From: an uncultured Bacteroidales bacterium
Lineage (GTDB): Bacteria > Bacteroidota > Bacteroidia > Bacteroidales > Paludibacteraceae
DNA: 64,000 nucleotides
NCBI GenBank assembly: GCA_945921355.1
Contig: CAMEKM010000004.1
Span: 6,305 to 70,304, forward strand
Direction of reading: 5' to 3'
In this document: positions 1-64,000 of the stretch, in pieces
How positions within the stretch are numbered: the stretch's first letter is position 1
Layout: every line of letters begins with the position of its first letter
Program-made: the position numbers and the translations under genes
The notes under the pieces: generated by a model
Database searches by the model: none
Seen by the model: the letters and a program-made list of their open reading frames with translations, nothing else
What the model was told of the DNA's origin: nothing

Positions 1-1
1 A

Positions 2-649
2 GATAAGTTCCTCAAACTGCTTGTCAAAGAGTGGAAACACCTGCTAACCAAAGACCCACAAAAAGCAAAACACTTTGTCCGCATCGTCAGCGACAAAGCA
101 TTGGAGCGTTTGATTAGTTACTTGCCTATATCCAATAGCGAAGCGTCCCATAGCGAAGTGTCACAACTCCCCTCCCTTCAGGGAGGGGCTGGGGGTAGGC
201 TTTATCACGGCGGTCACTACGATAAGGAAACACGCTACCTCAGCCCAACCATACTGACTAATGTATCGGAGGACGCTCCAGTGATGCAAGAAGAGATTTT
301 CGGTCCAATCTTCCCCGTGCTGACATTCAAGGAGATAGATGAGGTTATCACTTTTGTTACCGACCGTGAGAAGCCATTGGCATTGTATTATTTCGGTACC
401 AATGGCGATTATGTATTGCGCCATACATCTTCAGGCGGTGCTTGTGTGAATGATGTGATTATGCACATAGTGAATCACAATGTGCCCTTTGGCGGTGTAG
501 GCAATTCGGGTATGGGGTCATATCATGGCAAGGAGAGTTTCCTATCCTTCTCTCACCGCCGTTCGGTAGTATCTACCCCAACCTTCATCGACATGCCCTT
601 CCGCTACATGCCGTATAAGCTATTCAACCTCATAAAGAAAATGGTCTAA
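2..649 (+). CDS. aldehyde dehydrogenase family protein, C-terminal part (5' end outside window), with an in-frame ~26-aa repeat-encoded insertion
   Basis: The frame is open from nt 2. ALDH-type motifs EEIFGPIFPV and PFGGVGNSGMGSYHGK are present. The segment ISNSEASHSEVSQLPSLQGGAGGRL is encoded by a hairpin repeat at 121-204. Confidence 0.8.
   Translation, partial: DKFLKLLVKEWKHLLTKDPQKAKHFVRIVSDKALERLISYLPISNSEASHSEVSQLPSLQGGAGGRLYHGGHYDKETRYLSPTILTNVSEDAPVMQEEIFGPIFPVLTFKEIDEVITFVTDREKPLALYYFGTNGDYVLRHTSSGGACVNDVIMHIVNHNVPFGGVGNSGMGSYHGKESFLSFSHRRSVVSTPTFIDMPFRYMPYKLFNLIKKMV
165..204 (+). repeat. hairpin element CCCCTCCCT-TCA-GGGAGGGG followed by CTGGGGGTAGGC, lying in frame inside the ALDH CDS
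   Basis: The inverted repeat is read directly. The same element type recurs at least 8 times inside the CDS 11968-13626. Confidence 0.85.
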
Positions 650-715
650 TAATGCGTTGAGCCATAATACCTTACAAAAAAAAATAGGAAGAGGCATGCT
701 CTTCCTATTTTCTTA

Positions 716-1573
716 TCATTGTCCTTCCCACGATGCAGGCCATGGATTGTGCGTGATACCTGCCATCTCTACCATCTGTGCATGTGCCACCTCGCGCAAA
801 CGTTCCACTTCCACTTTACGTGGTTGGGTAATATCTGGAAATATCGGTTCGCCTATGGTCACTGTCAGCAATGGCAATTCCTTTGGTCCGAATAGGCGGA
901 AGATGCCTTTACGTTCGCGATAAGTGATGACGCATGGCAACAGCGGTTTGCCATACTTATAACTCATTGTGAACGCACCTTTTTGGAACGGACGTAATGG
1001 TTTATACATATCCCATCTACATGCTTCTGGGAAGATATGAAACCACCAACCACGACGATGAAACTCATCAAAGGCTTCATTAAATTTCTTTAATGCAGTC
1101 ATGTTAGTAGTTGAATCTGGAATAGGTACTCCACCTGCCAAACGCATAAAAAATCCATCCTTTGTACGGAAATTAGGAGCGAACATGGGTATGCGTGTGG
1201 TATGTGCCCCATTCACAGCGAGTAACACACATGGACAATCTAAACGATAGACGTGATTAGCAATCGTAATCGCACCATGAGCCAACTCTTTCTTGTAGCG
1301 CTTCAACACCTCACGCCCACGAATACGCAGACCCATTTGTATGCGCAATTTTAGACGCAACAGCACATGAATCACCAAATAATATCCCCACAGCAAGTTC
1401 AGTTTGTAGCCCAAACTATCATCCAAGTATGGAAAATGCTCATCAATAGTTAACTCTTTGGTGTATTTTGGAAACAATGTTCGTTCAAACGGATTAGTTT
1501 GAGGATACTCCAAGGCAGGTTGAGGAATATATACCCCATCCTTCACTTTTAATTCGTGATATTGCTGATTCAT
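716..1573 (-). CDS. lysophospholipid/glycerol-3-phosphate acyltransferase family protein (PlsC-like)
   Basis: 285-aa ORF with an HX4D acyltransferase motif (ANHVYRLD). Confidence 0.7.
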   Translation of the reverse strand: MNQQYHELKVKDGVYIPQPALEYPQTNPFERTLFPKYTKELTIDEHFPYLDDSLGYKLNLLWGYYLVIHVLLRLKLRIQMGLRIRGREVLKRYKKELAHGAITIANHVYRLDCPCVLLAVNGAHTTRIPMFAPNFRTKDGFFMRLAGGVPIPDSTTNMTALKKFNEAFDEFHRRGWWFHIFPEACRWDMYKPLRPFQKGAFTMSYKYGKPLLPCVITYRERKGIFRLFGPKELPLLTVTIGEPIFPDITQPRKVEVERLREVAHAQMVEMAGITHNPWPASWEGQ

Positions 1574-1596
1574 AACGAAATGGATTTAAGGTCCTA

Positions 1597-2961
1597 CTAT
1601 CGACCCAACGCACGCTCAATCATGGCTACATCTTGCCTTAAGACAGCATCATAGCTCATATGATTGGTTATTGCATTGAGAGAATATGCCACGGTGGCAT
1701 GGTCGCGATGCACATATGCTCCTATCTCCGCGAGCGAACTCTCGGTATATTTCTTGATTAGATACATCACAATACTGCGCGCACGAACGGCATCACGCTG
1801 ACGTGTACGCGCGGAAATCGCCTTTTCAGGAATATTGAGATGTTGACATACAGCAGTAATAATATCCGATGGCACATAGGTACGAGGATTCAACTCCACC
1901 AGACGACCTACCACTTTCTGCGTCAGCGCCATATCTATCGCACTATCTGTCAAGGTAGAATATGCCAACAAACTTGCCAATACACCCTCCAAATCACGCA
2001 CATTATCCGTCACATTATTGGCAATATAATCTATAATCTCATCGCTCAGTTTGATACCATTCTTCTTGATATGGAATGCTAGAATATCCTTGCGCAACTG
2101 GTAATCTGGACGAGTAATCTCAGCTGCTAAACCCCATTTGAAGCGCGACAACAAACGCTCTTGTACACCACGCAACTCCATTGGACTACGGTCTGAGGTC
2201 AAAATCAGTTGCTTGTGACTCTGCTGCAAATAGTTGAATATCTGGAAAAACGTATCTTGTGTTCCTTTTAAATCAGAGAAATATTGTATATCATCTACAA
2301 TCAGCACATCCACCGACTGATAGAACATCAAGAAGTCTGGCACGCGATTGTGGTTCACTGCATCTTGAAACTGCAATTTGAATGTATTAGCCGTCACATA
2401 CAGCACGCGAGCATTATCAAAATGTTGTGCCACATAATTACCGATTGCGTTAGCCAGGTGCGTCTTACCCACTCCACTGCCTCCAAATAAGAACAATGGG
2501 TTAAAAATAGTCTTACCCGGTTGTTTAGCAATCTCCACGCCTGCTGCACGAGCCAATTTATTCGGTTCACCTTTGACAAAATTATCAAACGTATACTGTA
2601 AGTTCAGTTGCGACTCCCACTCCTCTACGACTGTTGGATTGGATGATTCCAATGTTCTGCGTACTGTTGTTTGCTTAGCACTATCGCTTGGAATATCAAT
2701 CGAACCACCAGCCATAAGAATGCGGTACTCCAATTGTACTTTTGCGCCAAATACCTTTCTTAATACGCGCGAGAGAATATCCAAATAATTATCTTCTATA
2801 TAATCAACCACAAACTGACTCTTCACTTGCAATACCAACAAATCGTTCTCCCATTGCAATGCAACAATCGGAGCGAACCATGTTTGGTACGCGCTCTGCG
2901 ATAAATTGTCACGCAAAATCTGCTGACAATCAGCCCACAATATGTTTACATCATTTGTCAT
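1597..2961 (-). CDS. dnaA: chromosomal replication initiator protein DnaA
   Basis: 454 aa with Walker A GGSGVGKTHL, an AAA+ core (LIVDDIQ) and a C-terminal DnaA-box-binding domain (HATVAYS). Confidence 0.95.
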   Translation of the reverse strand: MTNDVNILWADCQQILRDNLSQSAYQTWFAPIVALQWENDLLVLQVKSQFVVDYIEDNYLDILSRVLRKVFGAKVQLEYRILMAGGSIDIPSDSAKQTTVRRTLESSNPTVVEEWESQLNLQYTFDNFVKGEPNKLARAAGVEIAKQPGKTIFNPLFLFGGSGVGKTHLANAIGNYVAQHFDNARVLYVTANTFKLQFQDAVNHNRVPDFLMFYQSVDVLIVDDIQYFSDLKGTQDTFFQIFNYLQQSHKQLILTSDRSPMELRGVQERLLSRFKWGLAAEITRPDYQLRKDILAFHIKKNGIKLSDEIIDYIANNVTDNVRDLEGVLASLLAYSTLTDSAIDMALTQKVVGRLVELNPRTYVPSDIITAVCQHLNIPEKAISARTRQRDAVRARSIVMYLIKKYTESSLAEIGAYVHRDHATVAYSLNAITNHMSYDAVLRQDVAMIERALGR

Positions 2962-3291
2962 TGATTAAGAAGAAATCCGAACAAGCGGATCTCCAAAAGA
3001 ATCCGTTTTTCACGAAATCGAGTGCAAAGGTACTGCTTTTTTTTCATTCCACCAAATGCCACCTCAAACAACATTTTTAGTTCAATTTTATTCTACAAAT
3101 AATCAGTCAGTTATGTTTCCACATTTGGTTATCACCAAGTTAAGCATTCTATCAAGCGTAACTCACTGAAATTCATATATTAAAATTTCATAACGTTCCA
3201 CAAAATTGTTTCACAAAAAATCCCTAACCAGCTTTATTATCAGCCGATTAGGGACTTTCTAAACATTTATCAAAAATTAGACAATCGAAAA
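2962..3291. promoter_or_regulatory. AT-rich dnaA upstream region with DnaA-box-like 9-mers (possible oriC-associated region)
   Basis: TGTTTCCACA at 3113-3122, TTATCACCA at 3128-3136, GTTCCACAA at 3194-3202 and TGTTTCACA at 3206-3214. There is no ORF in 330 bp. Confidence 0.35.
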
Positions 3292-4194
3292 TTACTTCCC
3301 TTTAGGCAATTTCTTCTGAATGAATGGACGAGCTTTTATCGACATTACTACCGAATCCACATTCAGCACCGCACTATCCAAATCTTTCAGTGCCGTATTA
3401 AGATTATCATATAGGGCTTTATCGTTCAACAACAGCCCCAATGTTCCCTCTTCCGACTCTAATGCTGTGTTCACCGAAGCTATAACGCGATTCAGTTCGG
3501 CAATGGTATTCTGTATCTGCGCCTGACGCACGTCGGCCATCACCGCTTGCAAGTCTGCTAAGGTGCTATCCACCTTCTCCACCACCCCAGGCAAATCATT
3601 GTGGGTCAAATGACGAATATCCTTACCGCTAACCTCCAAGTCGGCTGTAATTTGCTCAATATGCTTCAGGGTAGCTGCTAAGTTACCCTCTTCCATCTCG
3701 TTGTTAAGCGTAGCCACCAATGCGTTTGCTTGCATCAGTACACTATCCAAATGCGCCAAAATACCAGTTTGCAAATTATCCACCAATCCTGGCACCACGA
3801 TAGATGGCAATGTATCGCCTTGTTGATAAGGCATGGCGCGATTGGCGAGTGCAGGCAACTGCAACTCAATGGCACTACCACCCAGCAGACCATCGGCAAG
3901 CAACGCCATTTGTGTACCACGAGGAAGCACAATTCCTTTGTCGATATGTACCCCCACAACAAACGCAGGTGTACGTGTAAAATCATATTGTATGCTTTCT
4001 ACTAAACCCACCTTGTGACCTAAGATATACACAGGTGCTTGCTCGGTTAATCCATTACTGCGCTCAAAATAGCCGTAGTAACACTCTGTTGGCGAAAAGA
4101 TATTCACTCCTTTCAAAAAATTAAATCCAAAATACAAGATGCCAGCACATACTATTGCCAGCACTCCCACTTTCACTTCTCTTGCGTATTTCAT
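3292..4194 (-). CDS. MlaD/MCE family protein
   Basis: N-terminal TM segment plus an MCE-like start (REVKVGVLAIV...FLKG) and a coiled-coil C-terminus. It overlaps the upstream amidase gene by 4 nt. Confidence 0.7.
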   Translation of the reverse strand: MKYAREVKVGVLAIVCAGILYFGFNFLKGVNIFSPTECYYGYFERSNGLTEQAPVYILGHKVGLVESIQYDFTRTPAFVVGVHIDKGIVLPRGTQMALLADGLLGGSAIELQLPALANRAMPYQQGDTLPSIVVPGLVDNLQTGILAHLDSVLMQANALVATLNNEMEEGNLAATLKHIEQITADLEVSGKDIRHLTHNDLPGVVEKVDSTLADLQAVMADVRQAQIQNTIAELNRVIASVNTALESEEGTLGLLLNDKALYDNLNTALKDLDSAVLNVDSVVMSIKARPFIQKKLPKGK

Positions 4195-4928
4195 CTCTTA
4201 TAATAATTTTCAAAGGCATTAAAAATGCCGTTCACTATTCCATTTTTGCCTGCTTCACTTGCGAGCCACTTCTCCTCTTCTGCATTGCTGATAAAGCCCA
4301 TCTCCACCAGCACACTTGGGCATGCCGATTGCAACAACACCCAAAATGCAGCTTGTCTCACTCCACGATTCGCACGTTGCAGCGTACCCACAAACTGTTT
4401 TTGCACCAATTCGGCAAACACCAAACTATTATCCATATACTGGTTCTGCATCAATTCGAAGATGATATAGCTCTCTATCGAATTAGGGTCAAAACCCTGA
4501 TATACCGTCTGATCGGTCTCCAGCTTCATCACCGCGTTCTCGCGCATGGCCACATCCAGATTATCCTCCATGCGGTCTGTACCAAGAATGAATGTCTCTG
4601 CGCCACATGCTTTTCTATTCTCTGCGGCGTTAGTGTGAATACTGATGAATAAATCCGCATGATTCTTATTCACGATATCCGCGCGTTGTTGCAGTGGCAG
4701 GAACACATCTGTTGTACGTGTCATCACCACATTCACATCGGGATAATGTTGGCGTATCTTATCTGCCAGTCGCTGTGCTACGCATAGGTTGAGGTCTTTC
4801 TCTTTCAGTTTCAGTACATGTCCTATTGCACCAGCATCATTACCGCCATGTCCAGCGTCTATTACCACGGTAAATGACATGCAACACAGTGCCACTACTA
4901 TCACTAATATTGTCCGTACAAATTTCAT
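4191..4928 (-). CDS. N-acetylmuramoyl-L-alanine amidase (Amidase_3)
   Basis: Signal peptide, VVIDAGHGGNDAGAIG, and SIHTNA motifs. Confidence 0.9.
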   Translation of the reverse strand: MKFVRTILVIVVALCCMSFTVVIDAGHGGNDAGAIGHVLKLKEKDLNLCVAQRLADKIRQHYPDVNVVMTRTTDVFLPLQQRADIVNKNHADLFISIHTNAAENRKACGAETFILGTDRMEDNLDVAMRENAVMKLETDQTVYQGFDPNSIESYIIFELMQNQYMDNSLVFAELVQKQFVGTLQRANRGVRQAAFWVLLQSACPSVLVEMGFISNAEEEKWLASEAGKNGIVNGIFNAFENYYKR

Positions 4929-4940
4929 ACCAATCCAATT

Positions 4941-5047
4941 TGGCTACAAAGGTAGTACTTTTTTCCAATATATACAATATTTTTTAGCAAAAAAATAGTT
5001 TTTTTGTACAACCTACTTTGCTAAATCACAAAATTATTGTACCTTTG
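4941..5047. promoter_or_regulatory. divergent promoter region (amidase operon leftward, manA rightward)
   Basis: Minus-strand -7 box TACCTTTG at 4947-4954. Plus-strand TTTG at 5017-5020 and TACCTTTG at 5040-5047, with a 19-nt spacer and the ATG at 5066. The two -7 regions are mirror images (GGCTACAAAGGTA / TACCTTTGTAGCC). Confidence 0.65.
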
Positions 5048-5065
5048 TAGCCAAATTGAATTGGT

Positions 5066-6442
5066 ATGCAAAGACATTTACACGATATATCTCCACTGAG
5101 TACCTCCTATGAGATGGGACTCAAGCGTGTGCTGCTTTCTGCTAATGAGAGTGGATGTAGTATCACGCAGATTGCAGTGATTGAACTAAAAGCAGGCGAA
5201 CATAGTGCGCAACATATCCACCCGGATTTGCAAGACGCGTTTTTTATCCTCGATGGCGAGATTGATATCACCATTGATGGACAAGTGCATCATTGCAAAC
5301 CCGAAGACTTTGTTTTCGTAGAGCACCTCAAGGCCTACGAGCTGCACGCCATTACGGATGTACGTATGTTGGCGATGGGCTGCGTGATTGAAGCGCAGCG
5401 CACCAAGCTATACCCTATGCTCTTCGAGCCCAACCTACGCACTATGGTATGGGGTGGCAGACGTTTGACTAATTGGAAGCAGTTGCCCGAACAAGATAAT
5501 ATAGGCGAGAGTTGGGAAGTATCCACGCTGGATATGCTGCCTTCGGTGGTTGCTAATGGTACATGGGCAGGATATCCACTCCGCGAAGTAATCGGCAAGA
5601 TGCCTGATGCTATTCTGGGTAAGGCTGTAGCCAAGAAGTATCAGAACGATATGCCTCTGCTGGTCAAACTCATTGATACAAAAGCGGACTTGAGCGTACA
5701 AGTCCATCCCGATGATGCGATGGCGCTGCGCGAACACAATGCATCGGGCAAGACAGAGATGTGGTATGTGATTGATGCCGACCCTGATGCTTATATCTAT
5801 GCGGGATTCAAAGAGGAGCTCACTCCCGAAGAATACGCACATCGTGTAGCAGATGGCACCATCATAGATGCATTAGCAAAACATGAGATTCATACTGGCG
5901 ACGTGTTCTATATCCCTGCAGGTCGCGTGCATGCGATAGGCAAGGGCGTGCTATTAGTGGAGGTGCAGCAGTCATCGGATGTCACCTATCGTATCTACGA
6001 TTATGATCGTCTGGGCTTAGACGGCAAACCGCGTGCATTGCATACCGAACTGGCAGCGCAGGCGCTGGATTATCGCGTGCATAAGGAGTATAAGAATAGT
6101 TATAGGGATGATATAGATACTGCCAATCCATGTTTAGATACCGAGCACTTCAGTGTGCGCGTGGTGTCGCTTACGCAGGCTATTCACCGCAATATGGTGA
6201 ACTACGATTCGTTTGTGATCAGCACTTGTACGCAAGGTAGTTGCAAGATTCGTATCCGCAGTACGCGCGATGAGGTGGAATTGCGCGAAGGTTTCTCGTG
6301 CCTGATTCCCGCGGCCATTGCCGATTATGATATCATTCCTATCACGCCTACGGCAAAACTGCTGGAAGCATATATCAACAATAGTTCTCAGAAAACATTC
6401 CGTCGCATGATTTCGCAATTCTTGCACTTGAGCGGATTCTAA
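5066..6442 (+). CDS. manA: mannose-6-phosphate isomerase (type I) with an N-terminal cupin domain
   Basis: PMI motifs SWEVS, LLVKLIDTKADLSVQVHPDD, EMWYV and VEVQQSSDVTYRIYDY. Residues 1-110 form a separate cupin (HIHPDLQDAFFILDGE). Confidence 0.85.
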   Translation: MQRHLHDISPLSTSYEMGLKRVLLSANESGCSITQIAVIELKAGEHSAQHIHPDLQDAFFILDGEIDITIDGQVHHCKPEDFVFVEHLKAYELHAITDVRMLAMGCVIEAQRTKLYPMLFEPNLRTMVWGGRRLTNWKQLPEQDNIGESWEVSTLDMLPSVVANGTWAGYPLREVIGKMPDAILGKAVAKKYQNDMPLLVKLIDTKADLSVQVHPDDAMALREHNASGKTEMWYVIDADPDAYIYAGFKEELTPEEYAHRVADGTIIDALAKHEIHTGDVFYIPAGRVHAIGKGVLLVEVQQSSDVTYRIYDYDRLGLDGKPRALHTELAAQALDYRVHKEYKNSYRDDIDTANPCLDTEHFSVRVVSLTQAIHRNMVNYDSFVISTCTQGSCKIRIRSTRDEVELREGFSCLIPAAIADYDIIPITPTAKLLEAYINNSSQKTFRRMISQFLHLSGF

Positions 6443-6456
6443 TAAAGATCCATACT

Positions 6457-7641
6457 ATGCATATCACTCTTATCGCAGGGGCACGCCCCAATTTCATGAA
6501 AATTGCTCCGCTGATTCACGCTATCAAATCAGCAGAGGCAATAGGCAAGGACATCCATTATAGCCTCGTGCATACAGGGCAGCATTACGACAAGAATATG
6601 TCGGATACCTTTTTTGAGGAGCTGAATATACCTATGCCCGATGCCAACTTGGGGTGTGGAGGCGGCACACAAGCTGAGCAGACAGCTAATATCATGGTTG
6701 CATTTGAGAAGCATCTGTTGGCGCACCCTACCGACTTAGTATTAGTAGTAGGTGATGTAACTAGTACAATGGCATGCTCTATTGTGGCTAAGAAACTCAA
6801 CACCAAGGTATGCCATGTGGAGGCAGGTATCCGCAGTTGGGACCTAACAATGCCCGAAGAGATTAATCGCATGGTCACCGACGCGTTGGCAGACTATATG
6901 TTCACCACCTCGGAGATTGCCAACAAGAATCTACTGATGTCTGGAGCTACGCTTGTCAATAGCCCATCACCGATTGCCAATTACCAATTGCCCGCGCTGC
7001 AAGAGGAACAGTATGCTTTCCAACGTATCTCACAACGCGTATGGTATGTAGGCAATGTGATGATTGATACGCTACTGGCTAATCGTAACCGATTCCGCCG
7101 CCCCGCAGTATTCGACGAATTACAACTCACAGAGGGACAATATATCATGATGACCATGCACCGTCCTGCTAATGTAGATGAAGAAGTGCATCTCAAAACG
7201 CTCATGGAGCAGATTATCACCAATGTACATGGCTTGCCAATCATCTTCCCTATCCACCCACGTACTGCCAAAATATTTTATAATCTATGGGGCGATGAAG
7301 CTACCTTGCGTCAGTTATTCCCTAATCTGCATATTGTAGAACCAATGGGATATCTTGAGTTCAACTATATGGTAGAGCGTGCTAAAGCTGTAGTGACCGA
7401 CTCTGGAGGTATCACCGAAGAGACTACCGTGATGGGGGTACCATGTATCACTTTGCGCGACAATACCGAACGTCCTGAGACTTGCACCGTAGGCACCAAT
7501 GAGCTAATAGGCACCAATCCTGCGGCAGTGAAGCCTGCACTGGATTTGCTCTTCAGCGGTCAATGGAAAAAAGGAGCTATCCCTGCACTTTGGGATGGTC
7601 ACACAGCCGAACGTATTGTAGATATTCTGCTAACGTTATAA
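6457..7641 (+). CDS. wecB: UDP-N-acetylglucosamine 2-epimerase (non-hydrolysing)
   Basis: GARPNFMKIAPL, HTGQHYD, HVEAGIRS, GNVMIDTL and DSGGITEE motifs. It carries an extra loop of about 25 aa that includes a 3x heptamer at 6973-6993. Confidence 0.9.
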   Translation: MHITLIAGARPNFMKIAPLIHAIKSAEAIGKDIHYSLVHTGQHYDKNMSDTFFEELNIPMPDANLGCGGGTQAEQTANIMVAFEKHLLAHPTDLVLVVGDVTSTMACSIVAKKLNTKVCHVEAGIRSWDLTMPEEINRMVTDALADYMFTTSEIANKNLLMSGATLVNSPSPIANYQLPALQEEQYAFQRISQRVWYVGNVMIDTLLANRNRFRRPAVFDELQLTEGQYIMMTMHRPANVDEEVHLKTLMEQIITNVHGLPIIFPIHPRTAKIFYNLWGDEATLRQLFPNLHIVEPMGYLEFNYMVERAKAVVTDSGGITEETTVMGVPCITLRDNTERPETCTVGTNELIGTNPAAVKPALDLLFSGQWKKGAIPALWDGHTAERIVDILLTL

Positions 7642-7652
7642 GCAAACTTGTG

Positions 7653-8447
7653 CTACTTTTGCGCTATAATCAATAATCTTTTAACGATATTCTTCAGCGA
7701 TTGCATGAGCAGTTCCTTGCTCCATGCCATGATGTTATCAGCCCACCGTTGCGGGTGGGTAGTTATCATAATATGCTTAGGTAGTTGTCCTCGATTGAGT
7801 GCATGGATAAGGTCATCTGTGGTATGATATACTAGTCCCTGTTCTATCCATTGATCTTGATAGGTAGGAATCTTATCGCGAACTGACACGTTGAACCCAT
7901 CCCAGCAGCGACCTGTATCGGTCAGGTAGAACACATCACTGAAATCTACGTCGAAGTATGGTTCGCCGATTATGCCCAGCGATTGATAGTTATAGTGTTT
8001 CCATAGTTCACGTCCATCCCATTTACTGGTAGGTGCGCCGTGCATGCAGATGGTACGCACGGGATAGAATTGGCGGAAATATTGCAATTGTTCTTGAAAG
8101 TGCGAGTACGCTTTTTCTACATTTCCATTGCATATCGCCATATCTTCGTAGTGATAACCTATTTCATGCCCTAGGGAGGCTATTTGTTGGATGTATTCTG
8201 GCTGATTGCTCGCCTTGACCACACGAAAATAATAGCTTGATTGAATACCAATCTCATACTCTATGTGCGCAAAAGCATAGCTATTCTCAGGTAATGCTTC
8301 CACATCATGTCGCATGATTATGTACCTCTCTGGTAATGCTTCTCCTCTATCTCGACAGTCGCAATACTGCTCAAAGGTGATGAATTGGTATCCTTGCTGC
8401 TGTAATGCAACCAAGAGTTGTTGGTATTTGCTTAGAGTAAAGTCCAT
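7653..8447 (-). CDS. polysaccharide deacetylase family protein
   Basis: RHDVE...GYHYE...CMHGAP motifs. I place the start at MDFTLSKYQQ (8447), because the longer ORF-track start reads into the MITE-like repeat. Confidence 0.7.
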   Translation of the reverse strand: MDFTLSKYQQLLVALQQQGYQFITFEQYCDCRDRGEALPERYIIMRHDVEALPENSYAFAHIEYEIGIQSSYYFRVVKASNQPEYIQQIASLGHEIGYHYEDMAICNGNVEKAYSHFQEQLQYFRQFYPVRTICMHGAPTSKWDGRELWKHYNYQSLGIIGEPYFDVDFSDVFYLTDTGRCWDGFNVSVRDKIPTYQDQWIEQGLVYHTTDDLIHALNRGQLPKHIMITTHPQRWADNIMAWSKELLMQSLKNIVKRLLIIAQK

Positions 8448-8480
8448 ATTAGCCCACTTGGTTATATGTTTTAATTTTTT

Positions 8481-8728
8481 AACATAAATACGCTTCGTTA
8501 CACTCGCTATAAAAATATACAAAAATCTGGTATTATATTTTGTCGTTGCATATAAGAAGCAGCCCGCTGCTTTAGTATGCAAACCAAAATAACAATTTTT
8601 TTGATTATCTACCCATTTTTTGTTTTAGTCACCAATGCGGGACGCATTCTTTGGACTAAAAACAAAAATATGTTTCCTTGATTTTTAATTATTTTTATAG
8701 GCATCAAAGATGCCGTATTTTTGTTATA
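8481..8728 (+). repeat. ~247-bp structured MITE-like element, copy A
   Basis: Terminal inverted repeat AACATAAATACG / CGTATTTTTGTT and three internal hairpins. Homologous to 33151-33397, 49354-49597 and the ends of 48698-49337. Confidence 0.85.
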
Positions 8729-8734
8729 GAGAAT

Positions 8735-9901
8735 CTACTTAAACTGCTCCCAGAAGGCTGTATTCTCTTGATTATCTCGTGTTTGCTGTTGGCTATTAGG
8801 ATAGTTCTCAATGAACCAAGTGAGAAATTTTGCATAATCAATCTTCTCGCTGAGCATCTTTTCGCGGCGAGCGGTGAAGACAGTCTTACGTTCGTCCGCA
8901 TCCATCGCCACGAGTTGTTCAACCGCATCATATAATGCTTGTGTTCCACTTGGCTGTATGCTACCATCTACCCTGCGGATGGTGCTATCCGTAGTTAGCG
9001 GTGTAGCATGTACTCCGTAGCCGAGTTGATAAGTATCTTCTAATTCTTGTAGATACCCTATCCTACCCACAAAATCGTTGAATCGGACAAATGGCACACC
9101 TAATACTCCCGCTTCTGCTGCCATCGTCTGGCTATCCCCTAAATAAAGCGATGCATAGGCCATCACGTGGTGCATATCCAGCGGATTGATGCGGATACGA
9201 TATGGTTCAAACTGTGGTTCTAATTCGCGCTCTGAAGTGATATATATCTGTCCGTGTGGCGAAAGTATATCTATCAATCGCTGCGCAATCTCAGTATTAA
9301 TACCTTTTACTCCATCATCATGATGTGCTTTCAGCGATGCAAATCGCATTACAAAATATGGTTTTGTTGTATCAATCCCATACCCCTCAACCACCGCTTT
9401 ATCCGCCGTAAAGTGATTAGGATGAAGATATGCTAACTCTTGATAAGATGGATATTTGGTTGCCTTTTCATTCCATTTTCCACTATTGCATACAATCGGA
9501 TTCAATATGGCATTAGCACCTGGATAAGACAACTTAGCATAAAATGGTACTACCGAAGCATCATCTTCATTGCAATTGACTACAGGTATTCCAGTTAATG
9601 GACCAATGATGGAATTTTCTACACTTGTTCCAGTCATGATATCGGGCTTGAATGTAGCACAAAATTGTGCTTGTCGTACTGTTCGTTTCAAGACCCCCAT
9701 GGCCATACCTATCTTGTTGCTTTTGCGTCCCTCTGCTAATATATTATGATATTCCCATCCCTGATTATCCAATAGTTGTTGCAAGATATCTTTCTTTTTG
9801 ATAAGAATCTCTACTTTATGTCCATGCTCACGCCAATTAGTAATTGCATTTTTATACAAATAAAAGTGCGCAGGATGTCCTAAATAAACTAATATTCTCA
9901 T
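8735..9901 (-). CDS. DUF354 domain-containing protein
   Basis: 388 aa. The start MRILVYLGHPAHFYLYKN and the overall pattern are typical of the DUF354 family found in polysaccharide loci. Confidence 0.7.
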   Translation of the reverse strand: MRILVYLGHPAHFYLYKNAITNWREHGHKVEILIKKKDILQQLLDNQGWEYHNILAEGRKSNKIGMAMGVLKRTVRQAQFCATFKPDIMTGTSVENSIIGPLTGIPVVNCNEDDASVVPFYAKLSYPGANAILNPIVCNSGKWNEKATKYPSYQELAYLHPNHFTADKAVVEGYGIDTTKPYFVMRFASLKAHHDDGVKGINTEIAQRLIDILSPHGQIYITSERELEPQFEPYRIRINPLDMHHVMAYASLYLGDSQTMAAEAGVLGVPFVRFNDFVGRIGYLQELEDTYQLGYGVHATPLTTDSTIRRVDGSIQPSGTQALYDAVEQLVAMDADERKTVFTARREKMLSEKIDYAKFLTWFIENYPNSQQQTRDNQENTAFWEQFK

Positions 9902-9936
9902 AATGTATATTATTTTAGATTTTTCTTTTTGATATT

Positions 9937-9976
9937 TTCACCCCAAATTTCCCAATCTCATATAGCAGCGGTTTGC
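9937..9976 (-). repeat. 40-bp perfect duplicate of the 3' end of the FemAB-like gene (partner 11993-12032)
   Basis: TTCACCCCAAATTTCCCAATCTCATATAGCAGCGGTTTGC is identical at both sites. Confidence 0.95.
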
Positions 9977-10046
9977 AATACACATTTTCGCGATTTTCGC
10001 TGTATAGGTACTACTTTTTATGGGATTATGCAAGTATCTGAGATGA

Positions 10047-11192
10047 TTAACAAATTTTTCCTTCCCAAAGCAATTTGAGAAATTCCATAGCAGGTAGTAC
10101 CTCCACTCCATTCAACATACGCGAATTGCGATCCATAGAAACAACTATCAAACGAGCATTAGCATACTCTTCAGCAAACGCTTTTAGTCCTTTCGTGTGT
10201 TTTGACTGTACCTCATCCGTACTTTTAAACTCTATTGCTACACGTCCGTCACCTATCACAGCATCAACTTCATATCCGCTAGCTGTACGCCAATAACTCA
10301 ATTGTTCGTTGCTCTCTGAGTAGCCCAAATATGCCACCAATTCCTGTATTAAAAAATGTTCAAAAGCGTGACCAAAATCCACAGAACCTGGCTGCATATT
10401 GAAACGATGGAGCAAATGATTAGCCACCCCTACATCAAAATAGTAGAAACGTGGAGCAGTAATAGCTCGGCGCTTTTTAGAACGCGTAAACGCAGGTATC
10501 ATATACCCTATCAATGTCTGCTGTAATATTGTAAAGTACTCCTTTACAGTCACTGCACTAACACCACAGTCCTGCGCAATATTACTATAATTGATTATTT
10601 CTCCATTACATTGTGCCGCAATATCTAAGAAACGATTAAACGATGCCAACTGACGAACCACAGCCTCGTCTTGAATCTCTTCTTTAAGGTATGTACCGAT
10701 ATACGCCTCTAAACGTTTTTGGGGATTAATAGCTAAATAATGACGTGGAAGCATACCATGATTGATAGCACGTATGATATCAAAATCTGGAATCTCTGCG
10801 CTTACAAAAGGATACAATTTCACAGACATAGCACGCCCTCCTAAAAGATTGGTACCTATACGCTTGAGTTTACGTGCGCTTGACCCACACAAGATAAATC
10901 GTATACCACAATTAACAATCAACCAATGAACTTCGTCTAACAGCTGAGGTATCTTTTGTATTTCATCTATAACAACTAAAGTCTCTTGTCCAAAAGAGAG
11001 CAGTTCTTCACGTAGTAATTGCGGACGACGTAACAAGCGAGTATATTCATCGCTCTTTAACAGATCATAAATCTTAGCATCAGGATAAAGATTTTTAATT
11101 AGCGTACTTTTTCCGACTTGTCTAGCTCCCCACAGAAATACACTATCTTCTTGTGCATCAGCAACTTTCTGTATTCGTACAAACTCATTCAT
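10047..11192 (-). CDS. AAA family ATPase (AAA_14 + DUF4143 type)
   Basis: Walker A GARQVGKST, Walker B VVIDEIQ, and a C-terminal DUF4143-like region. Confidence 0.85.
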   Translation of the reverse strand: MNEFVRIQKVADAQEDSVFLWGARQVGKSTLIKNLYPDAKIYDLLKSDEYTRLLRRPQLLREELLSFGQETLVVIDEIQKIPQLLDEVHWLIVNCGIRFILCGSSARKLKRIGTNLLGGRAMSVKLYPFVSAEIPDFDIIRAINHGMLPRHYLAINPQKRLEAYIGTYLKEEIQDEAVVRQLASFNRFLDIAAQCNGEIINYSNIAQDCGVSAVTVKEYFTILQQTLIGYMIPAFTRSKKRRAITAPRFYYFDVGVANHLLHRFNMQPGSVDFGHAFEHFLIQELVAYLGYSESNEQLSYWRTASGYEVDAVIGDGRVAIEFKSTDEVQSKHTKGLKAFAEEYANARLIVVSMDRNSRMLNGVEVLPAMEFLKLLWEGKIC

Positions 11193-11272
11193 CTTGGTTA
11201 ATTATAATGACAATCTAAAGTTAAACTTTGCATTATCCTGACAAAACAAAGTTATGTTTTGTATTTTCGCTG

Positions 11273-11304
11273 CAAAGGTACTACAAAAAATGCACATATG
11301 CAAG
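11273..11304 (-). promoter_or_regulatory. promoter of the ATPase gene
   Basis: -7 box TACCTTTG (11273-11280) and a -33-like TTGC about 20 nt upstream. Confidence 0.55.
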
Positions 11305-11419
11305 CAAAGTGAGCACTTTTTCATGGATTTTGCAAGTATTTTGTTTATTTTCTTTAAGCGTAGAGCGTAGAGTGTAGAGGCAGTGGTTAGTTTCTACGCT
11401 TTACACACTACGCTATTTG

Positions 11420-11779
11420 TTATTCTTTGTATTTTGATCGTAAAGCAGAAAGTTGTCTTGCTATACCATCAACCTTTTCTTCAATTGTATTATATTGTTC
11501 TTTGGTTATATATCCTAAATCCACAGAGACATCTAATTGGCTGTCCACTTCCATCATAGATGCGTATGCAAATCCAAGGAAGTGTGCTTTTTCTTTGTCA
11601 GACATACGATTCATACCCTCTGCTATATTAGATGTTATAGAGATTACAGCACGACGAATCTGGTCACATAAGGCATATTTTTCTTCTATTGGAAACAGTT
11701 TCAGCAGTTTATACACATCAACCACTAAACTCTTTGCATCTTGATACACATTCAAGTTTTTATACGAATACTTATTCAT
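11420..11779 (-). CDS. four helix bundle protein (23S rRNA intervening-sequence protein family)
   Basis: YKNLNVYQDA...RRAVISITSNIAEG...EVDSQL pattern. The ATG is at 11779; the ORF-track TTG start lies 6 nt upstream. Confidence 0.85.
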   Translation of the reverse strand: MNKYSYKNLNVYQDAKSLVVDVYKLLKLFPIEEKYALCDQIRRAVISITSNIAEGMNRMSDKEKAHFLGFAYASMMEVDSQLDVSVDLGYITKEQYNTIEEKVDGIARQLSALRSKYKE

Positions 11780-11802
11780 AATCAATTATCTATCTCATTA
11801 AA

Positions 11803-11981
11803 CACTCTACACTCTACACCCTACACTCTACACTCTACACCCTACACTCTACACCCTACACTCTACACTCTACACCCTACACTCTACACTCTACACCCTA
11901 CACTCTACGCCCTACACCCTACACCCTACACTCTACGCCCTACACCCTACACTCTACACTCTACACCCTACACCCTACACC
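11803..11981 (+). repeat. (CTACACY)n heptanucleotide tandem array, ~25 units
   Basis: Read directly. The plus strand is almost G-free. The complement carries TAG every 7 nt. Confidence 0.95.
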
Positions 11982-13626
11982 ATTTCATCCACTTCACCCC
12001 AAATTTCCCAATCTCATATAGCAGCGGTTTGCGAACACAAAGGAATTGCCCGTGCTCCACCAATTCGCCGCCAAATTCCATCTTAAAGTCGCGCACACCA
12101 TAAGGCACATTGGGTTTGCCAGCTCCCATAAAATCAAAGAGGGGCAAGTTGTTACTCTTGGCATATTCGATGGCGGCATAGGTGGCCATCACTGATGGAT
12201 ACAGTTCGCGATACTCCTCATCCAGTCCACATACATACCACTCGTATATGGCTTTGTTATTGAGGATTGGGCACATCATTCCGCCAATGACTTTATCTTG
12301 GTACTTTACCAGTAGGTACTTTCCTACTCCACTGCGATAGAAGTGCAAGAAAAACGCTTCGCTCCATAGCGGTGTACGCACCTTGGTGCGATAGAGTCGG
12401 CTGAGTATCTGGTACCAATCGCGTATTTCTTGTTCGGATGTTGCTAATACAATCTCTACCCCATTCTTTAATGCCTTCTTCACTTGACGGACACGTTGCT
12501 CGGTCATGGTGTGCGTAGCAGTGCAATGCACATGAATATCATAGTGTGGCTGGTAGGCGAAGCCGGCATTTTGAAACACCTTCTTCCAACGACTGTAGTC
12601 GTGGAAGTTGCGAGTTTCAATATAGATCGGTAAGCCTACCCCAGCCTTCCCTGAAGGGAAGGGGGATTGTTTCGTAGAATCTAAAGTCCTTCCTTTTAGG
12701 GAAGGATTTAGGATAGGCAGATTTTTCACTGCACTTAGCAGCGCACTCAGCGCTTCGTCGCTGATATCCTCTGCGAGCAATGGTCCGCCGATGATAATCG
12801 CACGGCGAGTGAAGAACTGCTTGATTGCATTGCGCTCACGCGTGATGTAGCCAACTATCACGCCTACCAGCCTATTCCCTGCCCTTCCCTGAAGGGAAGG
12901 GAGTGTAGAGCCCCCCCCTAACCCCTCCCTAAAGGGAAGGGAGTTAATACTAGGTAAGGATTTTAATGTATCTTTTATCTTTTGGATAACAGCATCGGGA
13001 TTGCAGAGCAATTCTTCGTTTTTGAAACGGAATTCTATATAGCCCAAACGATGTAAATGCGCTGTACGTGCCTCATCATATTCCTTCTGTCGAGGATCAT
13101 TATGATATCCACCATCCAACTCTATTATCAAACCCTTATCCAAACAAATAAAATCTACTATATAGCCTAATATAATATGTTGACGACGGAAATGTGCTCC
13201 TAACTTATTTCCCTTCAACATATCCCATAGCACAGACTCTGCCTCTGTGGGATTTTTGCGATTATTCACCGCATTCTCCTTCAACAAACCATACTGTGTA
13301 CTATCCGCCGTATGCGCACCAAAAACCTTCGCAAAACTATTGTATTCTCTTCCCTTTAGGGAGGAGTTAGAGGTAGGCTCTTTTAGGGAAGGATTTAGGA
13401 TAGGCTGATTGAAGGGGTTAGGGGTAGGCTCATAAAAGTCCTTCCCTTTAGGGGAGGATTTAGGAGAGGCTTCCACACCTATGGCAAACGGTGTCATCTC
13501 TTCTGGATTAGCCGCATAGAACTCATACGCCTCCTTGGTTTGGAACCACGTGGCATAGGGCGAGCGGTCAATGAGCGCTTGCCATTGCTGTGGGTCTATT
13601 TCGGGGTATATTAGGAGTTGTGTCAT
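11968..13626 (-). CDS. FemAB/GNAT-like acyltransferase family protein interrupted in frame by repeat elements and a DUF559 nuclease domain
   Basis: The N-terminus (YATWFQTKEAYEFY) and C-terminal two-thirds (EWYVCGLDEEYRELYPS, FDFMGAG, FKMEFGG) look FemAB-like. Residues ~53-253 and ~303-333 are insert-derived. Confidence 0.65.
   Translation of the reverse strand: MTQLLIYPEIDPQQWQALIDRSPYATWFQTKEAYEFYAANPEEMTPFAIGVEASPKSSPKGKDFYEPTPNPFNQPILNPSLKEPTSNSSLKGREYNSFAKVFGAHTADSTQYGLLKENAVNNRKNPTEAESVLWDMLKGNKLGAHFRRQHIILGYIVDFICLDKGLIIELDGGYHNDPRQKEYDEARTAHLHRLGYIEFRFKNEELLCNPDAVIQKIKDTLKSLPSINSLPFREGLGGGSTLPSLQGRAGNRLVGVIVGYITRERNAIKQFFTRRAIIIGGPLLAEDISDEALSALLSAVKNLPILNPSLKGRTLDSTKQSPFPSGKAGVGLPIYIETRNFHDYSRWKKVFQNAGFAYQPHYDIHVHCTATHTMTEQRVRQVKKALKNGVEIVLATSEQEIRDWYQILSRLYRTKVRTPLWSEAFFLHFYRSGVGKYLLVKYQDKVIGGMMCPILNNKAIYEWYVCGLDEEYRELYPSVMATYAAIEYAKSNNLPLFDFMGAGKPNVPYGVRDFKMEFGGELVEHGQFLCVRKPLLYEIGKFGVKWMKWCRV
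12634..12718. repeat. two hairpin elements (CCTTCCCTGAAGGGAAGG type), in frame in the CDS
   Basis: GCCTACCCCAGCCTTCCCTGAAGGGAAGGGGG at 12634-12665 and TCCTTCCTTTTAGGGAAGGATTTAGGATAGGC at 12686-12718. Confidence 0.85.
12863..13470 (-). mobile_element. ~600-bp insertion: a DUF559 (Vsr-like endonuclease) coding segment flanked by inverted clusters of hairpin elements, in frame with the host CDS
   Basis: DUF559 motifs NPTEAESVLWDML, FRRQHIILGYIVDFIC and IIELDGGYH span about 12961-13266. Hairpin clusters lie at 12863-12943 and 13347-13470 in opposite orientations. Confidence 0.6.
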
Positions 13627-15134
13627 AATTTAAGCGTTTCCAATATATATTTCAGCAGGTCATCTTTACTAAGATGTATCCAACCTTTTTGTTGAATTTC
13701 TTGAAATGTTTTCGATTTTTTGTCCAAAAGATGTCGTTTTTCTTTCTCATCTACAATGGCAGTCAACATCAATTCACCATTACGTGTTTCGTGCAATGAA
13801 ATATCTTGTAGTAGCACACCATTCTCAGATCTATACTCACGCACCATCGTTGGTACATGATGCAACAACTTCGTCCGATATCTCTCAGGCAGCAGTTCTG
13901 AAATATATGCTTCTATCTTATCTGCCCAATACCTGCTAACGCCTGCATCCATAAGATATGTCCAGCAAGCAGAAAGCACGTTTGCCACATCGTCTATGAT
14001 ACTAGCTGCATTTTTTATCGAATTTTCCTTGGCAAACACCAACAGATCTTCTTCTGTGATATTAGCCACCTTACCACGCATCGATAGTTGATGGTAGTTT
14101 GTGTATGGCATAGCCTTCATATCGACAGTAAACGTAACATCGTATGCTGGTGTGATTTGCCATCCTCCGTTCCGTGGCAGCATAAATGCAAAGTTCTTAG
14201 AATGATCATCCACATTACCTCCCAAGACATTCATCACCATACGCCTGAATAATTGCTCTTGCTCCATTTGCGAAACGCCCAATCGTCTTGCTACGGTCAT
14301 TAGGTCCTCATACGAGCATGCTGTTTCGCTCATTGCAGCTAATGTTTGGATGTGAATTCGTTCGCCATTTTGGCGGTCGTAACGTTCAGTCAAAAAGTGG
14401 CATTGTCCATCTATCCATTTCAATTGCGATGGCATCATATTCACTCCCATAGCTATGGCCATATTGTAGTAAGCCATTTCTACTTGCGTATGTGGGAAAT
14501 CCGTATTTTCTGCAAATTTCAGGATATAGTATTTATATTCCTTAGGCCAATCCAATTGTCCAGAGCGTATCTCACCTGTTTGCGTATGTATTGCCAAGAT
14601 AGCTTTGGGGTGTTGTCCTCCAGCCGAAGTGCCCACTGCATACAAACGTTGCATGGTCATTGATTCTTCGGGTAATACCGACACTTCTGCACGTTCATCA
14701 AAGATACGCTGCGCCAAGGCATATAATTCGTGTATTTGTATATCCTTGGTATCGTCCTGCAATTCTACTGCAGGTTCAAACTGCAATGCGCCCATACCAC
14801 GACTACCAATAAACGATAATTTATCCACAGGGGTGATGTCGCTACTCTTGATTCCTCTCATTTTCGCCCAATACTCAAACACGCGATTACCCCATCTATC
14901 GGGCAGAGAGTCTGCGATAAAAGGAGGAAGTCCTTGGTAAAGTTTCTCTTTATTTCCCAAGATGGGTTTCTTTGCGGCTATGGATTGGATGGAACATGTC
15001 AATGGTGCTACATCTACACCTGTACGCAAAAAATCTGGGCTATATTCAAATATAGCTCTGTTTGCGGAAGCATCCCAATACATCACTCCTACTTCTTGTC
15101 CCCACAACAGTACTTTTACCAGATTATTTTCCAT
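13623..15134 (-). CDS. hipA: type II toxin-antitoxin system HipA family toxin (long form, ~100-aa C-terminal extension)
   Basis: HipA N-terminal coupling domain and kinase motif GGNVDDHSKNFAF. The stop overlaps the start of the FemAB-like gene (ATGA). Confidence 0.88.
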   Translation of the reverse strand: MENNLVKVLLWGQEVGVMYWDASANRAIFEYSPDFLRTGVDVAPLTCSIQSIAAKKPILGNKEKLYQGLPPFIADSLPDRWGNRVFEYWAKMRGIKSSDITPVDKLSFIGSRGMGALQFEPAVELQDDTKDIQIHELYALAQRIFDERAEVSVLPEESMTMQRLYAVGTSAGGQHPKAILAIHTQTGEIRSGQLDWPKEYKYYILKFAENTDFPHTQVEMAYYNMAIAMGVNMMPSQLKWIDGQCHFLTERYDRQNGERIHIQTLAAMSETACSYEDLMTVARRLGVSQMEQEQLFRRMVMNVLGGNVDDHSKNFAFMLPRNGGWQITPAYDVTFTVDMKAMPYTNYHQLSMRGKVANITEEDLLVFAKENSIKNAASIIDDVANVLSACWTYLMDAGVSRYWADKIEAYISELLPERYRTKLLHHVPTMVREYRSENGVLLQDISLHETRNGELMLTAIVDEKEKRHLLDKKSKTFQEIQQKGWIHLSKDDLLKYILETLKL

Positions 15135-15444
15135 GTCTGATTCTTTTTTTCTGTTTCGATTGCAGTTTCAGCAGTTGGTATGGCGAGATAGGTATTTCTG
15201 GTAGAATCTCAGTTATCCCCTCTAATTGTTCGATCACACGCAGTAGTGCCAACAGGTTTCCCATGGTGATATTTACAGCTTTGCCATTTTCGAATGCACG
15301 CAACGTAATGAGACTAACACCTGCCTTTTCTGCCACTTCTTTTTGTGTCAATTCAGCGCATAGTCTGTAAGTTTTGTACTGTGCTCCTAGAGACTGAATA
15401 ATCTCTGCATTGGATAATCCTTGTATATTATCTTTAGTCAGCAT
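15124..15444 (-). CDS. helix-turn-helix (XRE-type) transcriptional regulator, HipB-like antitoxin
   Basis: 106 aa with an HTH (LTQKEVAEKAGVSLITLRAFENG). It overlaps hipA by 11 nt. Confidence 0.82.
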   Translation of the reverse strand: MLTKDNIQGLSNAEIIQSLGAQYKTYRLCAELTQKEVAEKAGVSLITLRAFENGKAVNITMGNLLALLRVIEQLEGITEILPEIPISPYQLLKLQSKQKKRIRHGK

Positions 15445-15469
15445 GGTTCTGTATATATCAATTTCGCTG

Positions 15470-15501
15470 CAAAGGTAAATATTTTTTCTCTTATATGCAA
15501 A
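15470..15501 (-). promoter_or_regulatory. promoter of the hipB-hipA-(FemAB-like) transcription unit
   Basis: TACCTTTG at 15470-15477 and TTTG at 15498-15501, with a 20-nt spacer. It lies 26 nt upstream of the ATG. Confidence 0.65.
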
Positions 15502-15573
15502 TTTTTCGCATAAAAGATAATATTTTTTCTCTTTTTATCCTTGAGATACCCTCCTTAAGGTCGTTACCTCGCC

Positions 15574-15786
15574 TCTACACCCTACACCCTACACCCTACA
15601 CTCTACACTCTACACTTTACACCCTACACTCTACACTCTACACCCTACACTTTACACCCTACACTCTACACCCTACACTCTACACCCTACGCCCTACACC
15701 CTGCACTCTACACCCTACACTCTACACCCTACACTCTACACTCTACACCCTACACTCTACACCCTACACTCTACACCCTACACCCA
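15574..15786 (+). repeat. (CTACACY)n heptanucleotide tandem array, ~30 units
   Basis: Read directly. Same unit and orientation as 11803-11981. Confidence 0.95.
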
Positions 15787-15805
15787 TAGCCTTTTATTAC
15801 ACTTT

Positions 15806-17095
15806 TCAATCTTTACGTTGCAATAGCCAATCTGCTGCTAAAACGCAATGAATTATTTTTCCATTCACTTCAATATCTCGTTCTTCGCCACGCATCATGA
15901 TAAGTGTCATGTTATTACAATTTGTTAATTTTGAACCTTTTAGCAAACCATTAATTTCTCTGTTATACAATTTAGTGGATGGATCTATAAAGTCATATGT
16001 CACTTGTATCAGTTCGCGCACATGCGAGGATTCTACCACTACAAAATCCACTTCAAAATCCTGCACCTTACGCAGATAATAAAGTTGTTCGTACTCCGAA
16101 TGCAGACGTCGCAGCAGTTCTACTGCTACCACATTCTCCAAACGCAAGCCAAAACTTTCTGTCAACAAAGCATTTTCATGTTGCGAGATAAAAGCATTAT
16201 CCACGGCATATAATTTGCGCCCCGAATTACGCTCACTGCTCTTGAGCGAAAACTTAGGAATAAGACAGAGCAAATATGCATTTTGTAGATAGGTGATATA
16301 GTTCTTTACAGTATGCACCGACTTGATGCCCAACTCTTCCGCAATATCGTTGAATGATTTTTCTTGGCAAAACCAATCTAGCAAGCGATTAGCCAAGTCC
16401 GACAATGTTTGCTGATAGCGAACCTTATATCGATGACATATATCCTTTTTGATAATCGCCTCACGCAATGAGAATAGATAGTTACGTTTGTTAATCTCAG
16501 GCGAGGTTATTAATTCGGGGAAACCACCAGACATAATATACTCGTCCAATGCATGATCGCGAAGCCCATATGCTAAGGTAGTAGCAGTATTTATATCCAC
16601 CCCCTTGATAGCACAATATTCTGCAAATGAAAATGGATATAGTTCTATTTGATGATAGCGCCCTGTCAGATGCGTACTTAGTTCTCCACTAAGTAAATTC
16701 GCATTACTACCCGTAAGTATCAATTTAACCCCTTGTCGAAGCAATCTATTCACAAACAAGTACCAACCACTGACATTTTGTACCTCATCTAGGAATAGAT
16801 GTGTGAATGCCCCATAGATAGCATAGAGTTCTTGCAATATATCATCTAAATCTTCTGCAGACACTCGTTGTAAGCGTTCGTCATCGAAATTTACATAAGC
16901 GAAATGTACGCCACTTTGCAAGAGAACTTTTTGGCACAATGTAGATTTTCCACTACGTCGTACGCCAATTACTATCTGAGCCAGTTTGCTATTAAGTTGA
17001 ATCTCCTGTTCTTCTTTTCGGGTACATAACGTGCCCAAATCAATTGTTTCCAACTCTGCTTTTTGGTTCGATAAGATTCGTTTTAAGTCCTTCAT
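15806..17095 (-). CDS. AAA family ATPase (AAA_14 + DUF4143 type)
   Basis: Walker A GVRRSGKST and Walker B LFLDEVQ. It is a paralogue of 10047-11192. Confidence 0.85.
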   Translation of the reverse strand: MKDLKRILSNQKAELETIDLGTLCTRKEEQEIQLNSKLAQIVIGVRRSGKSTLCQKVLLQSGVHFAYVNFDDERLQRVSAEDLDDILQELYAIYGAFTHLFLDEVQNVSGWYLFVNRLLRQGVKLILTGSNANLLSGELSTHLTGRYHQIELYPFSFAEYCAIKGVDINTATTLAYGLRDHALDEYIMSGGFPELITSPEINKRNYLFSLREAIIKKDICHRYKVRYQQTLSDLANRLLDWFCQEKSFNDIAEELGIKSVHTVKNYITYLQNAYLLCLIPKFSLKSSERNSGRKLYAVDNAFISQHENALLTESFGLRLENVVAVELLRRLHSEYEQLYYLRKVQDFEVDFVVVESSHVRELIQVTYDFIDPSTKLYNREINGLLKGSKLTNCNNMTLIMMRGEERDIEVNGKIIHCVLAADWLLQRKD

Positions 17096-17121
17096 AAGAT
17101 ATATCTATCTAAAAATCGCCG

Positions 17122-17153
17122 CAAAGTTACTGAAAATCTTTGATATATGCAAA
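17122..17153 (-). promoter_or_regulatory. promoter of the second ATPase gene
   Basis: TAACTTTG at 17122-17129 and TTTG at 17150-17153, with a 20-nt spacer. Confidence 0.65.
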
Positions 17154-17250
17154 CTAAACTGCACAAAAATAGAAATTTCCATTGTCTAAACTGCACAAAA
17201 ATAGAAATTTTCCTTGTCTAAACTGCACAAAAATAGAAATTTTCTTGAAA
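17154..17250. repeat. 3 tandem copies of a 32-bp unit (CTAAACTGCACAAAAATAGAAATTTTCCTTGT)
   Basis: Read directly. Each unit contains TATTTTTG, a -7-box match, on the minus strand. Confidence 0.9.
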
Positions 17251-17251
17251 A

Positions 17252-18244
17252 TCACACTATCGATTCATATATCGCCATCAATCGCTCAGCGACTTGGGTG
17301 TTGCTGAGTCCCATCTCAATAATGCGTTCGCGACCATTGGTGCGTTCCTTAAAGTGTAATGCTTCTTGCAGCAATACTACCATCTCATCAAGGCTCTTTT
17401 CATCCGCATCCCAGCGTTCGTGGGTCTTGCGTGGATTGCGCAAGATATAATGTCCAGACAAATCACCTAGCAAAGTGCTCACATCAGCTATGTCCGTCGC
17501 AAGGATTGGGCAATTGCATGCCATTGCTTCTTTGAGAGTTTGTGGCGAACCTTCGGAGTGAGAAGGCAGAGCAAATAGATCGCACGCATTCATTCGCAAC
17601 ACACATTCAGCACGGCTCAATCCTTTCATCTCTAAACATACAATATTGCCACATCGTTCCCCACCCTCTACAGGAACCCATGATGCTTGCTCAATGCGCT
17701 CAACGGCATCACGGAGGATTGCGTAATTTTTGCGTAAATTACTAAATCCACCGCCAAAAAGAATGTATTTGACACCATCTTCAAAGCCTAATTGCTGGCG
17801 AGCAGCAGCTTGATCCATGATATGACAATCATCCATATTCACACCACAAGGGATGATGGAGAATTTTTTGGCTTTGAAATATACTAAATCATGAATGTGT
17901 TGTGCCACATACACCACATGCTTTGCCCGCAAGGAGAAAAGTGATGTCAATAGGTTGACATGCCAGTTCAGTGTCTCACCGTTATGAAAGGTGGTTACCA
18001 CAGGTACGATCGACTGCAGTTCTGCTGTGATGGCAGAAAGCCCAAAATGTGCATGTACGATATCGGGCTGACACGCACGTATTTTTTGCTTGAGTGCTTT
18101 CACGGCACGCAAATAATTGCCCCGAACTAAGAAATACTCCACTTCGCAGCCTAATGCACGCAATGACTCACCCTGTTCTGTAACGAATGGGAGCTGGTGG
18201 TCGGCGAAATTCGACTTGTATCGGCTAACTTCTAAAATTTTCAT
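17252..18244 (-). CDS. glycosyltransferase family 4 (GT-B)
   Basis: The C-terminal EGSPQTLKEAMACNCPILATD motif is typical of GT4. Confidence 0.85.
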   Translation of the reverse strand: MKILEVSRYKSNFADHQLPFVTEQGESLRALGCEVEYFLVRGNYLRAVKALKQKIRACQPDIVHAHFGLSAITAELQSIVPVVTTFHNGETLNWHVNLLTSLFSLRAKHVVYVAQHIHDLVYFKAKKFSIIPCGVNMDDCHIMDQAAARQQLGFEDGVKYILFGGGFSNLRKNYAILRDAVERIEQASWVPVEGGERCGNIVCLEMKGLSRAECVLRMNACDLFALPSHSEGSPQTLKEAMACNCPILATDIADVSTLLGDLSGHYILRNPRKTHERWDADEKSLDEMVVLLQEALHFKERTNGRERIIEMGLSNTQVAERLMAIYESIV

Positions 18245-18253
18245 ATTAACAAT

Positions 18254-18781
18254 TCATTTTCTCATACGAATCACTTTGGCAGGATTACCTCCTACGATGG
18301 AATAATCAGGTACATCTTTTGTCACCACAGCTCCTGCACCTATAATACTATGTGCTCCAATGCGTTTACACCCTGGCAAAACAATCGCCCTGGCTCCAAT
18401 CCAAACATCGGTTTCTATCTCCAATGGTGAATCAGGGTAGTTTGAACTTGCCCCGATTAACTCATCTGGATTGTCATAAGAATGCCCTCCTCCTTGAAAC
18501 AAAACATCTTCACCCATCATGATATGATCTTTCATCGTGATAATACGATTATGAGAACAGAAATTTTTCCCTATACTAACTTTATATCCAACAGAAATTT
18601 TACTTCCATTGCCAAAATATGCTCCTTGTTCAAGATTCAGTCTTTCTCCACATTGTGCAAATAAATGTTTTGCACAACAACGACGCAATGCTTTGGCTAT
18701 TGCTCCTATTATCGGTACTGTAGACTTAGGCAAATGCCTGGCAAAGCCATAATACAATATCATCCAAAAAGTTCGCATCAT
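18254..18781 (-). CDS. hexapeptide-repeat O-acetyltransferase
   Basis: Left-handed beta-helix repeats ([12 protein letters not shown]...[25 protein letters not shown]). Confidence 0.8.
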
Positions 18782-18787
18782 CTTTTA

Positions 18788-19777
18788 TTATTTTAATTTT
18801 CTTCGAATATTTCCATACTGCATAAACACCCATACTGTCAACCGAAACCCTATCCAACGTTTCATTGCCACCACTCTATTTGACTTTATAGATATACTAT
18901 GGTTTAACAAGGACGAATAGTCCTTCAATATGTGATAACTATCTTTTCTTTCTTGGATAGAAAGTTGTCCATAATTATATAAACAATTGGTGTACATCTG
19001 CGCCAAATACCCCATTACCGTTTGCCAATACAATTCGGTAGTAGCATCCACTACTCTATCATTATATAGATGCACAAACTTAGCAAAAATATGCTCATAC
19101 GAACGTAAGTAGCGTATGGTATATGTAGTGCTGATACTGCCCTCGCGATGTTGATAGCCGTATAATGGCAGATTAATAGCACGCACATTGCTTACATGTC
19201 GCCATAGGCGCAAACTCCAATCTACATCTTCACTCAGCAGTCCCTTCTGAAAATATATTTGATATTGCTCCAACAAATCACGTCGAATCAATTGGAAACA
19301 CGCGCTCATATTAAATGACTGCGTTCGAACCAACTGCGCAAACACTTCTGCTCCAGTATGAGTCGCCATATACTCCACATCATACGCTTTGCGTACGGTT
19401 TGATGATGAGCATATACATCCACCGCTTGAAAGAGCAACACATCTGGTTGCTCTGCGTGCGCTAAAGCCATCAGTTGCTCCAATCCATCATTCAGCAGAT
19501 ACACATCATCGCTATCCAAGAAAGCGACATAGTTTCCGGTTGCTACCTTTAGTCCCGCATTACGGGCATCGCTGAGACCACCGTTCTCTTTATGCACAAC
19601 TTGTATATGACTATCCTGCTGCGCCAGTTGATCGCATAATACGCTAGACGAATCTGTACTACCATCATTTACAAGAATCACTTGCAAATCTTGATATGTC
19701 TGCGTGATTACAGATTGAACGCAACATTGTAGATATTGCTCTACATTATATACTGGTATGATGATGCTGAGTTGCAT
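18788..19777 (-). CDS. glycosyltransferase family 2
   Basis: LSIIIPVYNVEQYL, VNDGSTD and FLDSDD motifs. Confidence 0.88.
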   Translation of the reverse strand: MQLSIIIPVYNVEQYLQCCVQSVITQTYQDLQVILVNDGSTDSSSVLCDQLAQQDSHIQVVHKENGGLSDARNAGLKVATGNYVAFLDSDDVYLLNDGLEQLMALAHAEQPDVLLFQAVDVYAHHQTVRKAYDVEYMATHTGAEVFAQLVRTQSFNMSACFQLIRRDLLEQYQIYFQKGLLSEDVDWSLRLWRHVSNVRAINLPLYGYQHREGSISTTYTIRYLRSYEHIFAKFVHLYNDRVVDATTELYWQTVMGYLAQMYTNCLYNYGQLSIQERKDSYHILKDYSSLLNHSISIKSNRVVAMKRWIGFRLTVWVFMQYGNIRRKLK

Positions 19778-19798
19778 AATTCTATAGATTGCTTTGGG

Positions 19799-21268
19799 TT
19801 ATTCCAGACATATTGAATTATCTGGTAGAGGTTTAATTGAACTATGACTCATCTGACGACGATAGGTGTTCGCCATCAGCCGTTCATAATTCACACTATG
19901 TATCACAGTAAATAATATAGCCATAAATACTGGAGTGCGGAATATGAATCCTGTGTACATAAAATACTCCCATGCACATATGGTTAGAAGCACATATTTG
20001 ATACGTTTATGCCTGCAATAGAACAAAAATGCAAAACTAAATAATATTGTGCATAATGCTCCTAATAATCCCGTAGTCACATAACTTTGAAATACACCAG
20101 TGGCAGAACCCTTATGATTGACATGTATTGTCAATGGCAGTTTGTCAAATTCCTCATAATCAGTACTATACATACTATTAAATCCCAATCCCCACCAATC
20201 TTGGTCGATGGTCTCATGGTCTCCTATCAATAAACGCAACATAGCAATAGTAGCACCTCCACGCCCCTCGGCTTCTATGTACTGATTTTTTTGAGCTATG
20301 ATAGCCCCACCCGCATATTGTATATGCTCATCTGCTTGTGCTATGGCATCGGATTGCCCCTGCAATCCTTCTTTTCCAAACTGATAGGTTTCTGCATATC
20401 CCATCGCATATTCCCAATCAAAACTACCCCATATCTTATGTTCTGGATTCAACGTTGGAGTTAAACGTACTCCACAATATAACAATAAAGGAACAAGCAA
20501 TATAGTTATAGCAATAGTAGAACCTTTCAAACGTAATTTGGGTACATATATCATGAAAGCGGCTACTACTACTGGAAGAATAAACATCACCGCTCGTTTG
20601 CCCGTAGTAAATCCGACTAATAGTAAACCTAATACATATAACCAATCCCACTTACCTAATTGTCCTTTTCTATAATACCATAGATTGATAAACCAAAGAA
20701 TCGGGATAGTTGTTCCTTGTGCACCACCAATGACTGTGAATGATCCTACTAACCCCTCCATCTGCCAGCCAATAACAAACATCTTAAATACAGATATGAT
20801 AATCTGCATCAAGCCAATATCATAAAATAACGCTAACAATCGCTCTCCTTTGCCGTTATATATGATATATTTAACAATGAAATAAAGCAATAGAATCTCC
20901 ACATATCGCGAATATTGGCTCAGCACAATCGTAATTGTGTTTTGCGTATATACAAACACCGACACTATAAACTGAATGGAAAATAACGCAAAAGTAATCA
21001 GCAGCCATCGTTCTCGCTTTTGATAGGTTCTATATGTATATAATTGATAAAAGAAATAGATACTCAATAATAGCATAGCCATCTTATACATATTTTCTAT
21101 TGTTTTACCATAAAAAATGAATACACGAGGCCAAGATAAAAGAATAAAGAGCAGCGAAATGGTATCCTTACGATACTTCCAAAGCATATAGATAAGGGTA
21201 CAAGTTATAAAAACTTGCATCCATATCTGTCCAGAAATTGAAAGCCCAGGTATTAACTCAAAGCGCAT
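19799..21268 (-). CDS. O-antigen polymerase (Wzy)/O-antigen-ligase-like membrane protein
   Basis: 489 aa with about 10 hydrophobic segments and one large loop (about residues 280-390). Confidence 0.6.
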   Translation of the reverse strand: MRFELIPGLSISGQIWMQVFITCTLIYMLWKYRKDTISLLFILLSWPRVFIFYGKTIENMYKMAMLLLSIYFFYQLYTYRTYQKRERWLLITFALFSIQFIVSVFVYTQNTITIVLSQYSRYVEILLLYFIVKYIIYNGKGERLLALFYDIGLMQIIISVFKMFVIGWQMEGLVGSFTVIGGAQGTTIPILWFINLWYYRKGQLGKWDWLYVLGLLLVGFTTGKRAVMFILPVVVAAFMIYVPKLRLKGSTIAITILLVPLLLYCGVRLTPTLNPEHKIWGSFDWEYAMGYAETYQFGKEGLQGQSDAIAQADEHIQYAGGAIIAQKNQYIEAEGRGGATIAMLRLLIGDHETIDQDWWGLGFNSMYSTDYEEFDKLPLTIHVNHKGSATGVFQSYVTTGLLGALCTILFSFAFLFYCRHKRIKYVLLTICAWEYFMYTGFIFRTPVFMAILFTVIHSVNYERLMANTYRRQMSHSSIKPLPDNSICLE

Positions 21269-21271
21269 AAA

Positions 21272-21820
21272 CTATTTTGTTTTCAATACTCTTGCAGGCA
21301 CTCCACCTACAACTACATTATCTTCTACATCTTTTACCACCAATGCTTGAGCTCCAATCGTAACATTATTGCCGATAGTAACTCCACCAATAACCTTGGC
21401 ACCGCAACACACTTCTACATCATCTCCCAAAATCGGTAGTTTATCCTCATTATACCCTATAGTTACTTGTTGGAAAATCTTTGCATTCTTTCCAATTCGT
21501 TCCGCAGTAATAATCGTTGCAAATCCATGCTGAATCAGAAAGCCACCACCAATATCTTTACAATGAATATACAAACTATCTAACGGAGAACATATCCAAC
21601 GCAAAAAATATTGCGCTTTCCCCATGCGATAATAACAAATATTACGGAACTCCTTGTACTCTGCCATCAAAAATACAAACGTCCAATATGATGAACTATA
21701 CGGACATTGTTTCCAGTCAGCCCATCGCATCATATCAGCTACGAAACGAATATTTTTGTGTACCAATAGGTATAAGCCCCATAGTTTTAACGCATGTAAT
21801 ATGTGTAGTAATTTATGCAT
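21272..21820 (-). CDS. serine-acetyltransferase-like hexapeptide acyltransferase
   Basis: C-terminal LbH repeats (IGGVTIGNNVTIGAQALVVKDV..VVGGVPARV). Confidence 0.75.
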   Translation of the reverse strand: MHKLLHILHALKLWGLYLLVHKNIRFVADMMRWADWKQCPYSSSYWTFVFLMAEYKEFRNICYYRMGKAQYFLRWICSPLDSLYIHCKDIGGGFLIQHGFATIITAERIGKNAKIFQQVTIGYNEDKLPILGDDVEVCCGAKVIGGVTIGNNVTIGAQALVVKDVEDNVVVGGVPARVLKTK

Positions 21821-22508
21821 GCAGTATCTTTTTGATTTCTATTACAATTTGACGAATAATCTTCTTATACCAAGGATACCAACTTATATCCCATAGGTGC
21901 AAAGCATATGAATTCACTGATTTGTACTTCAAAAAATCCTTTTCCATACGTTTAGAGAATGGAAACGAATAAAAGTAGTCATATGGATATATTTTAGCAG
22001 TATGATCTCCCAATACAATAGGAGTAATGATGCGTGGAACTATAAACTGATCCAAATAATTAGCATCAAATATCAATATATCATATTTTGCCAAGATTTG
22101 TTCTATACACGCACATTCTTGAGACGCTCCCAACACGCCACAAGAAACGATATTCATTGTTGTATTTTCCCATGCTGCAAAGAACTCCGCATCCAACAAA
22201 TCATCCATATTGCGTATCAGATACATATCCGTATCTAAATACACTCCACCGCAATGATATAGTGCCCAAAAACGCACATAGTCGGCTACAAAAGCATATT
22301 TCTTAGCAGCATAAGCACCTTTCACAAAGGAATGTCCCATTGGATTAGGTAAATTATGCTCAGCCGCATAAGTAGCACAAGTTTCCTCGTTCCATAGGCA
22401 AAACTCATAATCCGACAAATGTTTATGCCATGTAGCTATGCACTTACGTACCGTCCTTGAAAATGGCTTGGGACCGAACCAACAGTAGTGGATTATTTTT
22501 GGAATCAT
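21813..22508 (-). CDS. glycosyltransferase (GT32-like, DXD)
   Basis: IPKIIHYCWFG start and GGVYLDTDM DXD motif. Confidence 0.75.
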   Translation of the reverse strand: MIPKIIHYCWFGPKPFSRTVRKCIATWHKHLSDYEFCLWNEETCATYAAEHNLPNPMGHSFVKGAYAAKKYAFVADYVRFWALYHCGGVYLDTDMYLIRNMDDLLDAEFFAAWENTTMNIVSCGVLGASQECACIEQILAKYDILIFDANYLDQFIVPRIITPIVLGDHTAKIYPYDYFYSFPFSKRMEKDFLKYKSVNSYALHLWDISWYPWYKKIIRQIVIEIKKILHA

Positions 22509-22510
22509 AA

Positions 22511-23425
22511 TTATTTCAATAATCTATTAGCTATTCGTAATAATAACTTCACCATCTTACTATCCCCCACTCTGCTCAATCTTGGATATCTACCCAATAG
22601 CAGATAATCTCGTTGCATGCGCTTGCTCATATAGCGATCCAAAATCTGCTGGCGCTCCTTCGCGCAGAATTCGGGGCTGTGGTAACTCAAACCCGTATTC
22701 TCAAAATAGGCAATATCTACATCTTTATAGTGCAACGTCACCTCATTGTGAAAAGCAATCACACGAAAGAACCAATCGAAATCCGAACAAATGCGCATAT
22801 CGGCATCGTACATGCCGTATTTGTCAAATAGACTGCGACGGACAAAGGAGGCTTGATGCTTCATGCAGCTGTTGTACAAGTCCACGAAACTCGGATTAGC
22901 AACTCCGCGGGCGATGCCGACGCGTTGACCATTGCCGTCAACGATGATTTCGTTGCCGTAGAGGATATCGGGGGTAGAGGTTAAAGGTGAGAGGTTAAAG
23001 GTTAGAGGCTTGAATATTAACTCTAATACGTGTTCATTGCAGAACGTATCGCCAGCATTCAGGAAGTAGCAGTATTCCCCGTGCGCAAGGCGGATGCCTT
23101 TGTTCTGAGCATCATAGACACCCCTATCTTTTTCGGAAATCCATGTAATAGGCGATGAGGTGATAAGGTGATTAGGTAATGAGGACAGATTATCAGCTTT
23201 GCTATTCTCTTGCCTTATAGCCTTATAGCCTTCTGGCCTTATATCCTCATTATCAGCATACTCGCGGATAATCTCCACGCTACCATCCGTCGATGCACCA
23301 TCCACAATGATATGCTCAAAGTCGCGAAAGGTTTGGGATTTCACAGACTGTATCGTACGGTACAAACCTTCTGCGTTGTTGTAGTTAATAGTTATGATTG
23401 ATAGTCTCATCTTATAATGGTTCAT
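22511..23425 (-). CDS. glycosyltransferase family 2 with two in-frame periodic-repeat insertions
   Basis: [19 protein letters not shown] and FLNAGD motifs. The inserts are encoded at 22971-23010 and 23151-23243. Confidence 0.85.
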
Positions 23426-24014
23426 TTACTTTTATACCATCCCGACGAATAATGCGCGCAGGATTCCCAACCACCAGACAATTATCAGGAACATCTTTTG
23501 TTACTACGGCCCCTGCTCCAATGACGGCGTTATTGCCAATGTGAATATTACCTAAAACTAATGCACCCGCTAATATATGCACATTGTCTCCTATTGTAGG
23601 ATAGTCATTTTTATCTGTAGCTCCAATTGTAACCTGCTGATTAATCCAACAATTTTTACCTATTGCCTTGGCGACAACAATTGTGCTAAATCCATGACAA
23701 AAAAACAATCCACCACCTATTTCCGAATCGCAGCTAATCAATGGTTCGTTCTGAGATGGATAGATACCTCTCAAAAAGACCGAACATCTCTTCAAACGAT
23801 AATACAACACATTACGAAATGTTCGTTCCACAATCATCAAGTAAACGAAGTCTCTATACTTCACATTAGCGATTCTATTTGGATAATCATGAAGATAATA
23901 CTGAATATCCGCATGTATTAAATCCCATTTCTTTGATTTCTTTATAATAAGCCAAAAAACTAAGAGTATAGGATATGAAAAGAATATTTTAACCTTATGC
24001 ATCATAATTGCCAC
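23412..24014 (-). CDS. serine-acetyltransferase-like hexapeptide acyltransferase
   Basis: LbH repeats ([38 protein letters not shown]). It is a paralogue of 21272-21820. Confidence 0.75.
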
Positions 24015-24853
24015 TTTTTTCTTTCAAAACTATAATGTACAATATTTTTTTTCATCCATCTATTTTGCACTTTATTCGACCTGCGACAACGAATCTTATT
24101 GCGCATACCATATGTTTGACAAATAGTCCGTACTTCCGTCTCATAACGGTTCTGTCCTTCTATTGACAACTGTTCCCCATGCTGACGAAAGCCACCTAAG
24201 ATAGTGTTGACAGAATACAACTTGGACACTTGAAACATTTTGCACCACAATTCAAAGTCTGCAGCAAGACGATATTGCAAGTTCAGTCCCCCCACCTTGT
24301 CGAATAAAGACTTGCGGAAGAAAGTACTCTCCTGTTGCAACCATCGGAAATCACCACGCTTAAATCGCTCCCACGACCAATATTGAGTTGGGAATGTTTT
24401 AACGCATAATCCCTCCGCATTATAGAGCGTAGGCGTACCTGTCAACCACTCCACTTCATGCAGTTGAGCAAAGATCTGCCCTACGATATGCAGCGCATTT
24501 GTGTGGTACATATCGTCGGAGTTAAGCCATGCAACAATCTCTCCAGTTGCCATTGCCATACCTTTCATGATTGCGTGGTACATACCGTTGTCGGGCTCAG
24601 AGAGCCAGCGCAAAGCGTGGACAGCGGCGTTGCCGTTTTCAGAGCCTTTAACCTCTAACCTTTCACCTCTAACCAACTCATCCGCATACTGGCGGATAAC
24701 ATCCACGGTACCATCGGTGCTACCGCCATCTATGATGATATACTCTAGATTAGGATAATCTTGACTGATTACCGACTGGATGGTCTGCTCAATCATCCCT
24801 ACTCGATTATAGACTGGAGTAATAATCGATATTTTAGGATATTGCATCATCAT
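24002..24853 (-). CDS. glycosyltransferase family 2 with an in-frame heptamer-repeat insertion
   Basis: [19 protein letters not shown] and WLNSDD motifs. The insert is encoded at 24640-24680. Confidence 0.85.
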
Positions 24854-25701
24854 TTTACAAATCTTCCAAATTTAGTCATTAATCTAAATGGCAATATGCG
24901 TGCCCATTGACACCAACGCGGAGCATATTGCGCAAAATATTTACGATAGCTATCTGAATCCCTATTTTGTTTACATAATTGCAACAAATAGCGGTGTCCA
25001 ATATATGGTGCCACGAAATCGCGATGCTCATACATGCACATATCAAGCGATTCAGCATTACGCTGAGAGGAGTTGATACCAGTTGGTTTCTTATACCATC
25101 GATACAGCACATGGGGGGAATGAACAAATTTTACACCACTTTTCAGCATCCTTATCTGCAACTCATAGTCCTGACAGCCGAATGAATATGCTATCGCAAG
25201 TGGATATTGAATAGCAACTTCCCTACGTGTCGCATTTTGCCCATAGGGCAAAATGCGACACGTAAAAAATTTGTCTATTCGCAACTGATTATTGCTATCC
25301 ACTAAAATAGAACAATCTACAACACGATTACTCTCACTTTCTATCAACTCATAGTTACCAAATACAACATCTGCACTTGGGTTTTCCTCAAAAGTCCGTG
25401 CTATATGCTCCAACGCATCTACAGGTAACTCATCATCTCCATCTACAGTATATATATAATCCCCTTTTGCTTCAGCAATACCCATATTGCGTGTTATGGA
25501 AACACCCACATTTTTTTCGGCGTACAACACCTGGATTCCTTCTTGCTCTAACTCACGACACACTTGTAGAGTTTCCGCATGATCAGAGAAATCCTTGACC
25601 ACGATTATTTCGTAGTCAGTATATGTCTGATTACGTATGGATTCCACTGCTTTGCGCAGTTCCAAACCTTCGTTATAGCAAGTAATGATTATTGAGAACA
25701 T
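24850..25701 (-). CDS. glycosyltransferase family 2
   Basis: FSIIITCYNE and VDGDDEL motifs. Confidence 0.85.
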   Translation of the reverse strand: MFSIIITCYNEGLELRKAVESIRNQTYTDYEIIVVKDFSDHAETLQVCRELEQEGIQVLYAEKNVGVSITRNMGIAEAKGDYIYTVDGDDELPVDALEHIARTFEENPSADVVFGNYELIESESNRVVDCSILVDSNNQLRIDKFFTCRILPYGQNATRREVAIQYPLAIAYSFGCQDYELQIRMLKSGVKFVHSPHVLYRWYKKPTGINSSQRNAESLDMCMYEHRDFVAPYIGHRYLLQLCKQNRDSDSYRKYFAQYAPRWCQWARILPFRLMTKFGRFVK

Positions 25702-25707
25702 ATGTTT

Positions 25708-26679
25708 CTATTTCAACAAAATGGCTAATTTATCTTTATAATTAAGAATTTCCTTCCACTCACAAGACATGTCTTTAATCTTATTGATCAAAGGCAAATG
25801 TCTTAAGTGTTTTTTTAGAGCAGTTTTAAAATTCTTATATAACCAATTATGCGATTTTGCTTGTAAAACAAGCGGATAGTAAGCGCGAAGCGTTTCTCTT
25901 GTCACATCTACACTTATGGTCTTATTCAATAAATCCGATAATAGAACTTGAGTACTTACTCCTAACTGATTTAGATAGTCTTTTCTAACGATATCTGATA
26001 AGTTTTTCTGCTTATCTGCATTCGAAATACTTATTCCTTCCTCACATTGACGAATATAGCCTAATACTTCAGGAATATTTATCATGTCGCCATATTGGAG
26101 CAGTTCGGTCCATAGTTTATAATCTTCCGCACATTTATATTCTTCACGATATCGTAACTTATATTGTTCTAAAATATCTTTACGAATCATCATTGTTGAA
26201 TGAGCAAACTGACAATAAATCGCCATATCATATCGAATATCTTGCACATCCGTTGCTACATCCACTGGAGTTTGCCGTTGATCACCATATATAGCATATA
26301 GTGTACCACATGCTACGATTTGAGGATTAGCCTCTAGACGATGTACTTGTTTCTCCAAGCGATTAGGAAGAGAAACATCATCCGCATCCATACGAGCAAT
26401 GTATTTACCACGACAGAGATCTATTCCTCGATTGAGCGTTTTTACAATACCCATATTAGATTCATTGGCATAGTACTTTATTCTCTCATCTGAATAGCTC
26501 AATATTATCTCTTCCGTAGTATCAGTAGAACCATCATTGATAATAACAAACTCAAAATCTGTAAAAGTTTGAGTAAGAATGCTATCAATCGCCTCACGAA
26601 TATAAGCAGCCGCATTGTATGCTGGCATTAGTACTGATATGATAGGTTTTATTTGCGACATAGCATTTGTTTTGCCCAT
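25708..26679 (-). CDS. glycosyltransferase family 2
   Basis: ISVLMPAYNA, INDGSTD and RMDADD motifs. Confidence 0.88.
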   Translation of the reverse strand: MGKTNAMSQIKPIISVLMPAYNAAAYIREAIDSILTQTFTDFEFVIINDGSTDTTEEIILSYSDERIKYYANESNMGIVKTLNRGIDLCRGKYIARMDADDVSLPNRLEKQVHRLEANPQIVACGTLYAIYGDQRQTPVDVATDVQDIRYDMAIYCQFAHSTMMIRKDILEQYKLRYREEYKCAEDYKLWTELLQYGDMINIPEVLGYIRQCEEGISISNADKQKNLSDIVRKDYLNQLGVSTQVLLSDLLNKTISVDVTRETLRAYYPLVLQAKSHNWLYKNFKTALKKHLRHLPLINKIKDMSCEWKEILNYKDKLAILLK

Positions 26680-27638
26680 TTTCTTAGTTTTTTATAATAA
26701 ACATAAATATTCCAACATAATGTTTTAATGGAGCTCTGACCACTGACAATGAGTATGTTACCATTTCTGAATATAATCAATCCTATGCAACTATCTTTTT
26801 GATTATGTGCTGAAAAATATATTAAATAATCATCATTATATTTAACAAGACAAGCTCTATATAATCCGACTTCATAAAAATCCCATTTTCTTCTAGATGG
26901 ATGAATAACGTGACAAAAATACTTAAAGTGGTATCCGTCTATACTTTTAAACCAATCTATGGATTGATTATCCACATCGAATACTAACATTTCATACCGA
27001 CCATCAATATATTGAACATCTATATGCCATGGAATAGTCTCATCATTATCTAATTTACAAATAACAGAAGTCGTCCATAACAATCCATCTATTGATTGTA
27101 TCAATCTTACATGCCTATCCTTGTTAGTATGCACATCATCGACATACCAACACCTGTAACCATTAGATGCTGACCAAGTAATAGCAGGAGATATTATATC
27201 ATTTCCATACTTCTCTCTCGAATTAGCTTCATGCAAGTCTATCACAACAATACGCTCTGACCATTCTAATCCATTAGTAGAAATCCTTTTATATAAAATA
27301 TTTATCTCATCCTCACACATTAAACGATAATATAATTCTAATGTATCGTTTTTCTTCACCAAATGAGGATCTGAGAAATAACATTTTTTTTCTATTTCTA
27401 TCTCTGTTAGATCATCTATTGGATTATTGATCGGAGTCCATTTAATTCCATCATCAGAATAATACACACATGGAACTTCATAACGATCTCTGTAAGGCAA
27501 TCTATCTACTATTGGATAGGGTGTTTGAGCCATCCAATACCTATGACCAAACAATCCTTCTTGGGTATATACTACAGTAGGATGATAGGGTTGATTTATT
27601 CCCCATGGATCTTCTATATTTAATGGTAGAGGTATCAC
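26649..27638 (-). CDS. hypothetical protein (possibly a beta-propeller glycosidase-like fold; weak call)
   Basis: 329-aa ORF embedded in the GT cluster. Repeated W/DG-containing strand patterns (YYSDDGIKW, SIDGLLW, SIDGYHF) are present, but there is no firm motif. Confidence 0.45.
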   Translation of the reverse strand: MIPLPLNIEDPWGINQPYHPTVVYTQEGLFGHRYWMAQTPYPIVDRLPYRDRYEVPCVYYSDDGIKWTPINNPIDDLTEIEIEKKCYFSDPHLVKKNDTLELYYRLMCEDEINILYKRISTNGLEWSERIVVIDLHEANSREKYGNDIISPAITWSASNGYRCWYVDDVHTNKDRHVRLIQSIDGLLWTTSVICKLDNDETIPWHIDVQYIDGRYEMLVFDVDNQSIDWFKSIDGYHFKYFCHVIHPSRRKWDFYEVGLYRACLVKYNDDYLIYFSAHNQKDSCIGLIIFRNGNILIVSGQSSIKTLCWNIYVYYKKLRKWAKQMLCRK

Positions 27639-28571
27639 TTAATATTTTCTTAGAATAATTTTTATGCTACGTTTAATTGATTTCTTACTAAATTTATTCA
27701 TTAGCAAATATATAGATATATACTTCACTAACCGAATCTCAATGATATGCCTCCTATTACGAACTAAACCGATTAACTCATCATATATCTTATTAGCATA
27801 TTCATCTTTATATTGCATATAATGAACTGATTTCGTCATATAACGCCTATAATATGCTCGTAAGTAAACTAATGAACGATAATATGCACATTTTTTTATT
27901 TTCTCTATACTACCTAATGACAAAGAATTCGTATTATCTTGCCGATATTGATATAAACTTTCATCAACAAAACCTACACAACCCACATCACCTACTTCCT
28001 CTAATTTCAAAAAAATATCTTTATCCTCTGCCTGTCTTAATGTAGCATCAAAACCAGAAGTTTTTACATATGCGCTTCTTTTGAAAGAGGCAAATGCTAC
28101 CACTCTATTAGGATGACTTAAAATATAATCATCTAGTTCACCTTTTTGTGGACCTACAGGATAAGCATATGGAACTAATTGATTATCATTCCATAATTCT
28201 CTATATTTGGAACCAATCAACACCCATTCTGGATGCATAATATGAGCATTTACCATCGTTTCTAATGCATTTGGTTCTAATTTATCATCTGCATCCAAAT
28301 ATGCCATTAATTCTCCTTTGGATTCGATGCATCCATACCATCTAGAATAACCTAGTCCTCTATTTCTGTGATTTTGCAAAATATGAATACGACTATCATT
28401 TTTATAATCATTGCATACTAACAGGGAGTTATCAGTAGAGCAATCATCCACAACAATAAGTTCCCAATTAGAATATGCTTGTTGTAAGACAGATTCAATT
28501 GCCTCACTAATATAACATCCATTATTATAATTGGCCATAATAATGGAAAACAGAGGAGATGTATTTTTCAT
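27639..28571 (-). CDS. glycosyltransferase family 2
   Basis: FSIIMANYNN, VDDCSTD and YLDADD motifs. Confidence 0.88.
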   Translation of the reverse strand: MKNTSPLFSIIMANYNNGCYISEAIESVLQQAYSNWELIVVDDCSTDNSLLVCNDYKNDSRIHILQNHRNRGLGYSRWYGCIESKGELMAYLDADDKLEPNALETMVNAHIMHPEWVLIGSKYRELWNDNQLVPYAYPVGPQKGELDDYILSHPNRVVAFASFKRSAYVKTSGFDATLRQAEDKDIFLKLEEVGDVGCVGFVDESLYQYRQDNTNSLSLGSIEKIKKCAYYRSLVYLRAYYRRYMTKSVHYMQYKDEYANKIYDELIGLVRNRRHIIEIRLVKYISIYLLMNKFSKKSIKRSIKIILRKY

Positions 28572-29443
28572 AGTTTATGTCTCAAGATAGGGGGTACTAT
28601 ACCATGATACAAGTTCAGTAACCATTCTGGTAGGTACTCTCGTAGTTTATGTTTTTTAGCAGGAGCAATTCTCTGAATTACAATTCGCTTAGCCTCTTCA
28701 AACCAATCATGATATATGCCATCGAAGATTTCATCTGCTCTTGCAATATTATTCAATACCATTTCATTCTGATAATTCATTCCCAATCCAGACCACACTC
28801 CGTGACTATGAATACGATATACTGATGTTGCAACACCCAATTGAGCAATAAATCCATATTGTGCCATATAGATTCCCAAAACCCAATCATCAAATGTTTC
28901 GCCAAAAATACTATCTGGCACTTGTTTTAACAATTTAGTCCTGTAACAACAAGCAGAATGATTATCCACTCTATTTTGAAGAATATGATCTTGAGTGTTC
29001 ACATAACATATATCACCTTCACGTAGATTTTCCCGCAAACAAAATATTTTCTTATCTTGAAAATAGAAGATTAGTTTGTTTACTGACATCGAACATTCTT
29101 GATGTTCAGACAAACACATCACGTGATTCTGCAAATGATATGGACTGGTCCACCAATCATCCCCCTCCAACACACATACATAATCACTCGTACAGGCAGC
29201 AAAAGCTCGCTTGTAATTATTAATATGCCCCATATTTACCTCTGTTGGAAGATAAACAAATGGAAATGGAGACTGCGCTTCATACGACCGAATAGTTGCC
29301 AATGTATCATCTGTAGAAGCATCATCCGCTACAATCACACGCACCTCTACATCAGAGTTCACTCGCTGCATCATTACGCCGTCTAAAGCCTGAGCAATAT
29401 ATTGCGCCTGGTTGTATGTAATAAGTAAGATATCTAACCGCAT
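28568..29443 (-). CDS. glycosyltransferase family 2
   Basis: LDILLITYNQ, ADDASTDDT and LEGDD motifs. Confidence 0.8.
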   Translation of the reverse strand: MRLDILLITYNQAQYIAQALDGVMMQRVNSDVEVRVIVADDASTDDTLATIRSYEAQSPFPFVYLPTEVNMGHINNYKRAFAACTSDYVCVLEGDDWWTSPYHLQNHVMCLSEHQECSMSVNKLIFYFQDKKIFCLRENLREGDICYVNTQDHILQNRVDNHSACCYRTKLLKQVPDSIFGETFDDWVLGIYMAQYGFIAQLGVATSVYRIHSHGVWSGLGMNYQNEMVLNNIARADEIFDGIYHDWFEEAKRIVIQRIAPAKKHKLREYLPEWLLNLYHGIVPPILRHKL

Positions 29444-29459
29444 AACTCAAGTATTTATT

Positions 29460-30407
29460 TTACCTCTCCGCTCTCATTGGATTTACCAAGAAATCCTTAT
29501 ACGCCAAGCGGATGCCTTCTTCCAACTCCGTCTTGTACGTCCAGCCCAACGCAGTGGCTTTGCTTACATCCAGCAGTTTGCGAGGGGTGCCATTTGGGCG
29601 GGTGGTATCCCACTCTATGCGGCCTTCGTAGCCCACGACCTTAGCCACCATCTCTGTCAGTGCCTTGATAGTCAGTTCCTTACCCGTACCTGCATTCACC
29701 GTTTCGTTACCCGAATAGTTATTCATCAGGAACAGGCAGAGGTTCGCCAAGTCGTCCACGTACAAGAACTCGCGCAATGGGCTACCATCGCCCCAGCAGG
29801 TGACTACTTCTGCCCCACTCTCCTTCGCCTCGTGGAAACGACGGATCAGCGCAGGCAGCACGTGCGAGTGCTCTGGGTGGTAGTTATCGTTAGGACCATA
29901 TAGATTGGTTGGCATGACGGAGATATAGTCGGTGCCATACTGGCGGTTGAGGAACTCACAGTACTTCAAGCCCGAGATCTTGGCTAAAGCGTATGCCTCG
30001 TTGGTCTTCTCCAACTCACCCGTGAGCAAGCAACTCTCTGGCATAGGTTGTGGTGCCAAGCGAGGATAGATGCAGCTGGAGCCAAGAAACAGCAGTTTCT
30101 TGCAGCCGTTTTGCCAAGCAGAGTGGATGACGTTCATCTCGAGGATCATGTTGTCGTACATGAAATCCGCGAGAGCAGATTGGTTAGCTACAATACCGCC
30201 GACCTTGGCCGCAGCGAGGAAGACGTACTCAGGTTGTTCAGTAGCGAAGAACTGCTCTACTGCCTCTTGGCGGCAGAGGTCGAGTTCCGCATGGGTGCGG
30301 GTGATGATGTTGGTGTAGCCTTGCTTTGTCAGCTCACGCACAATGGCTGAGCCCACCATGCCGCGGTGTCCTGCTACGTATATTTTGGATTCTTTATTCA
30401 TGTTCAT
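29460..30407 (-). CDS. fcl: GDP-L-fucose synthase
   Basis: [25 protein letters not shown] and NLYGPNDN motifs. Confidence 0.92.
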
Positions 30408-30496
30408 TCATAAAATTAGAGCGTTCGTAATACTCACTGTAGTACGCATTGCTGGAGTACGCTACGCTGGAGTACGACTACGTCTGTAGTTTTTTA

Positions 30497-30847
30497 TTAT
30501 TTCAAGTGATTAATCATACCTGACAACAACTTAGATTCTTCAACTATCAATTTTTCCAATTGTTGAAATTGCTCATCTGAAATATAACCAATATAATTAG
30601 CTACATCCAATTGTGCCAACACTTCCATCAGAGAACCATAAGCTATTTGCATAAAATGTCCCTTGTCTTTATTAGTAGAGCGACCTAATCCCTCGGCTAT
30701 ATTTGATGGCACCGATATTACTGCTCTACGTAATTGATCAGAGAGAGCAAATTTTTCAGTTGAAGGCATAGTTTCTAACAAAGCATATACTGCCTTAACG
30801 AGTTCTCTAGCAGTTGTATACACTTGTAATTTTCTAAAACTATGCAT
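30497..30847 (-). CDS. four helix bundle protein (23S rRNA intervening-sequence protein family)
   Basis: FRKLQVY...LRRAVISVPSNIAEG...EVLAQLDVA pattern. It is a paralogue of 11420-11779. Confidence 0.85.
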   Translation of the reverse strand: MHSFRKLQVYTTARELVKAVYALLETMPSTEKFALSDQLRRAVISVPSNIAEGLGRSTNKDKGHFMQIAYGSLMEVLAQLDVANYIGYISDEQFQQLEKLIVEESKLLSGMINHLK

Positions 30848-31051
30848 ATCTCTTTTGTTTACTTCACTTTATTATAGTTCGCTTGTATTGCTCACTACAG
30901 AGCGGACTTTGTCATGAAGAGCCCTTTGTTGTATTTCGTTTCACTGTAAATCGTTTCGCTTCCGCTACACTGTAGTGACACTACAGCACCATCGGTGCGC
31001 TCTACAGCGTCAGCGCTCTACAGGGCTTTGCCCGTACTACAGCGAAGCGTA

Positions 31052-32155
31052 CTACTTAACAATGCCCCTCTCGAGATACTCAGCGAGGTTTACGCGGGCT
31101 TGCTCCGCCGCGTGGTCGGCAGCTACCTTCTGCATATCGTGTCTTACCATCAACTTCACCAGCTCCTCGAAGCTGGTCTTCGCAGGGTTCCAACCCAATG
31201 CCTTCTTTGCCTTCGTTGGATCACCCCACAAGTTCACCACATCCGTTGGGCGATAGAAGTCGGGCGATACCTCTACCAAGGTCTTGCCTACCAAATGCTC
31301 AGGTCCTGCTACGCACACGCCTTTCTCATCAGCATCCTCGCCACGGAACTCCAAGGTGATACCTACCTCGCGGAATGCCAAGTCACAGAACTCGCGCACC
31401 GAGTGCTGCACACCCGTAGCAATCACGAAGTCCTCTGGGGTCTCGTGCTGCAAGATCAGCCACATACACTCCACATAATCCTTTGCATATCCCCAGTCGC
31501 GCAGCGATGAGAGATTACCCAGATAGAGCTTATCTTGCTTGCCCTGCGCAATACGTGCAGCCGCCAAGGTGATCTTGCGGGTCACAAAGGTCTCACCACG
31601 GCGCTCCGACTCGTGGTTGAACAAGATACCCGAGCAGCAAAACATATTGTATGCCTCACGATACTCTTTCACAATCCAGTAGCCATAGAGTTTCGCTACA
31701 GCGTATGGCGAATATGGGTGGAATGGTGTGTTCTCGTTTTGTGGCACCTCTTCCACCTTACCATAGAGCTCAGAGGTCGATGCTTGATAGATGCGACATG
31801 TATCTGTCAGCCCGCAGGCGCGTACAGCCTCCAGCACACGCAGCACGCCCGTAGCGTCGATGTCAGCGGTGAACTCAGGCGAGTCGAAGCTGACTTGCAC
31901 ATGGCTCTGCGCAGCCAGGTTGTATATCTCATCAGGACGCACCTTACCGATAACCTGAATCAATCCCATTGAATCCGACAGGTCGCCATAGTGCAAATGG
32001 AAATGAGGTTGTCCCTCAAGATGCGCAATGCGCTCACGATAATCCACCGAGCTACGACGGATGATACCGTGCACCTCGTAGCCTTTCTCCAACAGGAACT
32101 CGCTCAAATAGGAGCCGTCTTGTCCTGTAACACCTGTGATTAATGCTTTTTTCAT
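31052..32155 (-). CDS. gmd: GDP-mannose 4,6-dehydratase
   Basis: [32 protein letters not shown] and [10 protein letters not shown] motifs. Confidence 0.95.
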
Positions 32156-32239
32156 ATTTTCTTGTAATTTTTTTCTAGTGATCCTAGTGATCCTATTGCT
32201 ACTCGGGCTACTAACCCCCTATTCGTCGCCATTTGGCGA

Positions 32240-32271
32240 CAAAGGTACAACTTTTTTCTGACATACGCAAA
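32240..32271 (-). promoter_or_regulatory. promoter of the gmd transcription unit
   Basis: TACCTTTG at 32240-32247 and TTTG at 32268-32271, with a 20-nt spacer. Confidence 0.6.
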
Positions 32272-32337
32272 TATTTTAGGCGAAAGGTGACAGATTATAG
32301 GTTAAAGGCAATGTTTTATCTTTAGAAGCCATAACAT

Positions 32338-32763
32338 CTACACCAATCCACGCCACACTTTCGCCCTGACATAGCAATCAAACTTGATATAAATTTTTCG
32401 TTTCTTTGTTCTTGGGTCTATTGGAGCATCTACTTCTGCTTTTTTCAATTGCATTTGCCAACACTTTTCCCATTTAACTCGTTCCTGCAAGTCATCTAAA
32501 ATAGTTTTTGTTAGCGCGCATGCTTCTTTCCATCGATCCAATTTTTCTTTCTCAGCCCCCTTAGCAGGATTCTTTTTCCAATCACGCGGATCATGTACCA
32601 CATATGCCTCTTGTGCCATCACACCTATGATTCTACCCTTGCCATCTCGCACTTTTTTCTGACGAAAAACCACTTTGTCTTTGCTATGCAATTTCCCCTC
32701 AAAATGTTCTATTGGGGCAATCCATTTCACTTTTGCCATATCATCGATATTTTTATTGTCCAT
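32338..32763 (-). CDS. hypothetical protein (141 aa, Lys/Trp-rich)
   Basis: Clean ORF with no recognisable motif. Confidence 0.45.
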   Translation of the reverse strand: MDNKNIDDMAKVKWIAPIEHFEGKLHSKDKVVFRQKKVRDGKGRIIGVMAQEAYVVHDPRDWKKNPAKGAEKEKLDRWKEACALTKTILDDLQERVKWEKCWQMQLKKAEVDAPIDPRTKKRKIYIKFDCYVRAKVWRGLV

Positions 32764-33150
32764 TCCTTATCGCAAAAACCGCTATATGTACTATGCTCTT
32801 ACTATGTGATTAGTATGTTGTTACTATCTCATTCATAGCACTTGCTAATACCTTCTTTCCCCAATCTCTATCACACTCACTCCCATTCTCATCATCAACA
32901 CTGTGATTGCCTTTAGGACGGTTTGATCGCGTTCTTTATTATTTCTGCTGCAAAGATACTGCTATCTCCAACTACACTGTGGGTTTCCGCCACTTTCTGC
33001 CCGTTTCAGCCCGAATAAAGTAGTTTCTGTCGGTTTCTGCTGTAAAAATACAACATCAATATTGACATTAATGTTTTTTTAATATTAACCTATATTTTTA
33101 ATTATTTTTATAGGCACCAAGTGCCGTATTTTTGTTTCAATTTTTTCTTT

Positions 33151-33397
33151 AACATAAATACGCTCGCTTCGCTTGCTACAAAAATATACAAAAATCATGA
33201 ATCATATTTTGTTTTTGCATATAAGAAGCAGCCCGCTGCTTAAGTATGCAAACCAAAATAACAATTTTCTTGATTATCTACCCATTTTTTTTGTTTTAGT
33301 CACCAATGCGGGACGCATTCATCTGACTAAAAACAAAAAGATGTTTCATCGATTTTTAACTATTTTTATAGGCATCTGTGATGCCGTATTTTTGTTA
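33151..33397 (+). repeat. ~247-bp structured MITE-like element, copy B (preceded by an orphan right end at 33094-33137)
   Basis: Aligns end to end with 8481-8728. Confidence 0.85.
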
Positions 33398-33429
33398 TAA
33401 AAAAACAAAAAAAGGCGGTTACCCGCCTT
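33398..33429 (-). terminator. intrinsic terminator downstream of hipA-2
   Basis: On the minus strand, AAGGCGG-GTAA-CCGCCTT is followed by a T-run (TTTTTTTGTTTTTTT). Confidence 0.6.
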
Positions 33430-33596
33430 AAATCCCCGCCTCTACACTCTACGCCCTACACTCTACACCAGCAGCTCTGCTGCTTGCCTCTAAACTCTAA
33501 ACAGTAGCTCGCCCCGCGAGCGTTCACTAAACACTAAACCCTAAACAGTAGCGCCTCTGGCGCGTCCTCTAAACACCAGCAACTCCGCTGCCCCGC

Positions 33597-34694
33597 CTAT
33601 AGCGTCTGCGTCAGAGTGCGTAGTTCACGAATAATCTCACGTGCTCTCGTGGGCAAGATGCGAATACTCTCAGCAGCAGCTATCATATCCGCCTCCGAAG
33701 GCTTACCATGCCCCATTACCGAAGTGGCATGTTCACCATTATACCCTTGTACACAGCGGGTTAGATCGTATGCAGGAGCCAGATGCCAGCCATCATCCAG
33801 GTGGACAAAAGAGAAGTTCTTGGCATGATCATCCTTGTTGCCTATCAACACATTGAAGACCATTCGTCTAAACATCTGCTCCACCTCCGCGGGACTCTGC
33901 GTGATATAACCCGTCAAAGCCAATAGCACCTTATAATCCGTTTTGGGCGGATAGATATTCTCGTTGAGCAATGCAGCTGCCGTAGCCATATGCAGAGGTT
34001 GCCCATCTGAAGATATATCAAAGCGTTTGCTTGCAAAATAGCTATCACTGAGCAATTTAAAGTCGGGTACCTCAATTCCACATCGGCGTGCTAATTGATT
34101 GCAATGATACTCTTGCACGCCCATATCCATGGGGTCGTAGGTATGTCGGAACTTCACCAGCCATTGTCCATCCTCATCGTGATACAGGCATTTCGGACGG
34201 CAGCCACCGCTATTACCGCTGCTCAGATACAAGGTATCGGCACCTTCTGTGGTTTTCTCAGCCAACACATCGAGTGCCATCTGCTGCAGGGTATTGAGTT
34301 CGGGCAATAGGAACTGCTCAGCAGGCATCATCTCTGGCTCATAACGCAGTGCTCCCATACCAGACGAGCCCACGATAGCCAAGCGCTGAAGCGGCGTGAG
34401 GGATAGTTCGTCGATCCCATGCTGGCGAAGCATACGATTGAGCAAGAAGCGTCCATATCCATCTGGTAGGCTATCCTCAAAGATACCAAAATTACCATAG
34501 AAAGGTGTAGGTTCTGCAATGAATAGATCCGCACGCAAAGGGATTTGCAGTGGCGAAATAGAGAAGCCATGCGCCAGCCACTCGGGGGCATATTCAAAGG
34601 TGCAACGCGTGTTGTCGGGCGTGCGAGAGATAGTCCCTACCCGATGGTCACGGTAGAACACCTGCAACTTATTTACGGAATGTATTGCGTCCAT
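33597..34694 (-). CDS. hipA: type II toxin-antitoxin system HipA family toxin (short form)
   Basis: Kinase motif IGNKDDHAKNFSF and a HipA N-terminal coupling region. Confidence 0.85.
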   Translation of the reverse strand: MDAIHSVNKLQVFYRDHRVGTISRTPDNTRCTFEYAPEWLAHGFSISPLQIPLRADLFIAEPTPFYGNFGIFEDSLPDGYGRFLLNRMLRQHGIDELSLTPLQRLAIVGSSGMGALRYEPEMMPAEQFLLPELNTLQQMALDVLAEKTTEGADTLYLSSGNSGGCRPKCLYHDEDGQWLVKFRHTYDPMDMGVQEYHCNQLARRCGIEVPDFKLLSDSYFASKRFDISSDGQPLHMATAAALLNENIYPPKTDYKVLLALTGYITQSPAEVEQMFRRMVFNVLIGNKDDHAKNFSFVHLDDGWHLAPAYDLTRCVQGYNGEHATSVMGHGKPSEADMIAAAESIRILPTRAREIIRELRTLTQTL

Positions 34695-35019
34695 GCTTGC
34701 GACCTTTGTTGTTTTGGATGATTTCTAATTCTGCCATGGTACGGTAGATAGGTTCTGCCATTACGGCTTGGAGCGGTTGGCTATAGCCCAATGCTTTGGC
34801 AATGGCCACATATTGACGGAGCGATAAGGTGGCTTTCTGCTCAAACTTGGCGATAGTAGCCACAGGCACACCGCTCATCATCGACAGTGCCTCTCGCGAC
34901 AGCCCTCGCTCCAAACGTCGTGCTTTGAGTTGCTCAGCCAATAGGCGCATAATATCTTCGGTTGATTCCGACTCAAATTGATAAAGCAAATTACTACTAT
35001 TGTATTCAATCTCTGCCAT
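34669..35019 (-). CDS. helix-turn-helix transcriptional regulator, HipB-like antitoxin
   Basis: HTH (LSREALSMMSGVPVATIAKFEQ). It overlaps hipA-2 by 26 nt. Confidence 0.78.
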   Translation of the reverse strand: MAEIEYNSSNLLYQFESESTEDIMRLLAEQLKARRLERGLSREALSMMSGVPVATIAKFEQKATLSLRQYVAIAKALGYSQPLQAVMAEPIYRTMAELEIIQNNKGRKHGRNTFRK

Positions 35020-35057
35020 TTTTCAATGATTTTAGATACTATTGTATGAAATTTCTG

Positions 35058-35089
35058 CAAAGGTAGTGAATTATTTTGAATCACGCAAA
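35058..35089 (-). promoter_or_regulatory. promoter of the hipBA-2 module
   Basis: TACCTTTG at 35058-35065 and TTTG at 35086-35089, with a 20-nt spacer. Confidence 0.62.
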
Positions 35090-35121
35090 TATAATCACAA
35101 AAAAACCGACGAATATTTTCA

Positions 35122-35232
35122 TTTTTGGTTTTAGTCACCAATGCGGGACGCATTCCTTTTGACTAAAAGCAAAAACATATTCCCTAGATTTTTAATTATT
35201 TTTATAGGCACATCGTGCCGTATTTTTGTTAT
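35122..35232 (+). repeat. right half of the MITE-like element, copy C
   Basis: Contains hairpin 2 (TTTAGTCACCAATGCGGGACGCATTC..GACTAAA), hairpin 3 (GGCACATCGTGCC) and the right end CGTATTTTTGTT. Confidence 0.8.
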
Positions 35233-35233
35233 T

Positions 35234-35263
35234 AAAAAACAAAAAAAGGCGGTCACCCGCCTT
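35234..35263 (-). terminator. intrinsic terminator downstream of 35442-36302
   Basis: On the minus strand, AAGGCGG-GTGA-CCGCCTT is followed by a T-run. It is a duplicate of the 33398-33429 module. Confidence 0.6.
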
Positions 35264-35441
35264 AAATCCCCGCCTCTACACTCTACGCCCTACACTCTAC
35301 ACCAGCAGCTCTGCTGCTTGCCTCTAAGCTCTAAACTGTAGGCGAAGCCGTCCTCTAAACCCTAAACAGTAGCACCCATGGCGCGTTCTCTAAACAGCGC
35401 TGAAAGCGCGCTCATTATTCAAAGGAGTTAAAGAGCATGGG

Positions 35442-36302
35442 CTATCTTTTATTACATTTTAATACATTTCGCAAGCAAGAAAATGGTTTAAGGATAAACT
35501 TTCCGAGACGATAAGCATGAGAGGATCTAACCTTTTCTTCTGATAAAACGCGCTGCTCTTCGGCAACCGATTGCAAGGTTATCTCAATTTGACGAGTAAT
35601 CAATGTAGCCAAATATTCATCTGGAATATAGTTAGGAAGTTGAATAGGTAATTCTCCAAATCTTTTTACCAAATATTGAAAAGATTTAATTATTCCATTA
35701 TCTACCTCAATCACTTGACGAGTATATGGACTATGCTCTAAAAAACCTTGCATAACATTATCAAAATAAGTTCCTTCCGAGCAAATATACGGATGATTAT
35801 TTTTAGCAGCTAAATAGGTGTATACAATATCACTACTTGTACAATTTTGCATTAAATCCTCATCTATGGCTTTTAAATTATCTCCAAAATGCTCGTATTT
35901 AGTTAAGGATGCATTTCCGCAATGGCATTGTAAACCAAACAGAACTACTTTGTTTCCACTTATGGGAAATTGAGGATATTTTTTATGCATCACCATAAAA
36001 TCCTCTATCATATTTGGTGGAAAAATACAATCATCATCAATATTTATAACACATGCTTCCGGATATTTCAATAACGTAGGAAGAAATTTCTTATATACCT
36101 TTGTATTTGGTACAAAATTAACTTCTATCTGGTGAGATTCTATATATTCTTGGATATTCTCAGGTACAATTTCATCGTATGCTAAATTAATAACGATTTT
36201 ATCTGGCCGTACCGTTTGAGCATAAATAGTATCTAGTACTATTGGTATGTTGTGCATTCTAGGTTTCCACGTCGTCATGGAAACAATAATTTCTTCTTGC
36301 AT
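35442..36302 (-). CDS. putative glycosyltransferase
   Basis: IVSMTTWKPR start and a DDD motif (VINIDDDCIFP). AT-rich. Confidence 0.55.
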   Translation of the reverse strand: MQEEIIVSMTTWKPRMHNIPIVLDTIYAQTVRPDKIVINLAYDEIVPENIQEYIESHQIEVNFVPNTKVYKKFLPTLLKYPEACVINIDDDCIFPPNMIEDFMVMHKKYPQFPISGNKVVLFGLQCHCGNASLTKYEHFGDNLKAIDEDLMQNCTSSDIVYTYLAAKNNHPYICSEGTYFDNVMQGFLEHSPYTRQVIEVDNGIIKSFQYLVKRFGELPIQLPNYIPDEYLATLITRQIEITLQSVAEEQRVLSEEKVRSSHAYRLGKFILKPFSCLRNVLKCNKR

Positions 36303-36321
36303 AAATCTTATCTTGATTGGA

Positions 36322-37284
36322 TTATTTTAATTTCAACAAACGACATAAAGATAATAACATTTTTCGGATAGAAAAAACAACTCCTTTTATACCATTTATT
36401 TTTACATCCATTCTTAAAAAATACAATATTTCTTTAAACAAATTTTTAAAATTATGCTTCTCTATTTTGTATCGCAAATATTCCAGAAAAGTAGGGTGCA
36501 AAGTTATTATTAATCTTAGTAAGTCTTTATCGTCCATATTTCTATCCCAAACTTCTCGAGCGATACAATACGCCATTTTATTCTTGTCCATCAAACTTTT
36601 GGAAGAATGTACACTACCATCATGGCGTCGATATACCGCACCATCAAATGGAAAACAAAATCCGCCCCCTTGCTTTAACAAATAATAATTCATATGAAAA
36701 TCACGCCAATATTTAAAGTCTCTTGTATTTGGCATGTTTTTTAATGCATCATTGCGAATCAACAGGGTCATGGTCTTGGTAAACCAACCTACATTTAGAT
36801 TTTCTTTGTTGGTAAACACATAACCATTAGGATATGAATTTAGAATATGAGAAGCATAATCATTATCCCAAGTCCCATCATCTTGATTATATATTTTGTA
36901 TCTATGACAGCACAACACATACTCCGGATTCGCCTCCATAAAATCCACTTGCTTTTGCAGTTTCAGCGGATCGGTCCAATAATCATCGCCTTCGCATTGA
37001 GCTATATATTTACCTACCGCACGTGGCCAATTATAGGTAGCCGAGATATTTTTACCTTTTGAATATTGATTTTCAGTCTGATAAATAGGTTTAAATATGT
37101 CAGGATATTTTGCTTCATATTCACGAATAATATCAGCTGTTCCATCCGTGGATGCATCATCATGTATTAAAATCTCATATTTAAAATTTGTCTTTTGCAT
37201 GATGAAACCATCCAAACATTGCCTTATGTATGGTGCATGATTATATGTAATACAACAAATCGATACTAATACATCTGAATTCAT
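36322..37284 (-). CDS. glycosyltransferase family 2
   Basis: VSICCITYNH, HDDASTDGT and CEGDDYW motifs. Confidence 0.85.
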   Translation of the reverse strand: MNSDVLVSICCITYNHAPYIRQCLDGFIMQKTNFKYEILIHDDASTDGTADIIREYEAKYPDIFKPIYQTENQYSKGKNISATYNWPRAVGKYIAQCEGDDYWTDPLKLQKQVDFMEANPEYVLCCHRYKIYNQDDGTWDNDYASHILNSYPNGYVFTNKENLNVGWFTKTMTLLIRNDALKNMPNTRDFKYWRDFHMNYYLLKQGGGFCFPFDGAVYRRHDGSVHSSKSLMDKNKMAYCIAREVWDRNMDDKDLLRLIITLHPTFLEYLRYKIEKHNFKNLFKEILYFLRMDVKINGIKGVVFSIRKMLLSLCRLLKLK

Positions 37285-38630
37285 AATAAATTTGCTAAAT
37301 ATTTAACTATCTTAAAATAGACATCTTTATGGTGCTTTCGTTCTATTGCATTTATCAAATTGGAATGCCAATTTATACAAATAGTTCCCTGATATTTGTT
37401 TACTATAGCAAATGTTTCTTTTACATCTATCAATGTTTCCTCTGGTGTCCATTTATTTCTCATCGCCACACTATCCATCGCAATAAATGGAATTTCTAAT
37501 ATATCCATCTTTTCACGTTTCACTATGTCAAACATATGATATGGATAACAAATTCCACACCTAAAACCATTATAGTATTGGTATCCTAATCCACTATCAT
37601 ATTGAAATAAATTATTCCACTGATTAAACGTGTTCATATTATAAAACAACCCATGATTACGTCCTCCACGTATAACATTTTCTCCCACTATGGCACATAA
37701 ACGTTGATACTCACAAACAAATTGAGAATTATTATCAAAAGTGCTCTCAGATGGATGTATACCCACATAATGTCCACGCCTTAATATATTTTTTATTGAT
37801 TTTGTCACTTTTGGCTCGCTTACAGAATATGTCCATCCAGATTCCCCCGAGAGACAAGCTTTAAAATAAAAATAATTTTTAAGTCCGTGTTTATCACTGT
37901 AATCCATCAATTCATCATAACAATCAAACGGAGATTGACCCTTAACCTTATATGTCAAATAATTTTTTAACGAAGTAATGGCTTTGCTATACTGTTTATC
38001 TTTAAAAGCTAAACCAAATAAGTTTTTTATCAACACCGCAAAACTAGACAAATAACACCTATCAACATCATGCGTAACCATAATCTTATGAAAACTATTT
38101 GCAGAATAAATAATTCCCATCTTATCAAAAGTCACTTTAAGCCAATCAAGATATTCATTTACAATGGCTCTTTTCGTACAGTTACTTCTCACACATAACA
38201 ATTTGCTCTCATCACATTTTCCTGTTTTTTCACGTCCCAGTAAAAACTCCTCCCATCTAGTTAGACAAAAAAACGCAGATGCAAAAATATCAATACCACA
38301 TATTATTTTTTGAGCATTTTCCTCATAATAATCAACACCATAAATTATTGGCAAATCTTTTATATGATTAGAAGATGCAAAACGAACAATGGGTGGAATA
38401 TTTTCTAATTGGAAATAAGACAATTCCGACTTATTGTTATTCCAAAAGTGATCTTGAATAATAAATATCTTATCTTCAAAATATAAGGATGTACAATCAG
38501 CCTTATCATCTACTTCTATACGATAATTGATATTCAACACATCCCCAAGAAGGACAGAAATTATATACTGTCTCTCTTTTACATTATTTGATGGTATTGA
38601 TATTTTTAGTACTTGTTCCTTCATAATCAC
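37281..38630 (-). CDS. hypothetical protein, possibly a divergent polysaccharide deacetylase
   Basis: VTHDVDRCY and GIHPSES resemble the HDVD...H pattern of the deacetylase at 7653-8447. Otherwise unassigned. Confidence 0.45.
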   Translation of the reverse strand: MIMKEQVLKISIPSNNVKERQYIISVLLGDVLNINYRIEVDDKADCTSLYFEDKIFIIQDHFWNNNKSELSYFQLENIPPIVRFASSNHIKDLPIIYGVDYYEENAQKIICGIDIFASAFFCLTRWEEFLLGREKTGKCDESKLLCVRSNCTKRAIVNEYLDWLKVTFDKMGIIYSANSFHKIMVTHDVDRCYLSSFAVLIKNLFGLAFKDKQYSKAITSLKNYLTYKVKGQSPFDCYDELMDYSDKHGLKNYFYFKACLSGESGWTYSVSEPKVTKSIKNILRRGHYVGIHPSESTFDNNSQFVCEYQRLCAIVGENVIRGGRNHGLFYNMNTFNQWNNLFQYDSGLGYQYYNGFRCGICYPYHMFDIVKREKMDILEIPFIAMDSVAMRNKWTPEETLIDVKETFAIVNKYQGTICINWHSNLINAIERKHHKDVYFKIVKYLANLL

Positions 38631-39618
38631 TTTCTACTCCCCACAACAACTTAAAGCGCTGTAATTCCATTTCTTTTTTGTATGCCTCCAATAATTGACG
38701 ATAATCATATTGAGGTATATATCCCAATTCATTCATCGTCTTTGAAATATCGTTAACATATTCTCTTCCATTAGGTTTCTCTGGACAATAAATCACTTTT
38801 GATGGATTTGATTTTGGAGAAAAAACTTCTACTATACCCTTGATTTGTTCTTCCAAAGTAACAGGAATTCCTCTTCCCACATTATACATTCCTCCATCTA
38901 TATTTGCTTGAAGTGCTTTATCTATCACCTGGATTGCATCGTTCACATATACAATTTCCTTTGCCTTCGTAGGATCACCCCAAATTTCTACATTCTCTCC
39001 ACGAATAGCTTTATCAATAATCAAGCGATATGCCATATATTTTCTTTCTCCATTGACATAGAAAAATAAATTAGGATGATATGCATAAATTGTGGGCAAT
39101 CTTAAAACAAATCGTTTCAATCCGTACTGATGATAATAATGCTCGATTAAATCCACAGCAGCATTTTTACATATAGAATACACAGCATGATCACCAACCA
39201 ATGGGAATTTCTTCACTATATCAGAAGGTATAGGTTCTTTGCCCATCAAGTAATTGCTATCTGCTCTTGATTGACCAAATATAATTCTATTAACTTTTTT
39301 ATCTATGCAAAAATTTAGGACATTCAATGTTCCTTTGATAACAGAATCTATATATATTTCAGGATGATATCCTTCCATCGCAGCTGGCATTACGCCAGCC
39401 AAGTGAATAACTGCATATATATCATCTTCTTCTATTATGCTAAATGCCTCTTTTTGAGTAATATCTACCGAGTAATACTTAATTCCATTTTCGGAAAAAA
39501 AATTATTATCACTTCGTCTTCTACCAATAGCAATGATAGAATATTTTTCACTCAGTGCGGTAGCTGTATATGCACCTATCAAACCAGTAGCACCAAAAAT
39601 AACGATTTTCTTCCTCAT
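38584..39618 (-). CDS. NAD-dependent epimerase/dehydratase family protein
   Basis: IVIFGATGLIGAY Rossmann motif and YSICK catalytic YxxxK. Confidence 0.85.
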   Translation of the reverse strand: MRKKIVIFGATGLIGAYTATALSEKYSIIAIGRRRSDNNFFSENGIKYYSVDITQKEAFSIIEEDDIYAVIHLAGVMPAAMEGYHPEIYIDSVIKGTLNVLNFCIDKKVNRIIFGQSRADSNYLMGKEPIPSDIVKKFPLVGDHAVYSICKNAAVDLIEHYYHQYGLKRFVLRLPTIYAYHPNLFFYVNGERKYMAYRLIIDKAIRGENVEIWGDPTKAKEIVYVNDAIQVIDKALQANIDGGMYNVGRGIPVTLEEQIKGIVEVFSPKSNPSKVIYCPEKPNGREYVNDISKTMNELGYIPQYDYRQLLEAYKKEMELQRFKLLWGVESDYEGTSTKNINTIK

Positions 39619-39621
39619 ATT

Positions 39622-40311
39622 TTATATCAATGAATAGTGTTTTAACATTTTTTGTATATTATCTATTGAATTGAACATTAGAATGTCAATCATAGATAAT
39701 CCTGAAATAAACTCATTTCCATATTGTGGATATGGGACTACATTAGATTGTACAAAGTACAAATTTATATTCTCTTTTTCAAAAATACTTTTGTCATACA
39801 ATTCTTGACCACCTATAGCATTGTAATAGGTATCAGCATCTAACAATTTACAGATTTCTAAAATTTTGTCTTGGCCTTTTAAGGTGTTGTCTTTATCAAT
39901 ATCTGAAGACATTATTATCTTAGTCTGGATTCCCAAATACTGGCAGACATGTTTAATACTATTCGCAATGAAATCTGCTAAATTATTTGACTGATAGGAA
40001 AATATCTTATCCAATAATGCCATTACATCATTATAGTATGGCGCCTTATGATATGCCATATGTATAGTTTTGCGTAATTTAGTAAAATCATCCGCAATCG
40101 TAATCTCATTGATTAGTTTATTTTGACTTGCTCCATTCAGCGCAATCGTAAACATTTGCTTATCATTATTCACTAAGATATTATTCCTATTTATCCAGCC
40201 TTTTTTAATGTAATTCACATCATCATATACCACATACGTATCAACAGCTGCCATCAACTGCCAATAACCGATATACGGCATAAAATATGGTTGCATGATT
40301 CCTAATTTCAT
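39622..40311 (-). CDS. WbqC family protein
   Basis: The start MKLGIMQPYFMPYIGYWQL is characteristic of the WbqC family. Confidence 0.75.
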   Translation of the reverse strand: MKLGIMQPYFMPYIGYWQLMAAVDTYVVYDDVNYIKKGWINRNNILVNNDKQMFTIALNGASQNKLINEITIADDFTKLRKTIHMAYHKAPYYNDVMALLDKIFSYQSNNLADFIANSIKHVCQYLGIQTKIIMSSDIDKDNTLKGQDKILEICKLLDADTYYNAIGGQELYDKSIFEKENINLYFVQSNVVPYPQYGNEFISGLSMIDILMFNSIDNIQKMLKHYSLI

Positions 40312-40420
40312 CGTTTAACGTTTTAATGAGTTAGTGTTTAGTGATTCGCTCACTCGTTAATTCCTTCATTCGATCATTCGATAATTCGCTCATTCGTTAA
40401 CTCCTTCACTCGGTCATTAG
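40312..40420 (+). repeat. octamer-periodic tract (TCNTTMAN)n, left copy R1 of the direct repeat bracketing the island
   Basis: AATGAGTTAGTGTTTAGTGATTCGCTCACTCGTTAATTCC... aligns with 50090-50210. Confidence 0.8.
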
Positions 40421-40468
40421 TCGGTGATGAGGAGGTGGTTGATTGGTAGCAAGAAGGTTGTAAAGTTA

Positions 40469-41740
40469 TCAAATATCATTATTCTCACTTAACAAACGTT
40501 TCAGCGAATCTATATCTGGCAAGGCTCGACGTAATTCCTCTGGCATCTCCGCTGATGTATGATACTTAGCCACTCCCATCGGACTATCATAACGTTGGAT
40601 AACATACTCTACATAACTCTTGTCCATATCTTGGCACAAAACGATGCCAATACTCGGATTCTCGTTTGGCTTACGAACCTCATCATCCAATATTTGCAGA
40701 TAAGTTTGCAACTGTCCCAAATAAATCGGCTTAAACTCTCCCAGTTTCAATTCCACAGCGACTAAACACATCAACTCGCGATTATAGAACAATAAATCCA
40801 CAAAATAATCCTTACCAAATTTCTCCAAGTGATATTGATTGCCTACAAATGTAAAATCCTTACCAAACATCATAATGAAGTTCTTCACATTTTGCACAAT
40901 CGCATTCTCCACAACTCTCTCATCCATATCAGCCGCATCACGTACCCCTAACTCTTCCACATTCATATAATCCAACAGATACTCATCCTTAAACATCTCA
41001 ATTGCTTTTAACGCTTGAACACGTTTGGGAAAGGTCGCTAAGAAGTTATTAGGCATCTTAGCTTGATGATGAAACAAATCTTGCTTTAAACAATCGCGTA
41101 ATTTGTATTTATCCCACTTATTCAGTGCTGCTTGGCGAATATAAAAGAGACGTTCCTCTTGTGTCTTGGTTTGAGTCAATATTTCAGTATGATGAGTAAA
41201 ACTAATAGATAAAAAAGCATGAGCGATTTCTACATCAAACATTTCACTGGAAAAATCAAGACGCGTAATAGATGTCAGCAATTTAGTCGCCATCGGCGAC
41301 TCGTTTTCGCTAGCCGTTGGCTGGAAAATTTCTTCTACATTCAATTTTGCAGCCGGCGGCTGCAAAATTGACATCTCACTTATTTTTGCAGCCGCTGGCT
41401 GCAAAAATGGAGTATATTCATTCTCATCAACCAATAGTCGTTGATGTACATGATTGCACCAAACTTCATAGAACTGACGCATATAACGAATACTACGTTC
41501 GCTAAATCCCTTGAGACCTGGCAATTCTTTTCGCAGTTGCTCGCTAATAGCCTTAATAGCACCACTTCCCCACTTCTGAGTTCGTGACTCTTCAGATATA
41601 TATCGACCTACGGAATAATACAAAGCCAAAACATCAGAATTCACATTGCGAATTGTACGAGCTTGACTCTGCAAAATTGCAGTTTTGATAGTTGTTACAG
41701 CCCTTGATATAGAGAGCAAAGTATTATCGTTTTCCATCAT
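40469..41740 (-). CDS. YhcG/DUF1016 family PD-(D/E)xK nuclease-like protein
   Basis: DUF1016 N-terminal pattern (SERSIRYMRQFY) and a C-terminal nuclease-like core (VDLLFYNREL..VAVELK). An internal 3x repeat lies at 41308-41407. Confidence 0.8.
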   Translation of the reverse strand: MMENDNTLLSISRAVTTIKTAILQSQARTIRNVNSDVLALYYSVGRYISEESRTQKWGSGAIKAISEQLRKELPGLKGFSERSIRYMRQFYEVWCNHVHQRLLVDENEYTPFLQPAAAKISEMSILQPPAAKLNVEEIFQPTASENESPMATKLLTSITRLDFSSEMFDVEIAHAFLSISFTHHTEILTQTKTQEERLFYIRQAALNKWDKYKLRDCLKQDLFHHQAKMPNNFLATFPKRVQALKAIEMFKDEYLLDYMNVEELGVRDAADMDERVVENAIVQNVKNFIMMFGKDFTFVGNQYHLEKFGKDYFVDLLFYNRELMCLVAVELKLGEFKPIYLGQLQTYLQILDDEVRKPNENPSIGIVLCQDMDKSYVEYVIQRYDSPMGVAKYHTSAEMPEELRRALPDIDSLKRLLSENNDI

Positions 41741-41765
41741 TTCAATATATATCTATTTCACGCTG

Positions 41766-41797
41766 CAAAGTTACAAAAATCTTTTGGATTATGCAAA
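41766..41797 (-). promoter_or_regulatory. promoter of DUF1016 gene a
   Basis: TAACTTTG at 41766-41773 and TTTG at 41794-41797, with a 20-nt spacer. The module is nearly identical to 50041-50072. Confidence 0.65.
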
Positions 41798-41809
41798 TTA
41801 CTCTCTCGC

Positions 41810-42052
41810 TCACCAGGCGGTAATGACACCATGCTGAGTGGTGTGTGCAAAATTTGCATATACCATATTTTTATCTAGTTCTCCCTCTGCAAAAAAATTG
41901 CTTATATGCCTTCCAATAGCCGTTCTATCTCGTTCAAACAATTGAGCCATTTGTTCCTGCGTAATCCACACAGTTTCCCCATCAAGCCGGACATCAAGTT
42001 GAGTTATTCCGTCTTGCGTTTGATAGATTACTATTTCTCCTTTATCTTCCAT
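41810..42052 (-). pseudogene. RhuM-family virulence/Fic-associated protein, N-terminal fragment only
   Basis: The 80 aa (IVIYQTQDGITQLDVRLDGETVWITQEQMAQLF.RDRTAIGRHI) match a RhuM N-terminus. The ORF stops where the DUF1016 promoter module begins. Confidence 0.6.
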
Positions 42053-42127
42053 TATTTCTTCGTTAAATCATTCACTTTCTTCTCTCGCTTCTCTCTCGGT
42101 GATGAGTCGGTAAAGCTTTATCAATTA

Positions 42128-42218
42128 TTTTACTAGTTGTTTTACTAGTTATTTACCAGTTTATATACTAGTTAAGTCTTTGCTTTACTAGTTATTTTAC
42201 TAGTCATTTTCACTAATT
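42128..42218. repeat. iteron-like array: 7 copies of TTTACTAGT(T) with ~12-bp phasing
   Basis: ACTAGT cores (or one-mismatch variants) start at 42132, 42144, 42155, 42167, 42187, 42199 and 42212. Confidence 0.85.
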
Positions 42219-42351
42219 CATTTATTTTTTTCCTCCGACTCACTTACGAGAGACTTACGGGACAGATACGAGAGGATGAGTCTGCATGTGATCCCAATGT
42301 GTATTACCATTTGCAATTTTGTACATTACGAAATTCACAAGCGAATCTTTA

Positions 42352-43668
42352 CTATAAATCTAACATCATATCTTTTGTAAAGGATAGCATGTATTCATTA
42401 AACTCATCATTTGTTATAAGATGTTCCATCATCTTCCAGAGCATTTCATCTGAAGTGCGACTAAAAGTATTATTGTTGTATACAGAACCTTGTGCTGCAA
42501 TGATAAAATTATATTTACTTAAATGCCTCACTCTCAATTCTGCTTTATTTGAGGTACTTACAATTTTTCCCCTAATTAATGCATGACCATCATCATACTC
42601 TTGACGCGTAATCAATCTATTGCAGAAACGATTACGTTTAAATATCGCATATTCTTCAGAGATATGTTCTAAAATACCATCTTTATACAAATTTCGTTGT
42701 ACTGCGCATTGAGTTTTATACAATCCAGTTGGACTATCTGGCATACATTCAACATATACGTATTGATTATAATATCGAGCAGTAGATGAATACACAACAA
42801 TTCTTTTTATAATAATTTCGTCGCTCCCCATTAAATATTTATTTCCTTTAAGATGTTTGAATTTATCAATGTTGCATGCACTGCCACATCTAAACCACCA
42901 TATAGGGTGAGTCGAATTATGCAACCCTTCTATGGACTGAAAATATAATGGCTGTTCTAATAAAGTAGTTAATGCTCGCTTGATATCCTTTTCTCTTGTA
43001 TATTCTTTCAATCCTCTAAGCCCAGGAAAGGCCTTTCCTATTCGAACATTAAACAATGTTGTGGAATCTTGTACGGCTTTGGGAATAATAGATGGTTTAT
43101 AAAAGTATTTAATTTTTAAATCCTCTACAAAAGAATGAAATTTCTCATACACAGAAGACTGAGGAGTACGATGTTTTCCATTCTTTCTTATTTCCTCAAT
43201 TACTTCCAGAATTGGCTGAGCAAGTTCACATTTAGAGCTATTAAATTGATAGACACGCTTATGATTAATATCGAATGGCAAGTCATTTATGTTCCAACTG
43301 CCTTGATGTGCAACAAGAATGATGTATCTATTTCCAACGGCGGACATCGCATACCCTAATTCCAATAACACATTAGGATTTGTAATCTCTTTATTTTGAG
43401 AACTACCATTCCCTATAAATTTATTAAAAGCTATAATAGGTGTTAGATCACAAATAAAGACATCACACGAATCTATTTTTTGTAAAATGCTGTGATCTAT
43501 TGCAGGCATTCCTGATTCTCCTAACGTAGAATGATCAATCACAACTTCATATCCATAAGATGATAGAAGTTCTTTTTTAGCCGACTCCAAAGCCGACTCT
43601 ATCAATTGTTTCTCTTTGTTCTGCGTATCAGATTGCCAAGAAAAGAATATTTTAAATTGTTTTTTCAT
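42352..43668 (-). CDS. TIR/nucleoside-2-deoxyribosyltransferase-like N-terminal module fused to an unassigned ~290-aa C-terminal region
   Basis: KIFFSWQSD, CDVFICDLTP, NPNVLLELGYA and LPFD motifs lie in residues 1-150. The remainder has no recognisable motif. Confidence 0.6.
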   Translation of the reverse strand: MKKQFKIFFSWQSDTQNKEKQLIESALESAKKELLSSYGYEVVIDHSTLGESGMPAIDHSILQKIDSCDVFICDLTPIIAFNKFIGNGSSQNKEITNPNVLLELGYAMSAVGNRYIILVAHQGSWNINDLPFDINHKRVYQFNSSKCELAQPILEVIEEIRKNGKHRTPQSSVYEKFHSFVEDLKIKYFYKPSIIPKAVQDSTTLFNVRIGKAFPGLRGLKEYTREKDIKRALTTLLEQPLYFQSIEGLHNSTHPIWWFRCGSACNIDKFKHLKGNKYLMGSDEIIIKRIVVYSSTARYYNQYVYVECMPDSPTGLYKTQCAVQRNLYKDGILEHISEEYAIFKRNRFCNRLITRQEYDDGHALIRGKIVSTSNKAELRVRHLSKYNFIIAAQGSVYNNNTFSRTSDEMLWKMMEHLITNDEFNEYMLSFTKDMMLDL

Positions 43669-43674
43669 ACAAGC

Positions 43675-44667
43675 CTATATGCGATTGTTTTTGACAAGGC
43701 GCCAATAATACTTACCAATAGGAGTTAAACGGCAAGACTTAGATTCCATAGCAGCAAAATACATAAAAGGAGCGCCAACTGGTTCGATGAAACCTATTTT
43801 TTGCAATTCTTGCAAGCACTTAAATTTCTTTATGTTTTCCGCATTAGCATATGGTTCTATGTATTTATGCTCTACTGTTGGGCTGTTCGTATCCTCATAT
43901 GAAGGATCCAAGGCATACTCCTTGTCCTGAGTTTCAAATAAAGCAGTAAGTTGATGAATCGTTTCATTTGGAACTCTAGGTGTCACATTTCGAATGGCTA
44001 CAAATTCCGACACATTCGTCTTAAATATAGGCCTTTGATCCCAAGCCCCTAACGAGCGATCAATATAAGCATATATTCCTCCCATTGTGATATTACCACT
44101 GAAGTCGGCAGCTTCTCCACTTAGAGCCGTTGTTAACAACTCTGTAAATATACCATGGCCACCCATTTCTACAGCTGATTCATCATCACGACATGCAGTA
44201 AGAATGGAAACTCCTGATGCCAATACGCTTGTCACAGCATCCACATCATTGGCCCCGAGTAAACCTGAGTGACAACAATCTAAAATCAAAACTTTGTGCT
44301 TAGCCTTTGAGTGATTTGCAATATCCATCAGATAATCCATCTTTATCCCTAATTTGGAATAATCTTTATTTACAGTTGCTATGTCAACATCTTGGGGGAA
44401 TACTAATTGTCCTCCATTGGCATCAACATATCCATGACCAGAAAAATAGAATAATGCTATATCTGCATCATCATGAAAGAGGTGTTCTATATATCCCTTT
44501 GCGTCTTCACTACGTTGCAAATCCGGCAATAGCATTATATCAAAGTTCTTTGAATTATCTTCGTTTCGTTCTAATACCGAAGCCAGCGCATTGATATCTT
44601 CAATGCATCCATGCAATTCACTACCGGCTGGGTAGTTATTTATACCTATTAAAAGTGCTCTTCTCAT
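43675..44667 (-). CDS. caspase-like (peptidase C14) protease with a ~100-aa C-terminal extension
   Basis: ALLIGINNY, FYFSGHGY (His78) and LILDCCHSG (Cys131/132) motifs. Confidence 0.85.
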   Translation of the reverse strand: MRRALLIGINNYPAGSELHGCIEDINALASVLERNEDNSKNFDIMLLPDLQRSEDAKGYIEHLFHDDADIALFYFSGHGYVDANGGQLVFPQDVDIATVNKDYSKLGIKMDYLMDIANHSKAKHKVLILDCCHSGLLGANDVDAVTSVLASGVSILTACRDDESAVEMGGHGIFTELLTTALSGEAADFSGNITMGGIYAYIDRSLGAWDQRPIFKTNVSEFVAIRNVTPRVPNETIHQLTALFETQDKEYALDPSYEDTNSPTVEHKYIEPYANAENIKKFKCLQELQKIGFIEPVGAPFMYFAAMESKSCRLTPIGKYYWRLVKNNRI

Positions 44668-44669
44668 GA

Positions 44670-45074
44670 TTATTTTGCCAAATTACGTATTGCTTGAACG
44701 ATAGATTCTGTATTCCATTTCACAATATCATCTGCTCTTTCTTGAATAACACGCGAGACATGCTCTTGTCCCCACGGAATGACACCTAAAACAGGGATAT
44801 TATTTTCAATAGCCGTATCAAGTTCCCATTGCATCCACTCGCTATACGATGCATATACTCCGGCAAGACCGATTACTACATCAGCCTTTTCAATTAAAGG
44901 CCTTACACATGCATGTAAATAATATACATTATCCGAATTAAATTTATTTTCTGGAGTTACTTCCAAAAAATCTACCTTAAAATAGCCACGCTCCTCCAGC
45001 AGTGCCCTAAGACTCTCTAAATCATCCAAATGATCCCATGAATGACTAATGAAAAGATTATAAGTTTTTGTCAT
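44670..45074 (-). CDS. TIR-like domain protein (DUF1863/ThsB type)
   Basis: 134 aa with NLFISHSWDH (beta1) and SEWMQWELDTAI (conserved Glu84). Confidence 0.75.
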   Translation of the reverse strand: MTKTYNLFISHSWDHLDDLESLRALLEERGYFKVDFLEVTPENKFNSDNVYYLHACVRPLIEKADVVIGLAGVYASYSEWMQWELDTAIENNIPVLGVIPWGQEHVSRVIQERADDIVKWNTESIVQAIRNLAK

Positions 45075-45184
45075 ATAAATTAAGTTTAAATGTTGATTTT
45101 GTTTTAATTATTATCCACCCCCGAATCTCTCCCATAAGCGAGTCGTGTTTGTCTCTCGCTCTTCTCTCGGTCATCTCTCGGTGG

Positions 45185-46378
45185 TTACTTATTTGCTTTC
45201 ATCAGTCGTTTTGTTTCACGCAGCTCTTTTTGCAGGAGTTCCATGCGTTCCTTCAGTTGCTCTTGCGTCGGAAGCATGTCCTTGATGCGTACATTATTAT
45301 ATGTTGCCACTCCCATCGGAGTGCTGATGCCACGGAACGACCATTGTACATCGGCTTTATTCATATCCGAACAAATGAGCAAGCCTATCGTCGGATTATC
45401 ATCCTCTGCTTTCAACAAGTCATCTACTGCATTGACGTAAAAATTCAGTTTTCCGGCAAACTCCGGTTCAAACGCTTTGGCTTTCAGTTCGCACACTATA
45501 TAGCAACGCAAACGGATATGATAGAAAAGCAAATCAATCTTGCGTGTAGTATCTCCGGCAATCAGTTCTTTCTGTCTTCCTATAAACGCAAAGCCGGTTC
45601 CGAGTTCCAACAAAAGATCCGTTACACTTTTGCTCAATGCTTCTTCTAACTCCTGCTCATCGTAAATCTCATGCTTCACGGTTGCAAAGCCAAAGTCATA
45701 ATTCTCCTTGAGTACTTCTTGCGCCAATTTGCTCTGCAATGCGGGCATGTGCTCGGCGAAGTTATTGAGAATCTTTCCTTGATGCTCATATAGATTAGCT
45801 TTGATGCAGTTCACCAGCGCCGCACGACTCATACCCTGCTCTATCGTCTTTCCTACATAGAAGAGCGCTTCATCAACTGATTTGCATTTGGAAATAATAG
45901 CAATATGATGTCCCCATGGAACGTATGCAAAAGAAGACGGAAATTCTCCAACGGGTTGCTGGAGTTTTTGAGAATCAATTTCTGCAACAGTTTGTTGCAG
46001 TTTTGAACTTAAAATTTCTCCAACAACTTGTTGGAGTTTTGTATCCTCCTGATAATAAAACAGATACCACTGTTTCATATACCATAGATTCGTAGTCGAG
46101 AAACCTTCTGCATTCGGGAACTCACGCTGGAGATCAAGGCTCACTTGCTCCACCACACCTGCGCCCCAACGCTCTTCGGCTTTCTTTTGCACTAAATCGC
46201 GTCCCAGTTCCCAATTGAAGAGCAACTTCTCTGCATTTACACGCACAGAAGCCTTCACTTGCGCCGAACGATACCGATGTTTCAACTCGGCAATCCATTC
46301 CGCGTAATCCGTATCAATGCGTATGTCGTGAGATTTCACGATACGCGGTTGCTTTGATATTTCATTTTCTTCTATCAT
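45185..46378 (-). CDS. YhcG/DUF1016 family PD-(D/E)xK nuclease-like protein
   Basis: STTNLWYMKQWY, VPWGHH and IDLLFYHIRLRCYIVCELK motifs. An internal 3x palindromic repeat lies at 45941-46040. Confidence 0.8.
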   Translation of the reverse strand: MIEENEISKQPRIVKSHDIRIDTDYAEWIAELKHRYRSAQVKASVRVNAEKLLFNWELGRDLVQKKAEERWGAGVVEQVSLDLQREFPNAEGFSTTNLWYMKQWYLFYYQEDTKLQQVVGEILSSKLQQTVAEIDSQKLQQPVGEFPSSFAYVPWGHHIAIISKCKSVDEALFYVGKTIEQGMSRAALVNCIKANLYEHQGKILNNFAEHMPALQSKLAQEVLKENYDFGFATVKHEIYDEQELEEALSKSVTDLLLELGTGFAFIGRQKELIAGDTTRKIDLLFYHIRLRCYIVCELKAKAFEPEFAGKLNFYVNAVDDLLKAEDDNPTIGLLICSDMNKADVQWSFRGISTPMGVATYNNVRIKDMLPTQEQLKERMELLQKELRETKRLMKANK

Positions 46379-46467
46379 TTTCTAAATTTGTCTCCCGGTC
46401 ATCTCCCGCTCATCGGTCGGTGAATATTTCTAAATGTTTACCTCTATCCTGACCAAGACAACAGAAG

Positions 46468-47952
46468 TCACATTATTAATCTAGCCTCATCGGGTTCCTT
46501 ATAGGCATTCGTTATTGTTAAATACTCATGAGCCTCTTCAAAACTACCACAAGGAATGCGCCCTGCATATTGTTGCATCTTATCTAAAACTTGTACAAGC
46601 GTAGAGATATCTCTTTGGTGACTAAATTTCTTCAAAGCTAATATATAATCATCGCGAAACACATTTGGAATGATTACTTTCGATTGACGCTGACTAACCA
46701 ACTCGGCATTCATCATAATGCGTGCCATACGCCCGTTACCATCATCAAATGGATGCACCTCAGCTATTATCACATGCATCATGATGGCTCGTGCCATCGG
46801 ATGAGTTAATGCATTATACAATCCGAATGCCTTCAACAATGTTCCTCTGACATATTCATAATCCACGAAATACGTCTCGCCGGCATGATTATTCCGCATT
46901 TTGAATAATCCCGGGTTCTTCGTTTGGCGAGCTTCTAATAATATCTTATGACGAGCCTGAAGCATTTGTAACAGTTCCTCCGCTGCTTGCGGAATACGCT
47001 GCATCTCTCTCTTATTAGCCGCGACAAAGTATGTCCCTAATATATCATGTGAGTCATCACGACGAGAAGGCATCGGACGTCCAGTCGAAATAATCGTCCG
47101 CGCATCCTCAATGGTAAATTCTGTTCCTTCGATATAATTGGAAAAATAACTCTCGAAAAATGCAAAATTTCTAAACGCTTTATCTTCCCACTGTACATTT
47201 TCTCGATAAGCAAACTCATAATTAGTCAAAAAGGCGAACGCTTTTTGAAACAAATCCATACGTTCCGCATCATAGGGTTCACCCATAGCACGCGCGATAG
47301 TAAGAGGAGAACGCAAAATGGATGAAGTGTGAGTCGTTAATATCGCACTAATGAGTTGGGATAGTTTTGCAAACTCCTTTTGGAATCCAAGTCTTTCAGC
47401 GGTCTCCCTTGCTTCATCACGCAATACATTCAATGCAGTTTCGCCATTGACTCGCACTATCTTCTCTAATTTCTCTTCAATCTGTTGCTGCCCCAAACAC
47501 TTATCTGCTCCGCCAATATTCTTAGATGCTTGCATATTTTCCAAAAAAGCGCGTGTCTGATGTGACATATATAAGCCATCTATGAACGGCCGATCATTGG
47601 CATCAACTTGCGGACCTTCTAATAAATGAACGGTAACTCCCGGTAGAATTATCTTTCTGGAATATTTATAGGTGAGAAATATATCACCTGAAGAGGTTGG
47701 CATACATTCAAATGCCGTGCGGTGACTTAAAATTGCCCCAGGATACAATCTGCCAAGTATAGAGAAAATGTTTCTCCGCACGATGTCCTCTCCTTTTGCC
47801 TCAAAATTAGTTGTGTATATCTTCGGGGCAATACGACGTATCTTTCCTTGCTTGAGAAGCTTGGAAATAGCATCTGAGGATTTCTTATCCGTTCCGGCAA
47901 ACATTACCTCATGTAATACTTGATAAGCAATATCTTCGGGATTTTTTTTCAT
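46468..47952 (-). CDS. Fic family protein (class II-like, internal inhibitory motif) with an extra N-terminal domain
   Basis: Fic motif HPFDDGNGRMAR. An (S/T)xxxE(G/N) motif, SNYIEG, lies upstream of it. Confidence 0.88.
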   Translation of the reverse strand: MKKNPEDIAYQVLHEVMFAGTDKKSSDAISKLLKQGKIRRIAPKIYTTNFEAKGEDIVRRNIFSILGRLYPGAILSHRTAFECMPTSSGDIFLTYKYSRKIILPGVTVHLLEGPQVDANDRPFIDGLYMSHQTRAFLENMQASKNIGGADKCLGQQQIEEKLEKIVRVNGETALNVLRDEARETAERLGFQKEFAKLSQLISAILTTHTSSILRSPLTIARAMGEPYDAERMDLFQKAFAFLTNYEFAYRENVQWEDKAFRNFAFFESYFSNYIEGTEFTIEDARTIISTGRPMPSRRDDSHDILGTYFVAANKREMQRIPQAAEELLQMLQARHKILLEARQTKNPGLFKMRNNHAGETYFVDYEYVRGTLLKAFGLYNALTHPMARAIMMHVIIAEVHPFDDGNGRMARIMMNAELVSQRQSKVIIPNVFRDDYILALKKFSHQRDISTLVQVLDKMQQYAGRIPCGSFEEAHEYLTITNAYKEPDEARLIM

Positions 47953-47970
47953 TATCTCTCAATTTTGCCG

Positions 47971-48002
47971 CAAAGATACGGATTTTTTTTGATTTATGCA
48001 AG
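47971..48002 (-). promoter_or_regulatory. promoter upstream of fic
   Basis: TATCTTTG at 47971-47978 and a -33-like TTGC about 20 nt upstream. I see no other canonical promoter motif between here and 42352. Confidence 0.5.
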
Positions 48003-48087
48003 TGTTTTGCGGATTTTTTTAGATTAATACTCTTCTTGTAAGGATTTTTTTATTACGATTCGTATTTTTTCTCGCTCATATTATTCA

Positions 48088-48146
48088 ATTAATTTCTCGC
48101 TCTTCCCTCGGTCATCTCCCGCTCATCGGTTGGTGATGAGTCGGTA
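48088..48146 (+). repeat. island junction repeat J5 (longest copy)
   Basis: TCTCGCTCTTCCCTCGGTCATCTCCCGCTCATCGGTTGGTGATGAGTCGGTAAA. Partial copies lie at 40405-40440, 42085-42116, 45150-45186 and 46390-46425. Confidence 0.8.
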
Positions 48147-48158
48147 AATAAAGTGTTT

Positions 48159-48650
48159 CTATTCCTTATCTACAATTATTGCTTCCACAAATTGTAATTG
48201 CAATAACGCTTTGTCCGTATGAAACGATACTTGATTAAACAGCACATGCGTTTTCAGTTGCACTACGGCAGCTTCTGCACTCAACTCCGCATTCTCATAC
48301 AAGCTGATGGTGGCATACAAGTTATCATTCGCTACTGGACCAAGCACAATATCATAATCATGCAACGGAGCAAAGCGACGATTGGCAACCACAAAATCCA
48401 ACCACTCCTTGGTCGCTCCGTTGTACTCCATTATCTTCAATACACCATCATTCAATAGATTATCATCCACCTCATATACAGACACCACTGCATTGCCTTC
48501 TCCAGCACGGTCGCGGCGAATACGCGCCCAACGGGCTGCCTGGTCAAAATCAACTGTGGTATAAAAGCCCTTGCCATAATCGGTATTGGGCCTACCTTGG
48601 CGAAGACTGGGTTTCCTGATCGTTACTGTTGAACCATGATATAGTTTCAT
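48159..48650 (-). CDS. DUF3990 domain-containing protein
   Basis: The pattern MKLYHGS....DYGKGFYTT..FDQAARWA is typical of DUF3990. Confidence 0.7.
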   Translation of the reverse strand: MKLYHGSTVTIRKPSLRQGRPNTDYGKGFYTTVDFDQAARWARIRRDRAGEGNAVVSVYEVDDNLLNDGVLKIMEYNGATKEWLDFVVANRRFAPLHDYDIVLGPVANDNLYATISLYENAELSAEAAVVQLKTHVLFNQVSFHTDKALLQLQFVEAIIVDKE

Positions 48651-48697
48651 ATTGCTTAATCTATTTTGTGACTATTCGAGGATTACTTTTTTTTATT

Positions 48698-49337
48698 AAC
48701 ATAAATACGCTGCGCTAGCGCTTGCTACAAAAATATACAAAAATCTTGTTATTCTATTTTGTTTTTGCATATAAGAAGCAGTTACTGCTTAAGTATGCAA
48801 AACAAAATTATTTTTGGTTGATATAATTAGGAACAATTTTGTATTTCAAAGGCACTTCTCCAAAGTTAATCAATATACCTAGTGGTAAGTTGGTTGCTTT
48901 TAGATAGTTTAATAGTTGTGCCGTATGCTCAGTCCTTAATTTTTCAACAGATTTGAGTTCTACAACTATATTGTCATAGCATACTAAATCAGCTTTGTAT
49001 GTTCGATCAAGTAAATGTCCTTTATAAGTGATTGTAATTAATTTCTCTGTTTCAAAAGGAATTCCACGTAACCCTAATTCAACATTCAACGCATCATGGT
49101 ACACCAACTCCAAAAAGCCTCGTCCTAAATGGTTCTGTACTTCCATAGCAGCACCAATGATATCAAAAACTTCTTGCTGGAATTGTATGTCGTTAGATTT
49201 GTTCATATCAGTTTCATTATTACATCTTTTGTTCTTGCTCACCAATGCAGTGTACTGCATTCAGTTGAGCAAGAGCAAAAAAAGTTTCTTGATTTTTAAT
49301 TATTTTTATAGGCATCAGAGATGCCGTATTTTTGTTT
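48698..49337 (+). mobile_element. MITE-like element copy D carrying a GxxExxY gene as cargo
   Basis: The left part (48698-48810) and right part (49215-49337) match the two halves of the empty copy at 49354-49597. The cargo sits between hairpin 1 and hairpin 2. Confidence 0.75.
48808..49206 (-). CDS. GxxExxY protein (PD-(D/E)xK-like; 23S rRNA IVS-protein-type family)
   Basis: IIGAAMEVQNHLGRGFLELVYHDAL and VVELK...LLNYLKATNLPLGILINF motifs. The start is set at MNKSND, because the longer ORF reads through the element's hairpin. Confidence 0.85.
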   Translation of the reverse strand: MNKSNDIQFQQEVFDIIGAAMEVQNHLGRGFLELVYHDALNVELGLRGIPFETEKLITITYKGHLLDRTYKADLVCYDNIVVELKSVEKLRTEHTAQLLNYLKATNLPLGILINFGEVPLKYKIVPNYINQK

Positions 49338-49353
49338 AAGTATTATTCTTTCT

Positions 49354-49597
49354 AACATAAATACGCTGCGCTGGCGCTTGCTACAAAAATATACAAAAAT
49401 CTTGTTATTCTATTTTGTTTTTGCACATAAGAAGCAGTATACTGCTTAAGTATGCAAAACAAAATTATTTTTTCCAATATTTCTTTTGTTCTTGCTCACC
49501 AATGCAACTTGGTTGCATTCATTTGAGCAAAGACAAAAGGATTATCTCCATGATTTTTAATTATTTATATAGGGCTTTAAAGCCCGTATTTTTGTTT
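49354..49597 (+). repeat. ~244-bp structured MITE-like element, copy E (empty)
   Basis: Same architecture as copies A and B, but with compensatory changes in all three stems. Confidence 0.85.
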
Positions 49598-49601
49598 CAA
49601 A

Positions 49602-50018
49602 TTACTTTTTTCTATTGTTAATAAATATATCTATATCGTGCAAAATCATGTCCTTACCTTGTGTATGAAGCATATCAAAGCCTTTTACCAGATACTCATC
49701 GACCCCATAACGACGGAAGAGAGCGTATGCCTCTAGTGAGGTCATATCATGTTTTTTTGCATAATTTTCAGTACAAAAAGTTAAAAATACAATCACATTA
49801 TTCGATACGATATGCCCGCTAGAGAACCTGCTTTGTTCCAATAAGCGATAAAGTGATTCTGTATCCAGATACCACCACTTGGCATTTTCATCGTACAACT
49901 TTGCATAAAAGGGCGAGTCATAAATATAGCCCAACGCAGCTCTCACGGGGATATGCTTGCGCTGCGAGACAAGCAACGCCAATTGTGATATTTTTAATGG
50001 AATAATAGATGCACTCAT
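49602..50018 (-). CDS. DUF3791 domain-containing protein
   Basis: 138 aa. This is a family-level guess based on size, sequence pattern and pairing with DUF3990. Confidence 0.55.
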   Translation of the reverse strand: MSASIIPLKISQLALLVSQRKHIPVRAALGYIYDSPFYAKLYDENAKWWYLDTESLYRLLEQSRFSSGHIVSNNVIVFLTFCTENYAKKHDMTSLEAYALFRRYGVDEYLVKGFDMLHTQGKDMILHDIDIFINNRKK

Positions 50019-50040
50019 ATTCTTATGTTATTTATCGCTG

Positions 50041-50072
50041 CAAAGTTACAAAAAACTTTTGGATTATGCAAA
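50041..50072 (-). promoter_or_regulatory. promoter of the DUF3791 gene
   Basis: TAACTTTG at 50041-50048 and TTTG at 50069-50072, with a 20-nt spacer. Confidence 0.65.
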
Positions 50073-50089
50073 TTTTACGTTTAATGCTT

Positions 50090-50210
50090 ATCGATTTAAT
50101 GTTTAATGAGTTAACGTTTAGTGATTCGTTCACTCCCTAATTCGTTCACTCTTTCAATCGTTAATTCGTTAACTCCTTAACTCCTTCATGCGTTCATTCC
50201 TTAACTCCTT
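50090..50210 (+). repeat. octamer-periodic tract (TCNTTMAN)n, right copy R2 of the direct repeat bracketing the island
   Basis: AATGAGTTAACGTTTAGTGATTCGTTCACTCCCTAATTCG... aligns with 40312-40420. Confidence 0.8.
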
Positions 50211-51360
50211 AATTCCTTACACACTCTATCACTCGTGTTACGTCCTCTTCGCTCAACGCATGGTGCATTGGTAAGCAAATCACCTGATTAGCAATCTTAT
50301 TCGCCATAGGCAAATTTACTGGGTTGGCACTTGGAATATCCTTATACGGATCAAAGTCCGTAATCAAAGGATAGAAATAGCGACGACCTAACACATTATT
50401 TGCCTTCATCTTCTCATATAACGCATCACGGGAGATGCCGTATTGTTCTTCGTCCACAAAAATGGGGAAATAACTAAAATTTAAGCGATGAGGCGAAAGG
50501 TTATTAGGCGATGAGGCAAGAGTATCAATCATTGGTTGGAAGATTTTTATTCCTTTCACATCTTGCAATGCCTCTACATATTGTTTAGCAACCTTTTTGC
50601 GTGCCTCGATTGCAGCATCAACTTGGCGGAGATTAAGCAGACCATATGCCGCACGCATCTCGTCCATCTTGCTATTGATACCTGGAGCCACAACAGTAGT
50701 TTCACCACGGAAACCGAAGTTCTTCAGGTTGTCCACATGGTACTTCATCTCTGCGGAATGGCAAATTAATGCACCGCCCTCAATCGTATTATACACTTTG
50801 GTAGCATGGAAACTCAAAGTGGAGATGTCGCCTGCATTTAATACCGATTGTCCGTTCTCAATGACGCCAAAAGCGTGCGCGGCGTCGTAGATTACTTTCA
50901 GATTATGCTTTTTAGCAATCGCATCAATCTCGGCTGTCTTGCATGGTTTACCATAGCAATGCACTGGCATGATAGCTACCGTATTGGGCGTAATGGCTGC
51001 CTCAATCTTCGCAGGATCAATGCCACAGGTTTCTTCCTCGATGTCCACAAAGACGGGCTTTAAGCCGTTCCACCAGATTGAGTGGCTAGTTGCTACAAAC
51101 GAATATGGTGTAGTAATCACCTCTCCCTCGTGAATGCCCAGTGCTTGGAAAGCCGTAATGAGCGGCAAAGTACCATTAGTAAATAGCGACAGAAACTCTA
51201 CTCCAAGATACTTGGCGAGTGCCTGCTCCAATTGTTGATGGAACTGACCATTATTTGTAATCCATTTACTATCCCATATCTGCTGCAGATATAAGGTAAA
51301 CTCCTCCAATGGTGGGAGTAATGGGGAAGTGACAGTGATTTGTGATTTATTTTCACTCAT
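50209..51360 (-). CDS. DegT/DnrJ/EryC1/StrS family aminotransferase
   Basis: PLLPPLEEF, DAAHAFG and SFHATKVYNTIEGG (PLP Lys) motifs. An in-frame repeat insert is encoded at 50483-50520. Confidence 0.9.
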   Translation of the reverse strand: MSENKSQITVTSPLLPPLEEFTLYLQQIWDSKWITNNGQFHQQLEQALAKYLGVEFLSLFTNGTLPLITAFQALGIHEGEVITTPYSFVATSHSIWWNGLKPVFVDIEEETCGIDPAKIEAAITPNTVAIMPVHCYGKPCKTAEIDAIAKKHNLKVIYDAAHAFGVIENGQSVLNAGDISTLSFHATKVYNTIEGGALICHSAEMKYHVDNLKNFGFRGETTVVAPGINSKMDEMRAAYGLLNLRQVDAAIEARKKVAKQYVEALQDVKGIKIFQPMIDTLASSPNNLSPHRLNFSYFPIFVDEEQYGISRDALYEKMKANNVLGRRYFYPLITDFDPYKDIPSANPVNLPMANKIANQVICLPMHHALSEEDVTRVIECVRN

Positions 51361-51364
51361 ATTA

Positions 51365-52651
51365 TCAACTCAATTTCTTCTCAGTATAATCAAACTTAGG
51401 TGTGATATCTCCAGGTTCTTTACCCATCCAGCCACCGATTGCTATTGCACGATTAGCCAATGTGAATGAGATAAAGTCTTGTTCATGCATTAGACATTCT
51501 ATATTGCTTGGTTGACTAAATGCCATAAAATCAAATGCATAACTACCCCAATTGAAGAAATCTTTAGGCAGATGGCAAATTTGCTCGTACTCACCAGTTT
51601 CATGCTTGGTTTCATAGCAGCGCCCTCCACCACACGTAGAGAACATACGCTCGCCTTGCTCGTTCTTCATATGCATGGTAATCCAAAACTTCTCGTGTGG
51701 TTGGGTCAGACGATAACGAATCACCACCTCCAAATCGTCGGTCACACGCATCACATCAGTGAACTGCCCACACTTAGGGCGCACACCTATCTCTAAGAGT
51801 TCAAAGCCATTTTTGCCTTTAAGCGGTTCGTTGTATACCTTGTAGTTATCAATATCATTATCACCACGCAAATAACGAGTTACGATAGGGTCAATATCAC
51901 CTGAATCAAGTAGCATACCATCCTTCAGGATAATACCATGCTTGCAGAGACTCTTCACACTGGTCATGTTATGACTCACGAAGAGGACGGTTCTGCCTTC
52001 GCCGCGGGAGACGTCTTGCATCTTGCCGATGGCTTTCTTTTGGAACTCGGCATCGCCGACGGCGAGGACTTCGTCCACGACAAGAATCTCAGGGTCCAAG
52101 TGCGCAGCCACAGCGAAGCCCAAGCGGACAGTCATACCTGAACTATAACGCTTAACTGGCGTGTCGATATACTTCTCGCAGCCAGAGAAAGCAACAATCT
52201 CGTCCAACTTACCAGCGATCTCCTGTTTGGTCATACCCATGATGGCACCGTTCATAAAGATGTTCTCACGGCCAGTCATCTCAGGGTGGAAGCCCGTACC
52301 GACCTCCAAGAGACTGGCGATACGACCGCGAGCGCGGATAGTGCCCACCGTGGGACCAGTGACTTTACTGAGGAGTTTGAGGAGCGTACTCTTGCCTGCG
52401 CCATTCTTACCGATGATGCCGACAACGTCGCCCTGCTCGACCTTGAAGTCGATATCACGGAGTGCCCAGACATACTCAGAATCGGCTTTCTGGGTGCGGT
52501 CGTTGACCGAGCCGATCTTGAGGTAGGGGTCTTCTTTGCGCAGGATGGCGGTTTGCCACCAGCGGTTGAGGTCGTGGCTGATAGTGCCTGTGGACACGAG
52601 GCCCAGGCGGTATTGTTTGCCTACGTGGTTGAATTCGATTGCTGTTGCCAT
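51365..52651 (-). CDS. polysaccharide/O-antigen ABC transporter ATP-binding protein (Wzt/TagH type) with a C-terminal extra domain
   Basis: Walker A GKNGAGKST, signature YSSGM and Walker B LVVDEVLAVGD, plus a ~170-aa C-terminal domain. Confidence 0.9.
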   Translation of the reverse strand: MATAIEFNHVGKQYRLGLVSTGTISHDLNRWWQTAILRKEDPYLKIGSVNDRTQKADSEYVWALRDIDFKVEQGDVVGIIGKNGAGKSTLLKLLSKVTGPTVGTIRARGRIASLLEVGTGFHPEMTGRENIFMNGAIMGMTKQEIAGKLDEIVAFSGCEKYIDTPVKRYSSGMTVRLGFAVAAHLDPEILVVDEVLAVGDAEFQKKAIGKMQDVSRGEGRTVLFVSHNMTSVKSLCKHGIILKDGMLLDSGDIDPIVTRYLRGDNDIDNYKVYNEPLKGKNGFELLEIGVRPKCGQFTDVMRVTDDLEVVIRYRLTQPHEKFWITMHMKNEQGERMFSTCGGGRCYETKHETGEYEQICHLPKDFFNWGSYAFDFMAFSQPSNIECLMHEQDFISFTLANRAIAIGGWMGKEPGDITPKFDYTEKKLS

Positions 52652-52819
52652 ATGTTTATCTGTTTTTATCTCCTTGCCCTAAAGGGCAGAAATCTTCAGT
52701 AAATCTTATTTTAATCTTATGATATTGTCTTAGTAGTTTGGATTGATGACGATAGACTTTGTCTATCTTATGTATTAATGTCTTATCACTCGCGCTCAAG
52801 CAAGGATCATAGCCAATGG

Positions 52820-53090
52820 CTAAATTGATTGTTTGGTTAAGTTCAATTTGACCAAACGAATACCATGGCTAAAATCATACGTATTGAAATTAATCAATAC
52901 CCCATTTTCCTTACCTGACAATTTCATATACGTTTTCAACTGCTTAAAATGGATTGGCAATATATCCTCTACTCACTAACTCATAAGCCAACGCCTTGTG
53001 ATACACCGACTCCAACAAGCCAGGACCGAGGGTGTTATATACCTCCATCGCCGCACCACGGATATGGTATGATAGTTCATGAGGGGCCAT
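52820..53090 (-). pseudogene. GxxExxY-family gene remnant (N-terminal 48 codons, stop, then an out-of-register C-terminal piece)
   Basis: Translates to MAPHELSYHIRGAAMEVYNTLGPGLLESVYHKALAYEL...* and later ...VLINFNTYDFSHGIRLVKL. Confidence 0.6.
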
Positions 53091-53141
53091 TGTGAATAAT
53101 CTACTTTTGCAATTTGCTATTCAATGAGCCGACAAAGGTAC

Positions 53142-53174
53142 AAAAAAAAAGCGATATGTGCAAATACATGTCGC
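53142..53174 (-). terminator. intrinsic terminator after fbp (overlaps the promoter of the GxxExxY remnant)
   Basis: On the minus strand, the GCGACATG..CATATCGC hairpin is followed by T9. Confidence 0.55.
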
Positions 53175-53230
53175 TTTTTTCGATGATTTTATGAATTTTA
53201 CAGGATATTTAACTATAATCGGTATGCAAT

Positions 53231-55225
53231 CTAAAGATTGCGCTCTTCAATCAGACCCATCTGATATGCCTGCAATAGCTGCTGCAAGTCGTTTACTTGG
53301 CGAATCAGTTCACGTCCACGGTCCGTATCACGCACCAAGATACGCTGATGCGTGAAATCCTGCAACTGGATACGCGAGTGGATATCTGAACCCGATACAA
53401 CTGCTTGCTCACGGCTCTCAAACTTCTCATGCTCGACCAATTGGATACCATGGCTGTTGTAAATCAGCGTATAACCCGAGATACCCGTTTTCTCTTGATA
53501 AGGTTTGGAGAAACCTCCATCAATGACAAAGCGTTTGCCATCTGCTCGTACAGGTTTCTCCCCTTTGATAGTGCGCACGGGTATATGTCCATTGATGATA
53601 CGCCCTGTAGCGGGATCCAAACCAAACTCACGCAAAATCATCTCGCATACATCTGGGCGGTCAGCCAACGTGTAGTACGCTCCGCGGTGCTCATGCTCCA
53701 ACTCAGGCACACCGATGAAGTAGCGCTCAAAGGTACTCATCTTGTCCTTGTGATACAACGGCGAACCATAGCCACACCAGAGATAGAGCATATAATCCAA
53801 AGCATCGGCTTTCTCCTGCCCCTTACCAAAATACGCCCGACGTACCACGCGGTCGATGCAATCCATGAGTGCCCTACCCTTGGCACGCACGCCACATACA
53901 TCCACCTCCATGAGCGAGCCATCATCGTTCAATGGGACAGCGGCATGATAGAGTAAAAATCTATTGCGAACAAGATACAGACTACCGTGTTGATACAATA
54001 TTCGCAGGTGCTTTTGCGCGCGTTCGGATTTGCGGAACGAACGTGCTAATTGCTGCATCAACTCGTGTTCTTCTTGCGACAATTCATAAGGGCTATTAGC
54101 CTGTATAGTAGGAAGATAAGAATCGGTGATAGGGTATTCAACGCCGTCTATAGTAATCACTCCACGAGCATAGTCAATTTTATCCAAAAAGAGGCGATCG
54201 GTCATCTGATATTCGGGATGACGCAAGATGGTCTGTCCTTCGAGCTTAAACTGGATAATAGAGATGGCTTTGTGCATCTTTGCCATGAGCTGTGCAGAGC
54301 GCGTAAGGCGAGGATTATTCTCAAAATCTTTGGTTTGGAAAATGGTACAAGGATCATTGCCGTAGGTCTCCATAGCAAAGTTGGCCAAAGGCAGCAGATT
54401 GATACCATAACCCTCTTCGAGCGTTTCGATATTGGCATAGCGGATACTGACACGCAGCACAGTAGCAATCAATGCCCAATTGCCCGCGAAAGCACCCATC
54501 CAAAGGATATCATGGTTGCCCCACTGGATATCATAATCACGCACCGTGGAAAGCACCTCCATAATCTTGGGTGCCCCTGGTCCACGATCGAAGATATCGC
54601 CTACTACGTGCAGCGTATCAATAGCCAGTGCATGGATGAGATAGGATATGGCTATCAGCAATTGCTCTGCCCTACCCGTATCAATAATCGCATCGATGAT
54701 TGCATGGAAATAACGTGTACGATCGCGCTCAATACTGGACTCATAGAGCAATTCCTCGATGACATAGGCAAAATTCTTAGGTAGCATCTTGCGCACCTTG
54801 GAGCGCGTGTACTTGACCGACACGCTGCGCGTTACATCGAGCGTCTGATGGATACGTCTGCGATACCAATCCACCATCGTAGGCGCAGCCATAGGCAATG
54901 CTTCGGCATCTAACCCCTGCTGCTGTACCATACGGATACGTTCGTCGGGATAGTAGATCAGTGCACATAGGGCACGTTTCTCGGCTTCGGAGATGGTATC
55001 GCCATAGATATCGTCCACCTTGCGTCTCACTACGCCAGAGGCATTCTTAATCATATGGATAAAAGCACTGGAAGCACCATGTAGGTCGCTCACGAAATGC
55101 TCCGTACCCTTGGGCAGCGAGAGGATGGCATGGAGGTTGATGAGTTCGGTCACCACTGCATCAGCATTGGGGAAGCGGTCGCTCAGTAGGCGGAGATAGC
55201 GCTCTTGTGATTGAAAATTATCCAT
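53231..55225 (-). CDS. fbp: fructose-1,6-bisphosphatase class 3
   Basis: 664 aa with calcineurin-like metallophosphatase motifs (VGDIFDRGP, GNHD) in the Fbp class III layout. Confidence 0.9.
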   Translation of the reverse strand: MDNFQSQERYLRLLSDRFPNADAVVTELINLHAILSLPKGTEHFVSDLHGASSAFIHMIKNASGVVRRKVDDIYGDTISEAEKRALCALIYYPDERIRMVQQQGLDAEALPMAAPTMVDWYRRRIHQTLDVTRSVSVKYTRSKVRKMLPKNFAYVIEELLYESSIERDRTRYFHAIIDAIIDTGRAEQLLIAISYLIHALAIDTLHVVGDIFDRGPGAPKIMEVLSTVRDYDIQWGNHDILWMGAFAGNWALIATVLRVSIRYANIETLEEGYGINLLPLANFAMETYGNDPCTIFQTKDFENNPRLTRSAQLMAKMHKAISIIQFKLEGQTILRHPEYQMTDRLFLDKIDYARGVITIDGVEYPITDSYLPTIQANSPYELSQEEHELMQQLARSFRKSERAQKHLRILYQHGSLYLVRNRFLLYHAAVPLNDDGSLMEVDVCGVRAKGRALMDCIDRVVRRAYFGKGQEKADALDYMLYLWCGYGSPLYHKDKMSTFERYFIGVPELEHEHRGAYYTLADRPDVCEMILREFGLDPATGRIINGHIPVRTIKGEKPVRADGKRFVIDGGFSKPYQEKTGISGYTLIYNSHGIQLVEHEKFESREQAVVSGSDIHSRIQLQDFTHQRILVRDTDRGRELIRQVNDLQQLLQAYQMGLIEERNL

Positions 55226-55280
55226 GGTTGTGTTTAGTGTTGAGTGTTTAGTGTTTAGTGACTGCAGGTTAATAAAAGAC

Positions 55281-55308
55281 GAACGACCATCTGGTAGGAT
55301 GGTCGTTC
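55281..55308 (-). terminator. hairpin immediately 3' of tRNA-Glu
   Basis: GAACGACCAT-(8 nt)-ATGGTCGTTC is a perfect 10-bp stem. Confidence 0.5.
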
Positions 55309-55309
55309 T

Positions 55310-55385
55310 TGGTAGTGCTACCGGGAATCGAACCCGGGTTTACGGCGTGAGAGGCCGTTGTCCTAGGCCACTAGACGATAGCACC
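55310..55385 (-). tRNA. tRNA-Glu (anticodon CUC), CCA encoded
   Basis: A manual cloverleaf fits: acceptor GGTGCTA/TAGCACT, D arm GTCT..GGAC, anticodon stem ACGGC/GCCGT with loop CTCTCAC, and T arm CCGGG-TTCGATT-CCCGG. Total length 76 nt. Confidence 0.9.
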
Positions 55386-55412
55386 CTAGCGATGTTCTCT
55401 CGAAATCGGCTG

Positions 55413-55444
55413 CAAAGGTACTGCTTTTTTTTGAAGTGACCAAA
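55413..55444 (-). promoter_or_regulatory. promoter of tRNA-Glu
   Basis: TACCTTTG at 55413-55420 and TTTG at 55441-55444, with a 20-nt spacer. Confidence 0.6.
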
Positions 55445-55479
55445 TATTTTCAAAAAAAAATGTAAAAAAGGTGCGTTTT

Positions 55480-55511
55480 TTTGTATATATACATTTTTTT
55501 TCGTACTTTTG
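55480..55511 (+). promoter_or_regulatory. promoter of the hemW-PBP1A unit
   Basis: TTTG at 55480-55483 and TACTTTTG at 55504-55511, with a 20-nt spacer. The ATG is at 55529. Confidence 0.65.
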
Positions 55512-55528
55512 TGCCATATTTCTATAAA

Positions 55529-56620
55529 ATGGCAGGAATATACATACACATACCATTTTGCAAAAGCAGATGCAAGTACTGCGACTTCTTTTCAACTACG
55601 CAATTGGAGAAGAGGGCGCGATATGTAGAAGCATTGCTGGAGGAAGGGCGCATGCGCCAACATGAGGTGAGTGAACCTATACATAGTATATATATAGGAG
55701 GTGGTACGCCGAGCATGATGGATAGGAATGACTTGTTTAAGATCATTCAATGTAGTTCAGAATGGTTCAATGTGGTGAAAGATGGTTCATTAGAACTCAC
55801 TATGGAGGCGAATCCAGGAGACATCACGCTGGAGCAAGCACAGGCATGGCGAGCAATGGGCATCAATCGACTGAGCATCGGCATACAGAGTTTTGATGAC
55901 GAACTATTGCAATTGATTGGCAGGCGCCACACGGCTGAACAAGCACGACAAGCAGTGGCGGTAGCACAAGTTGCAGGATTTGACAATATATCTATCGACC
56001 TGATGTATGCCCTACCCTCGCAAACGATGGAGCAATGGCAGAAAGATGTGGCAGAAGCATTGCAACTGGGCGTGCAACACATCTCCACTTATGGACTTAT
56101 CTATGAGGACGGAACGGTGCTTACGACCATGCTCGAACATGGTGTGGTGGAGGCTGTGGACGAAGACACAGAAATGCAGATGTATGACTATTTGGTGGAG
56201 CAATTAACTGCGAATGGATTTGAACATTATGAAGTAAGTAATTTCGCACTTAACGGACGGTACTCCAAGCATAATTCAAGCTATTGGAACAACACGCCAT
56301 ACATCGGATTGGGAGCTGGTGCACATAGCTACGATGGCAACGTAAGGCAATGGAATATCAGCGACTTGTGCACCTATATCGAGCAAGCCATGGCTCATAC
56401 GCTAATGCCCGAAAAAGAGCGACTAAGTGATGAGCAACGCCATACCGAACGCGTGATGCTGGGACTGCGCACTAGTGCAGGAGTATCACAAGATGACATA
56501 GTAATGAGCAAGGCACTGCCATATATCCAACAAGGACTATTGGTAGAGAAAGGTAATCGCATTGCAGCGACTACGAAAGGATTTCATATACTGAACAGAA
56601 TAATAGAAGACTTGATATGA
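55529..56620 (+). CDS. hemW: radical SAM family heme chaperone HemW
   Basis: IYIHIPFCKSRCKYCDF (CxxxCxxC) and the HemN-like C-terminus. The start is placed at MAGIYIH. Confidence 0.88.
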   Translation: MAGIYIHIPFCKSRCKYCDFFSTTQLEKRARYVEALLEEGRMRQHEVSEPIHSIYIGGGTPSMMDRNDLFKIIQCSSEWFNVVKDGSLELTMEANPGDITLEQAQAWRAMGINRLSIGIQSFDDELLQLIGRRHTAEQARQAVAVAQVAGFDNISIDLMYALPSQTMEQWQKDVAEALQLGVQHISTYGLIYEDGTVLTTMLEHGVVEAVDEDTEMQMYDYLVEQLTANGFEHYEVSNFALNGRYSKHNSSYWNNTPYIGLGAGAHSYDGNVRQWNISDLCTYIEQAMAHTLMPEKERLSDEQRHTERVMLGLRTSAGVSQDDIVMSKALPYIQQGLLVEKGNRIAATTKGFHILNRIIEDLI

Positions 56621-58905
56621 AAACGGAAAACAAGCAAAACGGAAACAAGCAATTTAAGAAGCAATTTGCAGCATGGTTTTGGGGTATCATAGGTGCAGGT
56701 ATAGTAGCTATCATATTGATATTCTGGATAATTAATAAGGGATGGCTGGGCTATCTGCCACCACTGGATGAACTGCAAAACCCTAAGAACAAGTTTGCCA
56801 CTGAGGTCATATCCGCCGATATGCAGTTGCTGGGTCGCTACTATCGCAACGAGAATCGCGTAGGAGTGGCATATACGGACATTTCTCCTAATATGATTAA
56901 CGCGCTGATTGCCACTGAAGATGTGCGTTTCTACGACCATACGGGTGTGGATGTAAAGTCGCTGCTGCGTGCTGTGATTATGCTGGGTAAAGCAGGAGGT
57001 GGTAGTACGATTACCCAGCAGTTGGCCAAACAACTATGGTCGCCCCGCGCCAACAACATCTTTGAACGTGCGCTGCAAAAACCTATCGAATGGGTGATTG
57101 CTACTAAATTGGAGCGTCTGTACTCCAAAGAGGAGATACTGACTATGTACCTCAACCAGTTTGACTTCCTCTATAATGCAGTAGGCATCAAATCGGCAGC
57201 ACAGGTGTATTTCAGCACCACCCCAGCTGAGTTGAAAATAGAAGAAGCCGCTATGTTGGTAGGTATGTGTAAGAACCCTGCATTGTATAACCCACGTCGT
57301 CGTCCTGAGAATGCTCTTAATCGTCGTAATACGGTGCTGAATCAGATGCAGAAATATGACTACATCACGGAGCATGTCTGCGATTCGCTGAAAGCATTGC
57401 CGATTGATCTTAAATACCAATCGGTGGACCATAAGCAAGGTCTTGCGCCGTATTTCCGTGAGTATTTGCGACAAGTGCTAACTGCTCAAGAACCTAAGAA
57501 GAGTAATTACTCGGAATGGAATCAATTGCAGTACGAGAGTGACAAACGCCAATGGGAAGAGAACCCACTCTATGGTTTCTGTAATAAGAACCACAAGCCT
57601 GATGGTATGCCATACGACCTATACATCGATGGTCTGCGCATATACACTACCATTGACTCGCGCATGCAACAGTATGCCGAAGAGGCAGTGAGCGAACATA
57701 TGCAAGCGTTGCAAAAGGGTTTCTTCCGCGAGAAACGCAAGAAATCGTATGCACCTTTCTCTAAAGACCTCACGCCAGAAGATATTGATGGTATTATGAA
57801 TCGCTCTATGCGTCAGACGGATCGCTACCGCGCACTCAAGAAACAGGGTATGAATGAGACGGACATCAAAAAGGTATTCAACACCCCTGTAGCTATGCGC
57901 GTATTCTCCTATGACGGACAGATTGACACCACTATGACCCCAATGGACTCTATCCGATGGAATAAGCATTTTCTGCGTTGCGGATTTATGTCGATGGATA
58001 CACACTCGGGTGCAGTTAAGGCATATGTGGGTGGGCCTAACTTCACGCACTTCCAATATGACATGGTCACTACGGGTCGCCGTCAGGTGGGCTCTACTAT
58101 CAAGCCCTACCTATTTACTTTGGCGATGGACGAGGGCATGTGGCCATGCGATAGCACAGTGAACGACTCTGTGACCCTTATTGATGGTAATGGTGTAGCG
58201 TGGACACCACGCGATGACCACCATGCTAATCAAGGTGAGATGGTCACCCTCAACTGGGGATTGGAGAAATCCAGCAACTGGATCACCGCCTATCTGATGT
58301 CGCTATTTACGCCAGAACAACTGGTGCGCATGATGCGTTCGTTTGGTATTGAAGGGCAATTGGATCCTGTGGTCAGTCTGTGCCTCGGTCCATGCGAAGT
58401 AAGCGTTAAGGAGATGGTGGATGCCTACACCACTTTTCCAAACAAGGGTATCCGTGTTGAACCGCTCTATGTGACTCGTATTGAAGATAATAACGGCAAT
58501 GTATTGGCTACTTTTATGCCTAAGACTTATGAGATTATTAGCGAGACTACCTCGTATAAGATGGTCTATATGTTGCAAAATGTGATGGATCACGGTACGG
58601 GTGTGCGTGCGCGTTTCCGCTATGGATTGAAAGCACCTATGGGTGGAAAGACGGGTACTTCGCAGAATCACTCCGATGGTTGGTTTGTTGGTTTTACACC
58701 TTCATTGGTTAGTGGCGTATGGGTAGGTGGAGAAGATCGTAGTATCCACTTCGATAATATGTCGGCTGGTCAAGGCGCTAACATGGCATTGCCTATCTGG
58801 GCCATATATATGCAGAAAGTGTATGCCGATGAGCAATTGGGCTATAGCGTAGAAGAACAGTTTGATATCCCTGCTTGGTTTGATGCGGAAGCGGGGTGTA
58901 AGTGA
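56617..58905 (+). CDS. penicillin-binding protein 1A (bifunctional transglycosylase/transpeptidase)
   Basis: GT51 motifs EDVRFYDHTGVD, GGSTITQQ and RKxxE-like. Transpeptidase motifs are STIKP, SSN and KTGT. Confidence 0.92.
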   Translation: MKTENKQNGNKQFKKQFAAWFWGIIGAGIVAIILIFWIINKGWLGYLPPLDELQNPKNKFATEVISADMQLLGRYYRNENRVGVAYTDISPNMINALIATEDVRFYDHTGVDVKSLLRAVIMLGKAGGGSTITQQLAKQLWSPRANNIFERALQKPIEWVIATKLERLYSKEEILTMYLNQFDFLYNAVGIKSAAQVYFSTTPAELKIEEAAMLVGMCKNPALYNPRRRPENALNRRNTVLNQMQKYDYITEHVCDSLKALPIDLKYQSVDHKQGLAPYFREYLRQVLTAQEPKKSNYSEWNQLQYESDKRQWEENPLYGFCNKNHKPDGMPYDLYIDGLRIYTTIDSRMQQYAEEAVSEHMQALQKGFFREKRKKSYAPFSKDLTPEDIDGIMNRSMRQTDRYRALKKQGMNETDIKKVFNTPVAMRVFSYDGQIDTTMTPMDSIRWNKHFLRCGFMSMDTHSGAVKAYVGGPNFTHFQYDMVTTGRRQVGSTIKPYLFTLAMDEGMWPCDSTVNDSVTLIDGNGVAWTPRDDHHANQGEMVTLNWGLEKSSNWITAYLMSLFTPEQLVRMMRSFGIEGQLDPVVSLCLGPCEVSVKEMVDAYTTFPNKGIRVEPLYVTRIEDNNGNVLATFMPKTYEIISETTSYKMVYMLQNVMDHGTGVRARFRYGLKAPMGGKTGTSQNHSDGWFVGFTPSLVSGVWVGGEDRSIHFDNMSAGQGANMALPIWAIYMQKVYADEQLGYSVEEQFDIPAWFDAEAGCK

Positions 58906-59097
58906 GGTTAGTGTTTAGTGGACGCCGCGGAGCGGCTATTGGACGCCCTTCGGGCTATAGAACGTTCACAAGCGAGCTATTGAGGAGGCGATAAGGCGAG
59001 AGGACGGCCGCAAAGCGGTCTACAGATAGCGCCGACTAGAGCATATAGATAGACGAGAGCATCTATAAGTTCCCTGAAATCGGCGCAGAAAAAACAA

Positions 59098-61098
59098 ATG
59101 AAGAAATTGTGGGGCATAATATTGTGGTTGTGCGTAAGCGTGGGAGCAATGGCACAACTCAACACCGATCGCATTACTGCTATCGGGCGTAATGCTTTGT
59201 ACTTTGACGACTATGTACTTAGTATTCAATACTTTAATCAAGTAATCAAGCTCAAGCCTTACTTGAGCGAGCCCTATCTACTTCGCGCAATAGCCAAGAT
59301 ACAATTGGGTGATTATACGGGTGCAGAATTGGATTGCAACGCTGCTATAGCGCGTAATCCATTTCAACCTGGCGCATATTATACACGCGGATTTATCTAT
59401 CGTCAGACCAATCAACTGGAAAAGGCGTCACAAGACTTTAGTGAAGCACTGATATTTGCTCCCGAGAATAGAACCTATATCGCTATGCGCGCCGATGTGT
59501 TAGCAGAAATGGAGCAATACGCCCTCGCCCTGCAAGATATTAACCACCTACTCCATCGTGAGCCACAGTCTGCTGCGTTGCACTTTGAGAAAGGTAGTAT
59601 ATGCTTGCGTAGCAATGACACTATTGGTGCGCTGGATGCCTTTAGCAAAGCTACGGAATATGATTCGCAGAATCCTGCCAACTGGTCAGCGCTTGGACTC
59701 GTACAACTGATGCAGGACAATCAAGACGATGCACTGAGTTCCCTGAGCAAGTCCATTGACCACGGTAGCAAATGGGCAGGTGACTACATCAACCGCGGTA
59801 TTATCTACTATCGCAAACATAATTACCGCAGTGCGCTCAATGACTACGATAAGGCAGTGACACTCTCGCCACGTGATGCCCAATGCTACTACAACCGTGG
59901 TGTACTACGACAGGAACTGGGTGATTATAATCGTGCGTTGGAGGATTTTACTCAAGCCATCAACTTCGCCCCCGACCGAATAGAGATTTACTACCAACGC
60001 GGTATGGTGCAATTGCAACTACGTCAATGGCAAGCAGCATTGCAGGATTTCAATACCATTATTGAGCGCTATCCCTACTTCCTGCCAGCATACTACCTCG
60101 CAGCACAGGCAGAAACCTCGTTGGGCAATAGCAGAGAGGCATACCAGTTGCGCCAACAAGCATATCATCTTGAGCAACAGAAAGATAGTATTCAATCGCT
60201 GCAAACTAATATGCAGATAGCAGATGCTCAGCCACAACAACGTGACCGACGCAAAGAGTTCTCTGCCCTTGCAGCACAAAATCAAGAAGCCACTGATGAA
60301 GAGAATCAGTATGATAGCGACACACGCGGAACGGTACAAAAGCACTATACCGACGTAGTGAACGAGCCTAATATCTTCCTTTCGTATTATGCTACGAACA
60401 GCAATGCTAATGCCCTGCGACAAACTAATTACTCGCACGTGACAGTGGATAACTACAATCGTAGCATGCAACTGCCAGCGCCACTCCGCTTCACAACCAA
60501 AGAGATGACACTGACGGCTGATATGGTGAATCAGCATTTTGCACAAATCAACAACCTGTCGCACCAGATTGACATGCTTGAGCAGATGGCGTCGCCTCGT
60601 TCGCAGAATAATGTCCAACTCTGTGCAGCATATATTGCGAGAGCATTTGAGTTTGCTTTGGTACAAGACTACTCCTCGGCATTGGATGATGTGACACGTG
60701 CGATATTGATGGACGGCAGTTTGTATTTCGCTTATTTCTGTCGTGCTAATTGGAGGTATAAATTATTAGAATACAAACGTGCGATGGGTGAGTCAACAGA
60801 ATCTGCCGACTTTGAGTTGATGATGCGTGACTATGATTATGTCATCAATCACCTACCTGACTTCTCGTTTGCATACTACAACAAAGCCAATATGCTGTGC
60901 ATACAGCAAGACTTTAAAGCAGCCATTTCATACTATAGCGAGGCTATAGCAGTAGATAGCGACTTTGCAGAAGCATACTTCAATCGTGGTTTGACCTATA
61001 TCTATATTGGTGAGAATGAACAAGGTATAGCCGACCTTAGCAAAGCAGGTGAATTGGGAATTTATCAGGCGTATAATTTGATTTCGAGGTTTCAGTAG
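59098..61098 (+). CDS. tetratricopeptide repeat protein (secreted)
   Basis: Signal peptide and many TPR-like A/Y/N-patterned repeats. Confidence 0.8.
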   Translation: MKKLWGIILWLCVSVGAMAQLNTDRITAIGRNALYFDDYVLSIQYFNQVIKLKPYLSEPYLLRAIAKIQLGDYTGAELDCNAAIARNPFQPGAYYTRGFIYRQTNQLEKASQDFSEALIFAPENRTYIAMRADVLAEMEQYALALQDINHLLHREPQSAALHFEKGSICLRSNDTIGALDAFSKATEYDSQNPANWSALGLVQLMQDNQDDALSSLSKSIDHGSKWAGDYINRGIIYYRKHNYRSALNDYDKAVTLSPRDAQCYYNRGVLRQELGDYNRALEDFTQAINFAPDRIEIYYQRGMVQLQLRQWQAALQDFNTIIERYPYFLPAYYLAAQAETSLGNSREAYQLRQQAYHLEQQKDSIQSLQTNMQIADAQPQQRDRRKEFSALAAQNQEATDEENQYDSDTRGTVQKHYTDVVNEPNIFLSYYATNSNANALRQTNYSHVTVDNYNRSMQLPAPLRFTTKEMTLTADMVNQHFAQINNLSHQIDMLEQMASPRSQNNVQLCAAYIARAFEFALVQDYSSALDDVTRAILMDGSLYFAYFCRANWRYKLLEYKRAMGESTESADFELMMRDYDYVINHLPDFSFAYYNKANMLCIQQDFKAAISYYSEAIAVDSDFAEAYFNRGLTYIYIGENEQGIADLSKAGELGIYQAYNLISRFQ

Positions 61099-61103
61099 GG
61101 TTA

Positions 61104-61997
61104 ATGGAAGAGATGAAAAAGCTTTGGCAGATAATACTAATTGGTTTGGGTGCTTGCCTCATTGTTCCTGATGCTATGACTGGTCAGGTGCTGTATCGGA
61201 TATCGGGTAATTCGGCAGTGGCACCATCGTATATCTTAGCAACCAATCGTATGGTGGATATGCAGTTTATTGACACCATCCCCAATGTATTCAAATGTTA
61301 TGCAGCATGCGATAAAGTGCTTACTGAGTTTGCCATGCAAGACTATGAAGCCCTTGCCGCTTTGCGACAAGCTGCCCTCCTACCCGATTCTGTTCGGCTG
61401 AGCAATTTCTATAGCGATGAGCAGTATCAGAAGATAGACGACGCTCTTCGCATCAATTTGGGCATGGGATTGGATAAGTTAGGCAGGATGAAACCATCCT
61501 ATCTCACTGAGATGTTTAGGAGTGAACTGATGAAGCGATGGCTTAAATACGATGCAGATCGTTCGATGGAGACATTCTTTGAGAAAGTTGCAGCGCAAAA
61601 TGATGTACCCGTATATGGATTAGATGATATAGGCGAAACGATGTATATGCTCTTTGACCGTGAGCCATTTCATTGGCAGTGCGAAGAGCTACTGAAAGTG
61701 GTAGAATATCCCGAAAAGGAAGTACGTTTTGAGCGCTCGCTGGTAGAGATGTATAAATATGGTCGCTTAGCAGATATGGCGTACTTCGTGAAAGGTCCGG
61801 ACAATCAGACGTCATTATCATTCTCAGACTATAAATTATATGCCCAACGCAACAAGCAATGGGTGAAACGATTAACGCCCTACCTCCGTGAAGGTAAGGC
61901 GTTTATCACGCTCAATGCCATTTATCTTGGTGGCGAAGATGGTCTGCTGGCTCAACTCCGAACAGCAGGCTATCGCGTAAAAGCGGTGAATAGATAA
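61104..61997 (+). CDS. TraB/GumN family protein
   Basis: Signal peptide and overall TraB/GumN-like pattern (SYILATNRM ... AFITLNAIYLGGEDGLL). Confidence 0.65.
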   Translation: MEEMKKLWQIILIGLGACLIVPDAMTGQVLYRISGNSAVAPSYILATNRMVDMQFIDTIPNVFKCYAACDKVLTEFAMQDYEALAALRQAALLPDSVRLSNFYSDEQYQKIDDALRINLGMGLDKLGRMKPSYLTEMFRSELMKRWLKYDADRSMETFFEKVAAQNDVPVYGLDDIGETMYMLFDREPFHWQCEELLKVVEYPEKEVRFERSLVEMYKYGRLADMAYFVKGPDNQTSLSFSDYKLYAQRNKQWVKRLTPYLREGKAFITLNAIYLGGEDGLLAQLRTAGYRVKAVNR

Positions 61998-62002
61998 TCC
62001 AC

Positions 62003-63208
62003 TTAGGCAAGTTTTGCCAATGCCTCTTTCATGCGGCGCATCGCCTCAATGATAAGGTCTTCGCTGGTAGCATAGGAGAAACGAATACAATTACTTTCAC
62101 CAAACGCACTACCCGATACACATGCCACATGCGCCTCTTGCAGCAGATAGGTCACCAGTTCATCGGCATTATGAATCACTTGTCCGTTGTATTGCTTGCC
62201 AAAGAAGGCTGTCACGTCAGGGAAGAGGTAGAACGCTCCTTGAGGCTCCAGCACTTTCATTCCAGGTATATCCTTTGCCAGTTTCACTATTAAGTCGCGA
62301 CGGCGATGGAATGCTTGACGCATTTCCTCGACGCAGGTTTGTGGTCCTGTGTATGCAGCTTCTGCTGCTTTTTGAGCGATGGTAGTGGCACAGCTGATGA
62401 CTTGTCCTTGCAAGCGTTTGACCGCGGTAATCAAGTCTTTGTTGTGGCTTGCCAACCAACCAATACGATAGCCCGTCATGGCGTATGCTTTGCTAACACC
62501 ATTGATGATGATGAGGCGGTCTTCCAACTCTGGGAATTGCGCCAAAGTTTCGTGTTTGCCCGTATAGAGGATATGCTGGTAAATCTCATCAGCCAACACA
62601 TTCACTTGTGGGTGGCGCTTCAGCACTTCCACTAAAGCCTTCAAATTCTCAAGCGTATAGACTGAGCCCGTAGGGTTGTTCGGCGAGCAGAGCATGAGCA
62701 GTTTGGTATTGGGGGTGATAGCTGCTTCCAGCTGCTCAGCGGTGAGGCAAAAATTGTTGTCCATCGTGGTTTTGACCATCACGCTCTTGCCTTGCGCAAT
62801 CTTCACCATCTCCACGTAACTCACCCAACATGGCGTAGGCATAATCACCTCATCGCCTGGACCAATCAATGCTTCTACAGCATTGCAGATAGCTTGCTTA
62901 GCTCCTACTGACACCACTATCTCGTTTGCATTGTACGGACGTACAGGGTAATGAACTAAATCACGGTTGAGGGTGTCGGCTATTGCCTGACGCAGAGCAG
63001 GGAAACCGGGTGTAGGACCATAATGCGAGATGTCATTATTGATGGCATCAATAGCCGCCTGCTTGACGTGAGCAGGTGCTGGGAAATCAGGTTCGCCAAG
63101 TGAAAGACCAATCACATCTACTCCTTCTGCACGGAGTTGTTGGCACAGCGCAGCTACTTGCAAAGTCGCTGATTCTTCAAGTGCTGCAATACGTTGTGAA
63201 ATCTGCAT
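62003..63208 (-). CDS. pyridoxal phosphate-dependent aminotransferase (class I, aspartate aminotransferase-like)
   Basis: SPNNPTG and SKAYAMTGYRIGW (PLP Lys) motifs. Confidence 0.9.
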   Translation of the reverse strand: MQISQRIAALEESATLQVAALCQQLRAEGVDVIGLSLGEPDFPAPAHVKQAAIDAINNDISHYGPTPGFPALRQAIADTLNRDLVHYPVRPYNANEIVVSVGAKQAICNAVEALIGPGDEVIMPTPCWVSYVEMVKIAQGKSVMVKTTMDNNFCLTAEQLEAAITPNTKLLMLCSPNNPTGSVYTLENLKALVEVLKRHPQVNVLADEIYQHILYTGKHETLAQFPELEDRLIIINGVSKAYAMTGYRIGWLASHNKDLITAVKRLQGQVISCATTIAQKAAEAAYTGPQTCVEEMRQAFHRRRDLIVKLAKDIPGMKVLEPQGAFYLFPDVTAFFGKQYNGQVIHNADELVTYLLQEAHVACVSGSAFGESNCIRFSYATSEDLIIEAMRRMKEALAKLA

Positions 63209-63245
63209 AAAGTGAATTATGAATTATGAGTTATGAATTTGCATG

Positions 63246-63277
63246 CAAAGGTAGTAAAAAATTCTTGAATACGCAAA
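63246..63277 (-). promoter_or_regulatory. promoter of the aminotransferase gene
   Basis: TACCTTTG at 63246-63253 and TTTG at 63274-63277, with a 20-nt spacer. Confidence 0.65.
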
Positions 63278-63315
63278 TATTTTATGCTTAGAGTTTATAG
63301 TTGGGGGGTTATAGA

Positions 63316-63355
63316 CCAAAAATAGGCTCCTTCTTACGAGGAAGCCTATTTTTTA
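63316..63355 (-). terminator. bidirectional-looking intrinsic terminator
   Basis: The AATAGGCTCC...GGAAGCCTATT hairpin is flanked by an A-run and a T-run. Confidence 0.5.
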
Positions 63356-63404
63356 TACTCGTTAGTCTAACTTCTAACAGCGAAGCGGTCTAACGTCTAA
63401 CTTC

Positions 63405-64000
63405 TTATTTTACTACAGCACCTTGAGCGTTGTATTGAACGCCATTCTTGATGATAATCAATTGACCGTTTACGATAGCCTTAACAGCCTTACCCTCAAC
63501 AGCAATGTTCTCAAGAGCGGTAGTAGGATCATCAATTTCGGGCTCGTCGAGAATAGTAACATCACCATTCTTCATTTGATTTTTCTCATTATACTTGGTC
63601 AATTTACCAAACATTTGGATGTAATCACCAACTACAAGTTCTTGTGGTACGTTGCACCAATAAGAATACAATGTATTTGCTCCACCTTTGGTGTCAGAAA
63701 CCCAGAATTTTTGTTGACCCTTAGAAAGAGTACCATCCAATTCAGTAACGTAACCCACTACAACATAATAGAGATCAGTTAATACGTTATTGTCGCTCAC
63801 TTGCGAAGCAATTTCAGCAGCTTCTGCGCAAGTTACCTTTGTTGCTTTGGTAAATGTAGTTTCAGTAACATCGCTGGCATTTGTACCATCGTGAGCAATT
63901 GCTTTTACTGTAGTTGTTTCCTCAACAGTAAAAGGAGCGGTGTACTCAGTGCTCTCAGTTGTAGGATCAGTGCCATCCAAAGTATAATACACTTTCAAGC
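63405..64000 (-). CDS. secreted protein, C-terminal part (5' end outside window), with a chitobiase/hexosaminidase-C-like (Fn3-associated) repeat
   Basis: VYYTLDGTDPT..S..YT.PF.V..TTTVKA motif. The ORF is open to the window edge. Confidence 0.55.
   Translation of the reverse strand, partial: LKVYYTLDGTDPTTESTEYTAPFTVEETTTVKAIAHDGTNASDVTETTFTKATKVTCAEAAEIASQVSDNNVLTDLYYVVVGYVTELDGTLSKGQQKFWVSDTKGGANTLYSYWCNVPQELVVGDYIQMFGKLTKYNEKNQMKNGDVTILDEPEIDDPTTALENIAVEGKAVKAIVNGQLIIIKNGVQYNAQGAVVK

Follow-up and report, generated by a model that had tools for sequence, protein, structure and literature searches.

Repeat Copies and Their Basic Unit

The window, by which we mean the whole stretch of 64,000 nt analysed here, is a polysaccharide-biosynthesis region. 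A first-pass annotation had described in it a MITE-like family of ~247-bp elements with inverted ends and three hairpins, and when the copies were compared with the window using blastn every location that it had listed was recovered, with E-values (1e-12 to 1e-128) that exclude chance as an explanation. Copy A lies at 8481-8728, copy B, which is 89.6% identical to A, at 33151-33397, and copy C (~76% identity) at 49354-49597. Both ends of the longer copy D (48698-49337) match the two halves of the short copies. A copy of the right half lies at 35120-35232, and 44 nt of a right end lie at 33094-33136. The short copies are 244-248 bp in length, they have the ends AACATAAATACG and CGTATTTTTGTT and the three hairpins that had been described, and their whole halves are inverted homologues of each other. 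A genuine repeat family with inverted ends is supported. The features are listed in Table 1.

Table 1. Repeat units and the associated gene in the window
Feature	Position	Strand	Parts and context	Evidence
Doublet A, L-type unit	8481..8594	-	Outer end AACATAAATACG 8481-8492; iterons 8507-8527; long hairpin 8536-8591	nhmmer unit model, E 2e-24; covariance model, 102 bits
Doublet A, R-type unit	8613..8728	+	Long hairpin 8616-8668; iterons GATTTTTAATTATTTTTATAG 8680-8700; short GC hairpin 8700-8714; outer end CGTATTTTTGTT 8714-8725	Unit model; covariance model; RNA fold z -2.9
Truncated R-type unit	33089..33137	+	Retains the last iteron, the short hairpin (GGCAC/GTGCC) and the outer end; doublet B is 13 nt away	blastn; unit model
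Doublet B, L-type unit	33151..33262	-		Unit model; covariance model
Doublet B, R-type unit	33284..33397	+	Outer end abuts the canonical terminator of hipA	Unit model; covariance model
Singlet R-type unit	35113..35232	+	Long hairpin 35122-35175	Unit model; covariance model; RNA fold z -3.7
Element D, L-type unit	48698..48810	-	Follows the ORF stop codon directly; 48 nt separate its outer end from the DUF3990 start codon, which it faces	Unit model; covariance model
GxxExxY protein gene (132 aa)	48808..49206	-	PD-(D/E)XK motif D73...E83-x-K85	PF13366, E 1.6e-40; TIGR04256, E 1.7e-41
Element D, R-type unit	49222..49337	+	Upstream of the ORF and antisense to it	Unit model; covariance model, 129 bits (best match)
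Doublet C, L-type unit	49354..49467	-	97.5% identity to the L unit of D	blastn; unit model; covariance model
Doublet C, R-type unit	49481..49597	+	Short hairpin GGGCT/AGCCC; outer end 6 nt from the DUF3791 stop codon	Unit model; covariance model; RNA fold z -5.8

The basic element is not the 247-bp copy, as had been assumed, and the real unit is ~115 nt long. The left and right halves hit identical locations, on opposite strands, and can be aligned as a single unit, such that what had been called hairpins 1 and 2 is one hairpin seen in two inverted, homologous half-elements, and the 247-bp element is a head-to-head (inverted) doublet of a structured repeat unit. Units are found as singlets, doublets and arrays in the intergenic DNA of gut Paludibacteraceae, with singlets being common in other genomes, and the supposed partial copy at 35122-35232, although correctly located, is itself a complete singlet. 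Each unit, in the orientation that we use as a convention, runs from a long bulged hairpin through two A-rich 8-mers (iterons) and a short GC hairpin to the outer end CGTATTTWTGTT, within which there is a third copy of the 8-mer. All three iterons change together between clades (AAAAATA versus AAGAATA). The left-hand counterpart of hairpin 3 is poorly formed. Both reported versions of hairpin 2 exist but their carriers had been misassigned, as AGTC...GACT belongs to A, B and the half copy at 35122 and GCTC...GAGC to D and C, and the single-stranded motifs that had been termed invariant vary slightly (AACTATT in B, TTATTTATATAG in C).

Covariation and Structure of the Units

The compensatory base changes noted previously between a few copies are borne out in much larger alignments. 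With 51 units the covariation score is 0.335, compared to 0.137 for shuffles and at most 0.089 for slid partners, and both sides have changed in 16 of the 23 pairs. With 140 distinct units from more than 20 genomes, aligned with the covariance model, the corresponding values are 0.296, 0.114 and at most 0.069, with both sides changed in 20 of the 23 pairs (neither pair count is corrected for the tree). Because pairing is preserved through compensatory changes, selection acts on structure. The units and the doublet also fold better than shuffled sequences (z -2.9 to -5.8), and the RNA of a doublet closes into a long terminal stem (z -5.1). On one strand of the long hairpin G.T pairs outnumber A.C pairs by 25 to 6 in the model-based alignment, and this excess, which is weak evidence given that the sequences are related, suggests a single-stranded form of that strand and does not discriminate between RNA and DNA; the same count on a first MAFFT alignment was uninformative owing to a register shift in the AT stem. 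The unit is no known Rfam RNA, since the only hit to the window at gathering score in Rfam 15 is tRNA-Glu, and permissive scans of the copies gave no match below E 0.05 and none near gathering score. The units are a new covarying structured element that is absent from Rfam.

The GxxExxY Gene and Its Flanking Repeats

The first-pass annotation had regarded D as a copy bearing cargo, and D does carry an ORF, but this ORF is not incidental, as it encodes a GxxExxY protein (PF13366/TIGR04256, PDDEXK_3) whose gene is consistently associated with the units. A longer version of the ORF, reaching 49260, probably extends into a repeat unit and is not real. The residues D73, E83 and K85 are invariant in 30 homologues, and the AlphaFold2 model of the protein (pLDDT 79) was matched by Foldseek best to Cas4 SSO0001, with Cas4, lambda exonuclease and RecE as the closest folds (TM ~0.5). 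These matches come from fold comparison, as a sequence search of the PDB gave none, and according to the model the protein has a PD-(D/E)XK nuclease fold with intact catalytic residues. PADLOC returned a marginal, partial match (E 4e-4). The family is large, with ~15,500 clusters at 50% identity, and it is annotated in thousands of bacterial genomes without a known function. A full-text literature search found no paper treating it, and in the 2012 survey of PD-(D/E)XK proteins PDDEXK_3 was entered as 'Unknown' with 'multiple transfers' (PMC3424549). The genes are rare on plasmids, with only eight records, and plasmid carriage was rejected as the cause of their spread. The hairpin-2 pattern of the units was absent from the viral contigs that were scanned.

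Repeat units lie on both sides of every examined homologue with at least 80% identity (the window and the related loci L002, L031, L034, L036-L048 and L051-L062), and with homologues of 67-79% identity there are partial unit ends nearby that point towards the ORF. The geometry is not fixed: the ORF of L051 is not enclosed by a doublet but comes after a unit's outer end. Wherever examined, there is a unit immediately next to the ORF stop codon, and the junction upstream (5') of the ORF varies. Among distant homologues (45-63% identity), 16 of 49 are bracketed by inverted repeats at E<1e-5 versus 2 of 27 control ORFs, leaving about two thirds of them without a flanking inverted repeat by what is a crude test. 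Distant homologues in Bacteroides, Treponema, Prevotella and environmental bacteria have other inverted repeats around them that are likewise built of iterons, with arms of iterated motifs such as three copies of CACGAATT or of CACTAATT. Isolate genomes provide examples. In B. finegoldii, a 30-nt inverted repeat made of CAGAGGAC repeats exactly fills the gaps to radA and to the next gene; in T. saccharophilum the inverted repeat is 16 nt long and contains CACGGATT; and the homologue of P. nigrescens is also surrounded by bracketing repeats. The similarity of the arms correlates with the identity of the proteins (Spearman 0.36, permutation p ~0.008), that is, arms and protein diverge together.

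Site Occupancy and Relative Age

Insertion polymorphism, which the first-pass annotation had proposed as a check, is seen, as orthologous sites are occupied or empty in relatives and the number of units per site varies. The site between DUF3791 and DUF3990 exists in three states, with a doublet only (L023), with the ORF between units (L002 and L036), and with an ORF element plus a doublet (the window and L034). There are also reciprocal empty sites, in that position 7641/7653 of the window is empty where L037-L042 have elements, and 4680-4697 of L037 is empty where the window has doublet A. The same protein is encoded at two different positions, between GSIII and SpoU (three assemblies) and between SpoU and GDPD (three further assemblies). 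Most of the evidence as a whole is from metagenome assemblies, where repeats may be collapsed or joined wrongly.

The ORF is younger than its surroundings. At the GSIII/SpoU/GDPD sites it differs at 0-3 of 402 nt between genomes whose flanking genes are 80-90% identical, and at the DUF3791/DUF3990 site the ORF of the window is ~97% identical to those of L002, L034 and L036 compared to 88-92% for the adjacent genes, synonymous codon differences amounting to ~6% for the ORF as against 15-23% for its neighbours. Overall, ORF identity between genomes is 97-100%, versus 80-92% for adjacent genes. The ORF is also better conserved than its own flanking units, and the two may have partly separate histories.

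Interpretation and Alternatives

We propose that the units and the GxxExxY gene form a selfish system of a nuclease and its cognate repeat, REPIN/RAYT-like or homing-like, in which the units are the repeat recognised by the nuclease and copy D is the coding member, and we hold this reading with about as much doubt as conviction. The nuclease, probably as an oligomer, would bind the helically phased iterons of a unit and cut at or near the hairpins once these are extruded or single-stranded. Recombinational repair could then copy the ORF into or beside arrays of units, and sometimes copy units too, in a manner resembling homing or the action of RAYT on REPINs, and homologous recombination between units may expand, shrink and reshuffle the arrays. 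The elements lie just after stop codons and would be read through by host transcription in one polarity, which would keep their hairpins and orientation under selection. We infer both the binding of iterons and cutting of units by this nuclease and its role as the mover.

A host-level role in RNA or transcription would also produce the fixed polarity of the doublets and the way in which outer ends hug stop and start codons, and it is a live rival for these features. The units would then be a cis-acting module of the host that had spread by recombination, perhaps an intergenic insulator in which a terminator-like short hairpin and U-run are combined with a long hairpin that is stabilising or a target of RNase processing, and possibly with a promoter directed outwards. 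The GxxExxY gene, on this view, would be a selfish passenger unrelated to the units that tends to land in AT-rich intergenic islands of this kind. We consider this unlikely, although it deserves the most serious attention of the alternatives. The placement of the units agrees with it, as singlets are mostly co-oriented with the neighbouring genes and, in non-redundant contexts, the outer end of an L-type unit is directed at the 5' end of a co-oriented ORF in 12 of 12 cases, and 29 R-type outer ends are directed at the stop codon (3' end) of the gene next to them, many of them only 6-40 nt away. Doublets are always R-first and L-last relative to host transcription. A pattern scan for a short hairpin with a T-run called four terminator-like sites in the region versus 1.3 expected, at R-type and some L-type ends, but in the units the stem is only 5-6 bp and the short U-run has interruptions, true terminators nearby do not look like this, and in doublets it is the better terminator-like unit, R, that is antisense to host transcription. 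Similarly, TATTTTTG at the outer end fits the -7 box of Bacteroidetes (TAnnTTTG), a perfect box being present in 75 of 145 units and TTTG, the motif of the -33 box, upstream in many, but the spacing of TTTG to TAnnTTTG is mostly 18-19 nt and is N20 in only 13 of the 145, whereas the window's own promoter-like sites peak sharply at 20. An outward promoter at the outer end is kept only as a minor possibility. The terminal stem of doublet RNA and the G.T excess are also in accord with a cis-acting module, which nevertheless leaves unexplained the units that flank every close GxxExxY homologue, the joint divergence of arms and protein across phyla and the concerted change of the three iterons.

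That the copies are classical MITEs, i.e., non-autonomous IS derivatives whose 12-nt terminal inverted repeats are recognised by a DDE transposase that moves them in trans, seems to us very unlikely. The earlier term 'MITE-like' is apt to the extent that the elements are short and intergenic, have inverted ends, are present in several copies per genome and occupy sites that are empty in some relatives. The classical picture itself fails. No target-site duplication, one of the signs proposed for such insertions, was seen at any inspected unit end, in the window or in related copies, the flanks being A/T runs that partly extend the inverted repeat, and no sharp insertion scar was resolved in comparisons of filled and empty sites, for which the genomes are only 75-90% identical. 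In ~400 kb (the window plus related loci) these ends were not seen to enclose any ORF large enough for a transposase, the sole bounded ORF being that of the 132-aa predicted nuclease, and an IS whose ends match was not seen either. Half-elements that stand alone, or in arrays with conserved spacers of 11-20 nt, are unlike the products of cut-and-paste transposition. There is also no sign that doublets arose by internal deletion, because their centres lack significant similarity to the ends of the ORF (z below 2).

A family of free-standing small RNA genes, encoding a trans-acting sRNA with its own terminator, would account for the covariation and for the conserved hairpin, U-rich single-stranded linker and terminator-like 3' hairpin, and yet we judge it highly improbable, as there is no conserved sequence upstream of the long hairpin, and thus no shared promoter, the units form inverted doublets and arrays and come to within 6-40 nt of coding sequences, no Rfam match was obtained, and the association with the nuclease ORF is left unexplained. 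We give almost no credence to an invertible promoter (a phase-variation switch flipped by a site-specific recombinase, as in Bacteroides polysaccharide loci), which the nature of the region, the ~250-bp length, the bounding inverted repeats and the promoter-like boxes inside might suggest, since the independent contexts and assemblies that were examined all show the same polarity and never a flipped version, copies are located within operons and between toxin or defence genes rather than at the heads of capsule operons, and singlets and ORF-bearing copies do not fit. An integron attC site, suggested by the AAC...GTT ends, was rejected, as these ends do not fit the attC consensus RYYYAAC/GTTRRRY, the size is 247 bp and the ORF is central.

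Returning to the nuclease-plus-repeat reading, a broader version of it may be put forward tentatively, and we think it somewhat less probable than not. GxxExxY/PDDEXK_3 proteins could serve as the enzymes of a class of minimal selfish elements that spans phyla and has so far gone unrecognised, each element being a cassette of ~0.5 kb with a PD-(D/E)XK nuclease of ~130 aa between inverted arms built from three iterons in helical phase. The arms would have grown, in some lineages (Paludibacteraceae among them), into hairpin-bearing 115-nt units that proliferate alone as singlets and doublets, like REPINs around RAYTs, and the nuclease would recognise its own arms and spread them by break-induced copying rather than by transposase chemistry. 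If the genes are indeed cassettes bounded by cognate iteron-bearing repeats, the family gains a testable hypothesis for its activity, namely the sequence- or structure-specific cleavage of its own arms, and the design of a repeat with a dedicated protein, so far known from REP/RAYT, would have a second class of enzyme. Should the system prove ordinary, the units are a lineage-specific repeat only, which still accounts for several intergenic regions of the window. The units sit in operons and in defence/toxin gene pairs of gut Bacteroidales and so may affect transcription, and they probably fragment metagenome assemblies.

Comparison with Known Systems

Homing endonuclease genes, which are free-standing or intron-borne, include a PD-(D/E)XK class (I-Ssp6803I). 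Like them, the ORF described here is present or absent at the same site (L023 lacks it; L002, L034, L036 and the window have it) and is less diverged than its flanks, as after horizontal re-invasion. Unlike them, it is not within an intron or intein, its presumed recognition sequence is a dispersed repeat, and its 5' junction varies while its stop codon abuts a unit. The IS200/IS605 elements are small, have subterminal hairpins that are recognised on one strand and generate no target duplication; the elements here share the hairpins, the size and the lack of duplication but have neither an HUH transposase nor TnpB, and their ends are inverted repeats with iterons. The Correia/NEMIS, RUP and ERIC MITEs form strong RNA hairpins when co-transcribed and can carry terminator- or promoter-like sequences. 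They resemble the present elements in being intergenic, 100-300 bp long and inverted at the ends, and differ in that here no target duplication or parent DDE IS was found, half-units stand alone, and the coding relative is a predicted nuclease.

The intervening sequences of 23S rRNA that carry a small ORF, such as that of Coxiella burnetii with S23p, are also selfish and consist, as PMC4990558 describes them, of ~0.4-0.6 kb with complementary ends enclosing one small ORF; the elements here are not in rRNA, and their ORF is of PD-(D/E)XK type as opposed to the four-helix bundle of S23p.

Another close parallel is with the REP/BIME/REPIN-RAYT framework (reviewed, together with bacterial MITEs in general, in PMC3733652). 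In both cases the palindromic units are spread through the spaces between genes, for the most part a short way past the 3' end of a gene, and they stand singly, as inverted doublets or in clusters. A single small protein gene has units on either side of it, target duplication is lacking, transcription probably reads through, and more than one repeat family can exist side by side, each paired with a protein of its own. RAYT, however, is an HUH/Y1 transposase and the flanked gene here encodes a 132-aa predicted PD-(D/E)XK (GxxExxY) nuclease, and here the ORF appears to move more recently than the units. A REP is a palindrome of 20-40 nt tagged by GTAG (or CGTC), whereas the unit here is ~115 nt with two hairpins and three iterons. 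A TAG before the short hairpin is invariant in the units and is preceded by G or A, such that RTAG is present in all of them and GTAG is not conserved.

Architecture and Distribution of the Repeat Units

We propose that the repeats represent a structured partner of a nuclease gene of the GxxExxY family (PF13366/TIGR04256), as this is the best-supported reading of the data. Reading the sequence and searching the copies against the full window recovered the repeat family described in the first-pass annotation at its coordinates (Table). The window has a G+C content of 41%, and almost every gene neighboring the copies is encoded on the minus strand. The 247-bp element is a real repeat but consists of two units of ~115 nt with their long hairpins facing each other. 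The short-copy profile matches many sites in related genomes twice, with its left half and, on the opposite strand, with its right half, and the reverse-complemented left halves align as homologs of the right halves, so that the building block is the ~115-nt unit. What had been taken for a partial copy, at 35122, is one whole unit.

From inside to outside, a unit comprises a long hairpin, the linker GATTTTTRWWTATTTTTRTAG, a short GC hairpin, and the end CGTATTTWTGTT. The long hairpin runs from an outer A/T stem through a GC-containing stem of 5 bp (GCNCA/TGNGC) and an asymmetric internal loop to an inner stem of 6-8 bp. There are two subfamilies, R (CACCAATGC-type, with a good short hairpin and the end TATTTTTG) and L (ACTTAAGCAG-type, with a poor short hairpin and the end TATTTATG). 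On the other strand, end and linker carry an 8-mer three times, as ACAAAAATAC, TAYAAAAATAA, and TTAAAAATC, with about one helical turn between the latter two. A scan for the exact pattern, with each species represented by a single genome, yielded 36 loci, 33 of them in metagenome-assembled genomes of Paludibacteraceae or other Bacteroidales from the animal gut; the other three, in unrelated phyla, are probably chance matches. Searched with the unit profile, these loci and the window gave 67 units, as singlets, doublets, and arrays, together with four further ORF-bearing copies, and a covariance model found 145 units in 61 sources, mostly metagenome assemblies, in which such repeats are prone to collapse and mis-joins.

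Table. Features of the window, with strand and supporting evidence.
Feature	Position	Strand	Evidence or remark
Short copy A	8481-8728		Copies compared with window
Short copy B	33151-33397		Copies compared with window
Short copy C	49354-49597		Copies compared with window
Long copy D	48698-49337		First ~118 nt and last ~126 nt match the two halves of the short copies
Right-half copy	~35113-35232		Copies compared with window
Right end, 44 nt	33094-33137		Copies compared with window
GxxExxY ORF (cargo of D)	48808-49206	-	PF13366, E 1.6e-40; TIGR04256, E 1.7e-41
Decayed second GxxExxY gene, different clade	~52810-53085	-	~63% identical over 35 aa
Promoter-like blocks (examples)	4938-4988, 32231-32281, 47962-48012, 55404-55454
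hipBA (hipA/hipB toxin-antitoxin pair)	33597-35019	-
DUF3990 gene	48159-48650	-	PADLOC PDC-M13, E 1e-49
DUF3791 gene	49602-50018	-	PADLOC PDC-M13, E 4e-21
Two similar 14/21-nt tandem arrays	11704-12065, 15493-15875		13-14 register-shifted copies each; 3.6 kb apart
DUF559 (Vsr-like endonuclease) and FemAB/Acetyltransf_6 domains in one 552-aa ORF	11968-13626	-
D7 short repeats, rich in TCTC(T/C)CGGT / GGTGATGAG	40403-40439, 42078-42114, 45149-45196, 46388-46424, 48101-48148
D2, 8-nt-period repeats	40302-40426, 50090-50214
D17, 32-nt tandem repeat (x3)	17154-17249

Conserved Structure and a Possible Role in Transcription

The hairpins keep their pairing through compensatory change, as had been noticed from the window alone. 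RNAalifold finds such changes in 10 of the 13 pairs of the long hairpin. When covariation was tested on a 23-pair structure that we specified, 88% of cells in the first alignment were paired and the score was 0.335, versus 0.137 for column shuffles (0 of 500 reached 0.335) and at most 0.089 for slid partners. For 140 distinct units in the model alignment, pairing was 89%, both sides had changed in 20 of the 23 pairs, and the score was 0.296 versus 0.114 for shuffles and at most 0.069 for slid partners, figures that are not probabilities because the structure itself guided the alignment and the sequences share ancestry; the independent MAFFT alignment gave the same outcome. One covarying pair, for example, occurs as UA (82), AU (27), and CG (13). 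For single units the folding z values range from −2.9 to −5.8, with a weaker value for the L unit of copy A, and the whole doublet in the direction of the host transcript has a z of −5.1, with a long terminal stem formed by the A-rich and U-rich iteron segments. An Rfam scan of the window and the copies returned no family matching the repeat. The excess of G.T (25) over A.C (6) on the inside-to-outside strand of the long hairpin hints weakly that one particular strand folds while single-stranded, be it RNA or DNA.

A role of the units in RNA or transcription is a live rival to the nuclease-partner reading, or an additional layer of it. Non-redundant contexts gave small counts that are not wholly independent of one another. 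In them, all 12 L outer ends point toward the 5′ end of an ORF in the same orientation, 29 R outer ends point toward a neighboring gene's 3′ end (stop codon), many from only 6-40 nt away, and R singlets lie ahead of a gene in the same orientation in 14 cases; with respect to host transcription the doublet therefore always has R (antisense) first and L (sense) last. This fixed polarity, the proximity to stop codons, the short hairpin with its T-run, which a pattern scan finds terminator-like, and a perfect −7 box at the end of half of the units keep such a role in play, although the −33/−7 spacing is mostly off the 20 nt that the genome prefers. That preference is seen in a conserved promoter-like block (TTTG, 20 nt, TAnnTTTG, usually TACCTTTG) upstream of minus-strand genes at many intergenic sites, with exactly N20 in 11 of 22 such sites outside units.

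Association With a Nuclease Gene

In the first set of loci each of the five ORF copies sits between units, and homologs at 81-99% identity, found by exact look-up or in metagenomes, have units on both sides in every case, often within arrays. In the 81% clade the unit is a variant whose three 8-mers all have AAGAATA in place of AAAAATA, and at 67-79% identity partial unit ends adjoin the ORF. Usually an R unit (antisense) lies upstream and an L unit (sense) begins at the stop codon of the ORF. The geometry varies, as the ORF of one related locus (L051) comes after the outer end of an L unit and the unit ends point inward in the 67-79% clade.

Among homologs at 45-63% identity, inverted repeats (E < 1e-5) bracket 16 of 49 testable ORFs versus 2 of 27 control ORFs on the same contigs. 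These arms show no sequence relationship to the Paludibacteraceae units but are alike in design, with a short motif (CACGAATT, CACTAATT, or CCGAATTT) present two to four times, ~10 nt apart. Three isolate sequences agree with this iterated inverted-arm design: Bacteroides finegoldii, in which the gaps on either side of the ORF, toward radA and toward the next gene, are filled exactly by a 30-nt inverted repeat built from CAGAGGAC repeats; Treponema saccharophilum, with a 16-nt inverted repeat containing CACGGATT; and Prevotella nigrescens, with bracketing repeats and a tandem array of 120-nt period. The mean 6-mer Jaccard similarity of the arms climbs with protein identity (0.005, 0.08, 0.17, and 0.47; Spearman 0.36, permutation p ~0.008), which argues that arms and protein have been inherited and have diverged together. 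Tandem arrays of arm-type motifs adjoin or flank the GxxExxY ORF (L120, 1513-2928, 118-nt period; L133, 1911-2274; 120-nt period in P. nigrescens), and formation of cognate-repeat arrays is thus not limited to Paludibacteraceae. In five distant cassettes (L074, L093, L095, L102, L113) the stretch from the upstream arm to the start codon contains TGGCAYG-N4-WTGMT, which resembles a sigma-54 −24/−12 promoter.

The GxxExxY family comprises 15,550 clusters at 50% identity (E ≤ 1e-3), and no function is assigned to it in the searchable literature. D73, E83, and K85 are invariant in 30 homologs, and by fold the AlphaFold2 model (pLDDT 79) comes nearest to Cas4 SSO0001 and nucleases of the lambda-exonuclease/RecE type, with TM values that are modest (~0.5). 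Whether the nuclease acts on the units is, in our judgment, close to an even call. In the decayed second gene, 48 N-terminal codons are followed by a stop, and the C-terminal portion (GVLINFN...) is out of frame with them; the gene has a promoter-like site of its own (TTTG-N20-TACCTTTG) and no surrounding units.

Mobility and Classification

Insertion polymorphism is evident between relatives, with occupied and empty sites in both directions, in comparisons that were made across different species. The window has an 11-nt junction (7641/7653) where L037-L042 carry ~1 kb made up of ORF element and doublets, and at the place of doublet A and ~20 extra bases in the window, L037 has 18 nt. One GxxExxY protein (P0064) has its gene in the GSIII-SpoU interval of three assemblies and in the SpoU-GDPD interval of three others; its ORF shows 0-3 differences per 402 nt, versus 80-90% identity for three flanking genes, and the near-identical tract begins at the outer end of the upstream unit. 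Between the DUF3791 and DUF3990 genes, a match to the PADLOC candidate defense system PDC-M13, the repeat island D plus C (~900 bp) is found in the window and four related species. Here the window ORF shares ~97% identity with those of L002, L034, and L036, versus 88-92% for the two adjacent genes (synonymous codon differences ~6% versus 15-23%), and doublet C is 97-98% identical to its L034 counterpart. The site exists as a doublet only (L023), as units with the ORF (L002, L036), and as an ORF element with a doublet (window, L034). Some differences between loci are simple recombination between units, such as L039, which equals L037 minus one unit-to-unit interval. From 3509 on, L041 loses synteny with the otherwise 98%-identical L037-L040 and L042, precisely where the L unit after the ORF has its outer end, and the different genes downstream suggest rearrangement at unit ends.

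In overall architecture the ORF and its units resemble the REPIN/RAYT system (PMC3733652), and the ORF behaves much like a homing endonuclease gene. The enzyme is not a HUH transposase, however, and the unit is not a GTAG palindrome of 20-40 nt. Nor is it a classical MITE, as the unit ends examined in the window and related loci have no target-site duplication and neither a parent IS nor a deletion origin was found there; doublet centers do not resemble the ORF ends. We therefore assign the element to neither family.

Neighboring Features

Direct repeats of 126 nt, with 97% identity to each other (33382-33507 and 35216-35341), lie on either side of the hipBA pair, each consisting of an R-unit outer end and a canonical terminator (GGCGGTnACCCGCC followed by a T-run, minus strand). 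In L035 the same hipBA adjoins R units with extra genes in between, and units may thus serve as recombination points for small cassettes. The 14/21-nt arrays bound an interval with the DUF559-FemAB-like ORF and a second hipA gene, and an AAA_14/DUF4143 ATPase gene adjoins. At the corresponding place L037 and L038 have a FemAB-like gene of ~330 aa, so the 552-aa ORF may be an endonuclease insertion or fusion. The D7 repeats occupy several intergenic gaps of the minus-strand gene row and may be another hairpin or terminator family.

Follow-up and report, generated by a model that had tools for sequence, protein, structure and literature searches.

A DUF559 nuclease-coding segment bounded by inverted hairpin repeats and inserted in frame in a FemAB-like gene of Bacteroidales is probably a selfish mobile element

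Results

A FemAB-like transferase gene contains two in-frame inserts

The window analysed here is a 64,000-nucleotide stretch of DNA from an uncultured Bacteroidales bacterium of the Paludibacteraceae. It contains a FemAB-like gene with two inserts, and the features of this gene, together with a solitary repeat unit elsewhere in the window, are as follows.

11968..13626, minus strand: host ORF of 552 aa, a FemAB-like / tandem-GNAT (FemX-fold) transferase in which two in-frame inserts are read through
12870..13470, minus strand: whole DUF559 element at site A, repeat end to repeat end, 601 nt, delimited by comparison of filled and empty sites
13339..13470, minus strand: N-side (left) repeat cluster of four units, encoding a 44-aa Pro/Ser/Lys-rich linker ASPKSSPKGKDFYEPTPNPFNQPILNPSLKEPTSNSSLKGREYN
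13440-13457 and 13348-13365, minus strand: complete hairpins of the N-side cluster, from sequence
13381-13407 and 13408-13431, minus strand: half units of the N-side cluster, from sequence
12961..13335, minus strand: DUF559 (Vsr-like PD-(D/E)XK) putative nuclease core of 125 aa (aa 98-222)
12870..12960, minus strand: C-side (right) repeat cluster of two inverted units, encoding a Gly-rich linker ..SLPSINSLPFREGLGGGSTLPSLQGRAGNR
12883-12900 and 12923-12940, minus strand: hairpins of the C-side cluster, from sequence
12634..12718, minus strand: site B, an 85-nt MITE-like derivative made up of left repeat, ~21-nt spacer and right repeat
167..201, plus strand: solo hairpin unit CTCCCCTCCCTTCAGGGAGGGGCTGGGGGTAGGCT, in frame within an aldehyde-dehydrogenase-family ORF and encoding LPSLQGGAGGRL

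The host meets both the family-profile and the tandem-GNAT fold criteria for FemAB / FemX-like transferases. Pfam matches to Acetyltransf_6 (PF13480, aa 380-503, 40.9 bits) and FemAB (PF02388, aa 462-539, 37.5 bits) are above their cut-offs, and an AF2 model of the host aligns with FemX and with aminoacyl-tRNA-dependent transferases along the entire target (TMt 0.59-0.67), the Foldseek matches to FemX and Sbb17 having E values of 4e-15 to 1e-12 and TMt 0.58-0.67. The host fold is intact in the model despite the insert; host strands 44-53 and 252-262 pair across it, and DUF559 forms a separate domain. The neighbours at five annotated orthologous loci are glycosyltransferase, DegT and ATP-grasp genes, and the host gene is part of a capsule or glycan biosynthesis locus. 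Its dN/dS is 0.15-0.25. The gene is also mosaic, the window gene (WIN) and one orthologue (L101) being 97% identical in the C-terminal part and ~85% in the N-terminal part. High-identity blocks are present away from the insert as well in host gene comparisons.

Inverted hairpin clusters form the ends of the element

The element corresponds to aa 53-252 (12871-13470) and one further base, the first of codon L253. It takes the place of the four-residue beta-turn EDGH of bare alleles. An interruption within a beta-turn had been proposed from the sequence, and the bare site A of close orthologues (PFAIGVEEDGHLTGVMV) is indeed a four-residue turn; the element is located in a surface beta-turn (beta-hairpin) of a FemX-fold capsule enzyme. 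Positions 12870-13470 read GCCTATTCC...GGAGAGGC on the plus strand, and the coding-strand termini are GCCTCTCC...GGAATAGGC. From end to end there is a hairpin repeat cluster, a complete DUF559 core and an inverted hairpin cluster, and the host frame is open throughout. A tblastn search with the core found no second copy within the window.

Each repeat combines a C-rich/G-rich hairpin with a short G-run that follows it and ends in GGCT, and the ends read ARCCYNCC..., without a GTAG or CGTC tag. The hairpin CCTTCCCTNNAGGGAAGG is present seven times in the window, where 0.04 copies are expected and 0 of 100 shuffles reached seven, and six of the seven copies fall inside the host gene. The two clusters are mutually inverted, the best pair of arms being 12907-12942 and 13346-13381 (36 nt, 86% complementary), which meets the terminal-inverted-repeat criterion of TIR transposons and MITEs. 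Flanking by inverted hairpin clusters, as the sequence-only reading described it, thus holds in outline; the N-side cluster has four tail units but only two complete hairpins. Single-stranded DNA folds of the flank clusters have only modest z-scores (-1.7 to -3.1), so that hairpin thermodynamics alone is weak evidence. An alternation of C:G and T:A at stem positions 4-7 was set aside as evidence of covariation, since the selection demanded six perfect pairs and the count is circular for positions 1-6; enrichment relative to control windows was used instead. Terminators were rejected as an identity for the hairpins, which lack T-runs on the coding strand and gave only a weak match at site B.

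Across both flanks the host frame alone is free of stops, the other five frames having 1-8 stops per flank. Sequence and frames translated in homologues show that two of three frames of the hairpin unit are intrinsically open, whichever way the unit is oriented, so the open frame of a single gene is less improbable than had been supposed from the sequence, and the repeat make-up partly accounts for the in-frame requirement. Stronger evidence for a maintained frame is that the 56 of 120 homologues with the insert are nearly all intact. Both linkers are poorly defined in the AF2 model (pLDDT <50 at aa 56-111 and aa 229-249 on the N and C sides respectively), and their dN/dS of 0.25-0.5 indicates some protein constraint.

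The DUF559 core is conserved and has no start codon of its own

The first claim made for this locus, a complete DUF559 domain in frame in a FemAB-like gene, was confirmed by a Pfam match within the 552-aa ORF (PF04480, aa 116-221, E 4e-30; score 104 bits, cut-off 20.6; positions 4-108 of the 109-position profile). A further match, to the NCBIfam DUF559 model NF007294 (E 2.5e-18, 66 bits), is below the equivalog cut-off of 218 for that model. The criterion of a solved restriction-endonuclease-like fold is met through a relative, PDB 3hrl ('endonuclease-like protein'), which matches aa 75-172 of the insert with an E value of 1e-17, and DUF559 is modelled by AF2 as an alpha/beta domain with a pLDDT of 70-83. 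The D (VDF), ExD (E-x-D-G) and H (GGYH) motifs are intact in the window copy and are kept in 56/56, at least 150/154 and 82/82 copies in three sets of relatives; the core is exactly 125 aa long, without indels, in all 56 FemAB-hosted copies. Two changes at otherwise invariant positions are private to the window copy (D to G in ILDYIVDF and L to F in ELRF), and this copy may be starting to decay.

Core dN/dS is 0.04-0.14 at dS >1, which shows strong purifying selection on the DUF559 core; nuclease activity itself is inferred, and to our knowledge no member of this DUF559 subfamily has been characterised. The insert has neither a start nor a stop codon of its own, and the host ORF is continuous through it. 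No in-frame Met lies upstream of the conserved N-terminal region of the core, which argues that DUF559 is made as part of the host protein; taken with the strong purifying selection, it implies that ribosomes must enter from the host. DUF559 is therefore most likely synthesised within the host protein, from the host start codon, although this is inferred and no product has been demonstrated.

An alternative is that the insert is removed before the protein functions, as an intein, as a self-splicing intron, by RNA excision with paired repeats, or by translational bypass. RNA pairing of the two clusters through their 36-nt arms could join the junctions, and Vsr-like nucleases occur in group I introns and beside split inteins (PMC2677866, PMC3239194). 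We nevertheless consider removal highly improbable. An intein would show C/S at its +1 position, a terminal HN and C/S/T at +1 of the C-extein; the junctions (GVE|ASPK and AGNR|LVGV) have no intein junction residues, as had been noted from the sequence, and Pfam finds no Hint domain, so an intein was rejected. No Rfam match was obtained for 11000-16000 even at E up to 1, no covariance model recognised a group I or II intron ribozyme core in that search, and an intron, a riboswitch or a known RNA was rejected on these grounds. The whole insert is in open frame in 56 homologues, the linkers show the protein constraint given above, and a core that lacks an upstream in-frame Met is strongly purified by selection all the same. 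The flanks are repeat-derived and of variable length among homologues.

Repeat-only units are found at site B and elsewhere

Site B (12634-12718), a repeat-only insert that the earlier reading had not mentioned, is the second in-frame insert of the host gene and encodes PILNPSLKGRTLDSTKQSPFPSGKAGVG. It has the same termini as the element (GCCTAYCC...GGRTAGGC), which are paired in its single-stranded DNA fold (z = -3.1), and the encoded segment has an AF2 pLDDT <50 at aa 306-332. Orthologues have 0, 1, 2 or 3 units at this site. A palindromic unit in frame with the host ORF preserved meets a criterion for elements like the Rickettsia palindromic elements (RPEs); membership of the RPE family itself is not met by the repeats, as Rfam gave no RPE-type match.

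Hairpin arrays are also present in two further loci (L084 and L085). Among ORFs near the arrays in these two and in L072, DUF559 is the only gene bracketed by hairpin modules, although this was not a systematic survey. Of the hairpins in 241 kb of sequence from related Paludibacteraceae, nearly all are in the FemAB-like host gene, and on this evidence the element is not obviously active genome-wide in these relatives.

Alleles with and without the element coexist

Of the 120 best homologues, 56 contain the insert, their repeat content varying, and DUF559-bearing alleles are scattered among the others in the host tree. A segment universal among orthologues would have refuted a mobile insertion; uninterrupted orthologues were found instead, and they define the boundaries given above. 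The homing criterion of polymorphism for presence or absence at a single exact site in a conserved host gene is met. Site A of other close orthologues contains several unrelated inserts instead, and in P0077, P0082 and P0087 the element is at a different beta-turn (site C), with only hairpin remnants at site A; the site-C cores share 85-86% identity with those found at site A in the same host clade. Downstream of the junction L101 is ~97% identical to the window gene, but it is element-free and diverges over 40 nt to the left. Filled alleles share site A down to ~50% host identity, and core and host identities are correlated (r = 0.70). A genome scan gave a single DUF559-bearing orthologue (L011), because its search patterns were derived from the bare allele.

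Among the 56 carriers there are no frame-disrupted fragments except two contig-end truncations and one deletion allele (P0040). P0040 resembles a repeat-mediated deletion or a collapsed assembly. This allele, and the fact that the sequences are metagenome-assembled, could suggest that the locus is a pseudogene or an assembly artefact. We find this scarcely credible, since the architecture was recovered independently from dozens of samples and assemblers, the host dN/dS is low as described above, and the cassette is also in frame in essential single-copy genes.

The insert is younger than the host alleles that contain it

In three pairs of alleles the core dS values are 0.09, 0.27 and 0.055, compared with 1.52, 2.8 and 0.99 for the host, such that synonymous divergence of the insert is 10-18 times below that of the host gene. 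Among pairs picked for discordant host and core identity, an identity island is centred on the insert in 3/3: nucleotide identity is 0.95-1.00 across the insert core with its inner linkers, drops to 0.78-0.88 in the ~20 host codons that adjoin either end, and is 0.4-0.7 in host sequence farther away. An insert younger than the host alleles, with co-converted flanks, is a further criterion for homing that is met. Short high-identity flank tracts of this kind would be the trace expected of gene conversion, and these alignments show that the element has moved between diverged host alleles together with ~20-40 flanking host codons.

These observations bear on whether DUF559 could be an old functional domain of the host family that has been lost repeatedly. 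The shared site in alleles as distant as ~50% and the correlation of core with host identity would fit such an ancient fusion, whereas the much lower dS of the insert and the identity islands contradict it. Close relatives have bare four-residue turns, site A is occupied by several unrelated inserts, the element is also at another loop (site C), and the cassette is present in dozens of unrelated proteins. We regard an ancient fusion as very doubtful; as far as sequence comparison can tell, the insert is a mobile insertion.

It is also possible that self-driven spread has been lost, and that frequent exchange of capsule alleles generates both the patchiness and the islands, with DUF559 retained for a benefit to the host. 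The mosaic host gene and its high-identity blocks distant from the insert favour this, as does the frequency of polysaccharide-locus genes among the hosts. Such passive carriage seems improbable to us, however, because it does not account for the independent insertions in LeuRS, ValRS, IleRS, RecG, IspF, BirA and MiaB or for the second site within the FemAB-like family, because the islands are centred on the insert in all three discordance-chosen pairs, and because a benefit common to such diverse enzymes is hard to imagine.

Related cassettes interrupt unrelated genes, and the repeats accompany the nuclease

The insert matched 19,780 representative clusters (50% identity), and 49 of the 150 best representatives are embedded in longer ORFs. 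Pfam domains of hosts are split by the insert. Related DUF559 cores with the hairpin + G-run module are in frame in LeuRS, ValRS, IleRS, RecG, IspF and glycosyltransferases, among other proteins, and BirA and MiaB are further hosts of related insertions. The LeuRS, ValRS, IleRS and RecG proteins with an internal DUF559 all score above their own equivalog cut-offs. Among metagenome copies 35/82 are embedded and ~20 form the N-terminal part of a longer ORF, which is IspF in at least 13 cases; many hosts are polysaccharide-locus genes. Copies with similar flanks, a search for which had been proposed with the first description of the locus, occur both inside and outside genes. From these matches the arrangement is judged to be widespread in Bacteroidales, essential tRNA synthetases included.

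Flanking inverted repeats exceed the 95th percentile of controls in 74% of 74 copies, and 69/82 copies have a perfect hairpin of 6 bp or more on their downstream side, compared with 16% of control windows. Hairpin density within 220 nt of the cores is 29 times that elsewhere, and nuclease and repeat divergence are correlated across host contexts (rho 0.28, reached in 0/500 permutations). Flank dS is 0.2-0.5 even at a core dS of 1.4. The repeats thus belong to the nuclease. Close DUF559 relatives, 71-86% identical, have host flanks without obvious shared sequence, so that spread between genes cannot be due to a homing endonuclease of the classic long-target type. Inspection of printed junctions by eye, which was not exhaustive, revealed neither a target-site duplication nor a common target at sites A and B or in 41 further copies. 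Apparent repeats beside the IspF copies were rejected as duplications, being IspF coding sequence. The viral contigs scanned gave only distant DUF559 relatives (at most 46% identical) and no sign of phage carriage of the subfamily.

Another interpretation is that the repeats are MITE- or MIC-like ends moved in trans by an unlinked transposase, with DUF559 as a passenger that serves repair, defence or addiction. Mobile insertion cassettes with passenger genes are known and provide a precedent; repeat-only units stand alone at site B, in the aldehyde dehydrogenase ORF and in the L084 and L085 arrays; and transposition is beyond a lone PD-(D/E)XK nuclease. Against this, the hairpins are strongly enriched beside DUF559 and their sequences diverge together with the nuclease, DUF559 alone is bracketed near the three arrays surveyed above, and no target-site duplication was seen. 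DUF559 is the only protein encoded between the ends, with no cognate transposase (DDE, HUH, serine or tyrosine) there, the called genes of the five annotated orthologous loci have no transposase Pfam domain, and the hairpin ends are atypical for DDE transposon inverted repeats. We consider a non-autonomous cassette of this kind unlikely, although it cannot be set aside altogether.

Discussion

The interpretation that we favour as the probable one is that the insert is a selfish mobile element, consisting of a Vsr-like (DUF559) coding segment without start or stop codons and bounded by inverted repeats; its activity, its target and its translation are all inferred. The earlier proposal of a nuclease-carrying mobile element that preserves its host ORF, similar to an RPE with cargo, gains support from the empty sites, the young insert and the related copies. 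We found no description of in-frame DUF559 cassettes in the literature searched, which was mostly non-subscription, and a prior description is not excluded.

The element resembles several known systems in part. RPEs and intragenic REPs are short palindromic repeats in frame in ORFs whose proteins are apparently still functional, and there, as here, repeats in loops are tolerated and not removed (PMC3733652). They have no coding capacity, however, whereas the repeats of the element bracket a conserved 125-aa nuclease domain; its repeat sequences are unrelated to those of RPEs and lack the GTAG or CGTC tag, and its lineage is Bacteroidales, not Rickettsia. In a REPtron, a RAYT transposase gene is flanked by inverted REP hairpins and enzyme-less repeat copies are found elsewhere (PMC3733652), an organisation that the element shares. 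RAYTs are HUH Y1 transposases, though, while the enzyme here is a PD-(D/E)XK nuclease (PF04480), and REPs are mostly extragenic and RAYT genes not embedded in frame, whereas the element is intragenic; the REPtron criteria of an HUH Y1 transposase and GTAG- or CGTC-tagged hairpins are not met.

Vsr, DUF559 and 3r3p have been placed in one clade (PMC3424549), and the Vsr-like (EDxHD) homing endonucleases, including I-Bth0305I and the 'fractured gene' endonucleases, belong to the same nuclease superfamily as the element. Genes for these enzymes lie within conserved host genes, show presence/absence polymorphism and spread to homologous sites (PMC2677866, PMC3239194), and the element shares these properties. 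They are free-standing ORFs in group I introns or between split-intein halves, and splicing restores the host product, whereas the element has no intron, intein or separate ORF and its nuclease stays in the host polypeptide; the homing criterion of residence in a self-splicing intron, an intein or a free-standing ORF is not met. They also lack inverted hairpin ends, and, unlike them, close relatives of the element's nuclease have hosts with no shared target sequence. Inteins are similar in being in-frame insertions in conserved, often essential genes that are translated with the host, and they commonly carry a homing endonuclease domain where the element carries a nuclease domain. The element differs in having no Hint splicing domain or catalytic junction residues and in its flanks, which are variable low-complexity linkers, and the insert is presumably never excised. 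MITEs and mobile insertion cassettes likewise have terminal inverted repeats, derivatives that have lost internal sequence and a coding region as small as a passenger gene, but for the element no target-site duplication or associated transposase was found, and its ends are hairpins with a G-run, not plain inverted repeats, with insertions preserved in frame.

We propose that translation begins at the host start codon and runs through the nuclease, which would then form an internal domain of the host protein. Tolerance by the host would come from the linkers, a Pro/Ser-rich one encoded by the C-rich left end and a Gly-rich one encoded by the G-rich right end, each of which is predicted to be disordered. 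The repeats would act as cis sites as well as coding for flexible Pro/Gly-rich linkers. The nuclease would nick or cut an empty site, a repeat-only site or the structure looped out when filled and empty strands pair, or DNA close to one of these, and recombinational repair would then copy the element in a homing-like gene conversion. Nuclease-promoted, recombination-mediated copying is the most likely mechanism, with nuclease activity being inferred. Rare ectopic events may seed new genes, and only in-frame, co-oriented insertions in tolerant loops would persist, because no others would leave the host gene unharmed and also have the nuclease expressed. Site B, the aldehyde dehydrogenase hairpin and other repeat-only units may be remnants left by internal deletion, or else non-autonomous derivatives. 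How the ectopic step takes place is unexplained, since a PD-(D/E)XK nuclease is incapable of strand transfer and no target-site duplication was found, and some identity islands could be due to passive recombination, the host gene being highly mosaic.

More tentatively, and with somewhat more doubt than confidence, we suggest that these elements constitute an unrecognised class, defined by expression that depends on in-frame insertion, by repeats with a dual role, and by a nuclease that recognises its own paired ends and not host sequence, for example as a looped-out structure in a filled/empty heteroduplex or at repeat-only sites. If this is true, one nuclease lineage could colonise aminoacyl-tRNA synthetases, IspF, RecG and capsule enzymes alike, and the nuclease would be a candidate structure-specific tool.

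A selfish element of the kind favoured here would represent a third mode of intragenic nuclease-encoding parasitism, staying in the protein on self-supplied linkers where others rely on RNA or protein splicing, and it offers a concrete role for the large DUF559 family. Bacteroidales 'fusion proteins' such as DUF559-IspF, or those with DUF559 in LeuRS, ValRS, IleRS, RecG, glycosyltransferases and DegT, would then be chimeras of host and parasite, and transfer of domain architecture and function from them would be wrong. The insertions amount to a natural chart of loops in which a 200-aa domain is accepted, complete with working linkers, and could be of use in protein engineering. Given their concentration in capsule loci, the elements may add to the mosaic evolution of the surface polysaccharides of gut bacteria.

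The insert and its host gene

The host gene is an open reading frame in which Pfam profiles identify a complete DUF559 domain (aa 116–221, E 4e-30, profile positions 4–108 of 109) and C-terminal parts of a FemAB/Acetyltransf_6 enzyme (aa 380–539). The relevant features of the window are:

11968–13626, minus strand: host ORF, 552 aa
12871–13470, minus strand: insert, the residues between ...PFAIGVE(52) and L(253)VGVIV...
13339–13470: N-side flank, four tandem repeat units, two with full hairpins
12870–12960: C-side flank, two units in the orientation opposite to the N-side flank
12634–12718: insert in a second loop (site B), left and right ends separated by 21 nt and sharing the termini of the DUF559 element
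167–201, plus strand: solo hairpin unit, in frame (LPSLQGGAGGRL) in an aldehyde-dehydrogenase-family ORF running off the window start

On the coding strand the insert starts with GCCTCTCCTAAATCC and finishes with GGGAATAGGC, and because these are mutually inverted copies we set the bounds of the element at 12870 to 13470. Bare alleles at this position (site A) encode PFAIGVE-EDGH-LTGVMV, and their DNA reads GGTGTGGAA GAAGATGGGCAC TTGACAGGAGTC, as against GGTGTGGAA/GCCTCTCC...GGAATAGGC/TGGTAGGCGTG in the window. In an AlphaFold model, host strands 44–53 and 252–262 pair as a beta-hairpin, DUF559 (aa 109–223) forms a separate domain (pLDDT 70–83), and pLDDT falls below 50 in the linkers (56–111 and 229–249) and in the site-B insert (306–332); the remainder superposes on FemX and aminoacyl-tRNA-dependent transferases over the full target length. 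The sequence-only reading had described an in-frame DUF559 insert in a FemAB-like gene, which is confirmed with small corrections, and had placed it in a beta-turn, with which the model agrees. It had also judged the open frame unlikely to arise by chance; the host frame is indeed the only one free of stop codons across both flanks, but the open frame is less improbable than was supposed, since a hairpin unit leaves two of the three frames open whichever way it is oriented.

Hairpin ends travel with the nuclease

Seven copies of the hairpin CCTTCCCTNNAGGGAAGG are present in the 64 kb, where 0.04 are expected: four in the insert flanks, two in the repeat-only insert at site B and one at 167–201. 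The best arm pair between the flank clusters is 36 nt long and 86% complementary. The site-B insert is a MITE-like derivative, and at the same site the closest relative of the window gene that lacks DUF559 (L101) has a right end only.

Flanking inverted repeats exceed the 95th percentile of same-geometry controls in 74% of 74 DUF559 copies, and 69 of 82 copies are followed within 130 nt downstream by a perfect C-rich hairpin (6 bp or more), versus 16% of control windows; the density of such hairpins within 220 nt of a core is 29 times that in the rest of the same loci. The module consists in order of a C-rich stem (6–9 bp), a loop of 2–6 nt, the G-rich stem, about 3 nt, and a G-run that mirrors the 3' arm and terminates in GCT (for example CCCCTCCC-TTT-GGGAGGGG-C-TGGGGGTGGG-T). 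The left end is the reverse complement of this right-end module (ARCCYNCCCC...), and the stem sequence varies by lineage while remaining palindromic throughout. Among copies in different host contexts nuclease identity is correlated with end identity (rho 0.28, matched by 0 of 500 permutations), so the nuclease and its inverted hairpin ends travel as one unit. The coding strand is rich in C at the left end and in G at the right, and the ends therefore encode Pro/Ser-rich and Gly-rich peptides (such as SPKSSPKGKD and LPSLQGRAGDRL), which are natural flexible linkers.

The G-rich right ends (GGGAGGGGCTGGGGGTGGG; for example in L044, L046 and L052, three loci with DUF559 copies; window 12870–12945) carry four G-tracts in a G-quadruplex-type motif, and the 3' hairpin arm is repeated in mirror orientation by the right-end tail; instead of the hairpin, the DNA could take up a G4 or triplex form. 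Beside some DUF559 copies the hairpin modules form tandem arrays (in locus L084, at 1868–2204, 5 x 33 nt and 4 x 42 nt), and where they lie inside ORFs (loci L031 and L068) they are translated as peptide repeats, including five of SPLEGEARKGL in an epimerase and two of SAPSPLERAGVRI in a LeuRS.

Presence and movement among host alleles

The DUF559 core is found in 56 of the 120 best homologues of the host protein; the others lack it and are 339–412 aa long. Other orthologues carry at least three other, unrelated repeat-derived inserts at site A, and site B has anything from none to three hairpin units, or else other repeats. A neighbour-joining tree built from host-only columns places DUF559-bearing alleles among bare and other-insert ones. 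Three homologues (P0077, P0082 and P0087) have the cassette in another beta-turn, close to host residue 450, and their cores are 85–86% identical to site-A cores from the same host clade; at site A they retain only hairpin remnants (e.g. ASPQPSPEGKGERL).

Synonymous divergence of the core is far below that of the host in the pairs L017/L018 (host dS 1.52, core 0.09), L019/L020 (2.8 and 0.27) and window/L011 (0.99 and 0.055), all loci with host orthologues. Core dS reaches 1.0–1.9 in other pairs, so its synonymous sites are free to vary, and the low values therefore reflect recent common ancestry of the insert within old, diverged host alleles. This settles the question of insert age, and an ancient fusion, which the dS values contradict, is very improbable. 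Nucleotide identity is 0.95–1.00 in the insert core and inner linkers, 0.78–0.88 in the host sequence bordering it (~20 codons to either side), and 0.4–0.7 farther out. From the right junction onward L101 is ~97% identical to the window gene; it has a different short insert, and the 40 nt to the left of the junction are divergent. The element is polymorphic and has been copied between diverged alleles together with short flanking tracts, and the identity gradients and dS values are what homologous recombination, copying the element with short co-conversion tracts, would be expected to leave behind.

Other rearrangements are seen in these alleles. P0040, a homologue of 322 aa that is 94% identical to the window protein, is a deletion allele lacking DUF559 and host residues 253–302, in which the left-flank repeat of site A (..PNPFNQ/PILNPSLK..) is fused to the site-B repeat, either by recombination between dispersed repeat units or by assembly collapse. 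The 'KLQRSDLQP..RSTG' insert at site B of three orthologues (L007, L011 and L020) is three tandem copies of GCGATCTACAG, which resemble the adjacent host sequence CCGATCTATAT, so this insert looks like a local slippage expansion and not a mobile unit.

Selection on the nuclease and its linkers

The nuclease is under selection. Core length is exactly 125 aa in all 56 FemAB-hosted copies, core dN/dS is 0.04–0.14 (pairs with dS > 1), and the D of VDF, the E and D of ELDG and the H of GGYH are kept in 56/56 FemAB-hosted copies, at least 150 of 154 representatives and 82/82 metagenome copies. The closest solved structure is the DUF559 protein 3hrl (E 1e-17). The conserved region begins ...FAKVFGAHTADSTQY with no Met between the host sequence and that point, and, given selection at the protein level, we infer translation from the host start. 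It is accordingly hard to regard the insert as an intein, an intron or a segment excised from RNA, to which we give very little credence: the defining features are missing, and selection acts on a nuclease without a start codon of its own.

At the protein level the linkers evolve faster than the core (dN/dS 0.25–0.5), and their synonymous rate is only 0.2–0.5 even where core dS is 1.4, a sign that the DNA itself is under constraint. The window copy (12961–13335) has three private substitutions, two of which alter residues that the other 55 FemAB-hosted copies all share (D to G in ILDYIVDF, L to F in ELRF); these could represent early decay.

Cassettes in other host genes

An exhaustive profile-free search of 1.84 billion representative proteins with the 200-aa insert gave 19,780 matches; among the best 150 the core is mid-protein in 49, N-terminal in 26, C-terminal in 17 and in short proteins in 58. 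Host domains split in two by DUF559 (Pfam) include glycosyltransferase 2, UDP-GlcNAc 2-epimerase, DegT, NAD-epimerase, MazG, radical-SAM/TRAM, SpoIID, class I tRNA synthetases and biotin ligase. A metagenome scan recovered 82 copies for which DNA was available, from 80 loci: 35 are embedded, about 20 form the N-terminal part of a longer ORF (IspF in at least 13 cases), and the remainder are free-standing genes that have start and stop codons of their own. Given independent recovery in many samples, an artefact or pseudogene is scarcely credible.

Many proteins accommodate the cassette in frame. Cassette-carrying ORFs exceed the NCBIfam equivalog cut-offs for LeuRS (881 bits, cut-off 548), ValRS (1106, cut-off 704), IleRS (1023, cut-off 621) and RecG (896, cut-off 711), and its presence in essential single-copy genes is a strong argument that the chimeric proteins are functional. 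Passive hitch-hiking on capsule-locus recombination would fit the mosaic host gene, but neither the insertions in synthetases, IspF and RecG nor the second site in the same family, and we consider it quite unlikely.

DUF559 elements are concentrated in capsule or O-antigen type loci. In one (L072; see also L088), two free-standing DUF559 genes (3977–4369 and 5766–6176), each with its own hairpin ends, lie between consecutive genes of one polysaccharide operon.

Neighbourhood of the host gene

Surrounding features in the window are:

10047–11192 and 15806–17095: AAA_14/DUF4143 ATPase genes flanking the FemAB-like/HipA/HTH block
11420–11785, minus strand: PF05635 '23S rRNA intervening sequence protein' gene (four-helix bundle), downstream of the host gene
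11802–11981 and 15575–15785: CTACACC heptamer arrays, 25.6 and 30 copies, same orientation
13623–15444, minus strand: HipA-like toxin gene (HipA_C + Couple_hipA) and HTH_3 gene, directly upstream of the host gene

The arrays bracket the block of FemAB-like gene, HipA and HTH gene, and the host ORF takes its final codons and stop from the first of them; in three orthologous loci (L005, L006 and L012) heptamers of this family make up the in-frame '..TPYTLHPTP..' inserts found at sites A and B. The PF05635 gene directly adjoins the array, the family recurs within the capsule locus of L018, and it may be another type of small selfish gene in these loci. The HipA ORF ends at 13623, 4 nt within the host ORF (start 13626), and the HipBA pair is absent at this place in orthologous loci.

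Mechanism and relation to known systems

We infer that the nuclease is produced within the host protein, as one of its internal domains, and would nick or cut DNA, after which recombinational repair would copy the element; the activity is inferred, and entry into new genes is unexplained. In-frame, co-oriented loop insertions would be the only kind both to spare the host and to express the nuclease. Close DUF559 relatives (71–86% identical) are in hosts without common flanking sequence, and we therefore think it more likely that the nuclease would recognise the ends of the element itself than a long target in the host, although we have no substrate data. Such ends could be presented as repeat-only sites, or as a two-end stem when the filled strand pairs with an empty strand. 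Mobilisation of the cassette by an unlinked transposase would account for the repeat-only units, and a PD-(D/E)XK nuclease is incapable of strand transfer. However, the tight, co-diverging association with DUF559 does not fit, nor does the missing target-site duplication (none was evident by eye, in a non-exhaustive search, at site A, site B or 41 other copies), and we regard this explanation as unlikely. The earlier interpretation of a nuclease-carrying mobile element that preserves its host ORF is supported.

In its allele-to-allele spread the element resembles a homing endonuclease gene. It shares a nuclease superfamily with Vsr-like homing enzymes (PMC2677866, PMC3239194, PMC3424549), but these are defined by an intron, intein or separate ORF, none of which it has. 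As an in-frame palindromic insert it is similar to Rickettsia palindromic elements and intragenic REPs (PMC3733652), from which its conserved protein cargo distinguishes it. REPtrons have a parallel layout, with an enzyme between inverted hairpins and enzyme-less copies elsewhere, although the enzyme class differs. We found no description of in-frame DUF559 cassettes in the literature searched, coverage of which was incomplete; there is a substantial chance, though less than even, that the element deserves to count as a new class. The window element is a clear and, it appears, typical example of a widespread family of nuclease elements that are read through in translation and seem not to have been described before.

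Follow-up and report, generated by a model that had tools for sequence, protein, structure and literature searches.

Our analyses have identified the junction between the DegT/DnrJ/EryC1 aminotransferase gene and the WbqC-family gene of a gut member of the Paludibacteraceae as what is probably a recombination-driven hot spot for defence genes, situated inside an operon and built of promoter-led cassettes and stop-rich periodic linkers. The operon is a surface-glycan operon of the ABC-transporter type (Wzt), and in the window (the whole 64-kb stretch of DNA that was analysed) 9,897 nt (positions 40312–50208) are inserted between the two genes. The same flanks enclose differing cargo or an empty site in relatives, and sister lineages carry at the exact junction nothing, a solo copy of a periodic element (R), or 2–10 kb of other defence-type genes. 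The defence hot spot itself is ordinary, whereas R and the promoter "adaptors" are unusual.

Gene content and cassette structure of the island

WbqC and DegT are separated by ten non-glycan ORFs, all on the same strand and all backed by Pfam or PADLOC matches (Table 1). The cargo is predicted to be rich in known and candidate defence genes (viz. PDC-S02 twice, PDC-S05, PDC-S04/SoFic, the PDC-M13 pair, ThsB, and a caspase in PADLOC). A preliminary description of this DNA had placed at 40312–50210, between WbqC and DegT, an island of non-polysaccharide genes only, a RhuM fragment among them, and had seen no integrase or transposase in it. The gene list and the insertion between the two genes are borne out, while the bounds are corrected to those given above. 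The 80-aa ORF is indeed related to RhuM: in addition to its PADLOC match, it shares 68% identity with the N-terminal part of a full-length RhuM from a relative (L003:6425–7471; PF13310, 6e-90). Pfam, NCBIfam and PADLOC scans agree with the preliminary description in that no integrase, transposase or relaxase was found in the ten island ORFs or in about 35 other ORFs of the window; the annotated cargo genes of relatives likewise include no integrase or transposase.

Table 1. Features of the island and of its flanking genes, in the direction of transcription
Feature	Position	Strand	Characteristics
DegT/DnrJ/EryC1 aminotransferase gene	50209–51360	(-)	Pfam PF01041, 2e-96; upstream flank of the hot spot
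R1, octamer-periodic junction element	50075–50217	(-)	nhmmer R profile E = 1.5e-26
P1, promoter module TTTGCATAATCCAAAAGTTTTTTGTAACTTTG	50029–50074	(-)	Bacteroidota -33/-7 type; precedes DUF3791
DUF3791 gene	49602–50018	(-)	PADLOC candidate system PDC-M13, paired with DUF3990
Nested insertion	48651–49601	(-)	splits DUF3791/DUF3990; order A-B-A', GxxExxY gene, B'
PDDEXK_3/GxxExxY gene	48808–49260	(-)	TIGR04256, 2.5e-41
DUF3990 gene	48159–48650	(-)	PDC-M13 partner of DUF3791 (PADLOC)
T1, 11-nt-periodic purine-rich tract TTTACCGACTCATCACC...GAGATGACCGAGGGAAGAGCGAGA	48101–48148	(-)	3' of DUF3990
Promoter-like site of the Fic gene	47959–48004	(-)	belongs to the promoter repeat family
Fic-domain protein, 494 aa	46468–47952	(-)	Pfam Fic 2e-11; PADLOC PDC-S04/SoFic; AbiEi-like N-terminus
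T2 tract	46388–46424	(-)	between Fic and DUF1016b
DUF1016/YhcG copy b	45185–46378	(-)	PD-(D/E)xK nuclease family; PADLOC PDC-S02
T3 tract	45149–45196	(-)	after DUF1016b
ThsB-type TIR gene	44670–45074	(-)	ThsB_TIR 3.4e-10; PADLOC ThsB 5.6e-15
Caspase-like C14 protease gene	43675–44667	(-)	Peptidase_C14 1.3e-17; PADLOC caspase 3.5e-23
438-aa protein	42352–43668	(-)	weak N-terminal CAP12-type TIR domain
12-nt-periodic tracts (TAACTAGTAAAA)n and T4 tract TTTACCGACTCATCACCGAGAGAGAAGCGAGAGAAGA	42078–42274	(-)	3' of the TIR/caspase trio
RhuM N-terminal fragment, 80 aa	41810–42052	(-)	PADLOC PDC-S05, 2.9e-30, profile positions 1–75
Discrete cassette (P2, DUF1016a, T5)	40404–41799	(-)	blastn edges
P2, promoter module	41754–41799	(-)	93% identical to P1; precedes DUF1016a
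DUF1016/YhcG copy a	40469–41740	(-)	PADLOC PDC-S02
T5 tract	40403–40439	(-)	after DUF1016a
R2, octamer-periodic junction element	40312–40425	(-)	nhmmer R profile E = 4.2e-25
WbqC-family gene	39622–40311	(-)	Pfam PF08889, 2.5e-72; downstream flank of the hot spot

The island contains recurring non-coding modules. A motif scan located Bacteroidota-type promoter motifs at 41766–41797 and 50041–50072 and a near-match at 47961–48002, and none between DUF1016a and the WbqC ATG. The promoter module P is also present in L004, L006, L176, L165, L178, L181 and L184, and it opens the cargo in 13 loci. Most cassettes end in a T-type tract, these tracts being purine-rich direct repeats, and no convincing sense-strand terminators were found at the cassette ends. 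The cassette composed of P, DUF1016 and T occurs in four contexts: its left edge (41799–41802) recurs in L181, L178 and L184 and its right edge (40404) in L178 (blastn), homology between the window and other loci beginning at 41799. The RhuM fragment is cut off at the left edge of this cassette, at an internal junction of the island.

The TIR, caspase and 438-aa genes form a three-gene operon (42352–45074, minus strand) with gaps of 2 nt (between the ThsB-type TIR and caspase genes) and 6 nt. The GxxExxY gene belongs to the nested insertion, whose direct repeats B (49343–49472) and B' (48687–48815) are about 95% identical; its site is empty in L004 and L005, where DUF3791 and DUF3990 are neighbours with a 7-nt gap, and L006 has a copy that is 96% identical.

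The R elements at the island ends

R1 and R2 are direct repeats of about 110–130 nt that bracket the island. R1 consists of purine-rich (GGAGTTAA/CGAATTAA)n followed by the tail CGAATCACTAAACGTTAACTCATTAAAC..., and it extends through the last two codons of DegT (to about 50217), thereby providing the TAA stop (50209–50211); the C-terminus reads ECVRN* in the window and CVRG*, with an ATGA overlap, at empty sites. R2 ends as an A-rich leader abutting the WbqC ATG. The family is A-rich and C-poor and bears stop codons in every sense frame, R1 having 5, 6 and 7 of them in the three frames.

The two copies are collinear beyond a unit-shuffle control. Positions 40310–40418 and 50090–50198 are 79% identical in an ungapped 109-nt alignment, a value that falls to 61–62% when they are shifted out of register by 8. 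Their Smith-Waterman score of 63 (longest shared exact run, 15 nt) was reached by none of 2000 octamer-unit shuffles of R2 (mean 30.6, sd 5.8, max 53). In addition, the 27-nt tail CGAATCACTAAACRYTAACTCATTAAA has two exact copies in the window, one per island end, where 0 are expected. R1 scores as highly against foreign copies (66 with the solo copy of L167, 64 with R1 of L176, and 61 with an L003 copy from another site), the range of R similarity to foreign copies being 57–66. The preliminary description was right to see a direct octamer-periodic pair at the flanks, although the extents are revised and R1 enters the end of DegT. The possibility it had raised against itself, that the flanking similarity is only that of random low-complexity copies, is answered in part: R is a true family, collinear beyond shuffles, but R1 and R2 resemble foreign copies as closely as they resemble one another.

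Copies of R are about 80% alike, with an invariant core of at most about 19 nt. The R1 region contains a single 14-nt inverted-repeat pair and the R2 region none; neither R nor T shows a consistent hairpin or other inverted-repeat fold (R fold z-scores, +0.2 to -3.0), and the z-scores of R1 and R2 as RNA (+0.2 and -2.4) are not significant, their complementarity being a short tail. A MITE or palindromic element was rejected as the identity of R, since terminal inverted repeats were found in neither R1 nor R2 and the ATGA junction shows no evident target-site duplication. In an nhmmer survey of 2.55 Mb with the R profile, R lay always on the gene strand and nearly always at cargo boundaries, the loci having been chosen through DegT, WbqC or DUF1016 and the sampling thus being biased to the DegT–WbqC site. 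An IVP gene that lies right before the WbqC remnant of L003 is enclosed by inverted arms of this octamer tract family. Related periodic elements or hairpins are inserted in-frame within glycosyltransferase ORFs.

The same junction in relatives

The relatives are MAGs or metagenome contigs from other species or strains. In L001, L008, L015, L162–166 and L170–172 the site is empty: DegT and WbqC are adjacent, as the preliminary description had supposed to be normal, their stop and start overlapping as ATGA with no R (the L001 proteins share 93% and 84% aa identity, respectively, with those of the window). In L167–169, a solo R of about 105 nt separates the DegT stop from the WbqC ATG, which is the single-repeat site that the preliminary description had proposed to look for. 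Two loci (L002 and L175) have R on both sides of different cargo, L005, L006, L176 and L003 are one-sided variants, and L173/174 are filled without R, as is the left side of L004/L006. R and cargo are thus separable (R1-only, R2-only and R-less filled sites all occur), and the R-less filled sites show that cargo can be gained without R.

The cargo of all filled relatives is defence-type by annotation and co-oriented with the operon. It comprises a Cas2-like set (L002), a KAP NTPase (L006), P63C/AAA_15/AbiC (L005), SIR2 (L004 and L173), SatD-like to DUF4062 genes (L176), a HATPase (L175), and DUF1016 (L181). The outcome that would have counted against an insertion, the same content in all relatives and no DegT–WbqC junction, is thus contradicted by both empty and differently filled sites. 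An identical WbqC protein (P0016) adjoins SIR2-type cargo in L173/174 and the HATPase gene in L175, and these comparisons indicate strain-level turnover of cargo at the junction. The island itself is a mosaic of cassettes that was not inserted in one piece: L004/L006 have its left block (P, DUF3791 and DUF3990, with the nested GxxExxY) without the right one, while L181 has only the right block (P, DUF1016, T, R and WbqC). R2 orthologues precede WbqC or its remnants in L002, L006, L003, L175 and L181, and 5' remnants of WbqC are retained with R in L003, L006, L181 and L178. Together with the mosaic blocks, these remnants suggest that breakpoints lie in the flanks.

Origin of the island and alternative explanations

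The direction of gain or loss was inferred by parsimony across relatives. The ancestral junction so deduced is the 4-nt ATGA overlap, so that DegT and WbqC were translationally coupled. Since this junction has no intergenic DNA, R is itself an insertion, and of the earlier proposal of insertion into, or recombination at, a pre-existing repeat, the solo-R site stands while an original intergenic repeat does not. We suggest that R colonised the gap-less junction first, giving the solo state, and that it would have supplied DegT with a new stop codon and WbqC, its coupling lost, with an unstructured leader of its own. Homologous recombination of the RecA type may then have added, removed and joined up cargo. 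Whole alleles would be exchanged through the conserved sequences at the two ends, namely Wzt/DegT and, opposite, R2 with the 5' end of WbqC, and unequal or double crossovers in the shared junction modules (R, P and T) would stack cassettes and leave R at each end. As a promoter belongs to each cassette and sense-strand terminators were not seen, transcription would pass through the island into WbqC and the downstream glycan genes, and the insertion would be tolerated. Against this explanation, a 15-nt exact run at 79% identity would be a poor RecA substrate, so that a present-day exchange between R1 and R2 would be inefficient. Duplication of R upon insertion is plausible but not proven, as R1 and R2 are no closer than copies from other species.

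The bracket may alternatively be coincidental, R1 and R2 being independent copies of a dispersed periodic element of gene boundaries and the cargo having come by other routes. The solo copies in L167–169, the one-sided copies in L005, L176 and L006, copies at other boundaries (L003 7479–7586 and L165 11039–11143), the foreign-copy scores that equal that of R1 and R2, and the related elements within glycosyltransferase ORFs all agree with this reading; we nevertheless regard it as rather unlikely, because there are three independent cases of the R–cargo–R arrangement at the same site (window, L002 and L175), the R matches in 2.55 Mb cluster at cargo boundaries, and the absent, solo and duplicated states of R are the exact series expected from recombination at R. 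It is more doubtful still that R and/or T are sites of a recombinase encoded elsewhere and the P–ORF–T units its cassettes. The scans that detected no integrase or transposase in window ORFs or relatives' cargo, the R and T tracts without consistent hairpins, the cassettes' own promoters (unlike integron cassettes), and the divergence of R outside its short core speak against such a system, to which the discrete, reproducible cassette edges (41799–41802 in three loci, 40404 in one), the T-type tracts ending most cassettes, and the 27-nt tail at both island ends would otherwise be suited. A conventional integrase-mediated island was likewise rejected: the scanned ORFs include no terminal gene for a tyrosine or serine recombinase, the repeats are not short, near-identical att sites (R1/R2 being 79% identical with a 15-nt run), and the target is a protein-gene overlap and not, as often in such islands, a tRNA, the sole tRNA (55313–55385) lying outside the island. 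Chance low-complexity resemblance or an assembly chimera, suggested by the many short-period AT-rich tracts (7-, 8- and 11-nt) in the window and relatives, is highly improbable and effectively refuted by the shuffles, the non-trivial tail confined to the two ends, and the cassette edges; the same junction sequences also occur in independent assemblies (L002, L176, L181 and L167–169).

Beyond the preferred explanation of recombination at an operon-internal hot spot, we raise as a speculative and unlikely extension that the Paludibacteraceae possess an undescribed integrase-less cassette system, in which P–ORF–T units and periodic adaptors share one short-period-repeat mobility mechanism. Its adaptors may include R, the inverted arms around 23S-IVP/Avd-like genes and the in-frame glycosyltransferase hairpins, and it might be driven by co-travelling small nuclease or Avd-like genes (GxxExxY, DUF559 and IVP). 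If true, accessory genes could enter operons, including pairs of overlapping genes, and leave them unbroken.

Comparison with known systems

Intervening sequences of 23S rRNA carry IVP (four-helix-bundle) ORFs, Rickettsia palindromic elements sit in-frame inside genes, and the STRR repeats of cyanobacteria are heptamer repeats. The octamer arms enclosing the IVP gene of L003 are like the first and the periodic hairpins within glycosyltransferase genes like the second, whereas R1 and R2 lack an IVP gene, are not significantly structured as RNA, and lie in mRNA operons rather than rRNA. Type IV Thoeris consists of a TIR protein and a caspase-like effector (10.1101/2024.10.24.620036, PMC13243611). 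The island resembles it in gene content, a predicted ThsB-type TIR gene directly preceding a caspase-like C14 protease gene, and differs in the third, 438-aa protein of the operon.

Integron arrays and CALINs share with the island serial, co-oriented small cassettes, related non-coding elements after the individual cassettes, and a cargo rich in toxin- or defence-type genes. Assignment to them was rejected, as IntI and attC-type foldable palindromes are absent here, the cassettes bear their own Bacteroidota-type promoters, and the junctions are purine-rich tandem direct repeats. The minimal mobile elements of Neisseria are cassettes without mobility genes that are exchanged between conserved flanking genes, presumably by homologous recombination of the flanks (PMC3787668, PMC3082526). 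The island likewise has no mobility genes and lies between conserved flanks; unlike those elements, it is a stacked array sharing P, T and R modules, themselves possible homology, in an organism for which natural transformation is not known.

Core defence hot spots occur in Pseudomonas and E. coli. The variable defence locus of Streptococcus suis also holds defence genes between conserved genes (PMC5398294). The DegT–WbqC junction resembles such hot spots in its fixed position between conserved genes, its lineage-specific systems, its strain turnover and its empty sites. It is unlike them in its place within an operon, where two translationally coupled biosynthetic genes overlap by 4 nt; in its cargo, which shares the orientation of the operon, is led by promoters and is apparently transcribed through; and in its boundaries, which bear periodic R and T linkers.

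The DegT–WbqC Junction in Related Loci

By the relatives of its DegT, the window belongs to Paludibacteraceae (gut and rumen MAGs), and every locus used for comparison (L001–L184) is from a MAG or metagenome contig of another strain or species. In L001 (DegT 93% and WbqC 84% identical at the aa level), L008 and L015, and likewise in L162–166 and L170–172 (WbqC 86–89% identical), the DegT stop and the WbqC start overlap as ATGA and no insert is present, which bears out the preliminary description in its view that the two genes are usually adjacent. Because of this overlap in the empty sites of relatives, DegT and WbqC are best regarded as ancestrally coupled, without intergenic DNA, and all of window 40312-50208 (9,897 nt, the island) as inserted material. 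The single-repeat site that had been sought in relatives is also present, viz. in L167–169 (WbqC 86%), where one R element of ~105 nt fills the space from the DegT stop to the WbqC ATG. R starts within the last DegT codons and supplies the stop, the DegT C-termini being ECVRN* (window, L002, L176) or ECIRVKE* (L167, L005) with R and CVRG*, CIRE* and similar at empty sites; it ends in an A-rich leader adjoining the WbqC ATG. Exact-protein look-ups found no protein identical to the window DegT or WbqC, and a metagenome scan with WbqC returned, save three short partial matches, only relatives of at most 60% identity.

Gene Content of the Island

The ten ORFs between WbqC and DegT are all co-oriented, within a tract of about 35.4 to 52.7 kb in which the minus strand carries every ORF, and their families are exactly those that had been named from the sequence. 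In PADLOC, nearly all of the ten match defence families, either known or candidate, and a full-length homologue of the RhuM fragment is found at L003:6425-7471. The island has no match in plasmid and phage collections (megablast). Its GC and GC3, proposed earlier as a contrast with the flanks, proved not to be diagnostic, because the island is heterogeneous (GC3 0.26–0.45 per gene) and sits at the border of a conserved module of 44–49% GC (Wzt, DegT) and a serotype-specific module of 30–33% GC (WbqC onwards).

Both DUF1016 genes contain 36–39-nt tandem repeats (2.4–2.7 copies) in the linker joining the N-terminal and nuclease domains, with motifs such as LQPAAAK.. and KLQQ... The glycan locus is interspersed with two AAA_14/DUF4143 ATPase genes, and a single tRNA gene lies just past the FBPase gene. 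Because dnaA is located at 1.6–3.0 kb, the whole locus may be near the replication origin.

Features of the window and of the corresponding junction in relatives (positions without a locus handle are window positions)
Feature	Position or locus	Strand	Content or basis	Length
WbqC	39622-40311	-	Pfam	
DegT	50209-51360	-	Pfam	
Wzt-like ABC ATPase, preceding DegT	51365-52651	-	Pfam	
R1 (DegT end)	50075-50217			
R2 (WbqC end)	40312-40425			
Two DUF1016/YhcG nuclease-family genes	40469-41740 (a); 45185-46378 (b)	-	Pfam/PADLOC families	
DUF1016 tandem repeats	41312-41406; 45944-46041			
RhuM N-terminal fragment (RhuM')	41810-42052	-	PADLOC PDC-S05	80 aa
ThsB-TIR / caspase / TIR-like operon	42352-45074	-		
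Fic, DUF3990, DUF3791 genes	within island	-		
GxxExxY (PDDEXK_3) gene	within island	-	TIGR04256	
Promoter module P	50029-50074 (P1); 41754-41799 (P2)			46 nt
T tracts	48101; 46388; 45149; 42078; 40403			
AAA_14/DUF4143 ATPase genes	10047-11192; 15806-17095	-		
dnaA	1597-2961	-		
tRNA gene	55313-55385	-		
GT2 ORFs with periodic inserts	22511-23425; 24002-24853; L004 12406-13977, 14503-15609		inserts ~23248-23150 and ~23011-22970 (first ORF); ~24676-24614 (second ORF)	
DUF559 with FemAB-like acyltransferase	11968-13626	-		
Hairpin repeat family D15	165-200; 12683-12718; 13343-13470			
23S_rRNA_IVP genes	30497-30847; 11420-11785; L003 13235-13603; L004 14109-14477; L165 10650-11021		arms of 30497-30847: 30439-30476 / 31033-31055	
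First HipBA module	33597-35019		bracket 33382-33575 vs 35216-35396	
Second HipBA module	about 13623-15444		bracket 11802-11981 vs 15575-15785	
Cargo	L002		R - Cas2-like 87-aa protein + two unknown proteins - R	2.7 kb
Cargo	L175		R - HATPase_c protein - R tail	
Cargo	L173/174		1223-aa protein, AAA_15, HTH, SIR2_2	9.5 kb
Cargo	L176/177		R - P - SatD-like/DUF3307 ... DUF4062	5.6 kb
Cargo	L005		R - DUF3791 - DUF3990 - P63C - AAA_15/DUF3226 - AbiC	
Cargo	L004		P - DUF3791 - DUF3990 ... SIR2	
Cargo	L006		P - DUF3791 - GxxExxY - DUF3990 - KAP NTPase - R - WbqC remnant	
Cargo	L003		AAA_15/21 pair - octamer arm - IVP gene - complementary arm - WbqC remnant	
Cargo	L181		119-aa ORF - P - DUF1016 - T - R - WbqC remnant	
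WbqC 5' remnants	L003 13662-13740; L006 16464-16535; L181 7366-7432; L178 ~3868-3911			about 19-28 codons

The R Elements

R1 and R2, the octamer-periodic elements at the two ends of the island, align without gaps over 109 nt at 79% identity (40310-40418 vs 50090-50198), and at 61–62% if slid by one octamer. Their local alignment score of 63 was reached by none of 2000 octamer-unit shuffles (mean 30.6, sd 5.8, maximum 53), and a 27-nt tail, CGAATCACTAAACRYTAACTCATTAAA, occurs in the whole window only at the two island ends (0 expected). Hence, the island is indeed flanked by direct repeats of one sequence, as the preliminary description held. The score of 63 compares with 66 and 61 for the solo copy of L167, 64 for R1 of L176 and 61 and 48 for the L003_7478 copy, and the longest exact run common to R1 and R2 is 15 nt. 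On these alignments the two are to be regarded as genuine homologues, well above the shuffles but about as alike as R copies found elsewhere.

With a profile built from five R copies, nhmmer was applied to 2.55 Mb of fetched loci (a sample biased towards this site) and the window; nearly all matches fall at the boundaries of this hot spot, and every one is on the gene strand. Two other cargo boundaries with R are present in L165 (IVP - R - P - AAA_15/DUF4435) and in L003 (7479-7586, between RhuM and GxxExxY). L003 also carries the octamer family of R as inverted arms around a 23S_rRNA_IVP gene, and a 19-nt string, TAAACACTAACTCATTAAA, is identical in the window's R2 and the L003 arm. The sense strand of R has stops in all three frames (5/6/7 in R1, 6/4/3 in R2) and consists of 41–44% A and 11–17% C. 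No Rfam family was matched at the gathering threshold (matches at E <= 1 were noise only), IMG/VR contains neither the P nor the R pattern, and our literature searches found no description of periodic elements of this kind in Bacteroidota.

A long RNA or DNA hairpin (IVS-like stem) was dropped as the defining property of R because the fold z-scores of six copies are inconsistent (+0.2, -2.4, -1.0, -3.0, +0.1, +0.2); the R tail is partly complementary to the R tract. We also rejected a single tandem array split into R1 and R2, since both copies keep the same tract-then-tail order.

Cargo Turnover and Mosaic Structure

The cargo of the relatives is oriented with the operon in all loci. The WbqC protein is identical in L173/174 and L175, beside different cargo, which indicates cargo turnover at the strain level. 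WbqC 5' remnants retain the R leader in L003, L006 and L181, and the degenerate L178 copy is without R; in the lineages with remnants the downstream glycan genes were replaced. These remnants imply that recombination breakpoints also fell just inside WbqC on the swap of serotype-specific genes, and they suggest a breakpoint that recurs here, where the locus passes into its low-GC, serotype-specific part.

The promoter module P (TTTGCATAATCCAAAAGTTTTTTGTAACTTTGCAG...) stands before cargo genes of four kinds, viz. DUF3791 (window P1, L004, L006), DUF1016 (window P2, L178, L181, L184), a SatD-like gene (L176) and an AAA_15 gene (L165), and by a strict pattern it is present in 13 of the 184 loci, on the gene strand in every case. 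Most cassettes end in a T tract, which is 11-nt-periodic and purine-rich, with further examples in L002, L004, L175, L178 and L181. A motif scan found promoters at P1 and P2 and none before WbqC; a sigma-70 scan (44 sites vs 48 expected) was uninformative for Bacteroidota, and no convincing sense-strand terminator was found at the cassette ends.

One blastn match places window 41799..40259 collinear with L181 5940..7427 (80.4% over 1554 nt), running from P2 through DUF1016a, T5 and R2 and ~50 nt into WbqC. On the left, homology starts at 41799-41802 in L181, L178 and L184, and that with L178 stops at 40404, the end of T5; hence, P-DUF1016-T is a discrete unit in four contexts, which in the window adjoins the truncated RhuM. 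L004 and L005 have DUF3791 and DUF3990 only 7 nt apart; between these two genes, the window and L006 have a nested ~950-nt element with GxxExxY, bracketed in the window by ~130-nt direct repeats (48687-48815, 49343-49472; ~95% identical). In view of this nested element, the shared cassette edges, the recurring P and T and the varied GC3, the island looks as if an L004/L006-type allele had been joined to one of the L181 type, Fic, DUF1016b, the TIR-caspase operon and RhuM' lying between the two.

The GxxExxY gene stands within a repeated ~260-nt element family (48651-49601; layout A-B-A'-gene-B') with hairpins or palindromes in each of A and B. Gene-less "solo" A-B copies, 90% alike, are found between glycan genes (window 8470-8733, 33140-33404, 35122-35239; L184 5585-5850), and empty sites are present in L004/L005; its structure resembles that of a small mobile element that has given rise to MITE-like forms.

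Other Periodic Elements

Tracts with periods of 7, 8, 10 and 11 nt are common throughout the glycan loci of Paludibacteraceae/Bacteroidales (window, L001–L080): the window has 13 short-period tracts of at least 30 nt, close relatives have several in each 20-kb locus, and in more distant Bacteroidales they fade. The purine-rich strand is the sense strand in almost all of those in the window. Heptamer- or octamer-periodic elements also lie in-frame inside GT2 glycosyltransferase ORFs, at one common loop (after ...YADN/E), adding 14–57 residues and no stops; some fold into strong hairpins (z = -3.1 and -4.0 for RNA folding in L004), and in inserting in-frame they resemble the Rickettsia palindromic elements. 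A DUF559 (Vsr-like endonuclease) domain is in-frame with a FemAB-like acyltransferase in the window and with GT2 in L004 (12406-13977), and these domains are flanked by TCCTTCCCTTTAGGGAAGGA-type hairpin repeats (family D15 in the window).

23S_rRNA_IVP (four-helix-bundle, bAvd-like) genes are located between glycan genes in the window and in relatives. Inverted periodic arms, whose unit varies by copy (15-mer, octamer, heptamer), surround the genes whose flanks were examined (window 30497-30847, L003, L004), resembling rRNA intervening sequences, here inside mRNA operons. A 180-nt heptamer array precedes the copy at 11420-11785, octamer tracts lie on both sides of the L165 gene, and in L165 and L176 the IVP gene directly precedes P and defence cargo. 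Two HipBA-type toxin-antitoxin modules are bracketed by heptamer-tract direct repeats, the first pair 90–97% identical over ~190 nt and the second consisting of (GGGTGTA/GAGTGTA)n arrays of 25–30 units; with the island, periodic direct repeats around cargo thus occur three times in the window.

Possible Origin of the Island

A series of states, cargo turnover, a mosaic and discrete cassette edges are directly seen. We consider it reasonably probable that an R adaptor, allele exchange by homologous recombination, cassette stacking and read-through jointly account for them. On entering the ATGA junction, R would have served as an adaptor by which DegT gained a stop and WbqC a leader. Hot-spot alleles would have been exchanged through homology in Wzt/DegT at one flank and in R2/WbqC at the opposite one. 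Unequal or double crossovers within the common R, P and T modules would have stacked the cassettes, with R remaining at both ends, and transcription reading through from the promoters of the cassettes would maintain expression of the downstream glycan genes. The preliminary description had favoured insertion into, or recombination at, a pre-existing intergenic repeat. The single-repeat and empty sites agree with it, but R1 and R2 are no more like each other than they are like copies elsewhere, and the junction was ancestrally without intergenic DNA.

Independent insertions of R, unrelated to the cargo, are rather unlikely. We regard a dedicated mobility mechanism for the periodic elements and cassettes as distinctly unlikely, and the action on R or T of a site-specific recombinase encoded at an unlinked place as very improbable; as noted earlier for the island, no integrase or transposase is visible among the scanned window ORFs, nor was any found among the annotated cargo genes of relatives. 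Chance similarity or an assembly artefact is scarcely credible beside the shuffling results and the recurrence of R in other loci.

Significance and Comparison with Known Systems

The original observation is confirmed and its interpretation partly borne out, and the finding is a defence hot spot of a known sort with an unusual position, cassettes and linkers. Unusual are its location at a translationally coupled overlap within an operon, cassettes that are led by a promoter and have reproducible edges, and the periodic linker families, which are associated with IVP, GxxExxY and DUF559 genes and with periodic elements inserted in-frame in glycosyltransferase genes. Most descriptions of defence hot spots place them between operons or beside tRNA genes; the present one lies at a coupled gene overlap within a surface-glycan operon, itself a phage-receptor locus. 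How the cargo fits in can also be read from the locus: the junction element gives a stop and a new leader, each cassette gives a promoter, and sense-strand terminators are not seen. From the overlap through the solo repeat and repeat-cargo-repeat to mosaic arrays, the states form a graded series, which offers a concrete and testable model of integrase-free cassette accretion in gut Bacteroidales, and the cassette edges and module P provide handles for finding more defence cargo in uncultured Paludibacteraceae.

Functionally, the island is like a defence hot spot or minimal-mobile-element-type locus (PMC5398294, PMC3787668), and it belongs neither to the integrase islands nor to the integrons by the membership tests applied. 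Its TIR-caspase pair has the same gene architecture as type IV Thoeris (10.1101/2024.10.24.620036, PMC13243611). The island operon differs from that system in an extra, tightly linked TIR-like gene, whose 438-aa product scores weakly for a CAP12-type TIR domain (25.5 bits, against a cut-off of 24.7).
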